Below, in pieces: positions 1 through 64,000 of a stretch of 64,000 nt of DNA. Made by a program: the position numbers and the translations under genes. The notes below the pieces were generated by a model. That model made no database searches. It was given only the letters and a program-made list of their open reading frames with translations, and had not been told where the DNA came from. Source of the stretch: an uncultured Pseudomonadota bacterium (GTDB taxonomy: Bacteria; Oederibacteriota; Muellerivitia; Muellerivitales; Muellerivitaceae); assembly GCA_963843375.1 (NCBI GenBank), contig CAWJKT010000011.1, positions 32,001-96,000 of the forward strand, read 5' to 3'. Positions within the stretch are counted from its first letter, which is position 1, and each line of letters opens with the position of its first letter.

Positions 1-2
1 CC

Positions 3-266
3 AAAGACACTGAAAAGTTCGAGAAGGATATGATGGACAAGGACTTGACGGAGAAGCTTCAACAGGCTCTCGGGACCCTGGCCCAAAGGGACGGGGAAAT
101 CCTCACCTGGCGTTACGGCCTGGACGGCCGTGGCAGTCAAACTTTGGATGAGATCGGCAAGCGCCTGAAAATTTCCAAGGAAAGGGTGCGTCAGATTGAG
201 GAAAGGGCCATGAAAAAAATCCGTGGTTCGAAGGAAGCCGAGTTGTTGAAGGATTTCGTCGCTTAA
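3..266 (+). CDS. sigma-70 family RNA polymerase sigma factor (RpoD/RpoS type), C-terminal region 4, 5'-partial
   Basis: Region-4 motif RYGLDG...TLDEIGKRLKISKERVRQIEERAMKKIR; frame is open back to the window start. Confidence 0.9.
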   Translation, partial: KDTEKFEKDMMDKDLTEKLQQALGTLAQRDGEILTWRYGLDGRGSQTLDEIGKRLKISKERVRQIEERAMKKIRGSKEAELLKDFVA

Positions 267-339
267 AACGGAAGCCGTACCGGCCGTTCACCGCCTAAAC
301 CCGGCGGTCGGCGGCCGAAAAACGGGCAGAAGGAAAAAA

Positions 340-657
340 ATGGAAGTGCATCCGACCCACCCGGTTTATACCATAAGTGTCGTGGCCCAGCTTTTAAGCC
401 TGCACGAACAGACCATCCGGCAATACGAGCGGTTGGGGCTTATCTCCCCCTGTCGCACTATCCGGAAAACCAGGCTCTATTCGCAAAACGACATCGAACG
501 GCTCGAATGCATTAATTACCTCGTCAAAACCTGCGGAGTGAACTTATCGGGGGTGAAAATCGTCATAACCTTATCGCACCAGCATCCGGAAATCGACCAG
601 ATGCTGAAAGGCAGGAAAATGCATCTTCCAAACCATCATGGCCAGCATGATGTTTGA
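340..657 (+). CDS. hspR: MerR-family transcriptional regulator, HspR-like
   Basis: PVYTISVVAQLLSLHEQTIRQYERLGLISP...RLYSQNDIERL...GVNLSGVK follows the HspR pattern; lies just upstream of a stress protease. Confidence 0.7.
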   Translation: MEVHPTHPVYTISVVAQLLSLHEQTIRQYERLGLISPCRTIRKTRLYSQNDIERLECINYLVKTCGVNLSGVKIVITLSHQHPEIDQMLKGRKMHLPNHHGQHDV

Positions 658-689
658 GTATTTATTTTTCAAAATTTAGGGGAACAAAA

Positions 690-2225
690 ATGAAATACAA
701 TAAAAGCCGCAAAAGTTGGTTGTTGAATGCCTCGTTTTTAGCATTGGCTGTGCCGTTATTTTCAGGACTCTTCCCGGTTATCGCTACCGCCGCGGTATTG
801 AAACTTCCCACCGAAGCTCCCACCCCCAATGCCGCCAATAGCGCGGCCGTTGCGCTTCAAAACGCCTTCATTGACGTCGCCGCCAAGGTCAGTCCTGCGG
901 TGGTCAATATCAGTTCGGAATGGACCGAAGACGTTCGGGGGCTCAATGATTTTGGAGACATGAACGATTTTTTCAACTATTGGTTTTACGGCCCCCGGGG
1001 CGGCCAGCAAAACCGGCAGTTTAAACGAAAGCAACGCAGCCTGGGTTCGGGCTTCATCGTAACCCCCGACGGTTACATTGTTACCAACGCCCATGTGGTG
1101 GGTAAGGCGGAAAAAGTCACCGTCACCCTGGAGGACGGAACCACCTATCCCGCCAAAATTATCGGCAAAGATGAAAAAGTGGATATCGCCGTGATCAAGA
1201 TCGCCGACGAAAAGAAAACCTTCCCCATCGTGCTTTTGGGCGATTCGGACGCCATCAAGGTGGGCCAATGGGCCATCGCCATCGGCAATCCCTTCGCCCT
1301 GGACCATACGGTCACCACCGGGGTTATCTCCGCCAAAGGACGCGAAGAGGAAGTCAGCCAAGACCAGGGCGTCCAAAGCTATATCCAAACCGACGCCTCC
1401 ATCAATCCCGGCAATTCGGGCGGGCCACTTTGCGATATCGACGGACGGGTGATCGGCATCAACAGCGCCATTTACAGCCAATCGGGCGGATCGGTGGGGA
1501 TTGGGTTCGCCATTCCCGCAAACATCGCTCGCAAAGCCGCCGAAGACCTGGTGAACGAGGGGAAAGTTGTTCGCGCGGGGCTCGGCGCCATCGTGCAGGG
1601 CCTTACTCCCAAGATGGCCGAAAGCTTCGGACTTAACAGCACCCAAGGGGCGCTGCTGGCCGGTATTAACCCCGGAAGCGCGGCGGAAAAAGCCGGTTTG
1701 AAGGCGGGGGATATCGTTCTGGAAATTGACGCGGAAAAAATCACGGGCGCAGGCGACCTAGTCGCCAGGCTTTACACCCATCAGCCAGGGGACATCGTGA
1801 ACTTGACCATCTTGAGAAACGGAGCCCAAAGCACCCTCCCGGTAACCCTTCAAAAGTTGGAAGAGACGGCCGCGAAACCCAATTCATCTTCGGAAGAAGG
1901 CGAGGACAACAATGGCGGTCCCACATTGGGCCAAAGTAACAGTCTGGGGCTGGCTTTCCAGGATCAGACGGAGGACATTAAAAGCCAGCTTCCAGCGGGA
2001 GCCCCCAAAGGACCGATCGTCACCAACGTTATCCAACAAAGCCCTGCGGCCCAGGCCGGGTTGCAGCCGGGGGATATTATTTTAAAGGTGGGAAATACCG
2101 CCATTTACTCAGCCAACCAGCTTTCGGTTGTCTTGAAAAAAAGCGATATGAAAGATGGTGTCCGTATTTATCTTTGGCGCGAAGGTGAAACTTCATTCAC
2201 TATCCTGCAATCGGGAGACGAGTAA
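690..2225 (+). CDS. htrA: Do/DegP (HtrA) serine endopeptidase with two PDZ domains
   Basis: Signal peptide; GSGFIV, TNAHVV, DIAVIK and INPGNSGGPL catalytic motifs; two PDZ repeats (GSAAEKAGLKAGD, SPAAQAGLQPGD). Confidence 0.95.
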   Translation: MKYNKSRKSWLLNASFLALAVPLFSGLFPVIATAAVLKLPTEAPTPNAANSAAVALQNAFIDVAAKVSPAVVNISSEWTEDVRGLNDFGDMNDFFNYWFYGPRGGQQNRQFKRKQRSLGSGFIVTPDGYIVTNAHVVGKAEKVTVTLEDGTTYPAKIIGKDEKVDIAVIKIADEKKTFPIVLLGDSDAIKVGQWAIAIGNPFALDHTVTTGVISAKGREEEVSQDQGVQSYIQTDASINPGNSGGPLCDIDGRVIGINSAIYSQSGGSVGIGFAIPANIARKAAEDLVNEGKVVRAGLGAIVQGLTPKMAESFGLNSTQGALLAGINPGSAAEKAGLKAGDIVLEIDAEKITGAGDLVARLYTHQPGDIVNLTILRNGAQSTLPVTLQKLEETAAKPNSSSEEGEDNNGGPTLGQSNSLGLAFQDQTEDIKSQLPAGAPKGPIVTNVIQQSPAAQAGLQPGDIILKVGNTAIYSANQLSVVLKKSDMKDGVRIYLWREGETSFTILQSGDE

Positions 2226-2264
2226 AAATCGTTATCCGTTTTAAGTTTTTGGTTTCGAGTATTC

Positions 2265-2297
2265 AAAAAAGCCCTGGTTTTTTACCAGGGCTTTTTT
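2265..2297. terminator. bidirectional intrinsic terminator
   Basis: AAAAAAGCCCTGGT-ttttt-ACCAGGGCTTTTTT perfect stem, about 40 nt after the htrA stop. Confidence 0.9.
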
Positions 2298-2377
2298 ATT
2301 TTCCCCAAGGTTTGAAGGGAGGCTCGTTAGGTCATCACTTAAGCCTTTCTTTTGTCTAAGTAAGTCGAGTTACTTCC

Positions 2378-2407
2378 TTGAAATTCACAAAGCGGTCTGG
2401 ATAGAAT
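2378..2407 (+). promoter_or_regulatory. putative sigma70 promoter
   Basis: TTGAAA-18 nt-TAGAAT upstream of the CDS at 2443. Confidence 0.45.
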
Positions 2408-2442
2408 CATTCCCATTCCTGGATTGAAGGTATGGAAGGTAA

Positions 2443-3417
2443 ATGTATTTAAATTACCGGTTGACCGAACTCAACGAATTGGAAGCCTGTTATCCCTTTA
2501 TTCGTGACAGGTTCCATTATGAAGAATCCCTCAAAAAAGATGTTCTGCTCCTGTGGAAGACGCTGATTGAAGAAGGGTGCTGCATCTCCCAGGTTATCGA
2601 TGATCGGGATCAGCCTCCGGACAAACGGCAAGTCGGCTTCGGAATCAGCTTTTTTGCCACGGATCGTTTCATGGAAGAGGCCAAGAGCACTCTCCCCCCT
2701 TTCCTGCACTTGCGGGTTCTTGAAAAGTGGAAAAAAGGCATCCGGCCCTTTATCAAAAAGGACGAGGTTTCCCAGGCCCAGGCCGGCCGGGGTCTCAACG
2801 TGGTGGCCCTGCATTACGGCTGGGACTTTCAAAGATACAATCTGGAAAATTTCATCAAGATCCGTCAATTCTGCACCCAGGCTTTCCTGACCCTGGTGAG
2901 TGGCTACAGGGTCAAGGAATTCGCCGAAGAAGTCTATGAGCCCGAGGAAAGGGACATCATCACCAACCTGGGTTGTGACACTTACCGGGACTATAAGGAG
3001 TTCTTGGGTACTAAATATCTTCCCCCAGTCATACAACGAAGCCATCCTTATTTGATGGGTGTGACCGCGGAGGCGGCCCGAAAAAAGCCCGGCACCGCAG
3101 CTGCGGCCATCGCCCTTTTGGGATCGCCCCGGTTTAATTTCCAGTTGGCGGAACAAGAAATCCTAAGACGGGCCTTGCTGGGTGAAACGGACGAAGAAAT
3201 CGCCCAGGCCCTGGGAATTTCCCTTATTACGGTTAAAAAACGGTGGCAGGGGATTTACGATAAAGTGGAGGCGGTGGACTCGGAACTCCTTGCCGAAGCC
3301 TCAAGTGAGAACCAGGAAAGCGGAAAGATGAAACAGAGGCGTCGTTATTTGCTGAAGAATCTGCGCGACCATCCCGAAGAGCTTTGGCCCGCATCTACCT
3401 CTGGCGCCGCAGGCTAA
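2443..3417 (+). CDS. transcriptional regulator with C-terminal LuxR-like HTH and an unassigned N-terminal domain
   Basis: C-terminal EQEILRRALLGETDEEIAQALGISLITVKKRWQGIYDKV helix-turn-helix. Confidence 0.7.
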   Translation: MYLNYRLTELNELEACYPFIRDRFHYEESLKKDVLLLWKTLIEEGCCISQVIDDRDQPPDKRQVGFGISFFATDRFMEEAKSTLPPFLHLRVLEKWKKGIRPFIKKDEVSQAQAGRGLNVVALHYGWDFQRYNLENFIKIRQFCTQAFLTLVSGYRVKEFAEEVYEPEERDIITNLGCDTYRDYKEFLGTKYLPPVIQRSHPYLMGVTAEAARKKPGTAAAAIALLGSPRFNFQLAEQEILRRALLGETDEEIAQALGISLITVKKRWQGIYDKVEAVDSELLAEASSENQESGKMKQRRRYLLKNLRDHPEELWPASTSGAAG

Positions 3418-3601
3418 AGCCATTCCCCATAAAATCCGAAACTAACTTCCCGGAATTATGTCTCAAGCCGAGTGTCTTCCCTATATCTTTTTTTCTTTTT
3501 TAAAACCGAGTTGTGGTTTTTCTAGTTGAAAAAATTTTCCTCAGGTGTTTTCACGTTTGAAGGGATAACGTTATTGGGGCCCTAAAATTTTTTCATGAAA
3601 A

Positions 3602-3616
3602 TATACCAAAGGTATA
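3602..3616. promoter_or_regulatory. 6-3-6 palindromic operator candidate
   Basis: TATACC-aaa-GGTATA perfect inverted repeat, 73 nt upstream of the STAS gene start. Confidence 0.4.
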
Positions 3617-3689
3617 AGACCTAATTCCCCTTCCCGGCAACAATAAGCCGCATCAAGGGTTCTGTGGGGCCCAACCCAAGGAGGTTCTT

Positions 3690-4121
3690 ATGCAAAAGTT
3701 TTCAGCCGATATCGTCTACAACAACCAGTATCCGGATTTCATTACCCTTCGGATCAAGGGCGACGTTAATATCAGTACCTTGAACCAAGTCGAAAAAAGT
3801 CTGGATTCTATTTTCACCTCTTGCCGCGGGAAAAGAATCCTTTTCGATTTGACGGAAACAAGTTACGTGAGTAGCAGCGGTTGGAGCTTGTTATTGATCG
3901 CCTATAAACGTATACAAGACATGGGGGGAAGGTTTCTGCTGACCGGGATGAATACGGAAATTTACTATGCTTTCGAGCTCCTGGAATTTCAAAACCTTAT
4001 GGATCATTATCCAGACACCGCGACAGCCATTCGGGAAAGCCTGAAGGAAACGGTTTTGCCGCCTCCCCCGCCCTCTCCAAAAGGAAAATGGGGCAAAGAA
4101 ATGCTTAAACTCGTTTTATAG
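3690..4121 (+). CDS. STAS-domain anti-sigma-factor antagonist
   Basis: IKGDVN...ILFDLTETSYVSSSGW...AFELLEF, with the conserved phospho-Ser motif; SD AGGAGG. Confidence 0.85.
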   Translation: MQKFSADIVYNNQYPDFITLRIKGDVNISTLNQVEKSLDSIFTSCRGKRILFDLTETSYVSSSGWSLLLIAYKRIQDMGGRFLLTGMNTEIYYAFELLEFQNLMDHYPDTATAIRESLKETVLPPPPPSPKGKWGKEMLKLVL

Positions 4122-4172
4122 GCTTCCTCTAAAAGTTACTTGGTTTTTCCCTTGTCCCTCTTACCCCTTGGG

Positions 4173-4595
4173 TTACCCAAAAATCAGACGGCCTAAAAAG
4201 ATCAGCCAAATAAGACTGTTGCAGAGATGTCCCGTCCAGCAGACCCGGCATTCCAGCTTATCCCGCAGGAGAATCCAGGCGAGCCAAAGGGTCATCAGGA
4301 AAGCGAAGGTCGTGGCCGCGAAAAGAATTCCCCAAGACCAATGAAAATAAAGACCCGTACCCAGCAGAGGATAATAAAGAACTCCAAGGGCAGAGTTTGG
4401 TACGCCTAGGAGGGCGGCGTTGGGGGTTCGGAAAAGCACCTGACAGCCGCCCGCTTCCAATCGGCAGATGTTGGGCCCGGTGAGAAAAGCGGGAAGGGTG
4501 CGGTAGCGACCGAAAAGAGCGATGGCAGCTGAAATAAAACCAACAATTAAGCACATGCCTAAGACCACAGTAATCATGAGATTACCATAACTCAA
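4173..4595 (-). CDS. vitamin K epoxide reductase (VKOR) family membrane protein
   Basis: Loop Cys pair CRLEAGGC, LLGVPNSALG and the CxxC motif CRVCW. Confidence 0.85.
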   Translation of the reverse strand: MSYGNLMITVVLGMCLIVGFISAAIALFGRYRTLPAFLTGPNICRLEAGGCQVLFRTPNAALLGVPNSALGVLYYPLLGTGLYFHWSWGILFAATTFAFLMTLWLAWILLRDKLECRVCWTGHLCNSLIWLIFLGRLIFG

Positions 4596-4682
4596 AAATT
4601 CAAGATTTCAAACTTGTCTGAGGAATTTAGGACGATGAATTAAGGAAGAAAATCAGATTGATCGCTTTCTGTATCTAAGAAT

Positions 4683-5345
4683 CTAAGAGGCTAAACGGTA
4701 TAAAGCCCGAAACCGCCGGATGGGCGGATCTTCCAAATCCATGAAGTCCTCAAAAGAATCGCAATTCAAATTCTCTTCTAAAAAGCAAGAAAGGTCATTC
4801 TTGGTCAAGGGCCAGGGCGGGCCCTCGGGAAGCTGGTTGGGTTCTTTTCCACGGCTGATGACCAAAAGATTCCCCTGAGCGCTGACTAAGCGGCCCAGGC
4901 AGCTGATGGCTTCCTCCCGCAAGGGGGACTGAAGCGATTGGAGGGTATAGGCCTCGAAAACAAAATCAAAATAACGAGTCCAACCGGCTGGCGCCTGGAA
5001 AAGATCCATTGTCTCATAACGGACCTTGGAAAAGGGGAAGCGCCTTTTGCACCAGGCAATAGCGGTGGGTGAAATATCGAAAGCCGTCACGGCAAGACCC
5101 CGGCGCGTAAGTTCCTCGGCGTCATCCCCCAAACCGCAACCCACGATAAGGGCTTTTTTTCCAGGCGGCACCGGATTTTTTTCCAACCATTCCACCAGAT
5201 GGGGATTGGCGGACAAGTTAGCCCAAGGAATAGCCAGTTCATCCCCGTTTGCCCCGGCGTAAACAGCTTCAAACCATCCCAAAGGGTCCTTGTTTTTGAA
5301 GTGTTCTTCGGCTTTGATTTGTACGAGAATGCGGGTGACTTCCAT
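4683..5345 (-). CDS. class I SAM-dependent methyltransferase (TPMT-like)
   Basis: ALIVGCGLGDDA, AFDISPTAI and GPPWPL motifs; SD AAGGAG before the ATG at 5345. Confidence 0.85.
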   Translation of the reverse strand: MEVTRILVQIKAEEHFKNKDPLGWFEAVYAGANGDELAIPWANLSANPHLVEWLEKNPVPPGKKALIVGCGLGDDAEELTRRGLAVTAFDISPTAIAWCKRRFPFSKVRYETMDLFQAPAGWTRYFDFVFEAYTLQSLQSPLREEAISCLGRLVSAQGNLLVISRGKEPNQLPEGPPWPLTKNDLSCFLEENLNCDSFEDFMDLEDPPIRRFRALYRLAS

Positions 5346-5530
5346 GTTCTCTCCTTGTTTATCAACTGGTAAGTATTGGAAGAGCAAGAGGAGTGCCATC
5401 TCAAATTCAATTTTTGAAGGGCCTTTTCCAAGGCCTTATTGAGGGCTCGAAAAAACGTGAAGACAATTTTGTAGCGCGCACAGAACAAGCACGACACGAT
5501 TAAGTTAATTTTGGGTAAGGAAAATCAGCA

Positions 5531-6007
5531 TTGAATATCTTGCATGTTTTAAGCGGGGATTTCGTAGCTGGATCGGAGACTTCCACCGCCGCTTTGATCC
5601 AGAGGCAAGTGGGGGCGGGACATCGCGCCTTTATCGCCGCCGGAAGCTTCAGCCAGCCCACCCTGGGCCAATTCATTCAGGTTCCAATTTATGACAGGGG
5701 TCTTCTCCATCGTTTTTTGAATATCAAGTTGATAGTTCAAATTATCCGCCGAGAAAAAATCGACATCGTCCACGCACATTCCCGGGCGGCCAGTTGGGTT
5801 TGCTATTGGGCCTGCCGTTTCACTCAAACGGCCTACCTGTCCACCCTGCATGGCCGCCAGCACCTTCATCTTTCCAACCGCCGCCATAACGTGTACGGCC
5901 CCCGGGTCATCACGGTTTGCGAAAATATCCGCGAGCAAATGCTGAACGAAACTTCGGTCTTCCAGCCAGACCAACTGGTGGTTATCCGTAATGGCCTCTC
6001 ACTCTAA
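5531..6007 (+). CDS. GT4 glycosyltransferase, N-terminal domain only
   Basis: MNILHVL...GSE, DIVHAHSR, TLHG; ends at VIRNG, the end of the N-terminal Rossmann domain. Confidence 0.8.
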   Translation: MNILHVLSGDFVAGSETSTAALIQRQVGAGHRAFIAAGSFSQPTLGQFIQVPIYDRGLLHRFLNIKLIVQIIRREKIDIVHAHSRAASWVCYWACRFTQTAYLSTLHGRQHLHLSNRRHNVYGPRVITVCENIREQMLNETSVFQPDQLVVIRNGLSL

Positions 6008-7304
6008 GCCGACGGTCCTGATCGTGGGCCGGCTTTCGGGGCCTAAGAACGAGGTCCTGCTTACATTCCTGAGAGCGTCAGCTCCGCTTGTCGCCCAAGA
6101 AATCAAAGGTGTCAGATTCCAGATTGTGGGCGGCCCAATCGGGGATGAACACCGGCAATTGGAAAAGCGTTTCCCCGTCGCCCATTTCGAGGGTCACCAA
6201 CAAGACTTGAAGCCCTTTTACCAGAAGGCGGACGTGGTTGTGGGCGCGGGCCGGGTGGCATTGGAGGCTATGGCTTTGAAGCGTCCCGTTGTGGCCCTCG
6301 GGGAAAAAATGTACGTGGGCCCATTGTTTCCTGAAAATATCGAAACAGCCGAAAAAACCAATTTTGGGGATTGTTTTGAAAAGGAAGCTTTCGATTGGGA
6401 CCAAACAGCCAAGGACCTCATCCAACTGCTGAAGAACGGGATGAAGCGCAACCAGGCAGCCAAGGCCGGTTTTCAACTAGTCCATTCCAAATACAACATG
6501 AAAAAAATATTTCCCGCGACGGAAGAATTGTACCAGCGGGTTTTACTGGATAAGAACATTGCCGCCGTGCATGAAATACCCGTTTTGATGTACCACCGGG
6601 TTGTAGAAGAGGCGCCTTCTGCCTCCAAATACAACATCTATGTCACCCGCCGAAATTTGGAAAAGCAATTTCGATTCCTCAAGACACGAGGTTTTGAGTC
6701 CATTACTTTCCAGGATTTGATGACCCGCCGAATTCCGCCGAAGCCGGTCATCCTCACATTCGATGACGGTTACGAGGATAGTTACGAACAGCTTTTCCCC
6801 TTGCTTCAACAAAATCAAGTGAAAGCGGTGGTCTACATACTGGGTAACCGGAAGCACCGGAATAACTTTTGGGATATTCCCCAAGGCGAACCGGAGGCGT
6901 CCCTATTGAGGGATAGTCAGATTCGGGAAATGTCCCAGAGCGGTCTGGTGGAGTTCGGCGCCCATTCGCTGAACCATCCCAGGCTCACTCTTTTGAAGCC
7001 GCAAGAGGTCCGGGAAGAAGTGGAGGGTTCCAAGAAATCCATTGAGAAACTATTGGGGAAACCTGTCCTTTCCTTTGCCTATCCTTATGGCTTCTTTAAC
7101 GAGGAAATCAAAAAAATTACAAGGGAGGCAGGTTATACCTTCGGCATCGCCGTGAAAGGGCGATTCACCCGCTTTAGTGAGGACCTGATGGAAATCCGGC
7201 GGGTCCATATGTTTCCCAATACTTCCATAACCGATCTTTGGAAAAAAACCAGCGGGTTTTACCACCGCTACCGAAAATTCACCGGAAGATTCGATGCCGA
7301 TTAA
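5991..7304 (+). CDS. GT4 C-terminal domain fused to a polysaccharide deacetylase (CE4)
   Basis: IVGRLSGPK and GAGRVALEAMA, then PVLMYHRV, LTFDDGY, GAHSLNHP, FAYPYG. Confidence 0.85.
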   Translation: MASHSKPTVLIVGRLSGPKNEVLLTFLRASAPLVAQEIKGVRFQIVGGPIGDEHRQLEKRFPVAHFEGHQQDLKPFYQKADVVVGAGRVALEAMALKRPVVALGEKMYVGPLFPENIETAEKTNFGDCFEKEAFDWDQTAKDLIQLLKNGMKRNQAAKAGFQLVHSKYNMKKIFPATEELYQRVLLDKNIAAVHEIPVLMYHRVVEEAPSASKYNIYVTRRNLEKQFRFLKTRGFESITFQDLMTRRIPPKPVILTFDDGYEDSYEQLFPLLQQNQVKAVVYILGNRKHRNNFWDIPQGEPEASLLRDSQIREMSQSGLVEFGAHSLNHPRLTLLKPQEVREEVEGSKKSIEKLLGKPVLSFAYPYGFFNEEIKKITREAGYTFGIAVKGRFTRFSEDLMEIRRVHMFPNTSITDLWKKTSGFYHRYRKFTGRFDAD

Positions 7305-8076
7305 ACTCTCGATGGTCATCATTACCTTGAACGAAGAGCGCAATATCAGGCGTTGCCTAAAAAGCCTTCGGTTCTCCTCCAAAGTTTTCGGCAAGCCCGA
7401 AGTGATTGTGGTAGACGCTCGAAGTAAGGATAAAACCGTTAGCTTGGCCCGGGGATTGGGGGCGAAAGTTCTCATCCGCTCTTGGAAGGGATATTCGGAA
7501 CAGAAGAATTGGGCTTTCGGCAAAACGAAAGGCGATTGGATTTTGTCTCTTGATGCTGACGAAGAATTGACCCCCGAACTTTGCCGTGAGATTGAGGAAA
7601 AAATCGTAAATGCCCCAAAAGAGGTGGATGGTTATTTCATCAAGCGCCGGGCATATTTCCTGGGCCGATGGATCCGACATTGCGGTTGGTGGCCGGACGC
7701 CCAATTGAGGCTGATTCGACGGGGAAAAGGGAAGTTCACAAACCGTCCGGTGCATGAAGGCATGGAAGTAAAGGGTTCAACGCTTGATCTGAAGGAACCC
7801 ATGAACCACTACACCTATGATTCTGTCTCCCAATATCTGGAGAAGATGAACCGGTATTCGGACCTTTTCCTTTTAAACGCTTCTGAAAAGAAAAAAAAAT
7901 TTTGGTGGGCCTACTTGGTCTTTATGCCCGGTTGGACTTTCTTCAAGATGTACCTTCTGAGGCTGGGAATCCTGGATGGCTGGCGGGGACTGCAAGTCTG
8001 TGGACTTTCTTCTTATCATGAAGTCGTGAAATACGTTAAGCTAGGAAGGATTTGGAGGCCGGTGAATAATGGATGA
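7294..8076 (+). CDS. GT2 glycosyltransferase (LPS core beta-1,4-glucosyltransferase-like)
   Basis: ITLNEERNI, WILSLDADE, GWWPDAQLRL, VHE and GILDGWRG motifs. Confidence 0.9.
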   Translation: MPIKLSMVIITLNEERNIRRCLKSLRFSSKVFGKPEVIVVDARSKDKTVSLARGLGAKVLIRSWKGYSEQKNWAFGKTKGDWILSLDADEELTPELCREIEEKIVNAPKEVDGYFIKRRAYFLGRWIRHCGWWPDAQLRLIRRGKGKFTNRPVHEGMEVKGSTLDLKEPMNHYTYDSVSQYLEKMNRYSDLFLLNASEKKKKFWWAYLVFMPGWTFFKMYLLRLGILDGWRGLQVCGLSSYHEVVKYVKLGRIWRPVNNG

Positions 8077-8383
8077 ATTCAAAGAAATACCGGTGGAAGA
8101 GGCCCGCAAGATGCTGGATTCGGGCAAGGCCTTTTTCGTGGACGTGAGGGACCCGGCTTCTTACGAGGCCGCCCATGTGCCCGGAGCTCTTCCTTTAAAC
8201 GACGCGAACATCGAAGAGTTCGTCACCCAGACCGACAAAGCCAAACCCATCGTGGTTTATTGCTACCACGGGCACACCAGCCAGGGCGCGGCTGCCTACC
8301 TGCTAGATCAAGGCTTTCAGGAAGTCTACAGCGTCATCGGTGGGTTCGAACGGTGGCGGCAGACGGAGAAAATCGAAAGCTAA
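8069..8383 (+). CDS. glpE: thiosulfate sulfurtransferase (single-domain rhodanese)
   Basis: VDVRD, HVPGA, active-site VYCYHGHTSQGAA, GGFERW. Confidence 0.85.
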   Translation: MDEFKEIPVEEARKMLDSGKAFFVDVRDPASYEAAHVPGALPLNDANIEEFVTQTDKAKPIVVYCYHGHTSQGAAAYLLDQGFQEVYSVIGGFERWRQTEKIES

Positions 8384-8413
8384 TCCGGGAAATTGCGTTT
8401 AGAGGCGGGGAAA

Positions 8414-8896
8414 ATGGGTGTGTGGGATAAGGAATACAGGCATTGGCTGATGAAGGCCGAGCCGGACGTTTATCCGGTAGAGCAATGGAAGAAGGACAAG
8501 GTCACCTTCTGGGACGGAGTGCGAAACTACACCGCCCGCAATTTCATGCGCGACAAAATGAGGAAGGGCGACGGAATGTTCTTCTACTACTCCGGGGGCA
8601 AGCCCAGCGGAATCGCGGGGGTGGGGGAAATCGTGAAGGAAGGCTATCCCGACCACACGGCTTTCGATCCCAAGGACATCCATTACGACCCCAAGAGCGA
8701 CCCGAATAAGCCCTCTTGGTACATGGTAGACGTGAAATACGTGAAAACCTGCAAACAGGTTATCCCTTTGGACTTTCTGAAAAAAGTCCCGGGCCTCAAG
8801 AACATGGCTTTATTCAAGTATTCCCGCCTATCGGTCCAGCCCGTCACCGAGGCGGAATGGAAAATCATCAACCGCCTGATCGACGGCCAAAATTAG
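8414..8896 (+). CDS. EVE domain protein
   Basis: WLMKAEP, WDGVRNYTARNFM, RLSVQPV. Confidence 0.9.
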   Translation: MGVWDKEYRHWLMKAEPDVYPVEQWKKDKVTFWDGVRNYTARNFMRDKMRKGDGMFFYYSGGKPSGIAGVGEIVKEGYPDHTAFDPKDIHYDPKSDPNKPSWYMVDVKYVKTCKQVIPLDFLKKVPGLKNMALFKYSRLSVQPVTEAEWKIINRLIDGQN

Positions 8897-8936
8897 TCGG
8901 CCAGTCGCGGTTTCCCTTGTTAAAATAACGCCCATT

Positions 8937-9932
8937 ATGTTTTCCATTTTTAAATGGTTCAGTTTTTTTCTTATGGGACTTTCTTGCTTCGCCCCCCTCT
9001 TGGCGGATCCACTTTCATTCCTCCAATTGCAACTGGATGTTCCTTTGACCGGAGGCACTTCCCGGTTTGACCACCAGGCTTTCGATACGGATACCGGTAC
9101 GCTCTTCATCGCCCATATGGGAGCCGGACAAATCATCGTTTACAACACGAAAACAGGCAAAGTGGAAGCAACCCTGGCGGGTTATCCTGGCGTGACGGGA
9201 TTGCTCTATGTTCCCGAATTGCATTATCTTTACGCCGGTGTTACCCGTTTGCACCAAGTGGCGGTGATCGATACCCGACGATTGCGGGAAGTGGCCCGGA
9301 TTCCAGCCGGACATTATCCCGATGGAATGGCCTATGTGCCCGACACCCACGAGCTTTATGTTTCGGATGAGATTGGTGGGGAAGAAACGGTCATCGACGT
9401 GGTCAAGAACCGTCGGGTGGCTTCGATTCCGGCCGGGGGCCAGGTGGGCGATACCCGCTATGATCCCAACAGCCACCTGGTTTTAGTGAACGGCCAGACC
9501 AAGAATGAACTGATCGCCATCGACCCCCGAACCCGCAAGATCGTGAACCGCCATCCCCTTCACGCCGGAAAACATCCCCATGGGCTTTACGTGGATTCCA
9601 ATTCCCATCTGGCTTTCATCGGTTGTGCCGGGGATGGCAAACTGGTGGTCATGGATTTGAATAATTTTCAGGAAACGGGGGTGTCGGACCTCGGCAAAGA
9701 CCCGGATGGGCTAACATTTGATCCCCAATTGGGATACCTTTATGTTGCTTCCGAATCTGGAGTGGTTTCCCTATTCCGGGTTCGCGACCGAAAGGTCGAA
9801 AAGATCGGTGATTTTCCCGTGGGTCGAAACGCCCACTCGGTTGCGGTGGATCCCCAAACCCACTTCGCTTATTTCCCCCTCCTGAAGGTTAACAAAGGAC
9901 CGGTTCTGAGGATCATGAAGCCCGCTCAATAA
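8937..9932 (+). CDS. secreted YncE/YVTN-type beta-propeller protein
   Basis: Signal peptide; repeated blades (VAVID...IPAGHYPDG, GKHPHGL, GKDPDGL, AHSVAVDP). Confidence 0.8.
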   Translation: MFSIFKWFSFFLMGLSCFAPLLADPLSFLQLQLDVPLTGGTSRFDHQAFDTDTGTLFIAHMGAGQIIVYNTKTGKVEATLAGYPGVTGLLYVPELHYLYAGVTRLHQVAVIDTRRLREVARIPAGHYPDGMAYVPDTHELYVSDEIGGEETVIDVVKNRRVASIPAGGQVGDTRYDPNSHLVLVNGQTKNELIAIDPRTRKIVNRHPLHAGKHPHGLYVDSNSHLAFIGCAGDGKLVVMDLNNFQETGVSDLGKDPDGLTFDPQLGYLYVASESGVVSLFRVRDRKVEKIGDFPVGRNAHSVAVDPQTHFAYFPLLKVNKGPVLRIMKPAQ

Positions 9933-10495
9933 ATGTAAGGGATAAGTTTTTTGACCTTTTTGGAATAGACCGCATAGCCATCCCCAAAATGAGATAGCAG
10001 GTAGCTTTCCTCTTGGCCCGTTTTCCGGATCATAGCGAAAGTTAAAAGGCACACACCCAAAAGGTTCCCAACATGGCCCACGGTCAGGGCGGCGCCCAGG
10101 AGGCCGGTTAAGATACCGGTATACATGGGATGCCGTGCCAGGGCATAAGGACCACTTTGTATAAGTTCGTGGTCCTTCTTCAAGGTTACGGTGCCGCTCC
10201 AATTTCCTCCCAAAGTGATACGCGCCCAAAGGCAGAATAGAATTCCCAGGGCGCAAACCCCAACCCCAAAGAAACCAAAAAAAATGGAGAAAGGGAGAAT
10301 TGGAAAACCCAGGAAACCCCATGAATTAAATGGCGAGAAAGCCGCCCAAAAGGAGGTCGCGAGCATGGCGACATGAACAGCCCGTTCTGCATAAGATTGG
10401 CGTTTCACGACCTTCTTCACCCTCAGAGCAGCCCAAAACATATAAACACTGAATGTCGCGAAAATAACCACACAGATTTTCGTAAAGAGGTTCAA
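9926..10495 (-). CDS. isoprenylcysteine carboxyl methyltransferase family membrane protein
   Basis: LGGNWS, HELIQSGPYALARHPMYTG, EESYL...FGDGY. Confidence 0.9.
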   Translation of the reverse strand: MNLFTKICVVIFATFSVYMFWAALRVKKVVKRQSYAERAVHVAMLATSFWAAFSPFNSWGFLGFPILPFSIFFGFFGVGVCALGILFCLWARITLGGNWSGTVTLKKDHELIQSGPYALARHPMYTGILTGLLGAALTVGHVGNLLGVCLLTFAMIRKTGQEESYLLSHFGDGYAVYSKKVKKLIPYIY

Positions 10496-10514
10496 CAGTC
10501 TCCTCCCGTCGGGG

Positions 10515-11117
10515 TTAAAAACCGCTCAAGTAAGGAAGCTTTCGAGCCACCTCGGCGGTCTTGGCCGCGTTGCCCAATAGAATTCCCGTCGAATCCCAGG
10601 TGCCGTTGACTAGGGCGTTACGCTTGCTCTCGTGAATCTCGAATTTCAAATGTTCCTTTCCTTCGCTCAAAAGAACCTTTTTTTCCAGATTCAAGATAAA
10701 GTTGGTTTCCGGCTTTGCCTTCACGAGAGACTGCAATTTTTGCATCTCCGCTTGGTTGACGGTGACGGTCGGGATGCCCAACATGGTGCAATTGCCCGCG
10801 AAAATCTCGGCGAAGGATTCACCGATGATGGCCCGGATGCCCCAGCGCATGAGGGCCTGTGGCGCGTGCTCGCGCGAAGACCCGCAGCCGAAGTTCTGGT
10901 TCACGAAGAGGATGTGGGCGCCCTGGAACTGGGTCAGGTCAAAAGGATGTCCCTTCGGTTTTCCCTTGGCATCGAAACGTTCATCGTAAAAAGGATACTT
11001 ACCCATGTTGGTGAAAGTGATTTCCTTTAGGTAACGGGCTGGGATGATCCGGTCCGTGTCGATGTCATTCCCCTCAACAGGCACGGCCTTGCCTTCGATT
11101 TGGGTGATTTTGTTCAT
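10515..11117 (-). CDS. leuD: 3-isopropylmalate dehydratase small subunit
   Basis: [37 protein letters not shown]. Confidence 0.95.
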
Positions 11118-12520
11118 TTCAATACCTCCCTGACATCCGTCACTTTTCCTTCAATCGCCGCCGCCGCCACCATGGCGGGACTCATCAGCATGGTCCGTCC
11201 GTCCTTGCTTCCTTGGCGTCCGATGAAATTGCGGTTGGACGAGGACGCTGAAATTTCCCGGCCCTGCAATTTATCGGGGTTCATAGCCAGACACATGGAA
11301 CAGCCGGCTTGTCGCCATTCGAAACCCGCTTCGGTGAAAATCTTGTCCAGTCCTTCCTTCTCGGCCTGAGCCTTCACTTGCTGGGAGCCTGGAACCACGA
11401 AGGCCCGAACGTTTTTGGAAACTTTGCGGCCTTGAGCCACTTTGGCCGCCTCTCGCAAGTCGGAAATGCGTCCGTTGGTACAACTGCCGATGAAAGCCAC
11501 GTTGATGGGCGTGCCCTTGATGGGCGATCCAGGTTTCAGGTCCATGTGTTTGTAAGCGAGTTCCACCGTTTTCACTTCATCGGCGGAGAACTTGCTTACT
11601 TCGGGAAGCTTGTCGTTCACGCCGACCGACTGGTCGGGGGTAATGCCCCAGGTGACAATGGGCTCAATGTCGGCGGCATCAAAATCAACCATGTCATCGA
11701 ATACCGCGTCCTTATCCGAAGCCACGGATTTCCAATAGGTGACCGCCTTGTTCCATTTGTCCCCGGCGGGAGAGTATTTTCGTCCCTTCAGGTAATCGAA
11801 GGTGGTCTGGTCAGGGTTGACGTAACCCACGCGGGCTCCGCCTTCAATGGCCATGTTGCAAACCGTCATGCGTTCTTCCATGGTCATGTTGTCGAACACG
11901 CTTCCGCCGTACTCATAGGCAAAGCCGATGCCGCCTTTCACCCCTAGTTTCTGGATGATATAAAGGGTCACGTCTTTTGCGGTCACTCCGGGTTTCAGCT
12001 TGCCGTTCACGTTTATGCGGCGTACTTTCAAGGCGTCGAGGCCCAAGCATTGGGTGGCCAACACGTCCCGCACTTGGGTGGTGCCGATACCGAAAGCCAG
12101 GGTCCCAAAGGCCCCGTGGGTCGAGGTGTGGGAATCCCCGCAAGCAATGGTCATGCCTGGCTGGGTCAACCCCATCTCCGGCCCAATGATATGCACGATG
12201 CCCTGGTTACCGGAATTGAAGTCGAAAAAGGGGACGCCGAAATTTTTCACATTCTTCTCGATTGCGCCCATCATCTGTTCGGCCTCGTTATCGACGAAGG
12301 GCCGGGCTTGGCTTTTGGTGGGGACGATATGGTCCACGGTGGCGAAGGTGCGGGCGGGGTAGGCCACCTTCAGGCCCTTTTCCGAGATCATGTCGAAGGC
12401 TTGGGGGCTGGTGACCTCGTGGATCAGGTGAAGGCCGATGAAAAGCTGGTACTGGCCTGTGGGGAGTTTTTCCACCACGTGGGCGTCCCAGACCTTGTTG
12501 TAGAGAGTTCCTTTTGCCAT
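11114..12520 (-). CDS. leuC: 3-isopropylmalate dehydratase large subunit
   Basis: [51 protein letters not shown] overlap with leuD. Confidence 0.97.
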
Positions 12521-12603
12521 ATCAACCTCGCTTTTTTTGGAGTGACAAGGTAAGGATAGAGCGTATTCTATTATTTGTAAAAGATATAGTTACTATGTTA
12601 TAA

Positions 12604-12618
12604 ATAGTTAATAACTAT
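12604..12618. promoter_or_regulatory. LysR-type box (ATAG-N7-CTAT) overlapping the lysR start
   Basis: ATAGTT-aat-AACTAT palindrome in the leuC/lysR divergent spacer. Confidence 0.55.
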
Positions 12619-13489
12619 GGAAACACATCAGCTGCGATATTTCCTTGCCGTAGTCCAAGCGGGCCGGTTTACTGCGGCGGCCAGGGCCTGCAATGTAAGC
12701 CAGCCCTCTTTGAGCATCCAGATCGCCAAGCTGGAGGATGAATTGGGCGGTCCCCTTTTCGAGAGAACGAGAAAGGGGGGCAAACTGACGGCCCGGGGAG
12801 AAACATTCCTCCCCAGGGCCAAGGCCATCCTGGAACAGATGGAATCGGCACGGGAGGATGCCAAAGCCCTGTCGGGATTGACCATGGGCAAAGTCAGCTT
12901 GGGTTGCATGCCCACCACCGGCGCCCATTTGCTGCCACCCGTTTTGACCGCTTTTCGAAAGGCCTATCCCAAGATCCAGGTTCAATTAAAAGAGGAATCC
13001 TCACCGGACCTAGCCAAGGATCTGGAGCAGGGGGAAGTGGAACTGGCCATTATGGATGAAGCCGGCTTAAGCTCGACCCTTGCCCATCAAACAATCCTGA
13101 CCGAGGAACTCTTGCTGGCCCTACCCACCAAACACCCCTTGGCGGGAAAAAATTCTTTAACTCTCAAACAAGTGGCGGAGGAACCCTTTATCCTCATGAA
13201 ATCGGGCCATGGTTTCCGCCAGATCACACTGGATTTCTACCAGAAGGCGGGTATTGAACCCAAGGTAGTCTTTGAAAGTGGGGGTATCGAAACAGTCCAA
13301 GCATTGGTGGCGGCAGGATTAGGAATTAGCCTGGTGCCTCAAATGGTGGCCAAGTTTCCCGGGGTGGCCTATTCGGAAATATCCCATCCCAAGGCGGCCA
13401 GGACCTTGTCTCTGGCTTGGCGGAGAAAAGCCCTACTCTCAAACGCGGCGGAAGTCTTGAAGAAGACTATTCTTCAGGTTCTTAAATAA
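12617..13489 (+). CDS. LysR-family transcriptional regulator, divergent from leuCD
   Basis: QLRYFLAV...FTAAARACNVSQPSLSIQIAKLEDELGGPLFER, followed by a substrate-binding domain. Confidence 0.95.
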   Translation: METHQLRYFLAVVQAGRFTAAARACNVSQPSLSIQIAKLEDELGGPLFERTRKGGKLTARGETFLPRAKAILEQMESAREDAKALSGLTMGKVSLGCMPTTGAHLLPPVLTAFRKAYPKIQVQLKEESSPDLAKDLEQGEVELAIMDEAGLSSTLAHQTILTEELLLALPTKHPLAGKNSLTLKQVAEEPFILMKSGHGFRQITLDFYQKAGIEPKVVFESGGIETVQALVAAGLGISLVPQMVAKFPGVAYSEISHPKAARTLSLAWRRKALLSNAAEVLKKTILQVLK

Positions 13490-13559
13490 TTATCCTTAAA
13501 CTCGTCCAGAATCATGTTAGTGAATCCGTTGAAAAAAGTGCCTGTTGCCATGATTCAAC

Positions 13560-13952
13560 TTGGAATCTTATTGGATTCGCCCGAAAATAGTGGAGTTACA
13601 AGAAGAGGACGAATTGAAGAAGAATCACAAAAACCCGGATTGGAAACTCGAGTTGCGCAGGGGAAAGCTCAAAACCCCCTACCGGCATTTCACGGCTATG
13701 GTAGAAGGAATTGCGGGAGAACTGGCCCAAGGCTACTCCTGCCGTCCCGGACGAGCCTTCATGGCCATGAAAACCTGGGCTTCTTCCCCTGATGACGCGA
13801 TCGATATGGTGCGGGCCAAGGGCGGGCAAATCGGATTCGCGCCCACCGGCCATATCCATATTTTTGGCTCCGAACCGGAGCTGCCGCCCAGGGATTACCC
13901 CTACGTTTATGACATGGACTTTACGCCTTTCCTCAACCCCGGCAGCAAATAG
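13560..13952 (+). CDS. hypothetical protein
   Basis: 130-aa ORF filling the gap between co-oriented genes; TTG start uncertain. Confidence 0.5.
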   Translation: MESYWIRPKIVELQEEDELKKNHKNPDWKLELRRGKLKTPYRHFTAMVEGIAGELAQGYSCRPGRAFMAMKTWASSPDDAIDMVRAKGGQIGFAPTGHIHIFGSEPELPPRDYPYVYDMDFTPFLNPGSK

Positions 13953-14073
13953 CGGAAAAAGTTTTTTTCAGTTCAAGATGTTCTTGGGATTTAATTTCGG
14001 TCCCGTCTTGCATTCCCTCAAAGCAACTCTCTAGACTTTCCCGGTCTTTCATCAACAAAGAGCCGGAGGGTTT

Positions 14074-14742
14074 ATGAAATTCGGAATCATTGGATCGGGT
14101 GTAGTCGCACAAACATTGGGAACCAAGCTGGTGGAACTGGGCCATGAGGTTTTCTTAGGTACCCGCGACCCCCAGAAGCTGGACGAGAAAAAAAACATGG
14201 CTGGAAGCCTGAACGAGTGGCTAGTCGCGGTCAAAAATAAAGCCAAGGTCGTTACCTTCAAAGAAGCCGCTGGCCAAGGTGAACTTTTGATTAACGCCAC
14301 CCACGGGCAGGCTTCGGTCGAAGCCCTTCAGTTGGCGGAGGCCGGCAAAGTGGGCTCCAAGTTGCTCATCGATACGGCTAACGAACTGGACTTCAGCAAG
14401 GGTGCACCCCACGCACTGGCTAGCGAGGCCCGGTCGGTGGCGGGAAACATCCAGGCGGCCTTTCCCAATCTCAAGGTGGTGAAATGCTTTAACACCATCG
14501 GGGCACCTGTTATGGTCAACCCTAAGATGCTTCATGGCGGCGACCATACGATTTTCCTCTCCGGAAACGACTCTGGCGCCAAAACGCAGGTAACGGAACT
14601 TCTCAAGTCCTTCGGCTGGACCGATATCCTTGACCTGGGGGACATCTCGGCTGCCCGCGGGCAGGAGATGTACATGGGAATGTGGGTAAGGCTATACGGT
14701 TCTTTGAAGAACGGCATGATCAACATCAAGGTTCAGAGATAA
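14074..14742 (+). CDS. NADP oxidoreductase (F420-dependent/dinucleotide-binding family)
   Basis: GIIGSGVVA Rossmann motif, VVKCFNT, DLGDISAAR; SD GGAGG. Confidence 0.85.
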   Translation: MKFGIIGSGVVAQTLGTKLVELGHEVFLGTRDPQKLDEKKNMAGSLNEWLVAVKNKAKVVTFKEAAGQGELLINATHGQASVEALQLAEAGKVGSKLLIDTANELDFSKGAPHALASEARSVAGNIQAAFPNLKVVKCFNTIGAPVMVNPKMLHGGDHTIFLSGNDSGAKTQVTELLKSFGWTDILDLGDISAARGQEMYMGMWVRLYGSLKNGMINIKVQR

Positions 14743-14770
14743 GAATGCTAAAACAATCAAGGAGGAAGGA

Positions 14771-15433
14771 ATGAGCACGGATCAACGTGTGGATATATTC
14801 ATCAATGTTCATAAGGGATTGCGGCGGGGGCTTTTGGGCTTCGCCCTCAAGATAGGCCAGTTAGATTGGGCGGATGAGGCCGAAGTGAAATCCGTGGGCG
14901 AGGAGTTCAAGAACCTGCTTCATTTCTTGAGGGAGCATGCCGCAAACGAGGACGATATCCAGTTTCCCCTGCTTGAGGAACGAGTTCTGGGAGCTACCTC
15001 CAGGGAGCAAGAAGACCATCGAAAGCTGGAAAAGGAACTGGACCAACTGGAAATGGACTGGTCTCAAGCCCTTCAAAGCCCGGATCGAGAGATCCCGGGT
15101 TACCAGTTCTATATGGGTTTCAACCGGTTCCTTTCCGGATACCTGGCCCACATGGACCGTGAAGAAAATGAAATCACTGGAGCTTTTTACCGGCACTTTT
15201 CCGACGACGAGATCGCGACCGGCTTCAAAAAGATTATCTCCCGCACTTCGGCCCAGGACATGGGAATGATGTTTGGTTTCATGATCCCGGCTATGAACGG
15301 GGAGGAGAGGTTTGTCTTTCTTTCCAACTTGAGAATGACGGCGGCTCCCGAGGTTTTCGGAAAGGTCAAGGGCTTGGCCCAAAAGGTGCTGTCGCCGATA
15401 GATTGGGAAAAACTTTCGGCCCGGTTGGGATGA
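14771..15433 (+). CDS. hemerythrin-domain protein
   Basis: VHKGLRR, HAANED, EDH and HMDREE metal-ligand pattern. Confidence 0.8.
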   Translation: MSTDQRVDIFINVHKGLRRGLLGFALKIGQLDWADEAEVKSVGEEFKNLLHFLREHAANEDDIQFPLLEERVLGATSREQEDHRKLEKELDQLEMDWSQALQSPDREIPGYQFYMGFNRFLSGYLAHMDREENEITGAFYRHFSDDEIATGFKKIISRTSAQDMGMMFGFMIPAMNGEERFVFLSNLRMTAAPEVFGKVKGLAQKVLSPIDWEKLSARLG

Positions 15434-16149
15434 CGGCTTGGGAAGAAACCATGGAACCCCCTACTTACCTTAGCGCGAAAAAGGCTCTGCGCTGCCACAC
15501 CGATCCGAAGAAAGCCAAAGTTTACCGGGGGTTTTTCAAGAACGCCCAAAAGGATATCTTTCTAGGCGTCACCGCGCACCTGATGGACCGGCTTGCTAAA
15601 ACCTTTTGGGAGATGCCCTTGGCCGATGCGCGCCGGTTGATGGCTTCCCGGGTGCACGACGAGCGGTCCTTGGCCAATTCGGTGTTGGTGTTGAAATACC
15701 GGAAAGGCGATGAAAAAACCAAAAACCAGATATTCGATTTCTATATAAAGAACCGAGGCTTTATCCGCAATTGGGACGGGGTTGACGACAGCGCGCCTTA
15801 TATCGTGGGGCCCCACTTATTGGAAAAGGACCGGAAAATCCTCTTTCATTTGGCGGATTCAAAAAGCCTTTGGGACCGTCGCATCGCCATAGTCTCCACC
15901 TGGTGGTTCATCCGGCAAGGCGACACGTCGGATACCTTCAAACTGGCGAAAAAGCTCCTGAAGGATGAAGAAGACTTGATGCACAAGGCCGTGGGTTGGA
16001 TGCTTAGGGAAGCAGGAAAACGGAACCTGGAGGATTTGAAAAAATTCCTGAACCGCCACCACCATGCTATGCCCCGAACCATGTTGCGTTATGCCATCGA
16101 GAAGTTTCCGGAACCCGAACGCAGGAAGTATTTAATCAAAAAAGGATAA
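15430..16149 (+). CDS. DNA alkylation repair protein (AlkD-like)
   Basis: NWDGVD, WDRRIAIVST, HKAVGWMLREAGK, MPRTMLRYAIEK; ATGA overlap with the upstream gene. Confidence 0.9.
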   Translation: MTAWEETMEPPTYLSAKKALRCHTDPKKAKVYRGFFKNAQKDIFLGVTAHLMDRLAKTFWEMPLADARRLMASRVHDERSLANSVLVLKYRKGDEKTKNQIFDFYIKNRGFIRNWDGVDDSAPYIVGPHLLEKDRKILFHLADSKSLWDRRIAIVSTWWFIRQGDTSDTFKLAKKLLKDEEDLMHKAVGWMLREAGKRNLEDLKKFLNRHHHAMPRTMLRYAIEKFPEPERRKYLIKKG

Positions 16150-16371
16150 CTTGTTTTTTGTGGACCGAACCTGTGAGAACTGCTTCGTAAGTCGTCAGCT
16201 ATCCCTTTGAGAATTGCAGGGGTTATTAAAAGCAGGATGATTGGGATTTCAACCGTTTTTCCCATTCGTTTCTTTTGGGATACTTCCTCTCCTTTTTGTG
16301 TCTACTTTCTATTTAAGGCCCCTCGTCCTACCGTCATTCAAGAAGTAAAAAAATTCAGTGGGGAGGAAGAC

Positions 16372-16731
16372 ATGAATATTTTGCTTTGGGTAGTCCAAGG
16401 TTTGTTGGCGGCGGCCTTTTTAATGGCCGGGCAAATGAAGGTTTTTTCCTATGAAAAGTACAAAGCCATGGGAGGCCCCAACACACCCTCCCGGGGATTG
16501 GTCCGATTTATTGGATTAAGCGAAATCGCGGGGGCATCGGGAGTCATCCTTCCCTTGGCAACGGGTGTATTAACATTCCTTACCCCGATAGCGGCCGTGG
16601 CCTTAGCGATCGTGATGGTTCTGGCCCTGGGCTTTCACGCCATGCACAAGGATCCCATCGGTAAACTCGCTCCCGCTTTGGTGTTATTGGCCCTGAGCGT
16701 TTTCGTGGCCTGGGGAAGAATGGAGTATTAA
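16372..16731 (+). CDS. DoxX-family membrane protein
   Basis: MNILLWVVQGLLAAAFLMAGQMK...FIGLSEIAGASGVILP; SD GGAGG. Confidence 0.85.
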   Translation: MNILLWVVQGLLAAAFLMAGQMKVFSYEKYKAMGGPNTPSRGLVRFIGLSEIAGASGVILPLATGVLTFLTPIAAVALAIVMVLALGFHAMHKDPIGKLAPALVLLALSVFVAWGRMEY

Positions 16732-16763
16732 TTTTTTAGTTTGGGATTATTCGGAGATAAAAC

Positions 16764-17768
16764 TTAAGGATTTTTCTGGCGTATGGTTTCCAATGAGAAA
16801 AGGGATTCCAATACCTTCAGGTTGTCCGCCAACCGGGGGTAGTTGCCCCCGCCCTGGTCCTGCAACTCTAAGAGAAGCTGACGGATGATCTCAATATAAC
16901 CTTCCAGCCAGCCCAAGCCGTGAAAAGGGGGCTGGCGCGATCCCAGGTTGTTGTCCTTCCTTGGCAATAAAGTGCGGCTGCCGCCCTTGCCCAACCAGAT
17001 GCCGTCCGGGGCCATGAAATTCCAAGTGGCCGACTGTTGGGTGCCGATGAGGGTGATCTCAAAATCGTTGGTGGTGCCGTGGAAAGTTTTGGAAATGGAG
17101 GCCAAGGCCCGGCGGCCTCCGGAAAATTGCAGGTTCAAGTGAACGTGGGTATCCCGGTGGGAGGCTTCGGCGTTGGCGTAGGACAGCCAAGCCGTTCCCT
17201 TGAAACTGGGTTCGCTCATGAGGAAGGCCGCTGTATCCGCCCAATGGACGCCGATGTCAATGAGGGCGTCGGATCCGCCGCTAAGCGCCGGATCGTTTTT
17301 CCAAGGGTGGGGCTTGGGTGAGGGCTCCAAGGTTTTCTGGGCGGCGGAGGACTGCCAGTAGTGCCCCTCGATGGAAATTAACTCGCCGAACTCCCCGGTT
17401 TCCAGCATTTGTTTCAAGGTTTGAGGCCCCCACATCTGGTGATAGCCGTGGCAGACGGCCACGGGAGTTCGGATTAGTTTCAGGGATTCGATCTCCGTCA
17501 GATTCACGCAGGCGGGTTTTTCCACCACCATGGCCTTAAACCCCGCTTTCTCGCCTTCCAGAATGGATTGGGCATGCAGGCCGTGGGGATTAGCGATGAA
17601 TAGGATGGGGTTGTTAGTCTTAGGGGAAATGTCCGGTTTTTGCTTGCGGCTATGGGGAAGAGTTTCTTGAATGCCCCAGTCTGGATACTGAAGAGAGAGA
17701 ATGGCTAGGCTTTTCTGGAAGGCCTGGCCCGCCATGCCCCGGCCAAGAATGAAGGGGGTGATGGTCAT
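16764..17768 (-). CDS. Gfo/Idh/MocA family oxidoreductase
   Basis: ILGRGMAG, NPHGLH, VEKPA, GGSDALIDIGVHWAD. Confidence 0.85.
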   Translation of the reverse strand: MTITPFILGRGMAGQAFQKSLAILSLQYPDWGIQETLPHSRKQKPDISPKTNNPILFIANPHGLHAQSILEGEKAGFKAMVVEKPACVNLTEIESLKLIRTPVAVCHGYHQMWGPQTLKQMLETGEFGELISIEGHYWQSSAAQKTLEPSPKPHPWKNDPALSGGSDALIDIGVHWADTAAFLMSEPSFKGTAWLSYANAEASHRDTHVHLNLQFSGGRRALASISKTFHGTTNDFEITLIGTQQSATWNFMAPDGIWLGKGGSRTLLPRKDNNLGSRQPPFHGLGWLEGYIEIIRQLLLELQDQGGGNYPRLADNLKVLESLFSLETIRQKNP

Positions 17769-17797
17769 TTAATCCTCATTAAAGTTACTTTTAAAAA

Positions 17798-17887
17798 TGG
17801 CGGAGAGAGAGGGATTCGAACCCCCGTTACGATTGCTCGTAAATCTGATTTCGAGTCAGACGCATTCGACCACTCTGCCATCTCTCC
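17798..17887 (-). tRNA. tRNA-Ser (anticodon CGA), encoded CCA end
   Basis: Minus strand reads GGAGAGATGGCAGAGTGGTCGAATGCG-TCTGA-CT-CGA-AA-TCAGA, long variable arm, GGGGG-TTCGAAT-CCCTC, TCTCTCC-G-CCA. Confidence 0.97.
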
Positions 17888-17889
17888 GG
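17847..17889. repeat. att core copy 1 (43 bp; 5' half of tRNA-Ser plus 2 nt of leader)
   Basis: GATTTCGAGTCAGACGCATTCGACCACTCTGCCATCTCTCCGG, identical to 24410-24452. Confidence 0.95.
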
Positions 17890-17895
17890 ATGTCG

Positions 17896-17919
17896 AAACC
17901 CTTTTGTTTAAAAGGGTTT
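17896..17919. repeat. att-proximal hairpin between the int stop and the tRNA
   Basis: AAACCCTTTT-gttt-AAAAGGGTTT, 10-bp stem. Confidence 0.6.
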
Positions 17920-17932
17920 TACTACTTCTGCT

Positions 17933-19033
17933 TTAGGCCTGGACTACCTGATCGGTGCTCCGTGTCATAACCGTGTCATTCAACCTTTCTACCCGGCTTA
18001 AAGCGGCTTTCCGGTCCTCACGGTCTACCCGGTCATAGCGCCTAAAGACGGCGTAGGTCTTATGACCCGAGATCGACATGGTCACTGTGTCGCTGACCCC
18101 AGCTTTGCGGAGGTTTGTTATAGCGCAATGCCTTAAGTCGTGGAACCTAAAATTCTCGATTCCCGCCTTCCGGCAAGCCGTCCCAAAGCCATTCCTGGGG
18201 TCTTTAACCCGCTTTCCTTGGAAGAAAAACACGTAAGGGCTTCCCAGGGTCCTGGGTATCCGTTGAAACAAGGCTATCAGCCTTTTGTTCAACGGTATTT
18301 CCCGCTTTTCCTGGGTCTTGGTGTCGGCGGCTTCCAGGGTGATGACCTCGTTTTTGAGGTCCACCTGATCCCACCTTAGCCCCAAGATTTCCCCCCGCCT
18401 CATCGCGGTCCAATAAGCCAGTTCCACGATTCTCTGCAAGTGGGGAGGACAGCAGGCCAGCAAAGCCTGGTACTCCTCGGGGGTCAAAGTCCTGTCCCTG
18501 GATTGTTCCTTAAAGTGTTGAAGCCCCAAAATCGGGTTGCGCTCCAACTGCCTGTTTAAAACCGCCCGGCTCACAATGGTTTTCAAACAGGCCACGTCCC
18601 GGTTAAGGGTTGCGTTCTTTAAGGTCTTGCCCGACTTAACCTGGCTTCCTTGTTGCCGCCTTTGAGTCAGGTAGGCGTCCACCAAGTCCACCGTTAAGCT
18701 TTCCAAGGGCCGGGTTCCAAAGTAGGCTCTCAGCCTTTTCACGATCTGAACGTCGTTCCTAAAAGATTTTTTCCGGGCCTTGGAATAGGCCAGGAAGGAA
18801 TCCGCCGCGTCATTGAAACTGACACCCGGCTTATCCACCTCTAGGTATTTCTCGTTCACGACTTCCTGATAGTGTTCGGCCAAAACCTTCTTGGCTTGGG
18901 CTAAAGGGATTTGTCCTAAACGGACCCTTTTGCGCTTTCGCAACCCTCCTTCTTTGACGAAGTAATCTAAAAAATAACCCCCTTCATCCCTTCTTAGATG
19001 TTGGGGTAACCCATGGACATTAGGTTTACTCAT
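17933..19033 (-). CDS. int: tyrosine recombinase / phage-type integrase
   Basis: Complete catalytic set TAMRRGE, KT, FHDLRH, SGHK, RRYD; basic N-terminal arm-binding-like segment; adjacent to att. Confidence 0.95.
   Translation of the reverse strand: MSKPNVHGLPQHLRRDEGGYFLDYFVKEGGLRKRKRVRLGQIPLAQAKKVLAEHYQEVVNEKYLEVDKPGVSFNDAADSFLAYSKARKKSFRNDVQIVKRLRAYFGTRPLESLTVDLVDAYLTQRRQQGSQVKSGKTLKNATLNRDVACLKTIVSRAVLNRQLERNPILGLQHFKEQSRDRTLTPEEYQALLACCPPHLQRIVELAYWTAMRRGEILGLRWDQVDLKNEVITLEAADTKTQEKREIPLNKRLIALFQRIPRTLGSPYVFFFQGKRVKDPRNGFGTACRKAGIENFRFHDLRHCAITNLRKAGVSDTVTMSISGHKTYAVFRRYDRVDREDRKAALSRVERLNDTVMTRSTDQVVQA
17962..17986 (+). repeat. putative integrase arm-type site (tandem GTGTCAT)
   Basis: GTGTCATAACCGTGTCATTCAACCT; 23/25 match to 24214-24238, with an inverted copy at 24058-24076. 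Confidence 0.7.
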
Positions 19034-19296
19034 GAAACCCTCCTAATGTCCCCCTCAGCAAGAGGCATTGTATCAGCACCCCCCATCCCTATGGAAAGGG
19101 GCTTTTGGAAAACCCTTAAAAAAACAGAATGCCAAACCCTAGGATGCCGCCCCATCTTCACGAACGGCAGTTGTCCGGTCAGTCTCCAATGGTGGACGGT
19201 TCTAACCGACACTCCAGCCATTTTGGCCACCTGCTCGTCCGACATAAGATAGTCTTGATTCTGCCCCCGACGGTCACGTCCGCTACGGTTCGTCAT
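19030..19296 (-). CDS. excisionase-like HTH protein
   Basis: YLMSDEQVAKMAGVSVRTVHHWRLTGQLPFVKMGRHPRV (HTH_17/MerR-like); SD AGGAGG; ATGA overlap with int. Confidence 0.8.
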   Translation of the reverse strand: MTNRSGRDRRGQNQDYLMSDEQVAKMAGVSVRTVHHWRLTGQLPFVKMGRHPRVWHSVFLRVFQKPLSIGMGGADTMPLAEGDIRRVS

Positions 19297-19643
19297 GGCC
19301 TACCTCCTGAAATATATGGTTTAAAAATAAATGAACCCGAAGGGGTCAAACCTTCGGGGAAAGGTGTGGAAAACCCCGCCTGTCCCGTCAGGGACACTAA
19401 GGGGGGTTTTCCACGGTGTTGCAGTTCGTCTTTCATCTTTACTTCTTCCACTCCCACGCCCGCGCCTACTGTTTGGCTGTTCAAGAGGCCAGCCCCCACT
19501 CCCGTATTACAGTCATCAGATACTGATACTGTGGGAGTGGGGGCTGGCGTCGCCGGACAACCAAACTCCTTGTAGGCGCGGGCGTTTCCGTGGATTTTCG
19601 CTTTAAGCTGTTTTAAGTCCTGCTTTAAGTTTTTCGGGTTCAT
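19293..19643 (-). CDS. hypothetical protein whose coding sequence contains three strong DNA hairpins
   Basis: SD AGGAGG and ATGA overlaps at both ends; low-complexity product. Confidence 0.5.
   Translation of the reverse strand: MNPKNLKQDLKQLKAKIHGNARAYKEFGCPATPAPTPTVSVSDDCNTGVGAGLLNSQTVGAGVGVEEVKMKDELQHRGKPPLVSLTGQAGFSTPFPEGLTPSGSFIFKPYISGGRP
19336..19548. repeat. cluster of three inverted repeats (origin-like)
   Basis: Stems 19336-19343/19351-19358 (8 bp), 19366-19377/19403-19414 (12 bp, with an inner 6-bp stem) and 19488-19503/19533-19548 (16 bp perfect). Confidence 0.8.
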
Positions 19644-20253
19644 GCCGTGGCCTCCTGGGGCCCTTCTTCCGGCTTGATCGCTCTTAGGATGGGGTCTTTT
19701 ACGAAGGGAAGGTAGCCGCCCTCCAGGTTCACCCAGGGCACCCGTATGAAGGGAAGCCGGTCCACCTTCTCGAAAAAGGAAAAGCCCCAGAGGTTCTGGT
19801 TCCTGGGGTCATTCCTGAGGAAGGTCCCCAGCCCTTCCAGCATCCTCAGCGCATGGGGCTTGTCCCGGCTGACCACCAACCGGAAGGCCCCCGGGAAATC
19901 CCTGGTCAGGTTGAGAACCATACCGACCATCTTCTCCCGGTTGTAGGCCGTATGCTCGTACTCCAGAACAAAGGCCTGGGTCCTGCCTTCCAGGGTTCCT
20001 ACGAAAAAACCGTCCGGGGTCCGGTAGTGGACCCGGCGAAGCCTGGTCCCTGCCAAGTCCCACCCCCGTCCGGCTTCCAGGTCCATCTTCCAATCCATCC
20101 TCAGGCCACAGCGCATTTCGTAGTCCGAAAGCCAGGTAAGCCCCTCCAGGCCCCCTTCCCGTTCAATTTGGATTCTCATAGCGAGAACTCGCTTGTCGTG
20201 CTCCCTCTCGAATAGGTTGATATGGGGGGAACGTACTTCCTGGGAAATGAGGA
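19640..20253 (-). pseudogene. Replic_Relax-like (PD-(D/E)xK-type) protein, C-terminal part, split by IS21
   Basis: HINLFEREHD...WLSDYEMR...RTPDGFF...AFVLEYEHT pattern; ORF-track residues upstream of 20253 are IS sequence. Confidence 0.6.
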
Positions 20254-20385
20254 TGTAAACGCCGGTCCAATAGTGTGACGGTCTAGAGAGGGCAAAAAGG
20301 CGGTCGAAAAGTGTGACACTCCCCGAAATTCCCTGGAAGATGTGGGTTTTCAAAGATGAAAACCACGCCTCCAGGAGGAAAAGGA

Positions 20386-21897
20386 GTGTACAAGGACATG
20401 GACCGATGGACCGAAATCCGCAAGAAAATCCTGGTGGAGGGGGTCTCCAAACGCCAGGTGATGGAAGAAGAAGGCATCCACTGGGAAACCCTCAAGAAAA
20501 TACTCGCCCATAGCCAACCCCCGGGCTACCGAATGTACCGGGAGAGGTCACAGCCCAAGATTGGGCCCTTCCTGGGCCGCATCAAGCAAATCCTTCAGGA
20601 CGACAAGCACGTCCACAAAAAACAACGACATACGGCCAAGCGCATTTTTGAGCGCCTGCGGGATGAGGATGGTTACACCGGCGGCTATAGCCAGGTGAAA
20701 AAAGCCGTCCAGGGGTTCAAGCAAAAGAATAGCGAGGTCTTCGTGCCTTTGATCCATCGGCCCGGGGAGGCCCAGGTGGACTTTGGACACGCCCTGGTCA
20801 AACTCAACGGTGTGTTGGTGAAACGGCCTTTCTTTGTGATGGCACTTCCGTATTCGGATGCTTTTTTCGTCCAGATGTTTGAGCGGGAAAGCACGGAGTT
20901 CGTGTGGGAAGGCCATATCCGGGCCTTCGAATATTTTGGCGGCGTGCCCTGGCGGATCAGCTACGACAATGCCAAGACCCTCGTGACGAAGATCGCCGGG
21001 GTACACCAACGGATTTTGACCAAAAGTTTCCAGCAATTGGAGAGCCATTACCTCTTCGATCACCACTTCTGCACGATACGCCGTGGCAATGAAAAGGGCG
21101 TCGTGGAAGGCGGGGTGAAATACGTCCGCCTGAACTTCATGGTCCCGGTTCCACAGGTGGGAAACCTGGATGAACTGAACGAGCAGTTGGAGGTGAAATG
21201 CCGGGAGGACTTGAAGCGCAAATTGCGGGGGAAGGGTCTACCCAAGGTGCAGCTTCTAGACGAGGATAAGGCCCATTTCAGGCCTTTGCCGGCCACTCCC
21301 TTTGACGCCTGTCTGAAACAGTCCACGACAGCCACGTCTTTGTCCCTCGTGCGTTTCGACACCAACGACTATTCCGTTCCTTCCGAATGGGCACACCATC
21401 CGGTGGTGGTGAAGGGGTACATCAAGCGAGTGGATATCTTCCACAAGGACAGGCTCATCGCGACTCACGATCGCCTTTGGGGAAAGGAAGGTGTGGTCTT
21501 CAATCCGGTGCATTATTTAGCGGTTTTGGAAGGGAAACCGGGAGCCCTCGATCATGCCCGGCCCCTGGAAGACTGGAACCTGCCGGAAAGTTTTCCCCTC
21601 CTGCGCCGCCGCATGGAAGCCATGGAAAGGCACCATGGTGAAGGGACACGGGAATTCATCAAGACTCTGCGCCTCTTGGAGAAATATTCCCTCTCGCGGC
21701 TCACCCGTGCGGTGAAGAAAGCTGTGGGAATGGAAATCTATACCCGGGACGCCGTCGCCCAGTTGCTCTACCCCAGGGAGGATTACAGGCTGACCACCTT
21801 CAGCCTTGCCGGTCGTGAGCACTTACGACGGGTTCAAGTGGCCCGGACGGATCTTTCGGCCTACCGGGAGCTGATGGTTGTGGGAGGTGAAGCGTGA
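20386..21897 (+). CDS. istA: IS21 transposase
   Basis: KQRHTAKRIFERL, PGEAQVDFG, YDN, EKGVVEGGV, VRFDTNDYSVP; GTG start after GGAGG. Confidence 0.95.
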   Translation: MYKDMDRWTEIRKKILVEGVSKRQVMEEEGIHWETLKKILAHSQPPGYRMYRERSQPKIGPFLGRIKQILQDDKHVHKKQRHTAKRIFERLRDEDGYTGGYSQVKKAVQGFKQKNSEVFVPLIHRPGEAQVDFGHALVKLNGVLVKRPFFVMALPYSDAFFVQMFERESTEFVWEGHIRAFEYFGGVPWRISYDNAKTLVTKIAGVHQRILTKSFQQLESHYLFDHHFCTIRRGNEKGVVEGGVKYVRLNFMVPVPQVGNLDELNEQLEVKCREDLKRKLRGKGLPKVQLLDEDKAHFRPLPATPFDACLKQSTTATSLSLVRFDTNDYSVPSEWAHHPVVVKGYIKRVDIFHKDRLIATHDRLWGKEGVVFNPVHYLAVLEGKPGALDHARPLEDWNLPESFPLLRRRMEAMERHHGEGTREFIKTLRLLEKYSLSRLTRAVKKAVGMEIYTRDAVAQLLYPREDYRLTTFSLAGREHLRRVQVARTDLSAYRELMVVGGEA

Positions 21898-22667
21898 GCG
21901 AATCCAAAAAGACGCTCTTGCTGGAACACCACCTCAAAAAACTCAAGCTGCCTACCATGCAGCGGGAGTACGACAAGATGGCCCAACTCTGCCGCACAGA
22001 ACGCAGTGACTATCCACAATATCTGCTCAAATTGGCCGAGATGGAGCTTCTAGACCGGGAACGCCGGGCCAAGGAGAGGCGCATCCGCGACGCCAACTTT
22101 CCCGTGCTCAAAACTTTGGACACGTTCGACTTCAAGGCCCAGCCTTCGATCAACCAGGAATTGACGCGGGAACTCATGCGGGGCGAGTACATCGACAAAA
22201 AAGAAAACGTCCTGCTGATCGGCAATTCGGGAACAGGTAAAACCCATTTGGCCACGGCGCTGGCCTACCAGGCCTGCTGTCAGGGCCGGGCGGTGAAGTT
22301 CTTCTCCGTGACCGGCCTGGTCACCGAACTTCTGGAGCGCCGCGAGGAAAAACAATTGGCCAAGTTCCATCGGCAGTTGGCCAGGCTCCACCTAATCGTT
22401 TTGGATGAATTGGGTTACGTACCGTTCACCAAGCCGGGAGCGGAGTTGCTGTTTGAGGTGGTCAGCAAGGCCTATGAGCGAACCAGCCTGATGGTAACGA
22501 CGAATCTTCCCTTTGAAAACTGGGTGGAAATCATGGGTTCCGAAAGGATGACGGGGGCCCTTATTGACCGTTTGACCCATCGGGTGCATATTCTGGAGGC
22601 CAACGGCCAAAGCTTCAGGCTGGTGGAAGCGAAGAAACGGCTGAGACGTAAAGACAAGAAGGATTGA
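21894..22667 (+). CDS. istB: IS21 helper ATPase
   Basis: Walker A GNSGTGKTHLA, Walker B LIVLDELGY, TTNLPF, DRLTH. Confidence 0.95.
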   Translation: MSESKKTLLLEHHLKKLKLPTMQREYDKMAQLCRTERSDYPQYLLKLAEMELLDRERRAKERRIRDANFPVLKTLDTFDFKAQPSINQELTRELMRGEYIDKKENVLLIGNSGTGKTHLATALAYQACCQGRAVKFFSVTGLVTELLERREEKQLAKFHRQLARLHLIVLDELGYVPFTKPGAELLFEVVSKAYERTSLMVTTNLPFENWVEIMGSERMTGALIDRLTHRVHILEANGQSFRLVEAKKRLRRKDKKD

Positions 22668-22767
22668 TAGGTTCAACCAACGACCATATACCCTAAAGGC
22701 GTATGGAAGGCGGGGGGTGTCACACTTTTGGACCGCCCACCGTCACACTTTTCGACCGGCGTTAGCA

Positions 22768-22828
22768 GCTGCATGTGTTCCTGGTTACTGATGAAGCCTT
22801 CCAAGTGATGTTTTTTGTTTTTTTTCAT
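22768..22828 (-). pseudogene. N-terminal fragment of the IS-split Replic_Relax-like gene
   Basis: ATG at 22828 reads MKKNKKHHLEGFISNQEHMQ and joins in frame to LLISQEVR... at 20253 if the IS is removed. Confidence 0.6.
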
Positions 22829-22842
22829 TTTTCTGGGGTTCT

Positions 22843-23202
22843 TTAGTGCCCCGCATAGCGGGTTGGACCGGTTGAGAAAAGACCGGCCATTTCAAGAAGA
22901 AGATTTTTGGTTGTTTTTGGATGAATTTTCAATCCTTCGGCCCAATAGCTCACCGATGCGGGGATCGGGTTTTTTCCCTGTTCCCACTTCTTCACCGTTT
23001 CAGGGCTAACCAGCATCAACTTCGCGAATTGTGGTTGGGAAACCTTCAAGATTTTCCGGGCTTCCTTGATGTCGGCTCCTGTGGTTTTGATGAGAAGTTC
23101 TTCCACCTTCACATTGGCTTTTTCCCCACGCGCGAATTTCAAACCTTCACGAAGGCTTGCTTCAAATTCTTTCAAATCCTTTTTTTTATTTGCCTTTCTC
23201 AT
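22843..23202 (-). CDS. HigA-like XRE-HTH antitoxin
   Basis: SLREGLKFARGE...IKEARKILKVSQPQFAKLMLVSPETVKKWEQGK; overlaps the 3' end of the toxin gene. Confidence 0.85.
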   Translation of the reverse strand: MRKANKKKDLKEFEASLREGLKFARGEKANVKVEELLIKTTGADIKEARKILKVSQPQFAKLMLVSPETVKKWEQGKNPIPASVSYWAEGLKIHPKTTKNLLLEMAGLFSTGPTRYAGH

Positions 23203-23590
23203 GTTGCTCTCCCTTTTTCTCATAAGCCTTTTTGAAGGCTTCTGCCATTGACTTCAAAATCTTCTTTTCATCCGGAGTCAGGTCGGACTTGGTTCGATGG
23301 TTATAAACGGCTTGGAGGTAAATATCATGTTGAACCCGGAAAAGAAGATAGATAAACCTGAACCCACCGCTTTTTCCTAGATTTCTGCTGGGTGAACCCG
23401 CCCGGCCTTTAATCCAACCTCCGGTTCCTTTTATTTCGTCCAGTTTTCCTGACTCGAACTCTATTTTAATCCCATCGCGTATTTCATTGTGGAGACGGGG
23501 TTCAAGTTTTTCGAGGCTTTTTAGTTCCTTCTCGTATCCGGGAAGTCGAACCAAGCGATACTTGGTTTCGGCAATTTGTAGTTCTTCCAT
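23186..23590 (-). CDS. RelE/HigB-family toxin
   Basis: IKGTGGWIKGR...GKSGGFRFIY...KSDLTPDEKK; toxin-first gene order. Confidence 0.85.
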   Translation of the reverse strand: MEELQIAETKYRLVRLPGYEKELKSLEKLEPRLHNEIRDGIKIEFESGKLDEIKGTGGWIKGRAGSPSRNLGKSGGFRFIYLLFRVQHDIYLQAVYNHRTKSDLTPDEKKILKSMAEAFKKAYEKKGEQHEKGK

Positions 23591-23640
23591 GATCGCCCCT
23601 AAACGCTATAGTATTTAATACCATACCCAGAGTTGCTTAT

Positions 23641-23907
23641 TCAAGACCCTTTAGTAGAAAAGGCCATATGACCGCCCAAACCTTTGACGATCTTTGCTAT
23701 ATCCACCCATATTTGGAATGCTTCGCGATCAGCCATGACTTTCTTTAATTGCCGAAGAGGTATTTTTGTTTTCTTGGCGATAACCTTAAGGCCGCCCTCT
23801 TTTTCGACCACATTCCAGAAGGCTTCCTGCAAAAGGTCTGCCTTACCGGAATCCAAGCCGAGGGTTAAGTGTTGAGCTCCCAATTTCCGGCATCCCTTGT
23901 TTTTCAT
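23641..23907 (-). CDS. small HTH protein resembling addiction-module antidote proteins
   Basis: AFWNVVEKEGGLKVIAKKTKIPLRQLKK...IAKIVKGLG helix pattern. Confidence 0.5.
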   Translation of the reverse strand: MKNKGCRKLGAQHLTLGLDSGKADLLQEAFWNVVEKEGGLKVIAKKTKIPLRQLKKVMADREAFQIWVDIAKIVKGLGGHMAFSTKGS

Positions 23908-24057
23908 TTTTCTTGGGCTTTCTTTTGATGATTTGATCCTATTCGGATTCTAATGAGCAACAGAAGGATTTGACAAGTTCTTAGGAAGGAAATATCAATG
24001 ACAGAAAGTCAGATGTATTTTTTTTCCATTTCGTGCGGGAGTTTCTATGATTGACTC

Positions 24058-24076
24058 GAATGACACCGTTATGACA
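24058..24076 (-). repeat. putative integrase arm-type site (inverted copy)
   Basis: Reverse complement TGTCATAACGGTGTCATTC, 18/19 match to 17963-17981. Confidence 0.65.
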
Positions 24077-24213
24077 GGGGCTTATCTTTTTCTGGCAATT
24101 CAACTCATTTTTGAATCAACAAAGTCAGATGCTCTATTGAACACCAATGAACACCTAAAGAATAAGAGGTCTATTCATCTTGCTGGATCTCAGATTCATT
24201 TCAATGCCTTTTG

Positions 24214-24238
24214 GTGTCATATACGTGTCATTCAACCT
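24214..24238 (+). repeat. putative integrase arm-type site (direct copy)
   Basis: GTGTCATATACGTGTCATTCAACCT, 23/25 match to 17962-17986. Confidence 0.7.
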
Positions 24239-24409
24239 CGGTTTTTACCGGTTTTGACGGCCACGGACCGGTATTGGCCGGTGATTCAAAAAAAAGGCCT
24301 CGGCCCGTTTTGGTGTTAAAACCATTACAGGCAAAGGCCAATTTAGTGCTGATGGGGACAAGAAATTTTTACGACTTACGACTTCAAAAACCAAAAATCC
24401 ATCTGGGAA

Positions 24410-24452
24410 GATTTCGAGTCAGACGCATTCGACCACTCTGCCATCTCTCCGG
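24410..24452. repeat. att core copy 2 (displaced 5' half of tRNA-Ser)
   Basis: Identical 43-bp repeat of 17847-17889; tRNA homology stops within the 3' strand of the anticodon stem. Confidence 0.95.
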
Positions 24453-24503
24453 GTCAAAAATAGGTTGTTTGGTTGTTCACCGATTTACAGTATCGGTGGA
24501 GTT

Positions 24504-24534
24504 AAAAAAAGCGCGTCCCCCAAAGGGGATGCGC
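24504..24534 (-). terminator. intrinsic terminator on the minus strand
   Basis: GCGCATCCCC-tttg-GGGGACGCGC stem followed by T7. Confidence 0.8.
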
Positions 24535-24539
24535 CTTTG

Positions 24540-24812
24540 ACAGCGGCTTATTGTAACCGAAAAAGGGATGATTTTGTTACCGTCAAAAATCCAGGTGGCG
24601 TACAGTTCCGGCGTCTTCTTGAGGACTTCACGGGGATAAACGGCGGTATGGTCAACGTTCCATTCCTGGTTCAAAACCACGTCTAAAACATGGTTCCGGT
24701 GGTCAACGTACATGGTCAGGAAAGCCTCGTTCCGTTTCCCGCCGATGTATTGCTTGAAGTAGGCCACTACATCTTCCGGGCCTGAAACAACCGCCCTCTT
24801 TTGCTCTAAGAG
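24540..24812 (-). pseudogene. radC: RadC (JAB domain) remnant
   Basis: VSGPEDVVAYF...NEAFLTMYVDHRNHVL...VDHTAVYPREV present; no N-terminus and no HNHPSG metal motif. Confidence 0.75.
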
Positions 24813-24813
24813 G

Positions 24814-26010
24814 TTAAGCCAGTAGTTGAGATGGGTTGGACAAGAAAAACTCCTCTAAATGCATCCCACCGGTTCCGACCATCAATACTTTTGCCTTCGG
24901 ATTTTTCTTGAGGAAAGCCTCCATCCCTTTCGCCTGTCCACTTTTGCCGGATTTCACTTCCAACCCCCAAGATTTGGCGGCGGTCTTCATCACGAAATCC
25001 ACTTCCATGTCATGGTCACGCCAATAAAGCACTTCCCCGAAGGAACGGTCCAAATGATTCAAAAGATGGGCCCCGACGGCGTTTTCCACCAACCGGCCCC
25101 AGGACTCTCCATCCTTCTTGGCTTGGGCAAAGGATAAGGCCCGATGGGCCGAAACCAGGGCGTTATTCCAAAGGATGAGCTTAGGGCTACTGCCCCTCTT
25201 GCCGGGCTTACCGCTCCGATAGGATTCCAGGCCGCTGACGATAAAAGCGCTCTCCAGAAGTTTCAAGTAATGCGCCAAAGTGGTGGTGTTCCCGGCTTCC
25301 TGCAATTGCCCGAGCATTTTGTTGTAGGAGAATATTTGGGCCGGATAACCCGCCGCCAGCCCGAACAGGTGCCCCAACAAGGCGGGCTTTGCCACGGTTT
25401 GGAGTTGAAGCACATCCCGCGACAACACCGTTTCCACTAATGAATTGGTGACGTAGTGTTTCCAGTTATTTTCATCCTTGCGGAATTGAGCCGAACCAGG
25501 GTACCCGCCGAAAAAGATCCATTCCTCCAGGTTCCAGCCGAAAGCGGCCTTCATTTCTCCGTAACCCCAATGACCGCAACGGTACTGAAAGAAACGTCCC
25601 GCAAGACTTTCTGTCAGGCTTTTTTGGACCAGCAAGGCCGATGAACCCAATAGCAAAACAAGGAGGCCTTTGCGCTCATGGAGTTCCCTGTCCCAAAGAA
25701 GCTTGACGGTTTCGCTCCACCCACGGACTTTTTGGATTTCGTCCAGGACCAACAGGACTTTTTTGCGGGGTCCGCATTTGGTAAGGGCCAAGTCCCATTG
25801 GGCATGTATCCACTCGGGTCCCGGTGGAAGGGGTGCATCCGCCGCCGCGAAGACCGTTTCGCCTTTCCATTCGTCGGCTATCTGCCGTGCAGCGGTGGTC
25901 TTTCCCGTTTGCCGGGGGCCTACCAGCACATGGATCACCTTGGTGTATTTATCCAACCCCGCTAGGATTTCCTTTACGACGGGATGTTGGTAATTGGAGT
26001 TTTTCGCCAC
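24814..26010 (-). CDS. AAA-family ATPase with DUF4143-like C-terminal nuclease-fold domain
   Basis: GPRQTGKTT, LDEIQK, LGSS, GGYP, ENAV, YWRD..EVDF, EVKSG. Confidence 0.9.
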   Translation of the reverse strand: MAKNSNYQHPVVKEILAGLDKYTKVIHVLVGPRQTGKTTAARQIADEWKGETVFAAADAPLPPGPEWIHAQWDLALTKCGPRKKVLLVLDEIQKVRGWSETVKLLWDRELHERKGLLVLLLGSSALLVQKSLTESLAGRFFQYRCGHWGYGEMKAAFGWNLEEWIFFGGYPGSAQFRKDENNWKHYVTNSLVETVLSRDVLQLQTVAKPALLGHLFGLAAGYPAQIFSYNKMLGQLQEAGNTTTLAHYLKLLESAFIVSGLESYRSGKPGKRGSSPKLILWNNALVSAHRALSFAQAKKDGESWGRLVENAVGAHLLNHLDRSFGEVLYWRDHDMEVDFVMKTAAKSWGLEVKSGKSGQAKGMEAFLKKNPKAKVLMVGTGGMHLEEFFLSNPSQLLA

Positions 26011-26020
26011 GGGTTCCTCG

Positions 26021-26062
26021 ATTACTCAGTCATTGAGTAATAATACTCAATGACTGAGTAAT
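26021..26062. promoter_or_regulatory. nested palindromic operator upstream of the AAA ATPase
   Basis: ATTACTCAGTCATTGAGTA-ataa-TACTCAATGACTGAGTAAT: perfect 19-bp inverted repeat whose arms are each TACTCA-N5-TGAGTA. Confidence 0.8.
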
Positions 26063-26089
26063 TTTCAATCTTCTTTGTTTGAGAGGGGC

Positions 26090-26707
26090 TTAGTCGCCTT
26101 GGATCGCTTCTAGGTATGGTCCCAAGACCTTATCGACCCGGCAGATCTTCGAGAACCTAGTGAGTTCATCTGTTTTCTTCCACTTGCTTCTCCAATAGTT
26201 ACGGAGAGCCTCCAGTACCGTATCGAGCCCAACGACAGTGCGAAACTTAAAACAATCCGCAAGGGTCTTTTCACGGGAATAAATCCTGACTTTTACCCCG
26301 TCGATTAGATGTTCCTCAATCCCTTCTGAGAAAGCCTTACCGGAAAAATGGAATACCCGAATAGGGGGATATTCCATTTTGGGAGTCCAAGCCCCCCTTT
26401 TGACCGCAAGGTATATCTCATGTGGTATCTGGGTGGTCATTTCGTGGAAGGAAAGGGCTGATATCAGGCAAAGGACCCCTTCCGGAACCTTTTGGATGAC
26501 GGTCACAAGATCAGGGTTGGCCAGGGGCGGCATTGTGGAAAGGCGGTATACCCCCCGGCCTAACTGATCCAGGACTTTGGCGTCCCGCATGGAATAAAGC
26601 TTTACCGGATGGATGCCAAGCCTTATGGCATTCATCGTCGAAAGGATTCCCCCGTTTTTTCGGAAAATGCCGATTTCTTTTATGAATTGTTTTTCCAGCT
26701 TATTCAT
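26090..26707 (-). CDS. type IV TA antitoxin, AbiEi family (no AbiEii partner here)
   Basis: wHTH with LGRGVYRL, GVLCLISALSFHEMTTQIP, YSREKTLADCFK. Confidence 0.85.
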   Translation of the reverse strand: MNKLEKQFIKEIGIFRKNGGILSTMNAIRLGIHPVKLYSMRDAKVLDQLGRGVYRLSTMPPLANPDLVTVIQKVPEGVLCLISALSFHEMTTQIPHEIYLAVKRGAWTPKMEYPPIRVFHFSGKAFSEGIEEHLIDGVKVRIYSREKTLADCFKFRTVVGLDTVLEALRNYWRSKWKKTDELTRFSKICRVDKVLGPYLEAIQGD

Positions 26708-26710
26708 GAC

Positions 26711-26756
26711 TGATAGTTTCCGATACATTTATATACTTCTGTATAGGTTACTATCA
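26711..26756. promoter_or_regulatory. inverted-repeat operator of abiEi
   Basis: TGATAGTTTCCGATACA ... TGTATAGGTTACTATCA (14/17), immediately upstream of the ATG at 26707. Confidence 0.55.
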
Positions 26757-26823
26757 TACTATGATAAGCATTTGTCAAGCAGTCAGGGGTAGCCCCTGCT
26801 CCCCTCTTAGGCCCCTCGCTACT

Positions 26824-26876
26824 CTCAAAATCTATCGACCTCACGGTCATGTCGGTTCAAGTCCGACCTCGCACCA
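26824..26876 (+). pseudogene. 3' half of tRNA-Leu(CAA), att-like remnant
   Basis: CT-CAA-AA loop, TCTAT, variable arm GACC-tcac-GGTC, T arm GTCGG-TTCAAGT-CCGAC, CTCGC-A-CCA; 5' half absent and acceptor strand 2 nt short. Confidence 0.8.
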
Positions 26877-26976
26877 ATTTTTTTGCTTCAGAATCGTTTC
26901 TAAAAACTTCCAAAAACATTGTCCTCAGCGGATTTTAAGGCCCTTGTCCGGTTCCAAAGACCGTTCAGGAGCCTTT

Positions 26977-27525
26977 TTAGTTTGGGACGGTTAGGGAGGG
27001 TTCCGGAGGGTGACCTTTCCCCAAAAACTGATCCAAAAATATGTTAGCTTTGGAAATCAGATTTGGGAGGAAAAAATGGCAAAGAAACGGTTTTTGTCCG
27101 AACAGGTTGAAGAAGGAACGGGGTCCGCCCACGGGGCATTTCATCTTATCCAACTCCGCGTCCGCCAAAGTCTGGGCCTCATTATTCAGGGCCGTGAAGT
27201 CATATTTGGAGCAGGGTACTCCGACTTGGGAAAGCTCCACTTCCACTTGGCGACGGTCATCGCAAGGTGCCGACGTCCCTTTGTATTGTGGCGCGATCCC
27301 AGTGATTCGGCGGGCGACGGGCGTGGACTTGGGCGGCTCGGTGCCGATGGAACCTTTTTCCATTACCGGCGTGACCGTGGGAGTATCAGTGGGCGGGTTC
27401 GCTTGCTGTTTCTCCCCCTTGTCCTGGCAGGAAAGGCCGACTAACGTTCCCATTCCAAACGACATCAAGAGAGTAATGATTTGAAGAGGGTTATGTATTC
27501 TCAGACGTTGGGAAGCCAATCTCAT
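26977..27525 (-). CDS. putative lipoprotein, C-terminus possibly truncated or chimeric
   Basis: SD AAGGAG, lipobox-like VGLSC, Pro/Thr linker and Cys-containing domain; composition changes after CPVGGP. Confidence 0.45.
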   Translation of the reverse strand: MRLASQRLRIHNPLQIITLLMSFGMGTLVGLSCQDKGEKQQANPPTDTPTVTPVMEKGSIGTEPPKSTPVARRITGIAPQYKGTSAPCDDRRQVEVELSQVGVPCSKYDFTALNNEAQTLADAELDKMKCPVGGPRSFFNLFGQKPFLCHFFLPNLISKANIFLDQFLGKGHPPEPSLTVPN

Positions 27526-27633
27526 AAACCACTCCTTTATAGACCGAACTTTAAATACGGCGGTATTGTTAAGGGGGATTCGTCTGCCTGGACAAGGCGG
27601 GAAATGTTATGATGATGTAACTCTTTTGACCGG

Positions 27634-28297
27634 ATGACACCTCCAACCATGAAGAAAAACTCCATCGCCCACCTGCGCCGCGAATACCGAAACCGCGGGC
27701 TCCTCGAGAAAGACGCGCCTTCCAATCCTTATATACTTTTTGAAAAGTGGTTCAAGGAAGCCTTGAAAGTGAAGGCCTTGGACGCCAATGCCATGGCCCT
27801 GGCCACCGTTTCATCGGCGGGAAAACCTTCATTACGGACCGTACTTTTAAAGGGTTATGATTCCAAAGGTTTCGTTTTTTATACCAATTACGAAAGCCAT
27901 AAGGGCAGGGATCTGGGCGCAAGGCCGGTGGCCAGCCTGCTTTTTTTCTGGCCACAATTAAGCCGCCAAATCCGCATCGACGGGCCGGTGAAAAAGGTGC
28001 CCGATTGGGAATCGGACGAGTATTTCCAAACTCGGCCCCGGGGAAGCCAGTTGGGAGCTTGGGCTTCGAATCAAAGCCGGGTGATCGGGAACAGAGAATT
28101 CTTGGAAAAACAAATGAAAGCGCTGGAAAAAAATTATGAAAACCAATTGGTTCCCCGGCCATGCCCATTGGGGAGGGTACCGGGTGACTCCCGAAAGTAT
28201 TGAGTTTTGGAAGGGAAGACCCAACCGCTTGCATGACCGGTTGGTTTACCATAAGAAAAAGGCTGGAGGATGGAACCGAGAACGGCTTTCTCCTTGA
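27634..28297 (+). CDS. pdxH: pyridoxamine 5'-phosphate oxidase (frameshift near 28160)
   Basis: [29 protein letters not shown]; second frame continues HWGGYRV...[13 protein letters not shown]...RERLSP*. Confidence 0.9.
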
Positions 28298-28418
28298 AAG
28301 TTAATTAAACTGGGGTTGCCTTGTCTAAGACCCGGCTATTTGCCGGGCAGCATCGGAGGCCATTGGGTCATCAGCACACCAAGGCAGGTGCCTGGCAATG
28401 AAAGCAATTTAGGAAAAT

Positions 28419-30998
28419 ATGGAACAGGTTGAACAAACGCGGAAGAAAGTCATGCAGACCGCCAGTATCCTGGCGGTGCTGGTGCTTTTCTACGCCGCCT
28501 TGTGGGTCCTGCGCCGGGAAATAAGGGCCAGCCACTACGATGACGTCCTTCTCTATTTAAAGCAGATTCCCCTGCAGCCATTTTTTCATGGCTTTCGGGA
28601 TGACGATTGCTCAGCTACATGGCCCTGGGCTTTTTACGACGTATTGGGGATGTGGCACATTAAAAAACCGCTTCCTTATTACAAGATCGCCTTCACCTCT
28701 TTCATCGCCTACAGCTTCAGCCATAACATCGGGGCGGCGCTCCTCACGGGGGGCGGCATCCGCTACCGGCTTTATTCCGCCTGGGGCCTGACGGCGGGCG
28801 AGTCCGCCAACGTGCTGGTCATCTGCGGCATGACCTTTTGGGTGGGCTACCTCACCATGGGAGGGATATTCTTCTTCCTCCAACCGCCCGAGCTTCCCGC
28901 TTCCGTGCACGTTCCCTTCCACTCGGTGGACTTCGGTGGGATTGTTTTGCGTCCTGGCGATGACGGCCTATTTGCTTGAGCGCGGTTTTCGTAAAAAAAA
29001 CCATCAAGATCGTCCGGTGGCAATTTCCCACGCCCTCGGTGAGCCTGGCGTTGTCCCAAATGGCCGGCGGGATGCCTGGACTGGACCTGCTCGGGCGGCG
29101 GCGCTTTATCTTTTGCTTCCGCCCAACTCTCTTTCCTTTCCTTCCTTTCTTGCGATCTACCTCCTTGGCCCAGATGGTCGGTTTCGTCAGCCAGGTTCCG
29201 GGCGGGCTGGGGGTTTTGGAAACAGTCGTCGTCCTCCTGCTCTCGCCCATCCTTCCGGCTTCCGACGTGCTGGGCGCCATGCTGGCCTTCCGGATGGTTT
29301 ATTACCTGATCCCCTTTGTCCTGGGACTCACGTCTTTTTCCCTTTATGAGATCAACCGGAACAAGGAAGGCTTCAAGCGGGCGTTTCAAATCTTGGACCG
29401 CTTCGCGCCCGATTTCGCTCCCCATGTCTTTTCCTTTTTGGTCTTTCCTGAGCGGCACCCTGCTTCTTTTTTCCAACGCCATGCCGGAAGTCAGCCGACG
29501 CATGACATGGCTCAACGAATTCATGCCTTTGGGGCTAATGGAAAGTTCGCATTTCCTGGTGGGGCTGGTCGCGGCAGGACTGATGGTGTTGGCCCGAGGG
29601 CTTCAACAGCGCTTGCAATCGGCTTACGTTCTCACCCTGATCTTTCTGGGGTTTGGCATCCTGGGCTGTCTCTTCAAGGGCTTCGACTATCAGGAAGTCA
29701 TTACCCTGCTGGTGGTCTTGGGGTCGCTTTTGCCCTTTGGGCGCTATTTTTCCCGAAGGAATTCTATTTTCCAACAACGTTACCCGCCCCTCTGGGTGAC
29801 AGCGGTTTTGTTCGTCCTGCTGGGTTCCATTTGGAGTGGGGTCTTCAACTATCGCTATGAGGATTATTCCCCCGACCTTTGGACCACCTTCGACATCGTG
29901 GAAGACGCGGCCCGGTTCCTGCGGTCGACCCTGGCAGCCACCGCCACCCTCCTGGTTTTTTCCATCGTGAGCCTTTTGTCGCCCAACCAGCAGGAAACTG
30001 AAATTCCTGGAGGGGCTGAATTGGGCCGGGCCTTGGCAGTCATCCGAAAATCACGGCGGGCTTCGGCGGCCCTGGCCCTGGCGGGGGATAAGGCCCTGCT
30101 TTTCAACAAAAAAGAGGACGCTTTCCTCATGTACGCCATTGAGGGCAAATGTTGGGTCGCCCTGGGCGACCCCGTGGGCGAGGAAAAGGATAGGGAAGAT
30201 TTGGCCATCCGCTTCAAGGATATGTGCCACCGCAAAAACGCCTGGGCTCTTTTTTACCTGGTGGACCAGCAGCATTTCCAACTTTACCTGGATATGGGAC
30301 TGACGGTGATGAAGGCAGGGGAGGAGGCAAGGGTAGCGCTCAAAGGTTTTCACCTGGAAAACCTCGCGTCGGCAGACTTGAAAAACACCTATCAGCGGTT
30401 TAAGGACCAGGAAGATTACACCTTCGAGATCCATTCCGAAAAATCCTGGGGCGAGCTTTTGCCCGAGTTGAAGAAGGTTTCCGAGGACTGGTTGAGCAAG
30501 AACAAAACCCGGGAAAAGGGTTTTTCCACCGGGTTTTTCCAGGAAAGATACCTGGAGTATTTCCTCCTGGCTGTCGTTCGCAAGGAAGGAAAAATATTGG
30601 CCTTCGCCAATTTGATGCAAGGGGGTTCCGGGGAGGAAATTGCGGTGGACCTGTTGCGTTCTTCCCATGAGGCCTCGGCGGCGCTGGAAGATTACCTTCT
30701 GCTGGAACTGATGTCCTGGGCCAGCGGGAAAGGGTTCAAATGGTTCAACTTGGGTACGGCGCCGCCCCTGGATATGGAGGCAAGCCCCCTGGCGCCCTTC
30801 CAGGATAAAGTGGCGGAGATCCTCTCACCTTATGCCCATTTTTCGAAACTGCCTGAGATCCGCCAGGAAAAGGAAAGGTTCGGCCCCGAGTGGAACACAC
30901 GCTATCTGGCGGCCGCGGCCAACGTACCGCTGACCGTGGCTTTCACCAATATCCAGGCCCTGATCGCCAAGGGTAACCGGGTGAGCGTAAAGAAATGA
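28419..30998 (+). CDS. mprF: bifunctional aminoacyl-phosphatidylglycerol flippase/synthase, with several frameshifts in the 5' third
   Basis: SFSHNIG...GGGIRYRLY, SQVPGGLGVLE, FRMVYYLIP, WVALGDPVG, GEEARV, EKGFS, DLLR spread over successive frames. Confidence 0.85.
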
Positions 30999-31615
30999 GT
31001 CATGGTCCCTGCCGTATTTCCAGCCAAAATTTGATGTTTTTATTTCTCGTGGTGGCTGCCTTGATCGCGGGTTGCTCGCCGGGACGCTATGAGTTGGGGG
31101 AAAGGGGACGGGCCGCTAGTCCCGACGAGGCCATCCACAACGCCGAGGAATACCTCCACAGCCGTCCTAACTGGAAAATCGACTGTTCCCATTTCGTTCT
31201 GGCCTGCTACCACTCGCCCAGAATGAACGCCTTCCTCAACCGCCGCCGGTACCACCACAACCTGGTCTATGACATTAATTATTATCTGACCCAGCAAAAA
31301 ACCCGCCGAGCCCGAGCCGCCGACATCCAGCCAGGGGACATCCTGATTTTCAACAAGACCTACGACATCAACCACGACGGCCATATCGACGACAGGGATG
31401 TTTTCACCCACGCCGGATTAGTGGAGAGTTTCCACGATATGGTTGTGACTTATATCGACGCCTCGCAAGACCGCGTTCCCCCCCGCATCCACCGGCGGAC
31501 CTTCAGTTTTTTCGGGAAAGAACATAATGAAACCGTGGCCACGGACCCGGCCACGGGCCATAAGATCCACGCGCGAGACACTTTTTACGCGGCCTATGGG
31601 CCACCGCCGGAATAA
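30995..31615 (+). CDS. NlpC/P60-like lipoprotein
   Basis: Lipobox LIAGC; DCSHFV (catalytic Cys), QPGDILIF, THAGLV (His); ATGA overlap with mprF. Confidence 0.75.
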   Translation: MSHGPCRISSQNLMFLFLVVAALIAGCSPGRYELGERGRAASPDEAIHNAEEYLHSRPNWKIDCSHFVLACYHSPRMNAFLNRRRYHHNLVYDINYYLTQQKTRRARAADIQPGDILIFNKTYDINHDGHIDDRDVFTHAGLVESFHDMVVTYIDASQDRVPPRIHRRTFSFFGKEHNETVATDPATGHKIHARDTFYAAYGPPPE

Positions 31616-31653
31616 AATTTTGGAACCACCAAGGGAAACAAGAAGGGACGAAA

Positions 31654-31703
31654 AAGAAAGACAAAAAGTTGTTGGAAAATCCGCCCAACTTTTTGTCTTT
31701 CTT
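31654..31703. repeat. long intergenic palindrome (18-bp perfect stem)
   Basis: AAGAAAGACAAAAAGTTG-14 nt-CAACTTTTTGTCTTTCTT. Confidence 0.85.
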
Positions 31704-31743
31704 GGTGCCTTTGATGGAACTTGGTTTTCAAGAGAGGTTTTAC

Positions 31744-32208
31744 ATGTTTCATGTCGTTCTAATCGAACCCGAGATACCCTGGAATACCGGCAACATCGGG
31801 CGGACCTGCCTGGGGGCGGGAGCCGAATTGCACTTGGTGGGCCGGTTGGGATTCCACCTGGACAATCAACAGGTCCAAAGAGCGGGGCTGGATTATTGGG
31901 ATAAAGTCAAACTCCACCGGCATGACAGCTGGGAAAAATTTCTGGAAACCATTCCTTCCAAAGCGGACTTGTTTTTCTTTTCAACCAAGGGCAAGAAGGT
32001 TTATTGGGAGGCCGATTTTCCCAAGGGCGCCTACCTAATTTTTGGGAAGGAAACGGCGGGGCTGCCCAAAAAGTTCTACGAAGAATATAAGGAAAAGTTG
32101 TATCGTATCCCGCAAAAGGATGATTCCATTCGAAGCCTCAATCTTTCCACATCCGTCGGGATCGTTTTATATGAGGCCCTACGGAAGTCCACGAGGAGCT
32201 TGAAATGA
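31744..32208 (+). CDS. trmL: tRNA (cytidine/uridine(34)-2'-O)-methyltransferase
   Basis: PEIPWNTGNIGRTC, RAGLDYW, FGKETAGLP, RSLNLS. Confidence 0.95.
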   Translation: MFHVVLIEPEIPWNTGNIGRTCLGAGAELHLVGRLGFHLDNQQVQRAGLDYWDKVKLHRHDSWEKFLETIPSKADLFFFSTKGKKVYWEADFPKGAYLIFGKETAGLPKKFYEEYKEKLYRIPQKDDSIRSLNLSTSVGIVLYEALRKSTRSLK

Positions 32209-32555
32209 AAAAAGCCACTTTTTTCCAAAGGGCTATTGCCGAACTAATTGATTTTGTCGTTTTCGGGGCCTTGGGTTTCTTTCTCTTGCATCCCGGATTC
32301 ATGCTCTTATTGGTGGCTTATGAAACTTTCCTGGTTTCACAGTGGGATGGCTATACGGTTGGGAAGAAAATCATGGGATTGCGGGTGGTGACGGTAACCG
32401 GATCCCCGTTAGATGTCAAAAAGGCCTTTATCCGGGCTATCAGCAAAGTCCTCTCTTTCGCGGTTTTTTTCCTGGGTTTTATTTGGATGCTCGTGGATCC
32501 CCAATTCCAAACTTGGCACGATAAGCTGGCCGAGACCAATGTAGTGGAAGGCTAA
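32205..32555 (+). CDS. RDD family membrane protein
   Basis: RAIAELID, TVGKKIMGLRVV, QTWHDKLAETNVV. Confidence 0.9.
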   Translation: MKKATFFQRAIAELIDFVVFGALGFFLLHPGFMLLLVAYETFLVSQWDGYTVGKKIMGLRVVTVTGSPLDVKKAFIRAISKVLSFAVFFLGFIWMLVDPQFQTWHDKLAETNVVEG

Positions 32556-32599
32556 TTTTAGATGGACTGGCGGCCCAGGGAGTATTCCTGGCTTAAAGC

Positions 32600-33760
32600 C
32601 TAAAGCCCGCCTTCTTCATTTAAACCGGGGTCACCAAGGGAATTTAACCCGCCGATGGCGTAAAGGGCGTTGTTCACTGCAACCGTTTGGAAACCGGCCC
32701 GCTTGACCGGCATGGGGCATCGTGAGGTCCAAGTGTCAGAGGTCGGGTTGTAAGCGTAAACGGTGGGGAAACTAGTATCCACCGGATCGGTCACATCGCT
32801 GAAGGCGTATAAAATCCCGTTCACGACGAGTCCATTTCCCGCCCCGCCGAAAGGTACGTTGCTTTTATAAGTCCAACTGTTTGAACCGGAATTGTAAGCC
32901 GCCATCAAGCTTGTTGGGCCACTACTGGTGATTCCCCCAAAAACATAGAGGGTACCATTCAGCACCGCCACGCCTATGCCCGCAACGCCAGTCCCGAGCC
33001 CCGCAATGAGGTCGTTCCAAGTTCCGGTGGAGGGGTTGAAGGCCTCCACAACGCCTAAATAGCCGCCCTGATTGCCCGTAATGGCTGTGTTATAACCACC
33101 GATCACATAAATGATACCGTTGAGGACGGTCGCGCTGGCTTTGGTTCGTGGAGTGAAGCCGTCATTATTTCCATATCCCCATGAATTGGAAGAAGCTACA
33201 TAGCCTTGGACATATCCCGAAACATTCGTACCATCGTCCCCGCCAAAAAAATAAATATTGTTGTTGGAAACGGCGCAGGCTGGATATTCAACCGATGACA
33301 ACATGGAAGGAAGTTCCGTCCAAACATTCGTTCCGGGATTATAAGATTCCAAATAGCCGAGGGCCACGTCCGTGGACCCGCCGGTTTGAGGACCATCGCC
33401 GCCGCCCACATAAATGATCCCATTCGATTGCCCTATCCCAAAGCCCTGTCTTTTATCCGGCATGGAGGCTTGGGTGCTCCAAGAAATACAACTCTGAGTG
33501 GGAGTGGAGGTCGGAATTAAAGTTCCCGTGTGCGTCAAGGTAGGAGAGAAAGTTGGACTAGGCGTAAAAAGGGCCCCTGTGGGCGTTGGGGTGGTTGTGG
33601 CGATGAACCCGGGAGTGTTGGTGAAGGGTATGGGCAAGGGTGTCGTCAGAATCGGGGGGAGCGAGGAATAGGGGCCGGATGTTGTATGCGAACAAGAAGC
33701 CATAAAAACCATAAGGCCGAGGGAAAAAACCAAGAGAAAAACCGAAAGCCAAATTTTCAT
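32600..33760 (-). CDS. Kelch-repeat lipoprotein with Thr/Pro linker
   Basis: Lipobox-like MASC, TP-rich linker, repeated IYVxGG...YNP...W blades. Confidence 0.85.
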   Translation of the reverse strand: MKIWLSVFLLVFSLGLMVFMASCSHTTSGPYSSLPPILTTPLPIPFTNTPGFIATTTPTPTGALFTPSPTFSPTLTHTGTLIPTSTPTQSCISWSTQASMPDKRQGFGIGQSNGIIYVGGGDGPQTGGSTDVALGYLESYNPGTNVWTELPSMLSSVEYPACAVSNNNIYFFGGDDGTNVSGYVQGYVASSNSWGYGNNDGFTPRTKASATVLNGIIYVIGGYNTAITGNQGGYLGVVEAFNPSTGTWNDLIAGLGTGVAGIGVAVLNGTLYVFGGITSSGPTSLMAAYNSGSNSWTYKSNVPFGGAGNGLVVNGILYAFSDVTDPVDTSFPTVYAYNPTSDTWTSRCPMPVKRAGFQTVAVNNALYAIGGLNSLGDPGLNEEGGL

Positions 33761-33936
33761 GATGATTTACCTTCGATATTCCCGAGTCCAATAGGGAAAA
33801 GGCCGTTGAAAAGGGACCGTTTTTTTGTTTGGGTAAAGATTTCTATAATTATCCGTCCGTGCCTCCTAAAGGTAAAGAAGGCTTGCCCAACCTTGGGGGA
33901 CCCCCGTGTTTTTGCCCTATTGCCCATTGATTCAAA

Positions 33937-36102
33937 ATGACTTTTCCGGCAAGCTGGCGTTTCGTGAAGTTCAAGCCTCTCTTCTTCTTTGTCCTTCTTT
34001 TTGTAATCCTCGGCATGGGGTGGTGGATGGATTCTAAAAATAACACCGGTTCTTTCGAATACACCAACCGGCTTATCCACGAGAAAAGCCCCTATCTCCT
34101 CCAGCACGCCCACAACCCGGTGGATTGGTACCCCTGGGGCGAGGAAGCTTTTGAGAAATCTAAGAAAGAAAACAAGCCTATTTTCCTTTCCATCGGCTAT
34201 TCGACCTGCCATTGGTGCCACGTGATGGAGCACGAGAGCTTCGAGAACGAGACTATCGCGAAAATCATGAACGCTCATTTCGTCTGTATCAAGGTGGATC
34301 GGGAGGAACGGCCCGATGTGGACCAGATCTACATGAACGCGGTCATGGCCCTGACGGGCCAGGGCGGCTGGCCTTTGAACGTTTTTTTGACACCCGAGTT
34401 GAAACCTTTTTATGGTGGAACCTATTTCGCGCCCGACGCCCGCTATGGAAGGCCTGGGTTTCCGGTGGTGCTGGAGGATATCGCCCGGGTCTGGAAAACC
34501 CAGCCCGACCAGGTAGAAAAGGCCGGGAAACAATTGGCCGAGATGCTGAACAATCCGAACAAGGATACCTCGGGCGGTCCGATGACGGAGGCGGTTATAA
34601 AAGAAGCCCTGCAAAATCTTAAACAGGGGTTTGACCCTCACGAAGGCGGTTTCCGGGGAGCGCCCAAGTTTCCCCCTTCCATGGCCTTGCAATTCCTTTT
34701 GCGGGTTTACCAGAAAACCGCAGACAAGAATCTCTTGCCCATGGTGGAACTAACCTTGGACAAGATGGCCCAGGGCGGTATCTACGACCAGGTGGGCGGG
34801 GGCTTCTCCCGCTATTCCACCGACGACGAATGGCTGGTGCCGCATTTCGAGAAAATGCTCTACGATAACGCGCTGCTTTCCCGGGCCTATTTGGAAGCCT
34901 ATCAGGTGACGGGCCAAGAGGAATACGCACGAATAGCCCGGGAAATTTTTGCCTATCTTTTCCGGGACATGACCGACAAGGAAGGCGGTTTTTACAGCGC
35001 CGAGGACGCCGACAGCGAGGGGGTAGAAGGGAAGTTCTATGTTTGGACCCCGGCGGATTTGAAAAAAATACTTGGGGATAAGGACGGCGGGGATTTTTGC
35101 AAACTTTACGGCGTAACCGAAAAGGGCAATTTCGAGGGACATAATATTCTCCATTTAAAAGGCAGTTTGCCCGAATCCTTGAAGGTTATCTGGAAGGATG
35201 AAAGGTGGTGGGAAGGGGTGAGGGAGAAGGTGCTGGCTGATCGTTCGAAGCGCATCCGACCCCACTTGGACGACAAGATTCTCACAGCCTGGAACAGCTT
35301 GATGATTTCCTCCCTGGCTTACGGTTACCAGGTACTGGGGGACCCGCGATATTTGGAAGCCGCCGAAAAGGCCTCCGACTTCATCAATCGTAACCTTTTT
35401 AGCAATGGACGACTGTTAGCTTCCTACCGCCAGGGCCCGTCCAACGTCCAAGGCTATATCGACGACTACGCTTTCTTCCAGGAAGCCCAGCTGAATCTTT
35501 ACGAGAGCACTTTTAATCCCGCTTATTTAAGGAAAGCCATCGACCTGGAAAAGGATATGGTCCGGCTCTTCTGGGACGACAAAGCCGGGGGATACTTCTT
35601 TACGGGAAGCGACCAGAAGGACGCCCAGCGGTTATTGACCCGCACCAAAGAGGCTTATGACGGGGTTATCCCCTCGGGCAACTCGGTGGCGGCCTTGAAC
35701 GACTACCGCCTGGCGGAATTCACCAGCCAAAAGGAATATCGGGAACGGGCGGACAGCATCCTGAAAGCCTTCTCGGGCCTTCTATCAAGGGGCGCGTCCA
35801 ACTTCAGCAAGATGCTGCAGGCCTTCCAATTCGACTTTTACGGACCCGCGGAAATCTTCGTCGTGGGGCCGAAAGTCGAATCCGAAAAGACTCTCCGGCT
35901 CTTGTGGAAAGCCTACCTTCCCAACAAGGTTCTGGTCTTTGCCGAAGATAGTCTGGGGAACACTCTGGGCGCCCTCGTTCCCTGGACCCAGGGGCGCCCA
36001 AGCCAAAAGGACCAGCCGACGGTTTACGTCTGTCGAAATTTCCAATGCCAATTGCCCACGACTGATATTAAGACGGCCTTTAAACAACTTGACCAACCGT
36101 AA
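33937..36102 (+). CDS. thioredoxin-domain protein (YyaL/SSP411 family)
   Basis: [48 protein letters not shown]. Confidence 0.95.
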
Positions 36103-36193
36103 CCTTCAAAAAATTCCTTTGAGCCAAAAGCCTTTGACACTACTATGTCCGTTCGCGTTTTTGGAAGGTAATATTTTTATTCAAGGAGAAGAA

Positions 36194-37087
36194 ATGAAAC
36201 TTTTTTTTATTTTGATAGGGTTGCTGTTACTTGGCCCAACCGTCTGGGCTGACGATACAGCTCCGGCCGCGGATGCCGCGACGCCGGTTTCAACTCCCAG
36301 TCCCGCCCCGACACCCACCAATATCTGGAAAAAACAAGTCCTCACCAACCTGACCCTGAACCAGGCTTCTTTTAATAATTGGGCCCAAGGGGGAACCAAT
36401 ATGATTTCCTGGCAGGCCGGTTTGAACGCACGAATTGAAAACGACAATCCGGGGACCAACTGGCTCAACAGCATCAAACTTCAATATGGTTTGACTTATT
36501 CGGAAAACCAGGGAACCCAAATTTCTTCGGACAATATCGATTTAGAAAGCCTTTTTACCTTGAAGGTATGGAAGGACTTGAATCCCTATCTTTCCTTTTC
36601 CGCCCAGAGCCAGTTCGGGCCCGGTTACAACTATTCGGCCACCCCGGCGGTTGAGATCTCCGATTTCCTGGATCCCGGATATTTTACCGAGAGCGCCGGG
36701 TTTAAATACGCCCCCGCCACCATTTTCTATACCCGGGCGGGCTTGGGTGTTAAGGAAACCGTGGCCAACCAGTTTGAAATCCCCTATACGGTGAATCCAA
36801 GCACAGGCCAAACTTCCCGCGAACTTACCCAACTGGGTTTGGATTGGGTTTCGGAATTGAACGTCAACCTGCTGGACAATTCCAATTTTGATACCAAGCT
36901 GGACACTTTTTGGCCCGGTGGATCCTTGGGCCTGACGGTGGCGGAATGGGACAACCTATTGAGCTTCAAATTAAACAAAATCTTCAGTTTAAATATGGAA
37001 GATGATTTCCGGTACGACAAAGAGGTTTATAACGGGATTCAAATCAAGGAAACCCTGGGATTGGCTGTCAATTACTCACTTTTATAA
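36194..37087 (+). CDS. DUF3078-like outer-membrane beta-barrel
   Basis: Signal peptide, LNQASFNNWAQGG, amphipathic strands, ends LGLAVNYSLL. Confidence 0.75.
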   Translation: MKLFFILIGLLLLGPTVWADDTAPAADAATPVSTPSPAPTPTNIWKKQVLTNLTLNQASFNNWAQGGTNMISWQAGLNARIENDNPGTNWLNSIKLQYGLTYSENQGTQISSDNIDLESLFTLKVWKDLNPYLSFSAQSQFGPGYNYSATPAVEISDFLDPGYFTESAGFKYAPATIFYTRAGLGVKETVANQFEIPYTVNPSTGQTSRELTQLGLDWVSELNVNLLDNSNFDTKLDTFWPGGSLGLTVAEWDNLLSFKLNKIFSLNMEDDFRYDKEVYNGIQIKETLGLAVNYSLL

Positions 37088-37117
37088 GTCAAAATATTCA
37101 TTCGAAAGGAGTTTGCC

Positions 37118-37534
37118 ATGGGAATGATAAAAGAGTTTAAAGAATTCGCGGTGAAGGGAAATATGGTTGACTTGGCGGTAGGTATTATCATCGGTGGAGC
37201 TTTCGGGAAAGTGGTTTCGTCCATCGTGGCGGATGTTCTCATGCCGCCGTTGGGGTTGCTAATCGGCGGATTCAATTTCACCGACATCAAAATTAAATTA
37301 AAAGAAGCTGTTCTGGACGCCACGGGAAAACCCACCCATGACCCGGTAACCCTGAATATCGGCAATTTCATCCAATCGCTTGTTGATTTCACTATCGTCG
37401 CCTTTGCGGTATTCCTCCTGGTAAAGGCCATCAATAGCATGCATCGCAAGGCCGAGGAGGCGCCCGTGGAGGCCCCCCCGACCAAACAAGAGGAACTGTT
37501 GGCGGAAATTAGGGACTTGCTGAAGAAGAAATAG
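37118..37534 (+). CDS. mscL: large-conductance mechanosensitive channel
   Basis: [30 protein letters not shown]...[10 protein letters not shown]. Confidence 0.97.
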
Positions 37535-37542
37535 AGGAGCCT

Positions 37543-38378
37543 TTGCGAACCGTAGATTTTTGTCTGGAGAGCGCACAAAAACGGGAAATCTGGGGGACTT
37601 TGACGATCCCTGAAAAAATCCTAGGGCCTCCGGTGATCATGGCCCATGGTTTTTTGGGCTTCAAGGATTGGGCTTTCTTTCCGTGGCTCGCCGGTTTCCT
37701 CGCGGAATCGGGGTTTCCGGCAGTCCGGTTTAATTTTTCGGGTTCGGGCATGGGGCCCCAAACCGACGGGCCCTTCGAAAACTTGGAAGCTTTCGAAAAC
37801 GATTCAATTACCCAACAAGTGGAAGACCTCCACTCGGTCATCGCCTGCGTAGCCGCCGGCAAGCTGGAACCCGACTTGTCCGCGCAAAAGGACGTCCTTC
37901 TTTGGGGCCATTCGCGGGGCGGGGCCGTTTGTTTTTTGGCCGCCGCCCACCATCCCTACGGTCCGGGGCGTGGCCACCTGGGCCACCATCGCCCGGGTGA
38001 ACCGCTATCTTTTCGACGTCAAACAAGCCTGGCGAAAACAGGGTTTTTCGCCCGTTGAAAGTTCCCGGACCGGCCAGATGTTGAAATACTCCACCCATTT
38101 CCTGGAGGACGCCGAGAAATGGGGGAAGGAAGGGTGACGTTCCGACCTTCCTTCATCACCTGCAAATCCCCGTACTCTTGGTCCATGGCTCGGAGGATAC
38201 CAGCGTGCTTCCCGAAGAATCGGAAAGCCTGGCGGCGGTGCATCCCCAAGCCCAGTTGGCCATCCTGGCCGGGGCCAACCACAAGTTCAACGCCTCCCAC
38301 CCTTTTACCCGTCCCCCCGCCGTCCTGGTGGAAGCCGCCCAAAAGACCCTTGAGTTTTACCAGGGCCTCAAAAGCTAA
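37543..38378 (+). CDS. alpha/beta hydrolase (frameshifted)
   Basis: HGFLGFKDW and GHSRGG nucleophile; later frame has VHGSEDTSV...GANHKF. Confidence 0.8.
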
Positions 38379-38389
38379 AGGCCGTTAGA

Positions 38390-39084
38390 ATGGATCGTCT
38401 CATGAAGAAGATCGATTTCCCAATCCCTTCATTTTCAATTAAAAGATTTTCCTGGTTTCTCCCGGAAAAATCTTTCCGCCCTCGAGCGCTATTACCGTGA
38501 CCAGTTGGACGCCCACCAGTCCCCGGAAAAAAGGGTGGGGTGGAATACGGCCCACAGCCAGCAGGTTCGTTTTGAAGCCATGGCGGGCATTGGGAAATTG
38601 GACGGCGCGAAAATTCTGGACGTGGGCTGCGGATTGGGGGCCTTTTGGGGTTATTTGAAAAAGAATAAAATAAGAGCCGATTATACGGGGGTCGATTTGT
38701 TTCCCGAACGTCATCGCGGAGGCCCAAAAACTTTATCCGGAAGCCCATTTTGAGGCCAGGGTTTTGACCGCCCGGCCTTTTAGGCCTGGGGCTTTTGATT
38801 ACGCCTTTCTTTCCGGCGTTTTCAACGTGAAGGTCCGGGATAATTGGAAATATATGAAGGCCATCCTGGCGGCGGTCCTCCGGCAAACCCGAAAGGCCGT
38901 GGCTTTTAACGTCTTGAGCGCGGACGCGGGTATCCGGGAGGCCAACCGTTTCACGGCCGATCCCAAGCAATTGGTGGCTTTGGGGCGGAAACTGGGGGTG
39001 TCCCGTGTCCACCTCTTCGATCATTACCACCATTTGGATTTGACCCTTTATTTGTCAAGTAATTCCCGGTACTATGTCTTTTAA
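38390..39084 (+). CDS. class I SAM-dependent methyltransferase (frameshifted)
   Basis: VGW...QQVRF, ILDVGCGLG, YTGVD; next frame FDYAFLSGVFN...AVAFN. Confidence 0.75.
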
Positions 39085-39102
39085 TACCGAAAAGAGCGTC
39101 CT

Positions 39103-39889
39103 ATGATTCAAATTCAACTACCAAAGGGATATTCAATGCCGGTGCTGGGCCTGGGTACCTGGGACCTGAGGGGGAATGACTGCGTTTCAGCCGTCAAGGA
39201 AGCGCTTCATATGGGTTACCGGCATATCGACACCGCCGAGATGTACGGAAACGAGGCGGAAATCGGGCGGGCATTGAAGGCCTCGGGCGTTCCCCGAAGG
39301 GAACTCTTCATCACCACGAAGGTTTGGACCAACCATCACCGCGCTGCGGATTTTAAAAAAGCGGCCGAAGCCTCCCTGAGCCGCCTGGGGCTTTCATCCG
39401 TAGACCTCCTCCTGATCCATTGGCCCAATCCCGCCGTGCCCCTGGAGGAAACACTGAAAGCCCTCTGCCAATTGGCCCAGGAAGGAAAGGCCCTTTCCAT
39501 CGGCGTTAGCAATTTTTCCGCGGCTCTTCTGAAAGAGGCGGTTTCCCTGGCAACGGTTCCCATCGCCTGCGACCAGGTTCCCTATAGCATCATGGATAAT
39601 CAGAAGGACTTCCTCGCCTATGCCAGGTCCCAAGGCGTTTCGGTTTGCGCCTATACGCCTCTGGGAAAGGGGGCATTTCTCAATCGCCCGGAACTATTGG
39701 AGGTTTCTCAAAAGTACGGAAAAACCCCGGCGCAGGTATCCCTTCGCTGGTTAGTCCAGCAAAAAGGGGTGGCGGCTATCCCGAAGGCGTCGGGAGTGAA
39801 ACATCTGAAAGGAAAATATCGGGATTTTCGACTTCAACCTAGATCCCCTGGATCTCCAGCTTTTAACAAACTTCATAAATAGATTTTGA
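39103..39889 (+). CDS. aldo/keto reductase (frameshift near 39810)
   Basis: LGLGTW, GYRHIDTAEMYGNE, DLLLIHWP, IGVSNF, IPKAS; shifted frame gives ENIGIFDFNL. Confidence 0.9.
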
Positions 39890-39921
39890 AAATTCCTTCC
39901 GTTCAAAAGTAAGATGGGGCC

Positions 39922-41341
39922 ATGAACAAGCCAAAGAGATGGGTCGGTTTTCTTCTGATACCCCTAGCCCTGTTTGGTCTCGGGCTGCGCCACGACCTCG
40001 TCGCTGATGGTTCCGGTGAGGCCCGCGCCCCTGCATACCCTAAACGCTCCTCCGCCCGCCCGGCTTCGCATTCCCGTGGTGGTTTCCCTGCCCAAGCTTT
40101 CTACCGTGGAAAAACATTTGGCTGAATTCGTGAAAGCGGATTTGGCCAAAGCCGAAAAATCCCTGACGAAAAGCCTGGGCGCCACCGTTTGGTGGGACCC
40201 TTTGGCCTGGGAATTCAACGGCAACAGCCTGACCGCCCATTTGCATGTTCACTATAAAAATTCCAACGGCACCAAACCCGCCGATCAGGAAGCATCCCTC
40301 CTGCGGGAAATAGAGAAGGACGCTCAAGTGGACCTGGCCTCCGTTCTTCAATGGAACAAGGACTGGCACCTGGAAGCTCCCAACTTCGCCGAACCCGATT
40401 CAAAATCCGAATCCGAGACAGCCGCCACCCCGGAAGAAGAAACAGATAACTCCAAGGGAACCAAGCTTCTTCGCAAGGGAACGTCCAAGTTCCATGAGGC
40501 CCTGAAAAAAGCCACCGACCTCAGGGAAAAAGCCAAGGAAATGTGGGAAAAAATCCAGGAACCCATCCGAATGGCTGAGGATACCTGGCTCCAGGTGAAA
40601 CCCGATCGAGTCAGCGTAGGATCCTACCGGTTGATCCCCGATCCCCTTTCACCGAGGCTGGAGACCGTTTTTGAGGTGATCGCCCAACCCAACGTTTACA
40701 TTGGTGAAAAACCCCGCCCGGTCATCTCCAAACTGCCGCCCATCCAGGATTTTCAGCCCGGCCCGGAGGGCTTCCACATCGAAACCAATTTGAAGATTAA
40801 ATTCACCGAGGTTAACAAACTCCTCATCGATCCCAAAACCGGAATCTTGAACAAGGTTCTTCCGGGGAGCGGGGACCATCATCTCGTGATTACCGGCATC
40901 CGAGTTTACGGCTCAGGCGGTAAATTAGTAGTGGAAGCGCAGGTGAACTACCAACCGGTTCTCAATCTTTCATCCCAACCGGCCAAACTCACGATTTATC
41001 TCTTGGGTACGCCCACTTACCACGAGAAGGAGCAGGTCATTGATTTTCCGGATTTGGATTTCGATATCAGAACCAGCGACTTTCTGGTCCAGATGGCCGA
41101 TTTCGTCGCCGGTTCCGGTATTCGAGAGCAACTGCGCAAACAGGCGGTAATTCCGGTGGGAAAGAGCCTGGCCGATTTGAAGGCCAAACTGACCCCAATC
41201 CTGAACCGGCCCCTGGGCAGATTTGCCAAACTGCATACCACGATTACCTCGCTCAAAATGGAGGAGGCTTTCATCAGCGATTACGGGCTAGAGGGCCGCG
41301 TCGCCTTGGACGGTGATGCCTCCGTGGACGTGAACTGGTGA
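39922..41341 (+). CDS. DUF4403-like lipoprotein (frameshift in the signal peptide)
   Basis: MNKPKRWVGFLLIPLAL joins lipobox LVSGC in another frame; WEKIQEPI...WLQVKP, IYLLGTP. Confidence 0.6.
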
Positions 41342-41474
41342 AAAAACGTCAGATCATTCGGGGACTTTGAAGTTTTCGGCCCCAAAGGGCCATTTTGGTT
41401 ACCATTTAGATTGGAACTAATTCTTCGGTTGTCCCGTCCAATAGGCGTAGGTCAAATAAACCAGGAGGATGTCG

Positions 41475-41876
41475 ATGAAAAAATCAGTGGTTGTTTTAAG
41501 CGCTTTGTTTTTGTTGGGCGCCACGAGTCTTGGCCTGGCCCAGGATGCCGGCGGAAAGAATCCCAAAATGAGTCCCAAAGCCCGTTTGAAGAGGCAGCAC
41601 AAACGAATTAAGCAGGGGGTGAAGAATGGAACCATCACTCCGGCTGAACACAAGCAATTGGCCCAAGAAGGCAAAGACATTAACCAAGAACGCAAAGCGG
41701 ATTTGGCTAAGGATGGCGGAAAGCTGACCAATTCGGACCGCCAGAACCTGGAATCACAGGAGAATCTCCGCTCTGAGCAGATTTCACAGGATAAAAACGC
41801 CAATGGCGGGGCGGGTGGTTCCTCCACCGGAAGCAGCACCAGTTCTTCGGCGGGTTCCAACAACCCCACAAATTAA
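41475..41876 (+). CDS. secreted helical hypothetical protein
   Basis: Signal peptide, QHKRIKQGVKNGTITPAE...DGGKLT, Ser/Gly tail; SD AGGAGG. Confidence 0.75.
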   Translation: MKKSVVVLSALFLLGATSLGLAQDAGGKNPKMSPKARLKRQHKRIKQGVKNGTITPAEHKQLAQEGKDINQERKADLAKDGGKLTNSDRQNLESQENLRSEQISQDKNANGGAGGSSTGSSTSSSAGSNNPTN

Positions 41877-41906
41877 TAACACCTGAAGAAATTTTGTTGT
41901 AGTTTG

Positions 41907-41936
41907 AAGGGCGGAATTTTCAATTCCGCCCTTTTT
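41907..41936 (+). terminator. intrinsic terminator
   Basis: AAGGGCGGAATT-ttc-AATTCCGCCCTT followed by a T run. Confidence 0.85.
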
Positions 41937-42088
41937 ATATTTGAGAAAATACAATCGAGACATGGGTCCGCTTGATGCGTGAATGGCTAACCCAAGCCCG
42001 GCATGATTTTCCCCGATAGAAATTTTGGCTAAGGGGCTTGTTTCAGCGTGTTATGCTTTCCGCGTATCAATCAGACTGGAACCTTGGA

Positions 42089-43555
42089 ATGAAAACGAAC
42101 CTCTTGTTTTTCTTCGTCTTTCTGGCAGGGGCCTGTTTCGGCCCGGGGCCCCTCTATGCCTCGGAAACCCGAGTGGATTCGGCGGGCGGTCTGACGACCG
42201 TGATCGACGATGAAACCAATAACGGGGACCTTTTCCTGGACGGGAACCCCGCAGGTCTGGTGCTTTTGGCCACCCATGACCGCTTCGACTTGGCGGGCCA
42301 ATGGACCTACCTGAATACCCAGCCGGCTGTCCCGGGGGCCCAGCAGCAAAGCTTCAGCACCATATCCCGTTTGACCAATGATTCAGTCATTAAATACGAG
42401 GGGCTGATGGTTTTTCCCAATCCACATTGGGCCTTCCAGGTGGCTGGGGATTTCCTGAACCCCCAGGGTCAGGTGGACGCCAATTATCTGGCCGATACCT
42501 ACAGTACCAATCAGTATCGGTCGCTCCTACGCGCCGCTTATAACAGCGGCCCGTTCGCCTTCGGCTTGGAATTCAGTAATACCGAATTGGACAATCAATA
42601 CGATCCGGGTCTTTTCAGCCTCTACGTTGGCCAGTCTTCGGGTTCCAGCGCCGAAAACCACACCCGAGTCCGGGCCGGGATCATTTCAACTTTCCCGGAA
42701 AACGAGGACAAGGACAGCCCGCGTTGGGAAGTCGGCGGGGTTTTTGAGACCACGATTGGGGCCGACAACACCGACTCGAATTTGGACCGTTTTTTCCTGG
42801 GCTCCCCAGTCGTCAATATTCAGCAAACTTCTTCCTTGACCCAATATTATTATTTCGGCCCGGAGGTGTACTATGAGGATTCCAACCGGCTTCTGTTGAA
42901 GTTTTATTCCTTCGTCACGAACTACTACAACACTTTCAGCCAAAGCGTGAATCCAACCGGCGACGGTTTTTTGAACAGCGCTTCCACCTATATCAATTTG
43001 CAATACATCGCCATGAATAATTTTGGGACTTTCCGCCTCAGTCTTCCCTTGTCCGACAAGGAAAACCTCAAACTGGGGGGCAACTTCCAAGCCATCTTGA
43101 CGAACTCCAATATTCTCGGATCAGGCGAGAACGTCCTAAGCAATCAAAACCGACAGCAGCTTAACGGAACTTTGGGCATCGGTTTTGAATCCCCGGATAA
43201 CTACACCTGGGGACTTCAATTCATCACTCAAGGTTATGTTCACGACGACCAGACCATTTCAACCAATAATTTGACGGGCACTGACTATTCCTTTTATCAA
43301 CTGGCTTTGGGAGGCGAAAAATGGCTTTCACCTCATTTCGCCCTCCGGGGCGGCTTGGTGGTGGAAGAGGATATCTACACTGCGAACGCGGGCCTGAATG
43401 TCCTCGATACTTCGGTGACGACGGGGTTGGGTTACCAGGACAAGGGACTTAAGCTGGACGGCAAATTCATCGTTGGCCCGGTGACCGGTTTAGACGGAAC
43501 GAGTTATAAAGGCCTTTCATTGGACGGGGAAATTCAAGGAACGATTTTCTTATGA
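42089..43555 (+). CDS. outer-membrane beta-barrel with FadL/PorV-like N-terminal motif
   Basis: Signal peptide, TRVDSAGGLTTVIDD...GNPAGL, alternating amphipathic strands, ends GEIQGTIFL. Confidence 0.6.
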   Translation: MKTNLLFFFVFLAGACFGPGPLYASETRVDSAGGLTTVIDDETNNGDLFLDGNPAGLVLLATHDRFDLAGQWTYLNTQPAVPGAQQQSFSTISRLTNDSVIKYEGLMVFPNPHWAFQVAGDFLNPQGQVDANYLADTYSTNQYRSLLRAAYNSGPFAFGLEFSNTELDNQYDPGLFSLYVGQSSGSSAENHTRVRAGIISTFPENEDKDSPRWEVGGVFETTIGADNTDSNLDRFFLGSPVVNIQQTSSLTQYYYFGPEVYYEDSNRLLLKFYSFVTNYYNTFSQSVNPTGDGFLNSASTYINLQYIAMNNFGTFRLSLPLSDKENLKLGGNFQAILTNSNILGSGENVLSNQNRQQLNGTLGIGFESPDNYTWGLQFITQGYVHDDQTISTNNLTGTDYSFYQLALGGEKWLSPHFALRGGLVVEEDIYTANAGLNVLDTSVTTGLGYQDKGLKLDGKFIVGPVTGLDGTSYKGLSLDGEIQGTIFL

Positions 43556-44856
43556 GAATGGAACCGATGAAAGATGAGAAAACCGGCTTAAGCAACACCC
43601 ATGGAGGGATTATCAGGGGTTTTAAAATGAATCAAAAAATATTCCTTCTTACTATTATCCTTCTTTGGGGGGATGTTTCCGGATTGAAAGCCGCCAATCC
43701 CGCGGTGACCGACCCGGGAGGGATCCCGATGCCCACGAATCTAACGGCCGAAACCCAAGGGACGGGGATCCAAATATCATGGGATAAGCCCTCGGCGGAG
43801 GGGATTCGATTCAATATTTACATATTGGATGAGACCGGAAAAATCACGCGGAAGCTCACGTCCCAGCCCATTTCGGATAACTGGGTGCTCCTGGAAAAAG
43901 TGAAGCCGACCAAGAAGTATCGTTTGGTTTTAACGGCGGTCAACGTTGCGGGCATGGAAAGCCGGCCCACGGCTCCGCTGGTAGCCGAGTTGGATGATTT
44001 AAAAAAATCCGATAACGACAGCGATTCTGAATCCGTCACCGAAGGCGGATCCGGCCAAAAGGACGAGGAAGAGGAAAAAGACGAGAAGGAATCTTTCAAG
44101 CCCAATTGGACGGGTCAAGTAGCCTATACCTTTTCCAGCCAGGACACCTTGGGCCAGGCGGAAATCAATCAGGAAATCGCTTTGACGGGAACGTACAATT
44201 TCACTGAAAGCGGCGATTACTTTTCCGCCGTGGCTGGAGGGGGCCAAGAAACCCTGGAAGGATCGCCTACCAGTTATGGAACTTTTTCAGGGGAAGGGGG
44301 TCTGGGGTTGGGGGTTTTCAAACCCGCCCTCAACCTCACCTTCCAACAAGGGGCCCAGGCCTTGAATTCCTATGACGCAACCCTGAACCTGAACTTCCAA
44401 ATCCTGTCGGCACTGGAAGTGGGACCAATGTTGGAAGGCAACCCGGAAAGCCATCAGGGCCCCCTTTCGGAAGTGACCCGGAGCACTTCGGACAAGATCG
44501 ACGAGATCGACAGCGTCGATTGGACTGCGGGGTTGGTCGTGACGGCTACTCCATGGGATTTCCTTGAACTTTCCCTGACCGGGGAACAGGATTATTCCAG
44601 GACTTACATGTGGCAAAATATTCTGCACACCGTTCAGCATGATTTGAATGAAACTGAACGGATTCCCTCGGGCATCTTGGCTTGTAACGTGACTTTCTTG
44701 ACTGATTTTATCCTTGGGCTGTCGATCCAGGAAGGGCTGCAATATTTCCCCGTAGGAATCAATTACAGTCCTATTCTCAAGCAGACAGTGGATTTTACAG
44801 TTCCCACCACCGTGAGTTTCTCGGCTTATACCCTCGGGCTTACCTATAATTTGTGA
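43552..44856 (+). CDS. FN3 domain, acidic linker and beta-barrel; start codon uncertain
   Basis: PTNLTA...IQISWD...FNIY...YRLVLTAVNVAGMES (FN3); barrel-like C-terminus ending LGLTYNL. Confidence 0.65.
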   Translation: MRMEPMKDEKTGLSNTHGGIIRGFKMNQKIFLLTIILLWGDVSGLKAANPAVTDPGGIPMPTNLTAETQGTGIQISWDKPSAEGIRFNIYILDETGKITRKLTSQPISDNWVLLEKVKPTKKYRLVLTAVNVAGMESRPTAPLVAELDDLKKSDNDSDSESVTEGGSGQKDEEEEKDEKESFKPNWTGQVAYTFSSQDTLGQAEINQEIALTGTYNFTESGDYFSAVAGGGQETLEGSPTSYGTFSGEGGLGLGVFKPALNLTFQQGAQALNSYDATLNLNFQILSALEVGPMLEGNPESHQGPLSEVTRSTSDKIDEIDSVDWTAGLVVTATPWDFLELSLTGEQDYSRTYMWQNILHTVQHDLNETERIPSGILACNVTFLTDFILGLSIQEGLQYFPVGINYSPILKQTVDFTVPTTVSFSAYTLGLTYNL

Positions 44857-45007
44857 CACCTGGTTGGAATCGTCTTTTTTCCATTAAATTTAAATAAAAA
44901 ACTTTAAAATTTTGGGCAAGTGATCTCCTTTTACCTTTGTTTCGGGGGTAAAATGTTAACTCAACGAAAATCCTGCTTTTATTTATAAACTTTTTAATTT
45001 ATCGCAA

Positions 45008-47863
45008 ATGGAAGACGATCTAGTATTTATGAGATTCAAAGACTATAAAATTGATTTTCGAACTTTTATCCGGGGGGTAATTTTTCTTTCCGGCTGGTTT
45101 TTATTGAGTGCAGCGGGTCCCATATCCCATACATCCCCTCCTTTGGTCAAACCTTCCCAAAATTCACCATTGAGTCAAGCACAAGCTTTGCAGTCTTTTG
45201 AAAAATTGCCCCTTTCTTTCGAGGAAAATCGAGGTCAAACCGACTCCTCGGTAAAGTATATTTGCCATGGAGCAGGTTGTGGGTTGTTCCTTTTTCCAAC
45301 GGGTATCCATCTGGTGCTATGGCATAAGCAACCACTGGCGATTCCTGATCCCCGTGATCGGAAAAGGTTGAAGGTTTCATTTTCAGCAGACATCATTCAT
45401 ATGAAGCTTTACGACGCAAACTCGGCCCCTGATATGGAACTTTCTGACACCCTTCCGGGAACCACCAATTATTTCATCGGGAACGATTCTTCCCAATGGC
45501 AAACCGATATCCCCCAATACTCCAAGCTCAAGGAAAAGGGCGTCTATCCGGGCATCGATCTCGTTTATTACGGCAACCAGAGCCAGTTGGAACACGACTT
45601 TTTGGTTTCGCCGGGGGCGGATCCCAAACGAATTCAATGGGAAATTTCCGGAGTCAAGCCGTTGAGTCTTAATGGATCGGGCGGCCTTGTCCTTTCCACT
45701 GCGAAAGGAAACGTTGTCTTGAATTCCCCGGCTTGCTATCAGGAAATCCAAGGCCAAAGGGTGGACATTCCGGCCAGCTACGTCTTATTGGGTCAAAACC
45801 GGGTGGGTTTTGAGGTCGGTGATTACCAAAAGGATCAACCCCTGGTCATCGATCCAGTCCTGGTTTATTCCACTTATCTTGGTGGAACTGGAAGCGACCA
45901 GGCTACCGGGGTTGCGGTGGACGGAGCGGGCGATGCTTTTGTAGTGGGTTATACCGCTTCTACCGATTTTCCAATCACCGCCGGCGCCTTCCAAACTGTC
46001 AATGCCGGAAATTTCGATTTCTTCGTGTCAAAACTGACTCCCGCCGGGAACGCTCTGATTTATTCCACCTACATTGGCGGAAACAGTGGAGATTATTCGA
46101 GCGGTATCGCCATTGATGCCTCCGGCGATGCCTATATCACGGGCCAAACCGCCTCCACTAATTACCCCACCACCGCCGGGGCTTATCAAACCGCTGTTGG
46201 AAACATCGTCGTCACCGAGATCAATCCAACCGGTGACGCTTTGGTTTATTCCACTTACCTGAGTACGGGGGGCGGCGGGGCCGGATGGGGCATCGCAGTA
46301 GACGGGTCGGGCTCGGCTTATGTTACGGGTTGGACCGAATCAACGACATTTCCAACGGTCAATGCATTTCAGCCCACCATTGCGAGCGGAATGGATGTCT
46401 TTGTCACTAAATTCGCCCCTGGCGGCAGTTCTCTGGTTTATTCCACTTATCTGGGGGGGAACTCGGACGAACAAGCCATGGGTATCGCCGTTGACGGGTC
46501 TGGCGCGGCCTATGTCACCGGGTTTACCGACTCGACCAACTTTCCCACGCAAAATCCTTTCCAGGCTGCCCCGGGAGGAACGGAGGATGTTTTCGTCACC
46601 AAACTCAATCCAGCGGGAAACACCCTGGCTTATTCCACCTATTTGGGAGGGAATAATGACGGGGGTTTATACCAAGCGGGCGAGGCCATTGCGGTTGATT
46701 CCGGCGGTGACGCTTACGTGACCGGACAAACGAATGCCGCGAACTTTCCAGTTTTGAACGCTTTCCAACCGACCTTCGGGGGTGGAATCAACGACGCCTT
46801 TATCACGAAATTCAACCCGGCTGGGAACAGTTTGGCTTTTTCCACTTATGTCGGCGGAAACGGCCAGGATATCGGTTTCGGCATCGCGCTGGATTCCTTG
46901 GACGACATTTACCTGACGGCCCAGACCCTTTCCACCAATATGCCCATGGTGAATCCGATCCAAGCTACTCTCCCCGGAACTTGGAGCATTTTCGTGGGCG
47001 AGTTTAACCCTACGGCCAGTGGCCTGATCTATTCGACCTATATCGGGGGATCAAAAGGGGACGAACCTTTTTCCATCGCGGTGGACAGCACCGGAGCCGC
47101 CTATGTCGTCGGAAGCAATACTTCCACGAACTACCCCACCGTCAACCCGCTTGAATCCACCTATGGAGGTTCCACATGGGATGGTTTTGTCTTGAAAATA
47201 TCCAATACACCCCTCAGCACCCCCACCCCTACTTCCACAGTTTCCAGCACGCCCACGAATAGTCCAACGAACAGTCCCGCTTTCTCCCCCACTTCAACCA
47301 TCACACCTACCCACTCCAATACACCAACCTTTACGCCAACTTTTACCCCTTCCAGTACCGGGACTCTTCCTCCTACCAATACTCCGACGGTTTCAGCTAC
47401 CGTCACCCCAACAGGGACCAATACCGGCACCTCCACCTCCACTAGTGTCCCTACTTCTACTTATAGTCCCACCAACAGCCCAACTCCTACCAGTACCTTC
47501 ACCATCACCAACACCCCCACGGTGACTAGCAGCCCCACGATCACCCCAACCCCCACAGCGACTCTGCCCGCCTTTGACGTCTTCTATGTTTCGGAAAACG
47601 CCTACATCCCGTCGGCAGATAATCCGGTTTCCATTTATGTGGCTTATAGCTCTTTTCCGGGCGAATACGATTTGTGGATTTACAATTCGGCGGGGGAACA
47701 AATCAAAACTCTCGACCACCAGGAGTTGAGCGGCCCACTTAACCAGTCTTATACTTGGGACGGCACGAACAAATACGGGGATAAATGCGCCAGCGGGGTT
47801 TATATCTTTTACCTGGTTGAACCCTTCTCCCAGAAGATGAAGCGGATTGCACTGATTCGGTGA
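45008..47863 (+). CDS. secreted SBBP beta-propeller protein with Thr/Pro stalk and FlgD-Ig/T9SS-like C-terminal domain
   Basis: LPLSFEENRGQ, repeated YSTYLGG...IAVD..G.AYVTG.T.S..FP, TP-rich linker, IYNSAGE...WDGTN...SGVY...LIR end. Confidence 0.9.
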   Translation: MEDDLVFMRFKDYKIDFRTFIRGVIFLSGWFLLSAAGPISHTSPPLVKPSQNSPLSQAQALQSFEKLPLSFEENRGQTDSSVKYICHGAGCGLFLFPTGIHLVLWHKQPLAIPDPRDRKRLKVSFSADIIHMKLYDANSAPDMELSDTLPGTTNYFIGNDSSQWQTDIPQYSKLKEKGVYPGIDLVYYGNQSQLEHDFLVSPGADPKRIQWEISGVKPLSLNGSGGLVLSTAKGNVVLNSPACYQEIQGQRVDIPASYVLLGQNRVGFEVGDYQKDQPLVIDPVLVYSTYLGGTGSDQATGVAVDGAGDAFVVGYTASTDFPITAGAFQTVNAGNFDFFVSKLTPAGNALIYSTYIGGNSGDYSSGIAIDASGDAYITGQTASTNYPTTAGAYQTAVGNIVVTEINPTGDALVYSTYLSTGGGGAGWGIAVDGSGSAYVTGWTESTTFPTVNAFQPTIASGMDVFVTKFAPGGSSLVYSTYLGGNSDEQAMGIAVDGSGAAYVTGFTDSTNFPTQNPFQAAPGGTEDVFVTKLNPAGNTLAYSTYLGGNNDGGLYQAGEAIAVDSGGDAYVTGQTNAANFPVLNAFQPTFGGGINDAFITKFNPAGNSLAFSTYVGGNGQDIGFGIALDSLDDIYLTAQTLSTNMPMVNPIQATLPGTWSIFVGEFNPTASGLIYSTYIGGSKGDEPFSIAVDSTGAAYVVGSNTSTNYPTVNPLESTYGGSTWDGFVLKISNTPLSTPTPTSTVSSTPTNSPTNSPAFSPTSTITPTHSNTPTFTPTFTPSSTGTLPPTNTPTVSATVTPTGTNTGTSTSTSVPTSTYSPTNSPTPTSTFTITNTPTVTSSPTITPTPTATLPAFDVFYVSENAYIPSADNPVSIYVAYSSFPGEYDLWIYNSAGEQIKTLDHQELSGPLNQSYTWDGTNKYGDKCASGVYIFYLVEPFSQKMKRIALIR

Positions 47864-48019
47864 CATTAATAAACTTTTTGTCGTGGACAATCTTCCAAAA
47901 GCAACAATCCATTTCCTAAAATCTCCTCTCATCCACTTTAAAAGGGTTTATGGCGATCTCTCTTTTGCTTATTATTGTGAACATCGTTTTAAAAAATTCT
48001 TCAGCTTTAGAAGGTAACC

Positions 48020-48961
48020 ATGCCTGAAAAGCGCCGGATAACGCCTTGCCCCGCTTGCGGCCAAAAAGACGGGTTCACGGACTATTGTCCCGCTTCATTT
48101 TTGAAGGGGGACGAACGCTGGATTAGGGAATGCGGCAACTGTCACTTGTCTGTGCTTTGGCCCTTGCCTAAAGATAAGGAACTCAGAGCTTTTTATAATC
48201 AAGGCTATTACAATCTCAACCGTTCCGTCGAGGAAGGGAAAGGTTATTACTACGCCCGGTTGTTGCAGCGCATCGCGGAAAAAGGCAGATTCCTGGATAT
48301 CGGCTGCGCAACCGGCTTCTTTTTAAGCGGAATTCGTCAAAATTGCGCCTGGGAGGTTTATGGACAGGAAACGGGAAAAGCGGCGGCAGCCTACGCCCGT
48401 AAAAAACTGGGGCTACAAGTCAAGGATGTCCCCCTGGAGAAAACCCATTACTCGAGAGATTATTTTGATTTCATCCACCTCAACAACGTCCTGGAACATG
48501 TTCCCGACCCCGCAGTGGTCATGGCGGAGGTTGCCCGTATTCTAAAACCAGGGGGATGCCTCTATCTGGCTGTTCCCAATGGCGGGGTGGATCGGTTCGG
48601 ATACCGGGATTACCACATCCGGTTGGGGGTCCGAGCGGCAAGCATGGATGGGCATCTTTATTTTTTCAGCCCTCTGTCGTTGTCCCTCTTGGCTCAAAAG
48701 GCGGGTCTTCAGATCAATAAATTCTATAGCAGCGGTCTCAAGCGCGCTTTACGCGTCCTGGGATACTGGCCCCGCAAGCGGGGTTGGGAACGGGCTTATC
48801 AGGGACGCGAGTCCGGCGAAAGCAGCGTGGAAAAGGCCGTGACGGAAGGCCGCTCCTACCCAAAGCTTTATTACCTTTGGAAACACAGTGAGGAACATTT
48901 ATTTCGGTTTCCGGGTTATCTTCCATGCACCTACGATTTCAACCTTTATTTGATCAAGTGA
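48020..48961 (+). CDS. class I SAM methyltransferase with N-terminal Zn-finger
   Basis: CPAC...CGNC, FLDIGCATG, VLEHVPDP, LKPGG. Confidence 0.85.
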   Translation: MPEKRRITPCPACGQKDGFTDYCPASFLKGDERWIRECGNCHLSVLWPLPKDKELRAFYNQGYYNLNRSVEEGKGYYYARLLQRIAEKGRFLDIGCATGFFLSGIRQNCAWEVYGQETGKAAAAYARKKLGLQVKDVPLEKTHYSRDYFDFIHLNNVLEHVPDPAVVMAEVARILKPGGCLYLAVPNGGVDRFGYRDYHIRLGVRAASMDGHLYFFSPLSLSLLAQKAGLQINKFYSSGLKRALRVLGYWPRKRGWERAYQGRESGESSVEKAVTEGRSYPKLYYLWKHSEEHLFRFPGYLPCTYDFNLYLIK

Positions 48962-48982
48962 AATCGCGGGGTTTGGGCTTCT

Positions 48983-50491
48983 CTAACGGTTTTGGAGATC
49001 CTTGAGCGAAAAAGCCGGGATATAAAAACCCTTTTCTTCCTTCTTCCACCATTGCCCGGTTTGAGCCTTTTCTGAAAAATTCGTGAAATCATATTGCTCC
49101 AACTTAGCTCGAATAAAAAGCGGCGGCCCATCCGGGAAGGGATTGGTTTTTAAAAGATTGATAACGTCAGGAGATCCCTGAAGGAGTCGGACCAGGAAAT
49201 TCACAAACCAGGGATTGTCCCGAACGTCCCCCAGGGCCGCGAACCACATTTGCCAGTCCAAACGTGGCTGGTAGGGCGCTACATAAACGGGAGCCCGCTT
49301 CAAATCCCCGGCTTTCCATCGAAACTCATAAGGCGACCACTGAACTCCGTCGCGGCTTCCCTCCACCAAAATCTCAGGGCGGGTCGTCGTCATGACGGCG
49401 AAAAGCCCGTAGGAATTGACGGACCGGAAAGGTTCGGTCAAACGCAAGGGCAGCTCTAACAAATCTGGCAAGGGGAACCGCCCGCCAAGGGTGTAAAGCA
49501 TTTGTATTAGGGACAGGTAAATCACCAATGTCGCCAGGGGAACTGTGACCCAGGGAGTCCAAGGCATCGAAGGCTTATTAGGGTTCGCCCTCAAGGTTGC
49601 CCAATAAGCTTTCCACCAACGGGGATAAGCTTCGTCGTCCAGGGTGAAAAAGCAGAGGCCCAAAGCGAGTAAATTAAAAAAGCAATAGTTTCCCGTCAGG
49701 GTGATCAACAATTGGAGTGATACCAAAAAGCCGAAGGCCCAGGGCCTCAAACGCCGGGGACCGAATATGAAAAAGGGAACGATCAACTCTACCCCGAACA
49801 TGAAAAGGCAGGACCCTTTTTGAAACCATCCGGGAAGCTGGTTGAAATACCAGGCCAGGGTCGTGGGAAGGGGTTGGGTTTCATAATGAAATTGAAGGGC
49901 GGTCAAATGCCGCCAGGCGGGGTCCCCGCTGGTGAGTTTGACGACGCCTGAGGAAAACAGGAGACGGAACAGGAGCCATTGGAAAAGCAAGAGAATGATC
50001 CGCGGGGGCGGGTTTTTATCGGATGGGGCCACCCGGATCGCGAGCGGAACCAAAAAAATCCCGAGAAAACCCGATTCCAAAAGAAGGTTGTCCCATTGAA
50101 AACCCAGGAACTCCTGGCCTGCCGAAACTAAAGAAAGATAAAGAATCCAAAGCAGGGACAGGCAAAAGAGAGGCAGCCAATCCAAAAGAAGAAGAAGGGA
50201 AAGCACGACTCCCGCCCCGCAAAGTAAATGGAGGAAGCTGTTGCTGTCGTTGAACCAACAGAGGGTGGGAACCTCCCAATAGGCCTTGGACCCCAACTCT
50301 ACTTGGGCCTCGCTGAGGAAAATCCGAAGAGGCAGGATTCCCCTCTCCCCAATCAAGCCATTCACCTGAACCCCAAAAGATCCGAAAGCCGCTAAATAGC
50401 AAAGGGCCAAAATCTTGAGGAAAACCCACCGGCTAGAAAAGTAGGCCGGGGGTATGACTGCTTCGTCGTTATTCTTTAGGTCGTGGGTCAT
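48983..50491 (-). CDS. lipase maturation factor family membrane protein
   Basis: FQWDNLLLE, HYETQPLP, TGNYCFFN, YGLFAVMT, PYQPRLDWQMWFAA. Confidence 0.93.
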   Translation of the reverse strand: MTHDLKNNDEAVIPPAYFSSRWVFLKILALCYLAAFGSFGVQVNGLIGERGILPLRIFLSEAQVELGSKAYWEVPTLCWFNDSNSFLHLLCGAGVVLSLLLLLDWLPLFCLSLLWILYLSLVSAGQEFLGFQWDNLLLESGFLGIFLVPLAIRVAPSDKNPPPRIILLLFQWLLFRLLFSSGVVKLTSGDPAWRHLTALQFHYETQPLPTTLAWYFNQLPGWFQKGSCLFMFGVELIVPFFIFGPRRLRPWAFGFLVSLQLLITLTGNYCFFNLLALGLCFFTLDDEAYPRWWKAYWATLRANPNKPSMPWTPWVTVPLATLVIYLSLIQMLYTLGGRFPLPDLLELPLRLTEPFRSVNSYGLFAVMTTTRPEILVEGSRDGVQWSPYEFRWKAGDLKRAPVYVAPYQPRLDWQMWFAALGDVRDNPWFVNFLVRLLQGSPDVINLLKTNPFPDGPPLFIRAKLEQYDFTNFSEKAQTGQWWKKEEKGFYIPAFSLKDLQNR

Positions 50492-50649
50492 CTTAATCGC
50501 TTATTCTTAATCTAAAGCCGAGGATGATTTCAGGCCGGATGTACAATAACGGCAGGTAAAAAAATAGTTCCAATCTCAATATTTTTCATCCATTTATCCA
50601 AGTTTTTCATAAAATGAACAGGTTTTCAAAATAAAATAAAAAGAAAAAA

Positions 50650-51465
50650 ATGAACGACACGCTAGATGATTCCAAATACGCAAAAGGCACGGGGATTTTC
50701 TCTATATATGAAAAGGTCGAACTCCCGTCTGAACCCAAGAAACGCTGCTTAGCCCTGCTGGATTTGGGGAACGACAGCCTTTTAGCCAATGATTTCAATA
50801 TCCTGGACTTCGTGCCTTATCCCGGACTTGGGAACGTGGGGACGGATGAGCCGCTTAAATATTCCTGGATCCTTTCTGAGTCCCACCGAGTTTTGATTTA
50901 TGATCCCAAGACCAAACGTTTGATCGATGAGCTTTATACCTGTAGCCCCGAGAAAGACGGGCGCCTGATGTTCGAGAAAACCAATAAACTCGTCAAGAAG
51001 CCCACCAAGACAGTTACTCTGAATGAGATCGTAGGCAAGGAAATGGCTCTGAAGGAAGAGCCGGATAAGCTGTTTCATTCGGTCAAGAAAGCTTCTAGTA
51101 AACTGCGCTTTGCCCCGGACTCCAACTATTGCGTTTCGGCAGTCTTTTTCGACATTCCCGACCGGAAACTCGACGAGGACAGCTTGGAACTGATGCTTAC
51201 CAAAGCCCTCAATAAGGATGATCAGAAACCGGTCATCGAGTCCGCTTGCCGCTATGATCCCCAGGGCTATACCTACATCCACCAGTCGCCCAAGCATTTT
51301 GCGGGTCTCCACAGCTATCCGGGTACCCTCAAATCGGCCCACTTGAGCCTGATTGGGACGGGGAGCGCCATCATCTCGGTGCTGGAGGATATGGAAGAGG
51401 TGGTCTACACCCGTAAGAAAACCGAGCCCACCATTAGCGTGAAGATCGTCGCTGAGGATTTTTAA
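50650..51465 (+). CDS. hypothetical protein
   Basis: 271-aa standalone ORF with no motif I recognise. Confidence 0.65.
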   Translation: MNDTLDDSKYAKGTGIFSIYEKVELPSEPKKRCLALLDLGNDSLLANDFNILDFVPYPGLGNVGTDEPLKYSWILSESHRVLIYDPKTKRLIDELYTCSPEKDGRLMFEKTNKLVKKPTKTVTLNEIVGKEMALKEEPDKLFHSVKKASSKLRFAPDSNYCVSAVFFDIPDRKLDEDSLELMLTKALNKDDQKPVIESACRYDPQGYTYIHQSPKHFAGLHSYPGTLKSAHLSLIGTGSAIISVLEDMEEVVYTRKKTEPTISVKIVAEDF

Positions 51466-51574
51466 GGTCTCAGGATCATGGATACCCAATCTGATGGGGA
51501 TCATAAAGGTTTTTTCGGTTTTCCTTTAAAATTTCATTCCAAGGTTTCCCATTTCTTCCTAGAAGGATGAGCCA

Positions 51575-51808
51575 ATGGCCCTTGGAATCGGAACTTACGC
51601 CCAATGCATTAATTGCTGTGATTGCGAGGGGAAGGTAAGGCTTCTACATGCACGTGCATTGCCATGGCGGCGCAAAGGAAACATCCACGTTGAATTCGAC
51701 ACCATTTGCCCTCACTGCGGGCGATGGGACACCTCCATCCGGGTGTTGGAAGACCTTCCCGAAAGCGAGAGGGTTTTTTGCCATAAGGAAAAACTGATAG
51801 GGTTTTAA
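51575..51808 (+). CDS. small Cys-rich (Zn-ribbon-like) protein
   Basis: CINCCDC...CPHC; SD-like AAGGA. Confidence 0.5.
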   Translation: MALGIGTYAQCINCCDCEGKVRLLHARALPWRRKGNIHVEFDTICPHCGRWDTSIRVLEDLPESERVFCHKEKLIGF

Positions 51809-51837
51809 TTTAATCAAAATTTTTAGAGGGGTGAAAC

Positions 51838-52065
51838 TTAACCGATGAATGCGGCTCGGATGGCCAGTTTTCGGTTTTTAGGATCCCGTTCAAAGGCGTT
51901 CTTCAGCATTTCCTGTTCAGCCTCCAACCAATCCCCGTTATCCGCTCCATGCGAAGCGCCGCGATATAGCCAATTAAAATAAGCGGATTCGGAGTCAGAC
52001 TTTCTCTTCTTTTCCAGCAAAGTCTCAACATTCGATTTGGGTCGCTTGCTTTTGATATAAATCAT
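51838..52065 (-). CDS. DUF2934-like small protein
   Basis: AYFNWLYRG...G...DWLEAEQE motif. Confidence 0.7.
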   Translation of the reverse strand: MIYIKSKRPKSNVETLLEKKRKSDSESAYFNWLYRGASHGADNGDWLEAEQEMLKNAFERDPKNRKLAIRAAFIG

Positions 52066-52297
52066 TATATTGTTCGCTTTTCCTTTACGGGTTTAGTGCC
52101 AGTTTATTCATCGTACGACTTCTGGATAAAGAAAACAGGGGAGACAGGTTTGTTATTGGAAAGTCAGGAAGGTTTTGGAGGGAACAATCCGCCCTATGGA
52201 GGGCTTTCATCGCCTTTTCATGGGTTAGTCGGTTGAATCAAGGGGGATAGTTTCCCTTACAATGACCACTCAATAACGGCTCAAGGACGGAGAAACA

Positions 52298-53500
52298 TTG
52301 ATGGTTTCAAAAATACGGTTGAAGTTTGTCTTATTCCTTTTGGCCTTATCGTTGGGCACGTCTTTTTTATTTTCAACCGCCCGGGCGGGAACCTTTCCCC
52401 TGGTCCATTTGAAAGTGGCTTTCCCCAATTTAAAATTCAAGATGCCCGTCTGGTTGACTGCTCCACCCCACGATACCCGCCGCCTTTTCGTGTTGGAGCA
52501 AAAAGGGAAAGTCCTTGTTTTTAAAAACAAGTTCACTGTCCGTCAGGCTTCGGTATTCCTAGATTTAACCCGCAAGGTCCGGACGGTTCACGCCGAGGAG
52601 GGCTTGCTGTGCCTGGCTTTCCATCCCTCCTTCCTGAAGAACGGACTTTTTTATGTTTACTACACCGCCTCCAATCCCCATCGGGAAGTGCTGTCGGAAT
52701 TCCATGTTTCACGCCGAAATCCCAACCAGGCTGACCCTTCGAGCGAAAGGGTACTCCTGGAAATCCCGAAACATTTCGGGAATCACAATGGCTCCACATT
52801 GGTTTTCGGGCCGGATGGTTATCTTTATTTCGGCTTGGGGGATGGTGGCGGGGCAGGGGACCCGAATAACAACGCTCAGAACCTGAAAAGCCTTTGGGGC
52901 AAGATTTTGAGGATCGACGTGAACCATCGGGACTCTGGAATGGCTTATGCCATTCCGAAAGACAATCCCTTCGCGGGCCAGGCGAACGCACGGGGGGAAA
53001 TTTGGGCTTATGGAATGCGAAATCCCTGGCGCATGAGTTTTGACCGCCGGACCGGGGACCTTTGGGTCGGGGACGTGGGTCAGGATAAGTGGGAAGAGAT
53101 CGACATTATACAGAAGGGCGCAAACTATGGCTGGCCCATCATGGAAGGCAACCATTTTTATAAGTCCACACCCCCGGCGACAGGCCCCCTTACCCCGCCG
53201 GTTTTGGATTATCCGCACCGGCCCAAGGATTCGGACAAACCCGTGTCTTTCACCGGGGCCTGCATTACGGGGGGCTATGTTTACAGGGGGTCGAAATTGA
53301 AAGGTTTTGAGGGTGCTTACTTTTACGCGGATTATATTTTGGGATGGGTGAGGGCCTTAAGGGTTGAAAATGGAGTCGTGACGGTGGATGAAAAAGTCAT
53401 CGAACAGCCGGAGAATATTTCTTCTTTTGGGGAAGACGACAAAGGCGAGATTTATTTGCTAGGCTACTCCAACGGACGGGTGTATCGGCTGGAGGAATAA
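52298..53500 (+). CDS. PQQ-dependent glucose/sorbosone dehydrogenase family protein
   Basis: EEGLLCLAFHP, NHNG...FGPDGYLY, GKILRIDV, AYGMRNPWR, GANYGWP. Confidence 0.92.
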   Translation: MMVSKIRLKFVLFLLALSLGTSFLFSTARAGTFPLVHLKVAFPNLKFKMPVWLTAPPHDTRRLFVLEQKGKVLVFKNKFTVRQASVFLDLTRKVRTVHAEEGLLCLAFHPSFLKNGLFYVYYTASNPHREVLSEFHVSRRNPNQADPSSERVLLEIPKHFGNHNGSTLVFGPDGYLYFGLGDGGGAGDPNNNAQNLKSLWGKILRIDVNHRDSGMAYAIPKDNPFAGQANARGEIWAYGMRNPWRMSFDRRTGDLWVGDVGQDKWEEIDIIQKGANYGWPIMEGNHFYKSTPPATGPLTPPVLDYPHRPKDSDKPVSFTGACITGGYVYRGSKLKGFEGAYFYADYILGWVRALRVENGVVTVDEKVIEQPENISSFGEDDKGEIYLLGYSNGRVYRLEE

Positions 53501-53546
53501 GTAACGATCCACAAACTCATCTTTTTAGATTATCCTGTACCCGTTT

Positions 53547-54434
53547 ATGACACATTCCACTTTAAATCACCCAAATCTCCCAACGCCTTCCTTCCTTATC
53601 AACCCACACCCCAAGCATGTATTCCGGGAGGCGATCGCGCGACTTCCCATGAACGGCATACATACCATCTGCGAGGAAGCCAAATGTCCCAACCGGGGAG
53701 AATGCCTGCCATATCACGGGACCATTTCCATTATGGTGATGGGCTCTATTTGCACGCGGGGCTGCCCCTTTTGTGCCGTCACCACGGGTAAGCCCTTACC
53801 ACTCAACCCCGATGAACCCCAAAAGGTGGTGGAGATTGCCCGCGCGCTGAAAGTGCGTTACCTGGTAATGACCTCACCCAATCGGGATGAATTGGAGGAC
53901 GGAGGGGCTGGTCAATTTGTGAAAATCGTCAAGGCTTTACGTGACTTCAACCCGGCCTTGAAAATCGAAATTCTTGTGCCCGATTTTCAAGGCAAGGAAA
54001 AATCCTACGAGGTTCTTCTTCAAAACCCGCCGGACGTCCTCGCCCACGATCTGCAGACTATCCCCCGGCTTTATGGCCCCATCCGGCCTGGGGCTGAATA
54101 TGAAAGATCCCTCGACCTATTCCGGTGGTTCAAGAGCCATACGGATCCTTCCAAGGTGATGTTGAAAGCTGGGCTGATGGTGGGCTTCGGGGAAAAAGAG
54201 TCCGAAGTGAAAGAAGTGCTTTTCGACGCGGCAAAAGCCGGTGTGAAATATTTCACCATCGGCCAATATTTGAAGCCTCCCGGCTCCACGTTGGAAGTAG
54301 GGGAATATGTGCCCTTGGAACGCTACGACCATTGGTCCCAAGAGGGGACCAGGCTGGGTCTTACCGTTCAGGCCTCGCCCCTGACCCGGTCCAGCTATCT
54401 TGCGGACCGGCTGGCGTCCATAAAAAAAAGATGA
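53547..54434 (+). CDS. lipA: lipoyl synthase
   Basis: CEEAKCPNRGEC (CX4CX5C), CTRGCPFC (radical SAM), IGQYL, C-terminal RSSY. Confidence 0.9.
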   Translation: MTHSTLNHPNLPTPSFLINPHPKHVFREAIARLPMNGIHTICEEAKCPNRGECLPYHGTISIMVMGSICTRGCPFCAVTTGKPLPLNPDEPQKVVEIARALKVRYLVMTSPNRDELEDGGAGQFVKIVKALRDFNPALKIEILVPDFQGKEKSYEVLLQNPPDVLAHDLQTIPRLYGPIRPGAEYERSLDLFRWFKSHTDPSKVMLKAGLMVGFGEKESEVKEVLFDAAKAGVKYFTIGQYLKPPGSTLEVGEYVPLERYDHWSQEGTRLGLTVQASPLTRSSYLADRLASIKKR

Positions 54435-55243
54435 AGCCCTCCGGCATTCAAACTCCAAGGGAAAAAAATTCCACGATTGGTTTTAAACTTTTCCCTTTTA
54501 GCCAATTTTTTATACCTCTCATCGTGCCGGGGCTGGTCCTGATCCTTTGGCAAGTCTTGAGCGATCAGGGAGTTTTCAAGTCCTCTTACCTTCCTTCTCC
54601 CCTGGTCATTGGAAAAACACTCTTGGAGCTGATTATCTCGGGCGAATTATGGGGCAACTTGAAAGTCAGTTTCCTGCGGGTCCTGGAAGGGTTCGCCCTG
54701 GGGGCGGGGCTTGGAATTGTTCTGGGATTGGCGATGGGCCTTTCGTCTCGCATGGAGCGGACGCTTTCTCTTTTGACAGGACTGCTCAGGCCCGTTCCTA
54801 CCATCGCCTGGATTCCCCTGCTCATCCTTTGGCTGGGAATCGGGGAAGGCTCCAAGGTGGTCGTTATTGCAGTGGGAAGCTTTTGGCCGGTGCTCTTGAA
54901 CCTGATCCAGGGCGTGCGCGGTACTGACCCCCGTTACCTGGAAGTGGCCCGGGTGCTGGAAAAGGACCGGTGGACCCTTTTAACCCGGGTGATTCTTCCC
55001 TCGTCATTGCCCTCCCTCTTTACCGGTCTTCGCGTGGGGATGGGGATCGCCTGGGCTTCGGTGGTAGGCGCGGAATTGATCGCGGCCTCTTCCGGTATCG
55101 GCTACATGATCATGTACGCTCGGGAAGTATCCCAACCTGACGTGATGCTGGTGGGGGTGGCAGCCATCGGCTTGACCGGCCTCCTGATTGACTACCTCAT
55201 TCTTTGGGCGGAGCGTCGCCTTTTAAAATGGAACGCAAGGTAA
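54431..55243 (+). CDS. ssuC: ABC transporter permease, SsuC/TauC type
   Basis: LPSP, RPVPTIAWIPL, EAA loop, VGAELIAASSGIGY; ATGA overlap with lipA. Confidence 0.8.
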   Translation: MKPSGIQTPREKNSTIGFKLFPFSQFFIPLIVPGLVLILWQVLSDQGVFKSSYLPSPLVIGKTLLELIISGELWGNLKVSFLRVLEGFALGAGLGIVLGLAMGLSSRMERTLSLLTGLLRPVPTIAWIPLLILWLGIGEGSKVVVIAVGSFWPVLLNLIQGVRGTDPRYLEVARVLEKDRWTLLTRVILPSSLPSLFTGLRVGMGIAWASVVGAELIAASSGIGYMIMYAREVSQPDVMLVGVAAIGLTGLLIDYLILWAERRLLKWNAR

Positions 55244-55248
55244 CCCCC

Positions 55249-56031
55249 GTGAATCCAGGCGCTTCCCTTACAATCCGTAACATTTATAAAAATTACACCC
55301 TTGCCTCGGGTGAGCTTGCCGTTTTATCGGATATCCAGCTGACAGTGAAGCCGGGGGAATTCGTATCACTAGTGGGAGCCAGCGGCTGCGGAAAATCCAC
55401 CCTGCTTCGGATAATCGGCGGATTGGAAAAGGCCGATGGTGGAGAAATCCTTTTGGATGGAAAACCGGTCGCGAAACCGGGTTTGGACCGGGGAATGGTT
55501 TTCCAAGAATCCCGGCTTTTTCCCTGGATGACGGCGGAAGAAAACGTGGCTTTCGGTTGTCCCCGGAATTTCACCCCCGCCGAAATTCGGGAAAGCGTGG
55601 AAAGCCACTTGCGGTTGGTAGGCTTGTCGGGTTTTGAGGGGGCCTACCCCCGCCAATTATCCGGCGGGATGCAGCAACGGGCGGCCATCGCGAGGGCCCT
55701 AGTAGGGCGACCCCGGGCGCTTCTCTTGGATGAGCCTTTCGGCGCACTGGACGCCCTTACCCGCATTCAAATGCAGGAGGAAATTCTAAGGATTTGGCGG
55801 GTCCAAAAAACCACCGTGGTTCTGGTGACCCATGATATGGAGGAGGCGGTGTACCTGGGGGATCGGGTGGCGGTGATGTCACCCCGGCCCGGCACCATCA
55901 AGAAAATCATTCTTGTACCCTTCGCCCGGCCAAGGGATCGTAGCGGTGTTCCCTTTGTTAAAATCCGCAGAAAAATCTACAATGAATTCTTCCAATCCCC
56001 TGAGAGGGAGTCGAAAAGAAAACCGAAATGA
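55249..56031 (+). CDS. ssuB: ABC transporter ATP-binding protein, SsuB/TauB type
   Basis: GASGCGKST, LSGGMQQR, LLLDEPFGALDALTR. Confidence 0.82.
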   Translation: MNPGASLTIRNIYKNYTLASGELAVLSDIQLTVKPGEFVSLVGASGCGKSTLLRIIGGLEKADGGEILLDGKPVAKPGLDRGMVFQESRLFPWMTAEENVAFGCPRNFTPAEIRESVESHLRLVGLSGFEGAYPRQLSGGMQQRAAIARALVGRPRALLLDEPFGALDALTRIQMQEEILRIWRVQKTTVVLVTHDMEEAVYLGDRVAVMSPRPGTIKKIILVPFARPRDRSGVPFVKIRRKIYNEFFQSPERESKRKPK

Positions 56032-56978
56032 AAAAAATGAGATTGTTCCTCTTTACCCTTCTTTTGGTCTTTTCCCAACTTCAGGCCGAGGAAGAAAAAA
56101 TCGTACGTATCGGTTACCAACCTTCTAGCAGCGTGCTTTTAGTGGGCAAGGCCAAGGGTTTTTACGAGAAGGAATTCCTAAAGGACGGAGTGAAGGTGGA
56201 ATGGCAATCCTTCCTTTCGGGCCCGGTCATGATCGAAGCGGCGGCGGGGGACCGGGTAGATTTATTGGCCTTGGGTAACATGCCGCCCCTGGTGGCGAAA
56301 GCCGGGGGTATCGACTTGAAAGTGATCGCTAAGGCCGCCTTTAACCCAGCAACTAACGCCCTTTTGGTGCGGCCCGATTCGCCCATCCATTCGGTCGCGG
56401 ATCTAAAGGGGAAAAAAGTGGCCGCTCAGATTGGATCGAGCGTGCATTTTTTCCTGGGACAACTATTGGCTCGAGCAGGGCTTTCCCTTAAGGACGTTCA
56501 ACTGGTGAACCTGGCGGGGCCGGACCAGGGGCCGGCGCTGGAAAGCGGGGCAGTGGACGCCATCATCCTTTGGATGCCTTACCGCACTCAATTAGAACAG
56601 GCCGGCAAAGCACGGGTAATCGCCGACTCCTCCCATGTGGCAGGAAGCCTGAGCCTTTACGCGGTGAGAACAGACTTCGCCAAAAAGAATCCCTCAAGTG
56701 TGGAGGATTTTCTGAAGGCTACCCAAAAAACGAATGATTACATGAAACGGCATCCGAAGGAAACCCTGGGGCTTCTTTCCAAGGACAGCCAATTTCCAGC
56801 CGCAGCCCTGGCCGAGAGCTTGAATGGATTTGATTGGTCCTTAAAGCTGACATCAGATGACGAAAAGGCCATGGGCGACATTAAAGACTTTCTGCTGGCC
56901 AACCATGTGATACGAAAGGATTTCGACATCAAGGATTTGTTCGACGAAAGCTACGCGCAAAAAGCCGGAGTCCGTTAA
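56028..56978 (+). CDS. ssuA: ABC transporter substrate-binding protein, SsuA type
   Basis: Signal peptide, VRIGYQ, FLSGP, SVADLKGKKVA, GAVDA...WMPY. Confidence 0.8.
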   Translation: MKKMRLFLFTLLLVFSQLQAEEEKIVRIGYQPSSSVLLVGKAKGFYEKEFLKDGVKVEWQSFLSGPVMIEAAAGDRVDLLALGNMPPLVAKAGGIDLKVIAKAAFNPATNALLVRPDSPIHSVADLKGKKVAAQIGSSVHFFLGQLLARAGLSLKDVQLVNLAGPDQGPALESGAVDAIILWMPYRTQLEQAGKARVIADSSHVAGSLSLYAVRTDFAKKNPSSVEDFLKATQKTNDYMKRHPKETLGLLSKDSQFPAAALAESLNGFDWSLKLTSDDEKAMGDIKDFLLANHVIRKDFDIKDLFDESYAQKAGVR

Positions 56979-56982
56979 AAGA

Positions 56983-57300
56983 ATGGAAAGATTTCCCGGG
57001 GATCCGGACGCGTCCCATCATGTCGTTCTATACACCGTCCACCGCCAGCCCCTCTTGGAAGGGGAAATCCGAGGTTTCGCGCAAGTGGCCTTAAAAAACC
57101 TTTCCCATCGCTATCCGGGCCTGCGCGTTGTCGAACACGAAATATATCCCGACCGGGTGGAAATGACTCTCGACTTCCAGCACCTAGATGAGGACCTTCT
57201 TCGGGTCGTGCAATCCTTCAAGGCCGAAGTGAGGAATCTCGCCCGCAAAAAGCACCTAAACGCAGAAGATTTTTGGCAATGGACTTACGAGGAGAGGTAA
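56983..57300 (+). CDS. IS200/RAYT (Y1) transposase-like protein lacking the HUH motif
   Basis: HHVVLYTVHRQPLL...IYPDRVEM (normally MPDHVH)...VQSFKA...FWQWTY. Confidence 0.6.
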   Translation: MERFPGDPDASHHVVLYTVHRQPLLEGEIRGFAQVALKNLSHRYPGLRVVEHEIYPDRVEMTLDFQHLDEDLLRVVQSFKAEVRNLARKKHLNAEDFWQWTYEER

Positions 57301-57381
57301 TCTCAAAGTCCCCCCTTGCTTTTTCTAAGCTCCCCGTCCCAGGTTAACTATTGAGAGCTGACATGGCTTTCGTCATGGACC

Positions 57382-57413
57382 TTGACCTTCTACCTAGGTA
57401 GAGGGTTTAGGTT
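57382..57413 (+). promoter_or_regulatory. MerR-type metal-responsive promoter/operator
   Basis: TTGACC-20 nt-TAGGTT with dyad ACCTTCTACCT/AGGTAGAGGGT (10/11 pairs) at 57385-57406. Confidence 0.8.
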
Positions 57414-57435
57414 GGAGCTCTCAAGGAGAGCTTTC

Positions 57436-57855
57436 ATGAACATGACTATCGGTGCTTTGGCGAAGCGGGCTAAAGTTAACTTGCAGACCCTGCGATATTA
57501 CGAGCGCCGCGAACTCTTATCCCCCGCCTCCCGGGACGCCTCGGGATATCGCGTTTACAACGAAGATTCCCTTCGGAACTTAAAATTTATCCAGCACGCC
57601 CAAGCTTTCGGCTTTTCCCTTAAGGAAATCAAACCTCTTTTGGGGCTGAAAGTGAATTCCAGGGGCGGCTGCCGACAAGCTCGGTTGGAAGCCGAAGCCA
57701 AGGTGTTACAAATCGGCCAAAAAATTGAGTCCTTGCAGCGGATCGCCAAGAACCTGGAGCGCTTGGTGATGGAATCCCGCCGCCAGAAGGGAAAGGGCCC
57801 TTGTCCCATTCTGACGCGTTTTTACGGCGGCGGAGGGACACATGAAAAATTTTGA
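57436..57855 (+). CDS. MerR-family heavy-metal regulator
   Basis: MTIGALAKRAKVNLQTLRYYERRELL...GYRVY...GFSLKEI...CPIL; SD AGGAG. Confidence 0.9.
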   Translation: MNMTIGALAKRAKVNLQTLRYYERRELLSPASRDASGYRVYNEDSLRNLKFIQHAQAFGFSLKEIKPLLGLKVNSRGGCRQARLEAEAKVLQIGQKIESLQRIAKNLERLVMESRRQKGKGPCPILTRFYGGGGTHEKF

Positions 57856-57879
57856 AATTTTTTCCAGCGCAAGGCCTCA

Positions 57880-58311
57880 ATGGCCCTGATCCCCACATCC
57901 CCCGACCGGTGCCCCCTTTGTTCCAAGCCGGGTTCTGGAATTTCCCGTCCGATACTGCTCCAGCACTTGGATCCCCTGGTGATGATGGATGTACTTAAAT
58001 GGAAGGAAGCCTCCGTATGCCTGAATTCCTCCTGCCAATGTCTTTACTTTTCCGGTGGTGAATGGCTTTCCCACCTTCAATGCAACAAAAGGGTGGGATT
58101 CAAAAGCGGACATTCTCCTCGGACCCTTTGCTATTGTTTCGGCTATACCGCTGAAGACCTTTTAAAAAAAGGTAAAATAGGCTGGGAAAAGGCCTTGGAA
58201 GAAATTGAAACCTACCTGGGTGAGGGGAGGGGCGCCTGCCAGATTACCAATCCCACCGGTCAATCCTGTCTGGATCCGATCCGAAATTTCATGACCGAAG
58301 AAAAACATTGA
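57880..58311 (+). CDS. Cys-rich CopZ-like metallochaperone ((2Fe-2S)/Zn type)
   Basis: CPLC, CLNSSCQCLYF, CYCFGYT, CQITNPTGQSCL. Confidence 0.75.
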   Translation: MALIPTSPDRCPLCSKPGSGISRPILLQHLDPLVMMDVLKWKEASVCLNSSCQCLYFSGGEWLSHLQCNKRVGFKSGHSPRTLCYCFGYTAEDLLKKGKIGWEKALEEIETYLGEGRGACQITNPTGQSCLDPIRNFMTEEKH

Positions 58312-58503
58312 GAAGCCCTTCCTTGTAGCTGTCTCTTCCCTTGAATGAAAACTTACTGAGAATTATTCCATTGTAATAAAATATTCCAAAAAGACGGGTT
58401 CCAAGGGGTTGTGATAATAGCGGGCAAAAAAATGAAACCGGAATTGGTAACAGAGACGCAACCAGGATTTAAAAGGTTTGAGATCAAATCCGATATGGCT
58501 TTT

Positions 58504-59052
58504 TTATTGGGGTAGTATTTCCGAAGAATTGATCAGGGTGACGCCCGCATGGGCCATCGCCTTTAGGGCTTTCTCGCCGTCGCCGGGTTTCGCGTTGACG
58601 GCGGCCACGGCGTCCTCCACCACGTAAGTTTCCAAACCGTTCTTATCCGCGTCCAGGGCGGTGGCTTTTACGCAATAGTCGGTGGCTAAGCCAACCACGT
58701 AAAGATCCTCCACTTTTTCTTTTTTCAAGAATTGCCGCAAATTGGCGCTGGTGGACTCGAAGGCTGAGTAACCATCGTCCTTGTTGAGAGTTCCTTTGAG
58801 AAAAACTTTCTTAATTTTGGAGACGTCCAGCTTAGGGTGAAAGTCCGCGCCGGGAGTGTCTTGAATGCAGTGAGGCGGCCATTTTTTGAAATGAACCGAA
58901 TCTTTTGGGTGCCAGTCTTTGGAAGCGATAACCAATGGGAAAACGCTCATCAGGCCGTTGATGACAGGGATGATCTTGTCCCCATCGGGCACGGCCATGG
59001 GTCCGCCAGGACAGAAATCATTTTGAACGTCAACGATGAGTAAAGCCTTCAT
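58504..59052 (-). CDS. pncA: nicotinamidase/pyrazinamidase
   Basis: VDVQNDF, DWHP, WPPHC, YSAF, GLATDYCV. Confidence 0.93.
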   Translation of the reverse strand: MKALLIVDVQNDFCPGGPMAVPDGDKIIPVINGLMSVFPLVIASKDWHPKDSVHFKKWPPHCIQDTPGADFHPKLDVSKIKKVFLKGTLNKDDGYSAFESTSANLRQFLKKEKVEDLYVVGLATDYCVKATALDADKNGLETYVVEDAVAAVNAKPGDGEKALKAMAHAGVTLINSSEILPQ

Positions 59053-59169
59053 GTGTCACCTCATTTGTCATTATGCCACCAGGACGTTCCAAATACCCTG
59101 CGCTTCAGGCGGTTAAACCGGCGGTTGGCCCAGATTTTCAGCGGGTTCGGTTCCACAATAGATGAATGA

Positions 59170-60582
59170 TCAAGGCTGGTCATGCTGGTGAATCAACTTG
59201 GTGCGCAAATCCATCAACTTTTGGCTGGCGCCCACCTTGTAAGTATGTGGATTTTCAAACCGCTTGCGTTCTGGAGAAAGCTTGGCGAGGCGTTCCTTTG
59301 CGTAGGAAGCCCCTTCCTTGACCGTCTGGTTTATCAACGGTTTGCCCTCTTCCATGACCTTGAAAAGAATCCCTTCAGGAAAACAGTGGGCGACCCGGCT
59401 TTTTTGCTCTGGGAAAAGGGGATGATAGATGAATTCGGCGGATTTTTCCTCCTCCAAAAGGATGCCGTCGGCGTAAAAGAACCCCTCGGGGTCGGTATAA
59501 CGGACTATTTTTTTTATTCCCGGAAGCGAAGTTTTCGCCAGGTTTTCTGAAATCTTGAGGCAGGGTTGCCCGTCAAATGCGGAAAGTTTATAAACCCCGT
59601 CCAGAGCCGGGGTGTCTTGACCGGTTAGAAGACTGGTGCCCACGCCGAAGACATTAATGGGCGCGCCCTGGTCCAGGAGGCTCTTAACGATTTTTTCGTC
59701 CAACTGGTTTGAGGCTACAATTTTCACGTAATGCAGTCCCGCCAAGTCCAGCATTTCTCGGGCCTTCTTGCTCAAGTAAGCCAGGTCGCCCGAATCCAGG
59801 CGGATGCCCCCCAGGCGATGTCCCTTTTCTTCCATTTCTTTGGCCACGATCATGGCGTTGGGAATGCCGCTTTTCAGGGTGTTATAAGTGTCCACCAAAA
59901 GGGTGCTGCGCTCGGGATAAATTTCAACGAATTTCCGGAAAGCCGTAAGCTCATCCGGAAAGCTTTGGATCCAGGAATGGGCTTGGGTCCCCGATGGGGA
60001 AAGGCCATATATGAAAGAAGAATAAACATTGGAGGTGGCATCCGCGCCGCCAATGGCCGCTGCGCGGGAAGCCTGGATTCCCGCCAGGCCCTGGGCGCGT
60101 CGGAGTCCGAAATCCACGATCTTGCGGCCCCGGGCGGCCTGGACCATTCGGGAAGCCTTGGTTGCGATCAGGGATTCGAAGTTAATGAAGTTCAACAACA
60201 GGGTTTCGATGAGTTGAGTTTCCAAGAAGGTGCCTTCCACCCGCATCAACGGCTCCAAGGGGAAGACAACTTCCCCTTCCCTCACCGAGTAAATTTTCCC
60301 CTTAAACCGAAAAGTTTTCAGGTAATCCAGGAAAGGTTTTTGGAATCCCTGTTCTCCCAGGTAATCTAGGTCTTCCTTTCCAAAGGTGAAGTTTTCTAGA
60401 GCATCCAAAAAGCTGTTCAGACCCGCAAAAATCACGTAGCCGCCTTGGAAGGGGCTTTCCCGGAAAAAATAATCGAAGCAAGCGGGAGTTTCGGCCTTGT
60501 CCGAAAGCACGTAGCCTTGGGCCATGGTGAGCTCGTAAAAGTCGGTATAAAGGCCGGTGTGATGGGGGATGAGGGAAGGCAT
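59170..60582 (-). CDS. pncB: nicotinate phosphoribosyltransferase
   Basis: LYTDFYELTM, DFGLRRAQG, GTQAHSW, LVDTY, RLDSGDL. Confidence 0.95.
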   Translation of the reverse strand: MPSLIPHHTGLYTDFYELTMAQGYVLSDKAETPACFDYFFRESPFQGGYVIFAGLNSFLDALENFTFGKEDLDYLGEQGFQKPFLDYLKTFRFKGKIYSVREGEVVFPLEPLMRVEGTFLETQLIETLLLNFINFESLIATKASRMVQAARGRKIVDFGLRRAQGLAGIQASRAAAIGGADATSNVYSSFIYGLSPSGTQAHSWIQSFPDELTAFRKFVEIYPERSTLLVDTYNTLKSGIPNAMIVAKEMEEKGHRLGGIRLDSGDLAYLSKKAREMLDLAGLHYVKIVASNQLDEKIVKSLLDQGAPINVFGVGTSLLTGQDTPALDGVYKLSAFDGQPCLKISENLAKTSLPGIKKIVRYTDPEGFFYADGILLEEEKSAEFIYHPLFPEQKSRVAHCFPEGILFKVMEEGKPLINQTVKEGASYAKERLAKLSPERKRFENPHTYKVGASQKLMDLRTKLIHQHDQP

Positions 60583-60621
60583 GAAAGGTATTATAAACCA
60601 ATTTTGAATTTTAGAATTTAC

Positions 60622-62859
60622 CTATTGAGAAAAGAGCCGGGGAAGCCAAGTGGTCAGGAAAGGCCAAAAAGTAATTAAGAGAACCATGCCGTGTAGGATG
60701 AGATACATGGGAAGGACAGCCAGGTAGACCTCGGTCATGGGTTTCTTAAAGCGGTAAGAGGATAAAAAGAGGTTAAGACCCAGGGGCGGAGCGATGAATC
60801 CCAATTCCATGTTGGCCAAAAAAATGATTCCCATATGCACTCGATCCACTCCGAAGGCGTCGGACATGGGCATTAAAAGCGGTACGACCACCACGATGGC
60901 CGCGAAAATCTCCAGGAGGCTCCCGACTACGATCAACATGATGTTGACCATAATTAGAAATACCCATTGGGAATGGACCGAGTCGTGGACCCAAGCCGCC
61001 AACCGCGCGGGCACTTCGGCGTCCACCATATCGTTGGTGAAGCCCAGGGAAACTCCCAGGATCAAAAGCACCCCGCCCACCAGGATGCCGCATTCGGTCA
61101 CAACCTTGGGAACATCGCGAAGTTTCATCTGTCCGTAAAAGAAAACCTCCACGAGGAAGGCGTAAAGGGCGGTCAAGGCGGCCGATTCCACCAGGGTCAC
61201 CTTGATGACGAAAAGGAAGAAAAAAACCACTAAGGGAAGCGATAGCTCCCACTTCGCTTCCCAGGCCGAGGTCAAGGCCTCGGCGGTTTCTTCTTGCACT
61301 CCCAGTTTTTTACTCAAGGGCTCTAAAAATGTTTTCTGAACAATGGGAAAAAGAAAGCTCACCAAAACCAGGGTGCTGCCGATCGCGGAAAGATGGACGA
61401 AAGTGATCGGGCCCACGGTCGCGGTTTCGGGTTTGATCCCGCCGATGGCCGCCAAAATCATCCAAGCTAATTGCCAAAAAAGCTTCCAGGCGTAAAAAGC
61501 CACCAATGAAAAGAACAAGACGAGGGAACCGATGCAAAACCACAATTTAAAGGACCGCCAAAGTGAATATTGGGAAAGGTTCTCGTTGGAAGCCTTGAGC
61601 ACCCCCCATAGGGCGGTCAGCAATAAAAGAATCATTCCCGGCATGAAACCGCCCAGGAAAAGATCTTTAATGGAAGTTCCCGAAACCACCCCGTAAAGAA
61701 TGACAGGAAGGCTGGGCGGGAAAAGCATTCCGAGGGAACCGGCAGACGTCAAAAGCCCCAAGGCATCCCGTTCCTTATATTTTTCGGCCAAAAGGATCGG
61801 CATCAAAAGGCCGCCCAAGGCCAGGATTGTCACCCCCGAGCCGCCGGTGAAAGCTGTAAAAAAAGCGCAGACGCAAGCAGTCACGATGGCGGGGCCGCCC
61901 CGAAGTGATCCGAAGAAAGCTTGAAAAACCCGAAGCAGCCTCTGGGAAGCGCCGCCCTCGGCGAGGAAATAGCCGGTCAGGGTGAAAAGGGGAATCGTGG
62001 GGATAGTCGGGGAAACCACCATGCGGTAAGTTTCCGCTGGGATGGAATCAATCGGGGTGTCAGAGTTCCATAAAAAGATGAGGGCCGCGCCCCCCAATAC
62101 TAAGAAGACAGGCATGCCAAAAACCACCGCCACCATCAGCAAACCAAAGCAGACATAAATAAAGGTTTCGGAGGGGTTGTGGATCATGGGGGCCAGGTAG
62201 GCCAACCACCCCGCCACCATAAGGGTCATGAGGCGCTCGTTCCATTTATCGGAGGAACGCCAAATCATCCGGACCAGGATCATGGAAAAACCGATGGGCA
62301 GGAAAAAAAGGACGGTCCATTTGGGAATTCCCAAGGCAATGATGGAATCCACGTCCTTTTCAATCATCGCGAAGGAGAAGCCTGCTTTCACCAGGTAAAG
62401 GGTGATGGCGGCCCCGATACCGGCAGTCAGAATGTGGGCGGCCGCCTTAAAGCGATCGGGAATCATGTTGGCGGTGGTGGCCAGCTGCAGGAGTTTGCCT
62501 TCGCGGGCGGCGATGGCCCCGCCGAACATCATGATGGCCAGGACCGAATGCTGGACCAGGTTAAGCGAACCCGAAACCAGGACAGCGGGGAACCAATCAA
62601 AAAGACCGTGGAGTTTCCGCGCCAGGATATCCAACAAGGGCAGGAACATCATGACGGCAAAAAATAAAGTTAAAAGAAGGTTCTCGGGAACGTGCCAGAA
62701 AGCGGGTTTGGCAGGTGCCAGGCCCGGATGGCCATCTAGGGCCATGGATTGGACCGCGGGAGAAGGATTTTCTTTAGGCGATTGAGATGAGGAAGGGGCA
62801 GAAGCAAGGGGCGGTTCGTTTTTCCCCGGACCCCGCCCACGGTATTTTTTAGGCGTCAT
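60622..62859 (-). CDS. TRAP transporter fused small+large permease (DctQM)
   Basis: DctQ-like N-terminus; IPLFTLTG, TGGSGVTILALGGL, GSLGMLFPPSLP, PPLGLNLF. Confidence 0.9.
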   Translation of the reverse strand: MTPKKYRGRGPGKNEPPLASAPSSSQSPKENPSPAVQSMALDGHPGLAPAKPAFWHVPENLLLTLFFAVMMFLPLLDILARKLHGLFDWFPAVLVSGSLNLVQHSVLAIMMFGGAIAAREGKLLQLATTANMIPDRFKAAAHILTAGIGAAITLYLVKAGFSFAMIEKDVDSIIALGIPKWTVLFFLPIGFSMILVRMIWRSSDKWNERLMTLMVAGWLAYLAPMIHNPSETFIYVCFGLLMVAVVFGMPVFLVLGGAALIFLWNSDTPIDSIPAETYRMVVSPTIPTIPLFTLTGYFLAEGGASQRLLRVFQAFFGSLRGGPAIVTACVCAFFTAFTGGSGVTILALGGLLMPILLAEKYKERDALGLLTSAGSLGMLFPPSLPVILYGVVSGTSIKDLFLGGFMPGMILLLLTALWGVLKASNENLSQYSLWRSFKLWFCIGSLVLFFSLVAFYAWKLFWQLAWMILAAIGGIKPETATVGPITFVHLSAIGSTLVLVSFLFPIVQKTFLEPLSKKLGVQEETAEALTSAWEAKWELSLPLVVFFFLFVIKVTLVESAALTALYAFLVEVFFYGQMKLRDVPKVVTECGILVGGVLLILGVSLGFTNDMVDAEVPARLAAWVHDSVHSQWVFLIMVNIMLIVVGSLLEIFAAIVVVVPLLMPMSDAFGVDRVHMGIIFLANMELGFIAPPLGLNLFLSSYRFKKPMTEVYLAVLPMYLILHGMVLLITFWPFLTTWLPRLFSQ

Positions 62860-63878
62860 TACTCGGCGGCCGCCTTGTGATCGGCTCGGTATTCGTCACG
62901 ATATTTGATGGCCATATCCATCATGTCCGCAGGCACAACAGTTCCTGAAATTTGAGGATAAACGCTGGTGAAGAGTTTTTCCCATTGATCATATTGCGCG
63001 GGAGTGATGTCATGAACGGTAAGACCGTGCTTGACCATGGCGTCGATGGCTTTCTGCTCTCCGGAGCGGATCTCGTCCCGGAAACGGACTCCCGCATCGG
63101 CGGCGGCCTTCAAAATGGCGGGTTGGGCGTCCACCGGGATTTTGTTCCAGGCTTTCGTGGTGATGATGGTGGCTCCTACCAGAGGCGCCCAGCGCATATT
63201 GGTCATGTGGGGAGCTAGGGCGAACCATTGGAAGGACAGGGCTGAAATCGGAGAGGCATCAAACGAATTTATAAGCCCGGTTTGTAAGTTCGGCAGGATG
63301 TCCGTGGCAGCCAAGGGAATCGGGGAAAAACCAGCTGATTTCCAGATATTCATAGTATCGGCGTCATCTCCCCAGACGAAAAACTTGGCCTTCTTTAGAT
63401 CGTCCGGCGTTAGGATGGGTTCTTTGCCAAAAAACATGACCCAACCGGCCTCGCCCCAATTTAAGACCTTAAACCCTTTTTTCAAAAGACGTTCTTCCAG
63501 CAGTGGCTGCATCTTTTCCCGCACGTAATCGCTCTCAGCGTAGCTCTTGTAGAGCATGGGAATGGAAAGGGCTTGAACGCCCTTGTCGATTTGGGCCAGG
63601 CCCACCACGGTCAGAACCCCCATTTGGATTTGACCGATTCGCATTTTGCTGACCATGTCCGGTTCGTCACCCAGGACGCCGCCGGGATAGATTTGCAATT
63701 TCACTCCCGATGTTTTCCATTGTTCGCCCATGTCCCGCATGATGGTGTCCCAGACGGACCCCTCGGGAGCCAGAGTTCCAAGTTTCAGGGTAACGGACGC
63801 ATCTTGAGCGTAAGTTAGATTTCCGGTCAGCGACAGAAACATCGCTCCAAGAATTAATTTCCTTATAGATGAGAACAA
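62859..63878 (-). CDS. dctP: TRAP substrate-binding protein (DctP/TatP)
   Basis: Signal peptide, KLGTLAPEGSVW, YPGGVLGDEPDM, LQTGLIN. Confidence 0.9.
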   Translation of the reverse strand: MFSSIRKLILGAMFLSLTGNLTYAQDASVTLKLGTLAPEGSVWDTIMRDMGEQWKTSGVKLQIYPGGVLGDEPDMVSKMRIGQIQMGVLTVVGLAQIDKGVQALSIPMLYKSYAESDYVREKMQPLLEERLLKKGFKVLNWGEAGWVMFFGKEPILTPDDLKKAKFFVWGDDADTMNIWKSAGFSPIPLAATDILPNLQTGLINSFDASPISALSFQWFALAPHMTNMRWAPLVGATIITTKAWNKIPVDAQPAILKAAADAGVRFRDEIRSGEQKAIDAMVKHGLTVHDITPAQYDQWEKLFTSVYPQISGTVVPADMMDMAIKYRDEYRADHKAAAE

Positions 63879-63909
63879 GGTAGTCTCCTTTTTTGTTCTG
63901 TTCCGCTGG

Positions 63910-63999
63910 TTATTTTACGAATAACGCATCAACCCTCGTAAGAAGCCATCTGGCTCTTTTTTGCATGATCAAGTTTACCAGACGCCAGCTGGGTTTTTT
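63910..63999 (-). CDS. TatT-like (TRAP-T/TPAT) component, C-terminal fragment, 5'-partial
   Basis: Manual translation KKPSWRLVNLIMQKRARWLLTRVDALFVK* resembles the TatT C-terminus; lies directly upstream of dctP. Confidence 0.65.
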   Translation of the reverse strand, partial: KKPSWRLVNLIMQKRARWLLTRVDALFVK

Positions 64000-64000
64000 A

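Follow-up and report, generated by a model that had tools for sequence, protein, structure and literature searches.

A 6.5-kb genomic island on the 5' side of tRNA-Ser(CGA) in an uncultured soil bacterium of candidate phylum FCPU426

How can a tRNA gene remain intact and be transcribed when a mobile element lies on its promoter side? This question is raised by tRNA-Ser(CGA) in a 64,000-nt stretch of DNA, called the window here. The first-pass annotation had placed an integrated element upstream of this tRNA, with its att repeat covering the 5' half of the gene, and had asked whether the genome holds another tRNA-Ser(CGA). A single copy was found among the 46 tRNAs of this MAG (32 contigs, 80% complete, 4% contamination); since the genome is a MAG, a second, unassembled gene is possible. 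The tRNA sequence was undegraded and identical to the tRNAs of relatives.

Table 1. Features of the island and its surroundings in the window
Feature	Position	Strand	Basis or remark
Intact tRNA-Ser(CGA)	17798..17887	-	ARAGORN; Rfam tRNA 62.4 bits; sole tRNA found in window
attR identity block, 2 leader bases + tRNA bases 1-41	17847..17889	-	43-nt exact repeat
10-bp hairpin between int stop and tRNA with a tail of just 3 U; weak processing or terminator-like element	17896..17919	-	fold
Tyrosine integrase (int), 366 aa, lambda-Int-like, catalytic residues present	17933..19033	-	PF00589 1.6e-25; phrog_1 2.4e-64; lambda Int 1Z1G
Arm-type site candidate P' (ATGACACGGTTATGACA), inside int codons for NDTVMTR	17963..17979	-	motif match; same placement in 4 paralogous islands
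88-aa HTH_17/MerR protein, excisionase-like	19030..19296	-	PF12728 8.8e-07; sub-threshold TIGR01764 excise (8.7e-05)
Predicted int promoter, extended -10 element TGATACAAT (33 nt upstream of int ATG)	19067..19075	-	single window match
Conserved ORF without family match, 116 aa	19293..19643	-	homologs at same place in G001 and G012 islands
Last 204 codons of a gene truncated by the IS (305 aa in G001)	19640..20253	-	tblastn of G001 protein
IS21-family insertion sequence, 2514 bp, TG...CA ends	20254..22767	+	IstB 4.3e-69, Mu-transpos_C_2, rve
istA, istB of IS21 copy	20356-21897, 21894-22667	+	Pfam
Toxin-antitoxin-like pair: RelE-like 134 aa (23186-23590), then HTH_3/MqsA-like 126 aa (22843-23223)	22843..23590	-	profile matches
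Arm-type site candidate P2, inverted orientation	24060..24076	+	motif match
Conserved left (P) attP arm, including GGCC hairpin and T8 run	24170..24409	-	near-identical in G001 (two copies), recognisable in G012
Arm-type site candidate P1, direct, 172-196 nt inside left end	24215..24231	-	motif match; repeat family D6
attL, displaced host 5' tRNA fragment, bases 1-41 + 2 leader bases	24410..24452	-	exact repeat
Mosaic of mobile-DNA remnants, 3.1 kb, between 5' fragment and native promoter	24453..27561	.	outside 6.5-kb element
Strong terminator in mosaic	about 24503-24535
tRNA-Leu(CAA) 3' fragment in mosaic	26824-26871
Native tRNA promoter TTGTCC-N19-AACAAT	27562..27596	-	homologous to relatives' TTGTCC-N18-TACAAT; now faces 182-aa ORF
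pdxH, ancestral divergent neighbour of tRNA, reads in two frames here	27649..28294	+	tblastn; tRNA neighbour in 11/12 relatives

The repeat search returned a direct repeat of 43 nt with 100% identity and a start-to-start distance of 6563 bp (attR and attL in Table 1). A 41-nt repeat pattern had exactly two matches in the window and none in 100 shuffles. On the tRNA strand, the repeat consists of CC (two leader bases) and tRNA bases 1-41, spanning the acceptor arm, the D arm, the 5' arm of the anticodon stem, the 7-base loop and two bases of the 3' arm. Both the repeat search and the sequence reading agree with the earlier description of the repeat as 2 nt of leader plus the tRNA from its 5' end through the anticodon loop. 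The int stop, compared with the tRNA end, likewise lies 45 nt upstream of the intact gene on the same strand, as had been reported. The 5' half of tRNA-Ser(CGA) is therefore at least partly element-borne, bases 1-41 lying inside the att identity block.

A repeat could also come from misassembly, or from local duplication without any site-specific recombination; the genome is a MAG, and Logan contigs break at the repeat. Both junctions were covered by contigs of two runs from two studies (X1, 17847-18605 and 23840-24439; X2, 17847-18514 and 23961-24339), the best-covering of which may be the source sample. Two further MAGs showed the same architecture, within contigs 2.05 and 1.61 Mb long. With an integrase beside the repeat, conserved arm sites and the G7/A7 footprint described below, such an origin is extremely improbable, and the artefact doubt of the first-pass annotation was dismissed. 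No attP or attB joints were detected for 17400-24900 in four public runs (X1, X2, X6 and X7), all represented by contigs, which drop rare forms.

The ancestral arrangement was seen in relatives. In 11 of 12, pdxH and a promoter stood directly upstream of tRNA-Ser(CGA), contiguous with an uninterrupted target, and pdxH was divergent, 120-400 nt upstream of the tRNA. Their recurring promoter is TTGTC(C/G)-N18-TACAAT, with a short leader ending in TTTGACCC. In G018, one contig terminates in pdxH, promoter and tRNA, and another opens with the tRNA and, after it, the same GFO-family gene. The sequence TTTCGTCCAT upstream of the relatives' tRNAs was considered as a pdxH start and rejected, as pdxH begins further upstream. 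An Rfam search (E up to 0.1) of 16500-28500 and of six relatives' loci returned the tRNA and chance matches only, so the relatives' leader unit belongs to no known family. Since the insertion-free relatives keep pdxH, promoter and leader beside the tRNA, the DNA between the repeats is a 5'-side insertion, and its boundaries are those given by the first-pass annotation, which had proposed empty-site relatives as a check.

The 5' arrangement was found at Ser-CGA in four genomes. In G001, of the same genus, the order was pdxH, 167 nt, a 43-nt fragment, 19.9 kb, int (87% identical) and tRNA. G012 carries an 11.3-kb homologous island at the same 5' site, its int being 78% identical, and at L061 a third int (86%) lies directly upstream of the tRNA. 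The intact tRNA of G001 has a G7·T66 mismatch, whereas its displaced fragment keeps A7; the 7:66 pair is Watson-Crick in all 12 insertion-free relatives. This difference reads as the footprint of a front-half swap. The footprint was seen in G001 only, the two repeat copies of the present genome being identical. Furthermore, the 19.9-kb island contains a second, internal left-arm copy with a decayed core, which points to a stacking of two related elements on the 5' side. In this respect it resembles tandem accretion of the CIME/IME type, from which the window differs: its element is single, and the adjoining mosaic shares no att arm with it.

The integrase scored 90.3 bits against PF00589 (curated cut-off 27.1). 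Its translation, aligned to XerC-like 4A8E and lambda Int, places R, HxxR, H and Y, the catalytic residues of the tyrosine-recombinase family, in AMRRGE, FHDLRHC, GHKT and RRY. Residues 25-333 align weakly with lambda Int 31-342 (E about 5e-05), the N-terminal region included. The strict pattern of a 17-nt arm motif had three matches in the 64-kb window, all within the element, and none in 100 shuffles. The final codons of int contain one predicted arm site, at a distance of about 100 nt from the crossover; on the opposite arm, two further sites stand about 170 and 350 nt from it. Four paralogous islands share this layout, which was noted at Ser-TGA, Arg-TCG and Asp. A loose pattern (2 mismatches) gave 27 matches genome-wide versus 19-34 in shuffles, so this total is uninformative, and weight is given to the strict matches in the window and to where sites fall at the ends of islands. 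A 90-aa ORF at 24047-24319 was rejected as a gene, since only its last 37 codons are conserved and these coincide with the attP arm.

By its sequence, the integrase is probably a lambda-type heterobivalent enzyme with predicted arm sites. The likeness to lambda Int/attP (1Z1G, 1Z1B, 5J0N) covers the N-terminus and the repeated arm-type motifs flanking the core, and an excisionase-like small HTH gene adjoins int. Unlike lambda, which uses an intergenic site, the element targets a tRNA anticodon loop, embeds a predicted arm site in the int coding sequence and has no phage genes. PICI satellites have doubled arm-site motifs in attP (tgTGTATTGCantgTGTATTGCa; PMC10111431); the reconstructed attP of the element's clade likewise has, clade-wide, a tandem doubled core of 7-8 bases, (A/T)ATGACAC, with an 11-nt period. 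Motif sequence, host phylum and element type differ.

We give a probability of about 0.85 to the following account of the 6.5-kb island as a whole. A tyrosine integrase would have recombined the element site-specifically into the tRNA-Ser(CGA) gene at its anticodon loop, the element's attP carrying the tRNA 5' half in place of the usual 3' half. The host 5' half and about 25 nt of leader would thereby have been stranded as a dead fragment (attL). The complete gene would have been rebuilt by joining the 5' half brought by the element to the 3' half of the host, immediately downstream of int.

Zhao and Williams (2002) are reportedly the first to have described islands with 5' tDNA fragments. The first-pass annotation overrated the rarity of this configuration, which is already catalogued as a minority type: Islander lists 159 among its 3919 islands (Hudson, Lau & Williams, PMC4383910), and S. 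meliloti has 9 among 88 (PMC11476347). PMC6563490 terms 5'-distal recombination "considerably less frequent". The element belongs to this known class. As in Islander 5'-type islands, the tRNA is intact, a 5' fragment lies upstream in the same orientation, the integrase lies between them and the identity block ends at the anticodon loop; the interval of 6563 bp is within 2-200 kb, and the target is uninterrupted in relatives. Particular to this element are the sharing of only two leader bases and the int stop 45 nt from the tRNA, so it brings no recognisable tRNA promoter. The locus offers a complete example with integrase, predicted attP arms and empty-site relatives. It makes two points directly testable, namely tRNA expression after promoter severance and the ease with which an integrase lineage switches between 5' and 3' halves. 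Tools for island detection that look for 3' fragments, or for a duplicate carrying a promoter, would put such islands in the wrong place, and the well-defined attP/attB pairs could serve integrase prospecting.

How, then, is the rebuilt tRNA transcribed? The proposal that it had been cut off from its former promoter was borne out and indeed understated, as the native promoter beside pdxH is now 9.7 kb away. The tRNA promoters that belong to the host itself follow the classical TTGACA-N17-TATAAT form, at 35-45 nt upstream. A sigma-70 promoter scan of 17700-19400 gave no match; within 1.5 kb upstream of the tRNA there was no sigma-70 match of at least 9/12, and the int promoter was the only candidate there. 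The int-tRNA spacers of 14 5'-type loci showed no common promoter in a sigma-70 scan. The spacers at two loci (L066, L067) have TAGAAT with a badly spaced -35. Of 19 int loci, 17 had TGnTA(A/C)AAT at 29-33 nt ahead of the int start codon (ATG). Given this conserved extended -10 before int and no tRNA promoter between int and tRNA, co-transcription is the best guess. We rate the chances as about even that the rebuilt tRNA is transcribed from the int promoter, through a leaky hairpin, and that the int-tRNA co-transcript would then be cut by RNase P and 3' processing enzymes.

The hairpin between int and tRNA (about -13 kcal/mol, z -2.5) has a stem that covaries in G001, G012 and L061. Termination of int transcripts at this hairpin is possible and speaks against efficient read-through. 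This terminator-like structure is one reason to consider that integration took place as described and the tRNA has its own unrecognised promoter, in the int 3' end or near the hairpin, independent of int. The same hairpin follows related int genes with no tRNA to feed (C9, C8:84977) and so probably ends int transcripts, and all 4 Ser-CGA islands preserve a block, AAGT(A/T)GTAA, immediately before the hairpin. However, this block lacks the invariant A2 and T6 of a -10 hexamer, no match was found to the sigma-70 consensus that the genome's own tRNA promoters follow closely, and 5'-type islands at Ser-TGA and Arg-TCG have no common motif in the int-tRNA spacer. An independent promoter is doubtful.

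The hairpin and the absence of a promoter are also consistent with a rebuilt tRNA that is poorly expressed or silent, the insertion being simply tolerated. A tRNA with a UGA anticodon is able to read UCG, and the genome has two tRNA-Ser(UGA) genes that could do so by wobble. However, UCG makes up 19% of Ser codons in 904 long ORFs, so tRNA-Ser(CGA) is likely needed. The arrangement recurs at Ser-CGA in the four genomes named above, and again at Ser-TGA, ahead of the sole Ser-GCT gene, and at 8 loci from further species. Together with the undegraded tRNA, this makes weak or absent expression improbable.

Co-transcription from the int promoter can also be viewed across the integrase clade (FCPU426). 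This clade uses either tRNA half at anticodon loops; of 16 loci in other species 11 were 5'-type, as were 3 of the 6 in the present genome. At the tRNA-Arg(TCG) loop, the 5' half is used in one genome and the 3' half in another. The reversed use of a tRNA gene, though rare, therefore predominates in one integrase clade of an uncultured phylum. Tentatively, the attP geometry of the clade may be fixed and fillable with either half, and the tRNA of 5'-type loci may be the last gene of an int operon driven by the extended -10. The geometry meant here runs from int, with an arm site inside it, over about 100 nt to a crossover in the anticodon loop, and the extended -10 promoter is likened to the host's stable-RNA promoters. 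If so, the supply of a much-used tRNA would be coupled to integrase transcription; constitutive int expression would be favoured and loss of the int promoter penalised, a form of host dependence. No description of int-tRNA co-transcription or of such dependence at tRNA-site islands appeared in the literature searched, a weak negative because phrases with the prime sign of 5' are unsearchable.

The cargo points to decay. The IS21-family copy has istA, for a DDE transposase, followed by istB, for the IstB ATPase, TG...CA ends and further copies in the genome, 100% identical on C8 (two) and 99.96% identical on C5; no target-site duplication was found at its ends. The N-terminal part of the 305-aa gene is absent from the window, true similarity beginning at the IS boundary, and its G001 homolog had no family match in profile scans that included PHROGs. 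Since the IS lacks a target duplication and the cut gene lacks its first ~100 codons, the 6563-bp unit is a rearranged remnant rather than the original element. An active IS21 copy and an adjacent deletion would have taken the start of this gene and probably other DNA. Because neither int nor the excisionase-like gene is damaged, and both att copies are whole, excision is still conceivable. No phage structural, packaging or lysis genes were found among 10 element ORFs searched against Pfam, or among 6 window ORFs and the G001 305-aa homolog searched against PHROGs; relaxase, coupling protein and type IV secretion genes were not found in the window element or among 22 G001-island ORFs. The toxin-antitoxin-like pair matched PF06296 (6.7e-06, just under cut-off), PF01381 (7.3e-06), TIGR03830 (8e-09, below cut-off) and phrog_5869 (3.5e-14). 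Beyond attL, a native-like leader stretch of about 25 nt is also found in the mosaic, together with a RadC fragment, a DUF4143 ATPase, AbiEi and a lipoprotein-like ORF.

The source assembly is a MAG of 4.05 Mb in 32 contigs with 80% completeness, and the window covers positions 32001-96000 of its contig C11. The sole tRNA gene of the window, tRNA-Ser(CGA), overlaps one copy of a 43-nt exact direct repeat, and the two copies lie 6563 nt apart (see the table). A 41-nt pattern of this repeat had two matches in the window and none in 100 shuffles. Read on the tRNA strand, the repeat comprises 2 leader bases and tRNA bases 1-41, spanning the anticodon loop (33-39) and 2 bases of the 3' stem arm; the repeat search and strand reading bore out, in every element, the first-pass annotation, which had described it as two leader nucleotides plus the 5' half of the tRNA through the anticodon loop. 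The tyrosine integrase gene (int) was also correctly placed: by the ORF coordinates, it runs in the direction of the tRNA and stops 45 nt short of the intact gene. Unrelated sequence continues past the distal repeat copy, and this copy is therefore a dead 5' fragment.

Coordinates of the element, its surroundings, and related islands and IS copies in the source genome (window positions unless a contig is named)
Feature	Position	Strand	Remarks
tRNA-Ser(CGA)	17798-17887	minus	
Repeat copy at intact tRNA	17847-17889		
Repeat copy, distal	24410-24452		
int	17933-19033	minus	last in gene order; PF00589, phrog_1 2.4e-64
Extended -10 element	19067-19075		TGATACAAT
Excisionase-like HTH_17 protein, 88 aa		minus	between 116-aa ORF and int
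116-aa ORF		minus	after truncated conserved gene
Conserved gene, last 204 codons		minus	after IS in gene order
IS21-family element	20254-22767		next in gene order after RelE-like pair; istA, istB, TG...CA ends
RelE-like + HTH (MqsA-like) pair	23590-22843	minus	family searches
Arm motif copy	17963-17979		within int codons for NDTVMTR
Arm motif copy, inverted	24060-24076		
Arm motif copy, direct	24215-24231		
RadC-like fragment	24477-24767		
DUF4143 AAA ATPase	24814-26010		
AbiEi-like gene	26090-26728		
tRNA-Leu(CAA) 3' fragment, 48 nt exact	26824-26871	plus	intact gene on contig C7
Lipoprotein-like ORF, 182 aa	within 24453-27561		faces old tRNA promoter
Native tRNA promoter	27562-27596		
pdxH	27649-28294		
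Further 5'-type islands (Ser-TGA, Arg-TCG)	among C11:206549-225554, C8:171778-180575		
Further 3'-type islands (Asp, Thr-TGT, CAT-anticodon)	among C6:219970-227246, C9:31181-32408 with C20:29560-29779, C8:84977-86056		Thr island seems to span the C20/C9 contig break
IS copies	C8:87689-90202, C8:175802-178315, C5:23288-25802		

To locate the ancestral site, the upstream DNA of the orthologous tRNA was read in 12 relatives. Empty-site relatives, to which the first-pass annotation had looked for confirmation, were found, with divergent pdxH directly flanking the tRNA at 120-400 nt in 11 of the 12. In seven of these 11 relatives, a promoter of the form TTGTC(C/G)-N18-TACAAT or TAGAAT recurred with ACCCCTCC after it, and the leader in most relatives ended in ...ACAAC..TA....TTTGACCC. 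In the window, the same promoter now lies beside the pdxH counterpart, which upheld the claim that the tRNA had been severed from its earlier upstream sequence. About 25 nt of native-like leader was kept immediately upstream of the window 5' fragment. In the relative G018, one contig ended with pdxH, the promoter, and tRNA bases 1-42, and a second opened with tRNA bases 19-90, after which came a HAD-like ORF and then the GFO-family gene that also lies downstream of the tRNA in the window. This arrangement fits an empty site on two contigs that overlap by 24 nt and are not joined. The comparison shows an insertion on the 5' side of tRNA-Ser(CGA), and the 5'-side integration read from the window alone was well supported by the empty sites and homologous islands.

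The pdxH gene of the window was split over two frames (27649-28173 and 28151-28294), by a frameshift or a sequencing error. In eight relatives (loci L011, L015, L018, L019, L020/L052, L021, L050, and L053), the transcribed tRNA-Ser(CGA) leader contained a unit of about 135-155 nt, 60-300 nt upstream. Its order was a copy of the leader end, tRNA bases 1-21/22, a GC hairpin, a covarying GACGAAAG/CTTTCGTC helix, and tRNA bases 23-32. The unit extended through the anticodon loop in G002, was tandemly doubled in G016, and had no Rfam matches. The unit resembles an ancient 5' fragment into which DNA was inserted at base 22/23, though it is conserved across genera.

A closely related int was located directly upstream of tRNA-Ser(CGA) in three other genomes, with the whole island visible in two of them. 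The order in G001, a relative of the same genus, was pdxH, 167 nt, a 43-nt fragment, 19.9 kb, int (87% identical), and the tRNA. The island of G012, another relative, was 11.3 kb long with a 78% identical int split over two frames. In this int (locus L047, contig C4, 1488-2586), residues 1-296 and 279-366 were matched in separate frames, and it is probably a frameshifted pseudogene or a sequencing error.

The G001 island retained a footprint of half replacement. Its intact tRNA carries G7 opposite T66, a wobble pair, and the displaced fragment has A7. The 7:66 pair was Watson-Crick in all 12 insertion-free relatives (A-T in nine, G-C in three). The simplest reading would be that the element, acquired from a host with a G7-C66 pair, substituted its own 5' half for that of G001. 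Identity in the repeat ended at base 41, so that, with the G7/A7 footprint, the crossover lies on the 3' side of base 7 and no further along than base 41. In the 3'-type paralogous islands, identity began at base 33-34, and these limits taken together place the crossover within the anticodon loop. Separately, the left arm of attP recurs at about 14560-14810 in the G001 island (L045, C2:1354000-1373999), this additional copy being preceded by a decayed core that retains only GAAATC. The G001 island may thus consist of two elements stacked together, with its qNor, ScdA/hemerythrin, Crp, and Fic genes in the distal one.

Int aligned with lambda Int over nearly its full length, and the catalytic residues were present. 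The ORFs scanned in the window element and the G001 island included no phage, relaxase, or secretion genes. A 17-nt doubled motif (ATGACACsnwTATGACA) occurred three times in the 64-kb window, always in the element, and never in 100 shuffles. The Ser-TGA, Arg-TCG, and Asp islands of the source genome showed the same layout: one motif lay in the int tail and another 157-181 nt in from the far end, and the Ser-TGA and Asp islands had, deeper inside, a third copy in inverted orientation. The 240-nt left arm was near-identical in G001 and recognisable in G012. From this layout, we infer that the motifs are candidate arm-type sites of a heterobivalent integrase. Outside the window, at C11:457505-457600, the int-tail arm motif TGACACGGATATGACAC was observed about 75 nt upstream of intact tRNA-Arg(ACG) without an int gene. 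This int tail was also present in three other species, where a 3' fragment of tRNA-Arg(ACG) follows it and Ala-CGC and Ser-GGA genes lie downstream.

The source genome contains six paralogous integrases, 62.7-66% identical to the window Int. Three integrase genes of this genome preceded an intact tRNA and shared its orientation (Ser-CGA, Arg-TCG, and Ser-TGA), with 41-43-nt 5' fragments 6.6, 8.7, or 18.9 kb further upstream. Two were followed by a co-directional 3' fragment, of Thr-TGT (C9) and of a CAT-anticodon tRNA (C8:84977), and one was convergent with intact tRNA-Asp, a 3' fragment lying 7.2 kb downstream. Scanning a single genome from each GTDB species gave 24 loci, of which 16 were from the candidate phylum FCPU426 at 59% identity or more. 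These 16 loci were classed by the tRNA or fragment adjoining int, their far ends lying beyond the 2.5-kb flanks, with G001 and G012 as the exceptions; int was directly upstream of a co-directional intact tRNA in 11 (Ser-CGA in three, Ser-TGA then Ser-GCT in eight) and was followed by a co-directional 3' fragment in five (Arg-TCG in one, Arg-ACG in three, Asp in one). Among the eight distant loci (28-48% identity), three were convergent on an intact tRNA and five had no nearby tRNA. The loci come from related species and do not represent independent events.

For tRNA-Arg(TCG), the 5' half (bases 1-43) was used in the source genome versus the 3' half (bases 33-80) in locus L055, and tRNA-Asp was used with both int orientations. 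The anticodon loop lay about 90-105 nt past the int-tail arm site in all configurations. The geometry is constant and the tRNA half carried varies, and 5' use dominates a clade that also employs 3' halves.

Earlier surveys list 159 islands with a 5' tDNA fragment versus 3760 with a 3' fragment in Islander (PMC4383910) and 9 of 88 at the 5' end in S. meliloti (PMC11476347). Krupovic et al., citing Zhao and Williams 2002, describe 5'-distal recombination as considerably less frequent (PMC6563490). The window island shares the 5' tDNA fragment configuration and belongs to this known, catalogued minority class. Its integrase and predicted attP are complete, and it carries no recognised tRNA promoter.

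The tRNA promoters of the source genome read TTGACA-N17-TATAAT and end 35-45 nt before the mature 5' end. A consensus scan of 17700-19400, a range that includes the int-tRNA spacer, found no such promoter; further scans gave none at 8/12 in the 420 nt upstream of the tRNA and none at 9/12 in 1.5 kb upstream. That an unrecognised promoter drives the tRNA is a possible but rather unlikely alternative. A looser regular-expression search detected the extended -10 element 33 nt before the int ATG, and 17 of 19 int loci had TGnTA(A/C)AAT at 29-33 nt ahead of the ATG, the other two having one-mismatch versions. A 10-bp hairpin (about -13 kcal/mol, z -2.5) was present in the int-tRNA spacer with no more than three U after it, and its stem covaried among four Ser-CGA islands. 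No obvious hairpin was seen by eye in the Ser-TGA and Arg-TCG spacers. Our best guess, with a probability of about one half, is that transcription of the rebuilt tRNA would start at the int promoter and pass a leaky hairpin, with processing afterwards.

Across 904 long ORFs, UCG made up 19% of the serine codons, and tRNA-Ser(CGA) was the only cognate tRNA for UCG detected in the genome. The uniqueness of this gene, raised in the first-pass annotation, held in that no other copy was found, in a MAG that is only 80% complete. Weak expression of the tRNA with compensation by tRNA-Ser(UGA) seems improbable, more so than an unrecognised promoter; read-through from int is preferred to both. In G001, the native promoter remains directed at the 5' fragment from 77 nt away and would read into the left arm of the island, which has a GGCC hairpin and a T8 run with a non-significant fold (z -0.8). 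In the window, the 5' fragment is preceded at 50 nt by a strong terminator (-30.7 kcal/mol, z -6.3).

The 3.1 kb separating this fragment from the native promoter (24453-27561) consists of unrelated mobile remnants, which resemble the leftovers of other islands, including a tRNA-Leu-specific one. Within the element, the gene abutting the IS encodes 305 aa in G001; the window keeps only the C-terminal two thirds, and the remainder is absent from the entire window. The missing N-terminal part therefore indicates that DNA was lost through IS-associated deletion or IS-IS recombination, and the 6563-bp unit is a remnant of a larger element. No target duplication was found around the IS. C8 has two copies with 100% identity, one of which lies within the Arg-TCG island, and C5 has one with 99.96%, giving at least four identical or near-identical copies including that of the window, two of them within integrase islands. 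An IS relative with 83% identity was observed on C9. The lake-water runs X6 and X7 also contained the IS, and the X7 coverage of the stretch comprised only the IS and the tRNA region.

Follow-up and report, generated by a model that had tools for sequence, protein, structure and literature searches.

Do the tightly joined minus-strand genes that end at a tRNA-Ser gene in this 64,000-nt stretch of DNA (the window) form a new kind of minimal mobile element? A preliminary description of positions 17933..23590 had proposed that they do, as a single coupled operon in which the promoter of a toxin-antitoxin pair may act as the master switch. We find that the genes belong to a larger integrated element, E1. 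This element probably belongs, as a degenerate, IS21-bearing copy, to a family of integrative mobilizable elements (IMEs) that is specific to one lineage, with a toxin-antitoxin pair as cargo and reversed integration at its tRNA gene.

Boundaries and gene content of E1

E1 spans 6,563 bp (4,049 bp without IS21) and is bounded by a perfect 43-nt direct repeat, 17847-17889 and 24410-24452. The core first described is real, but the true ends, set by this repeat, are wider. The int-proximal copy (17847-17889) comprises 2 nt of upstream sequence and tRNA positions 1-41, through the anticodon loop. It supplies the 5' half of an intact tRNA-Ser(CGA) gene (17798-17887, minus strand; ARAGORN; Rfam tRNA, 62.4 bits), whose 3' half continues into host DNA. 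The distal copy (24410-24452) is a displaced, orphan 5' half of tRNA-Ser(CGA), adjoined by the native upstream flank of the gene. This distal flank is held in common with an unoccupied tRNA-Ser(CGA) gene in relative G047, the upstream flank of which is similar to 24453-24466.

Inside these limits lies a pair of arm-type repeats (25 nt, direct, 92% identical), one within the 3' end of int (17962-17986) and one at the distal end (24214-24238). The proximal repeat is a tandem ATGACAC NNNN ATGACAC, a motif kept across tRNA targets, and the distal arm of E1 (24415-24214) is 87% identical to that of the related element L016. The interval from the int stop to the tRNA contains a 10-bp hairpin, read from the sequence (AAACCCTTTT / AAAAGGGTTT; 17896-17919, minus strand). 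It is retained with compensating changes in the three other tRNA-Ser(CGA) elements, and a similar hairpin lies 3' of int in element E5.

The minus-strand gene order, the overlaps and the ribosome-binding sites are present as first described, and the run does end at the tRNA. The int gene (17933-19033, minus strand) encodes an apparently intact tyrosine integrase of 366 aa (PF00589, 90.3 bits; phrog_1 integrase, E 2.4e-64) with five full-length paralogs in the same genome (62-66% identity). The xis gene (19030-19296, minus strand) encodes an excisionase-type HTH protein of 88 aa. Its predicted HTH_17 profile was confirmed (PF12728, 29.5 bits; cut-off 27), and the NCBIfam excisionase model TIGR01764 matches at E 8.7e-5, under that model's cut-off. 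The backbone gene orf116 (19293-19643, minus strand) has a low-complexity middle and no match in Pfam, NCBIfam or PHROG; its tblastn relatives sit between Rel and xis in 22 of 22 backbone loci. The pairs rel/orf116, orf116/xis and xis/int are each joined by an ATGA start/stop overlap with AGGAGG upstream. Capsid, primase and T4SS families are absent from the E1 proteins scanned (Pfam, NCBIfam, PHROGs), in agreement with the preliminary description.

A single uninterrupted operon is contradicted by a conserved cis block (19323-19379, minus strand) inside the 3' end of orf116, just ahead of the xis ribosome-binding site. Its three parts are a 30-nt stretch that hardly varies (19379-19350), a GC hairpin (19358-19336) and a T tract; in E1 it was scored as terminator-like. 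All 21 aligned loci keep it between orf116 and xis, each with a hairpin of -8.8 to -20.3 kcal/mol and, after it, a run rich in T. An internal terminator was the sign that the preliminary description itself had set against a single operon.

The run is interrupted by a 2,514-bp insertion sequence of the IS21 family (20254-22767, plus strand), with istA (DDE transposase; 20356-21897, plus strand; rve and Mu-transpos_C_2 domains) and istB (ATPase; 21894-22667, plus strand; PF01695 IstB, 233 bits). Its exact limits were set against three other full copies; all four copies in the genome are 100% identical, share the inverted-repeat ends TGTAAACGCCGG... and ...CCGGCGTTAGCA, and in three cases lie inside elements of the Rel family. 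None of the four full copies examined has a target-site duplication; therefore, its absence in E1 cannot prove an IS-linked deletion. Loss of the E1 coupling-protein gene may be older than the IS21 insertion.

Precise removal of IS21 would leave one open frame, of 224 codons by coordinate arithmetic, in keeping with the preliminary description. The ATG at 22828, taken for the Rel start 14 nt past the antitoxin stop, also exists, but it opens a 20-codon stub (22768-22828, minus strand) that is unrelated to the Rel N-terminus and finds only itself by tblastn. The stub lies outside the shared toxin-antitoxin cassette described below and shows a weak MKK...LEG resemblance to the starts of family RHH genes; it may be the start of a lost RHH gene.

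The E1 family and the place of its cargo

The genome holds at least five paralogous elements of the E1 type, of which five are bounded, each by a perfect 40-46-nt repeat accompanied by a pair of short arm repeats. The family was found only in candidate-division-FCPU426 MAGs. Its conserved backbone is RHH, a VirD4-type coupling protein, Rel, orf116, Xis and tyrosine integrase, then the tRNA. In paralog E2, for example, orf128-xis-int is preceded by an RHH gene, a coupling protein of 598 aa (PF12696, 48 bits; PF10412, 38.6 bits) and a Rel of 289 aa.

The Rel-orf116-xis-int order occurs in 22 of the 52 Rel loci of FCPU426-type MAGs. The coupling protein lies directly upstream of a roughly 290-aa Rel in 19 of these 22 backbone loci, and two of the remaining three begin at a contig end. 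ORF clustering across 23 loci placed Int in 22, Rel in 21, the coupling protein in 19, Xis in 17, RHH in 12 and orf116 in 11, with no other shared element gene, mating-pore genes included. Three elements at the same tRNA-Ser(CGA) (L016, L020 and L021; int 77-85% identical) have coupling-protein sequence upstream of a full Rel, which is full-length coupling protein in L020 and L021 and its C-terminal part only in L016.

Unlike this backbone, E1 is without the RHH gene, the coupling protein and the Rel winged helix, and IS21 occupies the place of the latter two. The gene order first described as new recurs only in part: rel-orf116-xis-int-tRNA is found in the 22 related loci, but the toxin-antitoxin pair in none of the 52. 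Nor is the system an undescribed minimal one, given a backbone whose RHH gene, coupling protein and ~290-aa Rel are lost or truncated in E1.

Recombinase and attachment-site repeats, as expected of an IME, are present in E1 (PF00589; the perfect 43-nt repeat and arm repeats). A putative relaxase and a coupling protein without a T4SS characterize the family, E1 having lost the coupling protein and part of Rel. The earlier idea of a small, helper-dependent type of integrative element is supported. In an intact member, recombination by Int and Xis at the tRNA-derived repeat would release the element, Rel would process an origin of transfer, and the element's own coupling protein would dock the DNA at the mating pore of a helper. 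IS21 in E1 sits at precisely the place that the RHH body, the coupling-protein gene and the Rel DNA-binding domain would occupy. E1 can probably still excise and reintegrate, because int, xis, both arms and the perfect repeat are intact. Judging from its gene content, it is no longer able to mobilize itself.

The toxin gene (23186-23590, minus strand) is predicted to encode a HigB2/RelE-type protein of 134 aa (phrog_5869, E 3.5e-14). The expected RelE/HigB profile is only partly confirmed: PF06296 scores 26.8 bits, 0.2 under its cut-off of 27, but PDB HigB-2 matches at E 6.5e-7. The antitoxin gene (22843-23202, minus strand; the ORF extends to 23223, with a start at 23202 more likely) encodes a HigA2-like HTH protein (PF01381, 26.4 bits, cut-off 23; PDB HigA-2, E 0.034). 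The genes overlap by 17-38 nt with the toxin first, and we predict a HigB2/HigA2-type pair, in which the HTH antitoxin overlaps a preceding RelE-fold toxin. Order and overlap resemble those of Vibrio cholerae HigB-2/HigA-2 (PDB 5ja9, 5jaa), from which the E1 pair differs in its low similarity and in a Pfam RelE score short of the cut-off.

The cassette containing the pair (23626-22839) matches, at 87% identity, a metagenome contig that shares no other gene with E1, and the homology stops 4 nt beyond the antitoxin stop. This occurrence in an unrelated contig, together with its absence from all 52 Rel loci, contradicts the view of the pair as part of a conserved design or as a master switch. Upstream of the toxin, orf88 (23641-23907, minus strand) is a possible small repressor (phrog_4268 transcriptional repressor, E 4.9e-4). 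It has a promoter-like site of its own (23976-23947; TTGTCA-18-TAGAAT, 10 of 12 positions), of a kind whose counts do not exceed those in shuffled sequence. We conclude that the HigB2/HigA2 pair and orf88 are accessory cargo and not the switch of E1; plausibly, they form an addiction module.

Rel and the alternative readings

The truncated Rel of E1 (19640-20253, minus strand) corresponds to the PD-(D/E)xK-like domain of a Replic_Relax/MobC-type protein. Most of 80 family hits are 287-303 aa long. E1 Rel aligns to residues 87-289 of a 289-aa paralog at 65% identity, and a longer alignment, from residue 67, runs into IS-end codons. It retains every family-invariant residue of the PD-(D/E)xK-like domain and is without the N-terminal winged helix (about 66 residues).

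The direct match to PF13814 that had been anticipated was not obtained: the Pfam model hits none of the E1, E2 and E3 Rel proteins, even at E<=10 or 0.1, and the NCBIfam model NF041423 (MobC_subf) gives 12.7 bits where its cut-off is 200. Membership of the superfamily is upheld by profile-level and fold evidence only. Of 82 distant matches to the Rel profile, 36 carry PF13814, as do the nearest named ESM-Atlas clusters. Eight of 35 matches exceed the curated PF13814 cut-off, and hhalign aligns Rel to those eight proteins over 254 columns (99.86%, E 4e-31), a link that is not independent because they were picked from the Rel profile's own hits.

MOBC relaxases combine a winged helix with a PD-(D/E)xK-like fold, and we examined these two features on Rel alone. 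The structure model of E2 Rel (pLDDT 90) has a MarR-like winged helix at its N-terminus (Z about 10). The top structural matches of its C-domain are restriction and nicking endonucleases with middling scores (SdaI Z 7.9, N.BspD6I 7.8, R.BspD6I 7.7, FokI 6.9), and Foldseek returned nothing at E<=0.001. Rel has the invariant D(PDG) and E-x-E residues. Thus, Rel is predicted, from sequence profiles and modeled structure, to be a divergent Replic_Relax/MobC-type protein with a winged helix and a restriction-endonuclease-like domain, and a putative relaxase.

Three other readings of E1 were weighed. In the first, which we consider unlikely, E1 has lost its cis-encoded functions and is still mobile: its own Int and Xis would excise it, and paralog E2 would supply transfer in trans, acting on the 30-nt block and hairpin (19379-19336) as an oriT. 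The excision apparatus of E1 is intact, as are the E2 backbone and coupling protein, and E2 Rel is 65% identical to that of E1. Across all 21 loci the 30-nt block hardly varies, whereas neighboring proteins are only 45-80% identical. However, the block lies within coding sequence and is perhaps conserved for the protein, and with its T tract it is equally readable as a terminator. Helper mating-pore genes were not found in the 80%-complete genome assembly, which was searched for a VirB4-type gene. The contigs of four runs contain no excised or empty form of E1, which weighs weakly because contigs drop rare forms.

Less likely still, Rel could be a replication initiator and not a relaxase, the elements being integrative and plasmid-like, replicating after excision, with the VirD4-like ATPase serving DNA pumping or partition. 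The Pfam family name Replic_Relax covers both roles, the backbone has no separate replication gene, and the same failure to find mating-pore genes fits this reading. Against it, Rel is tightly paired with a coupling protein of the VirD4/TraG type at about 40 loci, which fall into two sub-families, and this pairing fits the published association of VirD4 and MobC in mobilizable plasmids and IMEs.

An intact, satellite-like E1 with one coupled operon, in which an autorepressed toxin-antitoxin promoter gates nicking, excision and the tRNA, is highly improbable: the co-oriented genes, ATGA overlaps, AGGAGG sites and the frame that opens 14 nt past the antitoxin once IS21 is removed favor it, but the Rel product is without the family's winged helix, none of the 52 related loci has the toxin-antitoxin pair, which occurs elsewhere as a cassette of its own, a hairpin and T tract precede xis in 21 of 21 loci, and orf88 has its own promoter-like site upstream of the toxin. 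We therefore retain E1 as a decayed member of the mobilizable family.

Known relatives and reversed integration

Described IMEs include ones with a compact coupling protein-relaxase-excisionase-integrase order, and VirD4 is paired with MobC (PF13814) in mobilizable elements (PMC5357655, PMC5704250). Streptococcal IME_Class_8 (Coluzzi et al. 2017, PMC5357655) has the same module order as the E1 family. Both have their own VirD4-type coupling protein and a MobC-superfamily protein, no mating-pore genes, site-specific integration, and cargo that includes toxin-antitoxin and restriction-modification genes. In contrast to that class, the E1 family uses a tyrosine integrase with Xis in place of a serine integrase, has a Rel branch too divergent for the PF13814 model (truncated in the E1 copy), adds the conserved orf116 and an RHH gene, and occurs in an uncultured candidate phylum with mostly reversed tRNA targets. 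MOBC relaxases (the pAD1 TraX group) are akin to restriction endonucleases (Francia et al. 2013, as cited in PMC6499999). They share with Rel the PDG...LEYEH acidic motif region and an adjoining VirD4 coupling protein, while Rel differs in having no direct Pfam or NCBIfam match and the E1 copy in having no DNA-binding domain.

E1 is in the rare reversed tRNA orientation, with the element upstream of the intact tRNA gene. The attachment-site repeat is the tRNA 5' half in E1, E2, E4 and L020, and the reversed orientation is seen for 14 of the 21 integrases that lie next to a tRNA, with four tRNA targets represented. A clade of conventional orientation is nested among the reversed-orientation integrases. 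Since E1 carries the tRNA 5' half, the native tRNA promoter is displaced by 6.5 kb, so transcription of the intact tRNA must come from within E1. Recombination at the 5'-distal part of a tRNA gene is cited as a rare case (Zhao & Williams 2002, J Bacteriol 184:859, as cited in PMC6563490). The repeat in their element, like that of E1, is reportedly the 5' part of the tRNA, and the native promoter is cut off; the difference is that reversal here is a family trait.

These results define, with ends resolved to the base, a family of mobilizable islands in candidate division FCPU426 that had not been annotated before, and add a divergent branch of predicted MobC-type relaxases missed by the Pfam and NCBIfam models tried. 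They also remove a false lead, the "toxin-antitoxin-gated minimal element" being an artefact of IS21 in a decayed island. The cases of reversed integration are natural ones and offer material for asking how a tRNA gene keeps its expression after displacement. A tentative extension, which we regard as somewhat doubtful, is that the whole FCPU426 family integrates "backwards", each insertion substituting for the 5' half of a tRNA gene along with its promoter, with host tRNA expression hanging on transcription from the xis-int end of the element as a built-in addiction, and with the 30-nt block and hairpin acting as an oriT, a read-through attenuator or both. If true, the affected tRNAs would include tRNA-Ser(UGA), presumed indispensable, and element regulation would be directly coupled to host decoding.

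An island in tRNA-Ser(CGA)

E1, the island in the tRNA-Ser(CGA) gene of the window, is a real mobile element, as the preliminary description had sensed while misreading its nature. It is bounded by a perfect direct repeat, and the same genome carries paralogous elements. The 43-nt repeat (17847-17889 = 24410-24452) brackets the genes and thus sets the size of the element at 6,563 bp, or 4,049 bp without its IS21 insertion. In transcription order on the minus strand, a toxin gene (23186-23590) is overlapped by an antitoxin gene (22843-23223; a start at the ATG at 23202 is likelier, given the better ribosome-binding site there), and a 14-nt gap separates the antitoxin stop from an ATG at 22828 on the minus strand. 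Beyond IS21 lies the rest of that open frame, ending at 19640, followed by orf116 (19293-19643), xis (19030-19296), int (17933-19033), and, 46 nt past int, tRNA-Ser(CGA) (17798-17887), all on the minus strand. An AGGAGG site stands ahead of each of the three ATGA start/stop overlaps. The gene order, overlaps, and AGGAGG sites first described are all present in the sequence.

The IS21 occupies exactly 20254-22767 (2,514 bp) on the strand opposite to the flanking genes, its limits being set by identity to the three other full copies in the genome; subtracting it, by arithmetic on the coordinates, leaves a 224-codon open frame. The four full copies are 100% identical (the others being C8:87689-90202, C8:175802-178315, and C5:23288-25801), and three of them lie inside elements of the E1 integrase family (E1, E4, and E5).

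Upstream of the toxin gene, orf88 (23641-23907) weakly matches a PHROG of transcriptional repressors (E 4.9e-4), and the distal arm is a 500-nt noncoding stretch. A second direct repeat (17962-17986 / 24214-24238; 92% identical, with tandem ATGACAC motifs) would flank the core on both sides in the circularised form, as arm-type integrase sites are expected to do. The closest relative of the distal arm is L016:6150-6460, in another element in the same tRNA (87% identical over 202 nt). Two Rfam-matched stretches (MIR1882, sX4, and plastid 3'UTR; 19457-19584 and 17767-17893) overlap orf116 and the tRNA; these matches score far below gathering thresholds and were taken as chance.

The 43-nt repeat comprises 2 nt upstream plus tRNA positions 1-41, that is, the tRNA 5' half through the anticodon loop. 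The distal end carries only this 5' fragment, and the intact tRNA adjoins int. In a relative genome (G047), the same tRNA has no integrase beside it, and the ~17 nt upstream resemble the distal flank of E1, not the int-side flank. E1 thus lies on the upstream side of the tRNA, whose native upstream region has been shifted 6.5 kb by the insertion. The segment 24453-27600, which separates the distal attachment site from a host pyridoxamine-phosphate-oxidase-like gene (27634-28203), includes a RadC fragment, an ATPase (AAA_14/DUF4143), an AbiEi-like gene, and an ORF of 182 aa; in G047, no more than about 365 nt separate the oxidase-like gene from the empty tRNA. This segment is probably an older island remnant, with no detectable repeat.

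The element family and its relaxase

The genome encodes six full-length integrase paralogs (62-66% identical), five of them in elements with perfect 40-46-nt bounding repeats and a short arm repeat each. The repeated part is the tRNA 5' half in E1 (6.6 kb, tRNA-Ser(CGA)), E2 (18.9 kb, tRNA-Ser(UGA)), and E4 (8.7 kb, tRNA-Arg(UCG)), the 3' half in E3 (7.2 kb, tRNA-Asp), and the 3' exon in E5 (16.9 kb), which lies beside an intron-bearing tRNA-Met(CAT). In the E5-side tRNA (L012:17139-17506; own genome C8:101738-102105), the anticodon loop is interrupted by a group I intron of 222 nt (Rfam RF00028, 73 bits). The 40-nt E5 repeat starts exactly at the 3' exon, and ACTCAT precedes its int-side copy, as in the spliced, intron-less anticodon loop.

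E2 retains an intact backbone: a ribbon-helix-helix (RHH) gene, a 598-aa coupling protein of VirD4/TraG type (PF12696, 48.1 bits; PF10412, 38.6 bits), the 289-aa protein Rel, orf128 (the orf116 homolog), xis, and int. Scanning one genome per species, we find relatives of Rel encoded at 52 loci; the named genomes among these are almost all "candidate division FCPU426" MAGs. The order Rel-orf116-xis-int recurs in 22 of the 52, with the coupling protein directly upstream in 19 of the 22; of the remaining three loci, two start at a contig end. Clustering of all ORFs from 23 loci recovers six shared element families (Int in 22 loci, Rel in 21, coupling protein in 19, Xis in 17, RHH in 12, and orf116 in 11); the next families, found in at most 6 loci each, are host genes past the tRNA. 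At about 25 other loci, a coupling-protein gene precedes one for a more distant Rel, with a tRNA shortly upstream in about half. A second subfamily (L038-L067, related MAG loci) combines a coupling protein with a distant Rel that is 32-39% identical to that of E2; its tRNA gene, in about half of the loci, lies about 500 nt upstream, and an E1-type integrase was not detected within 10 kb downstream.

Rel copies have no usable Pfam, NCBIfam, or PHROG family match, and a profile search of PDB sequences returned only a chance-level kinase match. We found 80 close homologs, unnamed or "hypothetical" and mostly 287-303 aa long. A 28-member Rel profile searched against 1.84 billion representatives retrieved 131 proteins. 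PF13814 (Replic_Relax) occurs in 36 of the 82 more distant matches, any other family in at most one; when 35 of the 82 were rescanned protein by protein at E<=1e-5, eight exceeded the curated PF13814 cut-off. The Rel profile matches these eight at E 1e-8 to 1e-20. Profile-profile comparison of Rel with the eight gives 99.86% probability (E 4e-31, 254 columns), for a set drawn from the Rel profile's own matches in which only the Pfam label is independent, and aligns RTPDGYF...FVLEYEH of Rel with RIPDALF...VLEYEH. In the ESM Atlas, the clusters nearest Rel have PF13814 in 17-29% of members. Across 99 genomes of the phylum, PF13814 appears only on contig C27 of the same assembly (L014/L015). The G+C content of this contig is 58%, its reading frames look actinobacterial, and its PF13814 gene is bona fide but frameshifted; the contig is probably a contaminant, and we dropped the gene as a reference.

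The AlphaFold model of E2 Rel (pLDDT 90.3) has an N-terminal MarR-like winged helix at residues 1-87 (Z 9-10). The model of the E1 Rel remnant (19640-20253, minus strand; pLDDT 86.5) best matches SdaI (Z 7.9), the nickase N.BspD6I (7.8), and R.BspD6I (7.7), followed by PaqCI (7.4), FokI (6.9), and many other restriction-type nucleases, all at middling Z values. Foldseek returned no match at E<=0.001 for either model. Restriction endonucleases are described as related to MOBC relaxases in a passage of PMC6499999. Passages in PMC5357655 and PMC5704250 equate PF13814 with the MobC relaxase superfamily, report MobC relaxases alongside element-encoded VirD4 coupling proteins in mobilizable plasmids and two streptococcal integrative mobilizable elements (IMEs), and describe the compact order coupling protein-relaxase-excisionase-integrase as common in IMEs. 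On this evidence, the original "Replic_Relax-like" call is right for the family.

A truncated copy with a cargo cassette

E1 had been proposed as a minimal, unsplit operon with a toxin-antitoxin promoter as its master switch. We find instead that its Rel is truncated, that its relatives have a coupling protein, and that a terminator-like structure precedes xis. Of the family protein, E1 Rel covers only residues 87-289, and the winged helix is missing. A BLAST extension to residue 67 was taken as chance because it enters IS-end codons that are identical in all IS copies. The ATG at 22828 had been read as the Rel start; the 20 codons that follow it match nothing in the Rel family. As an RHH start, the stub fares no better, the resemblance of MKKNKKHHLEG to MKKKQGRGRPILEG being too weak to count. 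Coupling-protein sequence precedes a complete Rel in the three elements nearest to E1 within this tRNA (int 77-85% identical): L020 and L021 have the entire coupling protein, L016 only a C-terminal fragment. In L016 the distal tRNA repeat is gone, as is most of the coupling-protein gene, so island decay is recurrent.

E1 may have lost its RHH gene, its coupling protein, and the 5' end of rel through IS21. Target-site duplications, sought as proof of an IS-linked deletion, were found at no IS21 copy, so their absence at E1 is uninformative. At the edge of contig C7, another IS end directly adjoins a coupling-protein gene that is truncated (C7:100-606). Assembled contigs of runs X1, X2, X5, and X6 held no joints of excised or empty-site forms, which does not establish the absence of excised, empty, or IS-free forms; the E1 IS junctions are bridged in contigs of X1 and X6. 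An exact 31-nt pattern from the IS left flank occurred in 0 metagenome contigs, and absence is not thereby shown.

None of the 52 Rel loci has the toxin-antitoxin pair, nor does any other element in the genome. The same cassette stands on a metagenome contig at 87% DNA identity with no other gene in common, the homology running from 36 nt before the toxin ATG to 4 nt past the antitoxin stop. On this sequence distribution, we read the pair as cargo, and the master-switch proposal falls.

At the end of orf116, all 21 aligned relatives share a near-invariant 30-nt block, GCGGGGTTTTCCACACCTTTCCCCGAAGGT (E1 19379-19350). It is followed in all 21 by a GC-rich hairpin of variable sequence (-8.8 to -20.3 kcal/mol, folded sequence by sequence, with differences in alignment register precluding a strict covariation count) and a T-rich run immediately ahead of the ribosome-binding site of xis. 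Together, these look like an intrinsic terminator or attenuator, which speaks against an unsplit run. Alternatively, the invariant block could be a cis site, such as an origin of transfer.

Target orientation and proposed mobility

Among 32 full-length family integrases, 14 are in the reversed orientation, pointing at the 5' end of a tRNA on their own strand (Ser-CGA, Ser-UGA, Arg-UCG, or Thr-CGU), 7 converge conventionally on a tRNA 3' end (Asp, Arg-UCU, or Val), and 11 have no tRNA called beside them. In a maximum-likelihood tree, integrases group by target, and those in conventional orientation form one well-supported clade, sister to that of E1; the tree is midpoint-rooted only, and we claim no direction of change. 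Zhao & Williams (2002) is said to be the founding paper on reversed tRNA target orientation. A passage of PMC6563490 describes recombination in the 5'-distal part of tRNAs as considerably less frequent than in the 3' part.

It follows from the insertion geometry that transcription of the intact tRNA has to come from inside the element. A consensus promoter scan of the 46-nt int-tRNA spacer of E1 found none, and overall promoter and terminator counts were not above those of shuffles. The spacer contains a conserved hairpin with compensating changes. In the tRNA-Ser(UGA) elements, inspection by eye shows a common TTGAnn-N16-TAnGnT-like string 12 nt ahead of the tRNA.

In intact members, Int and Xis would release the island by recombination across the tRNA repeat; an origin of transfer would be processed by Rel, perhaps aided by the RHH protein and orf116; and the element's own coupling protein would pass the DNA to a helper's mating pore. 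Among candidate helper genes, the 80%-complete assembly yielded no PF03135 VirB4 and no AAA_10 above cut-off. For E1, excision and reintegration appear plausible because int, xis, the arms, and the perfect repeat are intact; self-mobilization does not appear plausible. The HigB2-like toxin (E 6.5e-7 to PDB HigB-2) and the HTH antitoxin would stabilise the remnant.

E1 is thus a reduced copy, disrupted by IS21, within a new IME family specific to its lineage. The family is of a kind already known, in which integrative mobilizable elements combine a VirD4 coupling protein with a relaxase of MobC type. Its interest lies in the diverged branch of relaxases, in the cis block conserved among relatives, and in the reversed tRNA orientation across the family, not in a toxin-antitoxin "master switch".
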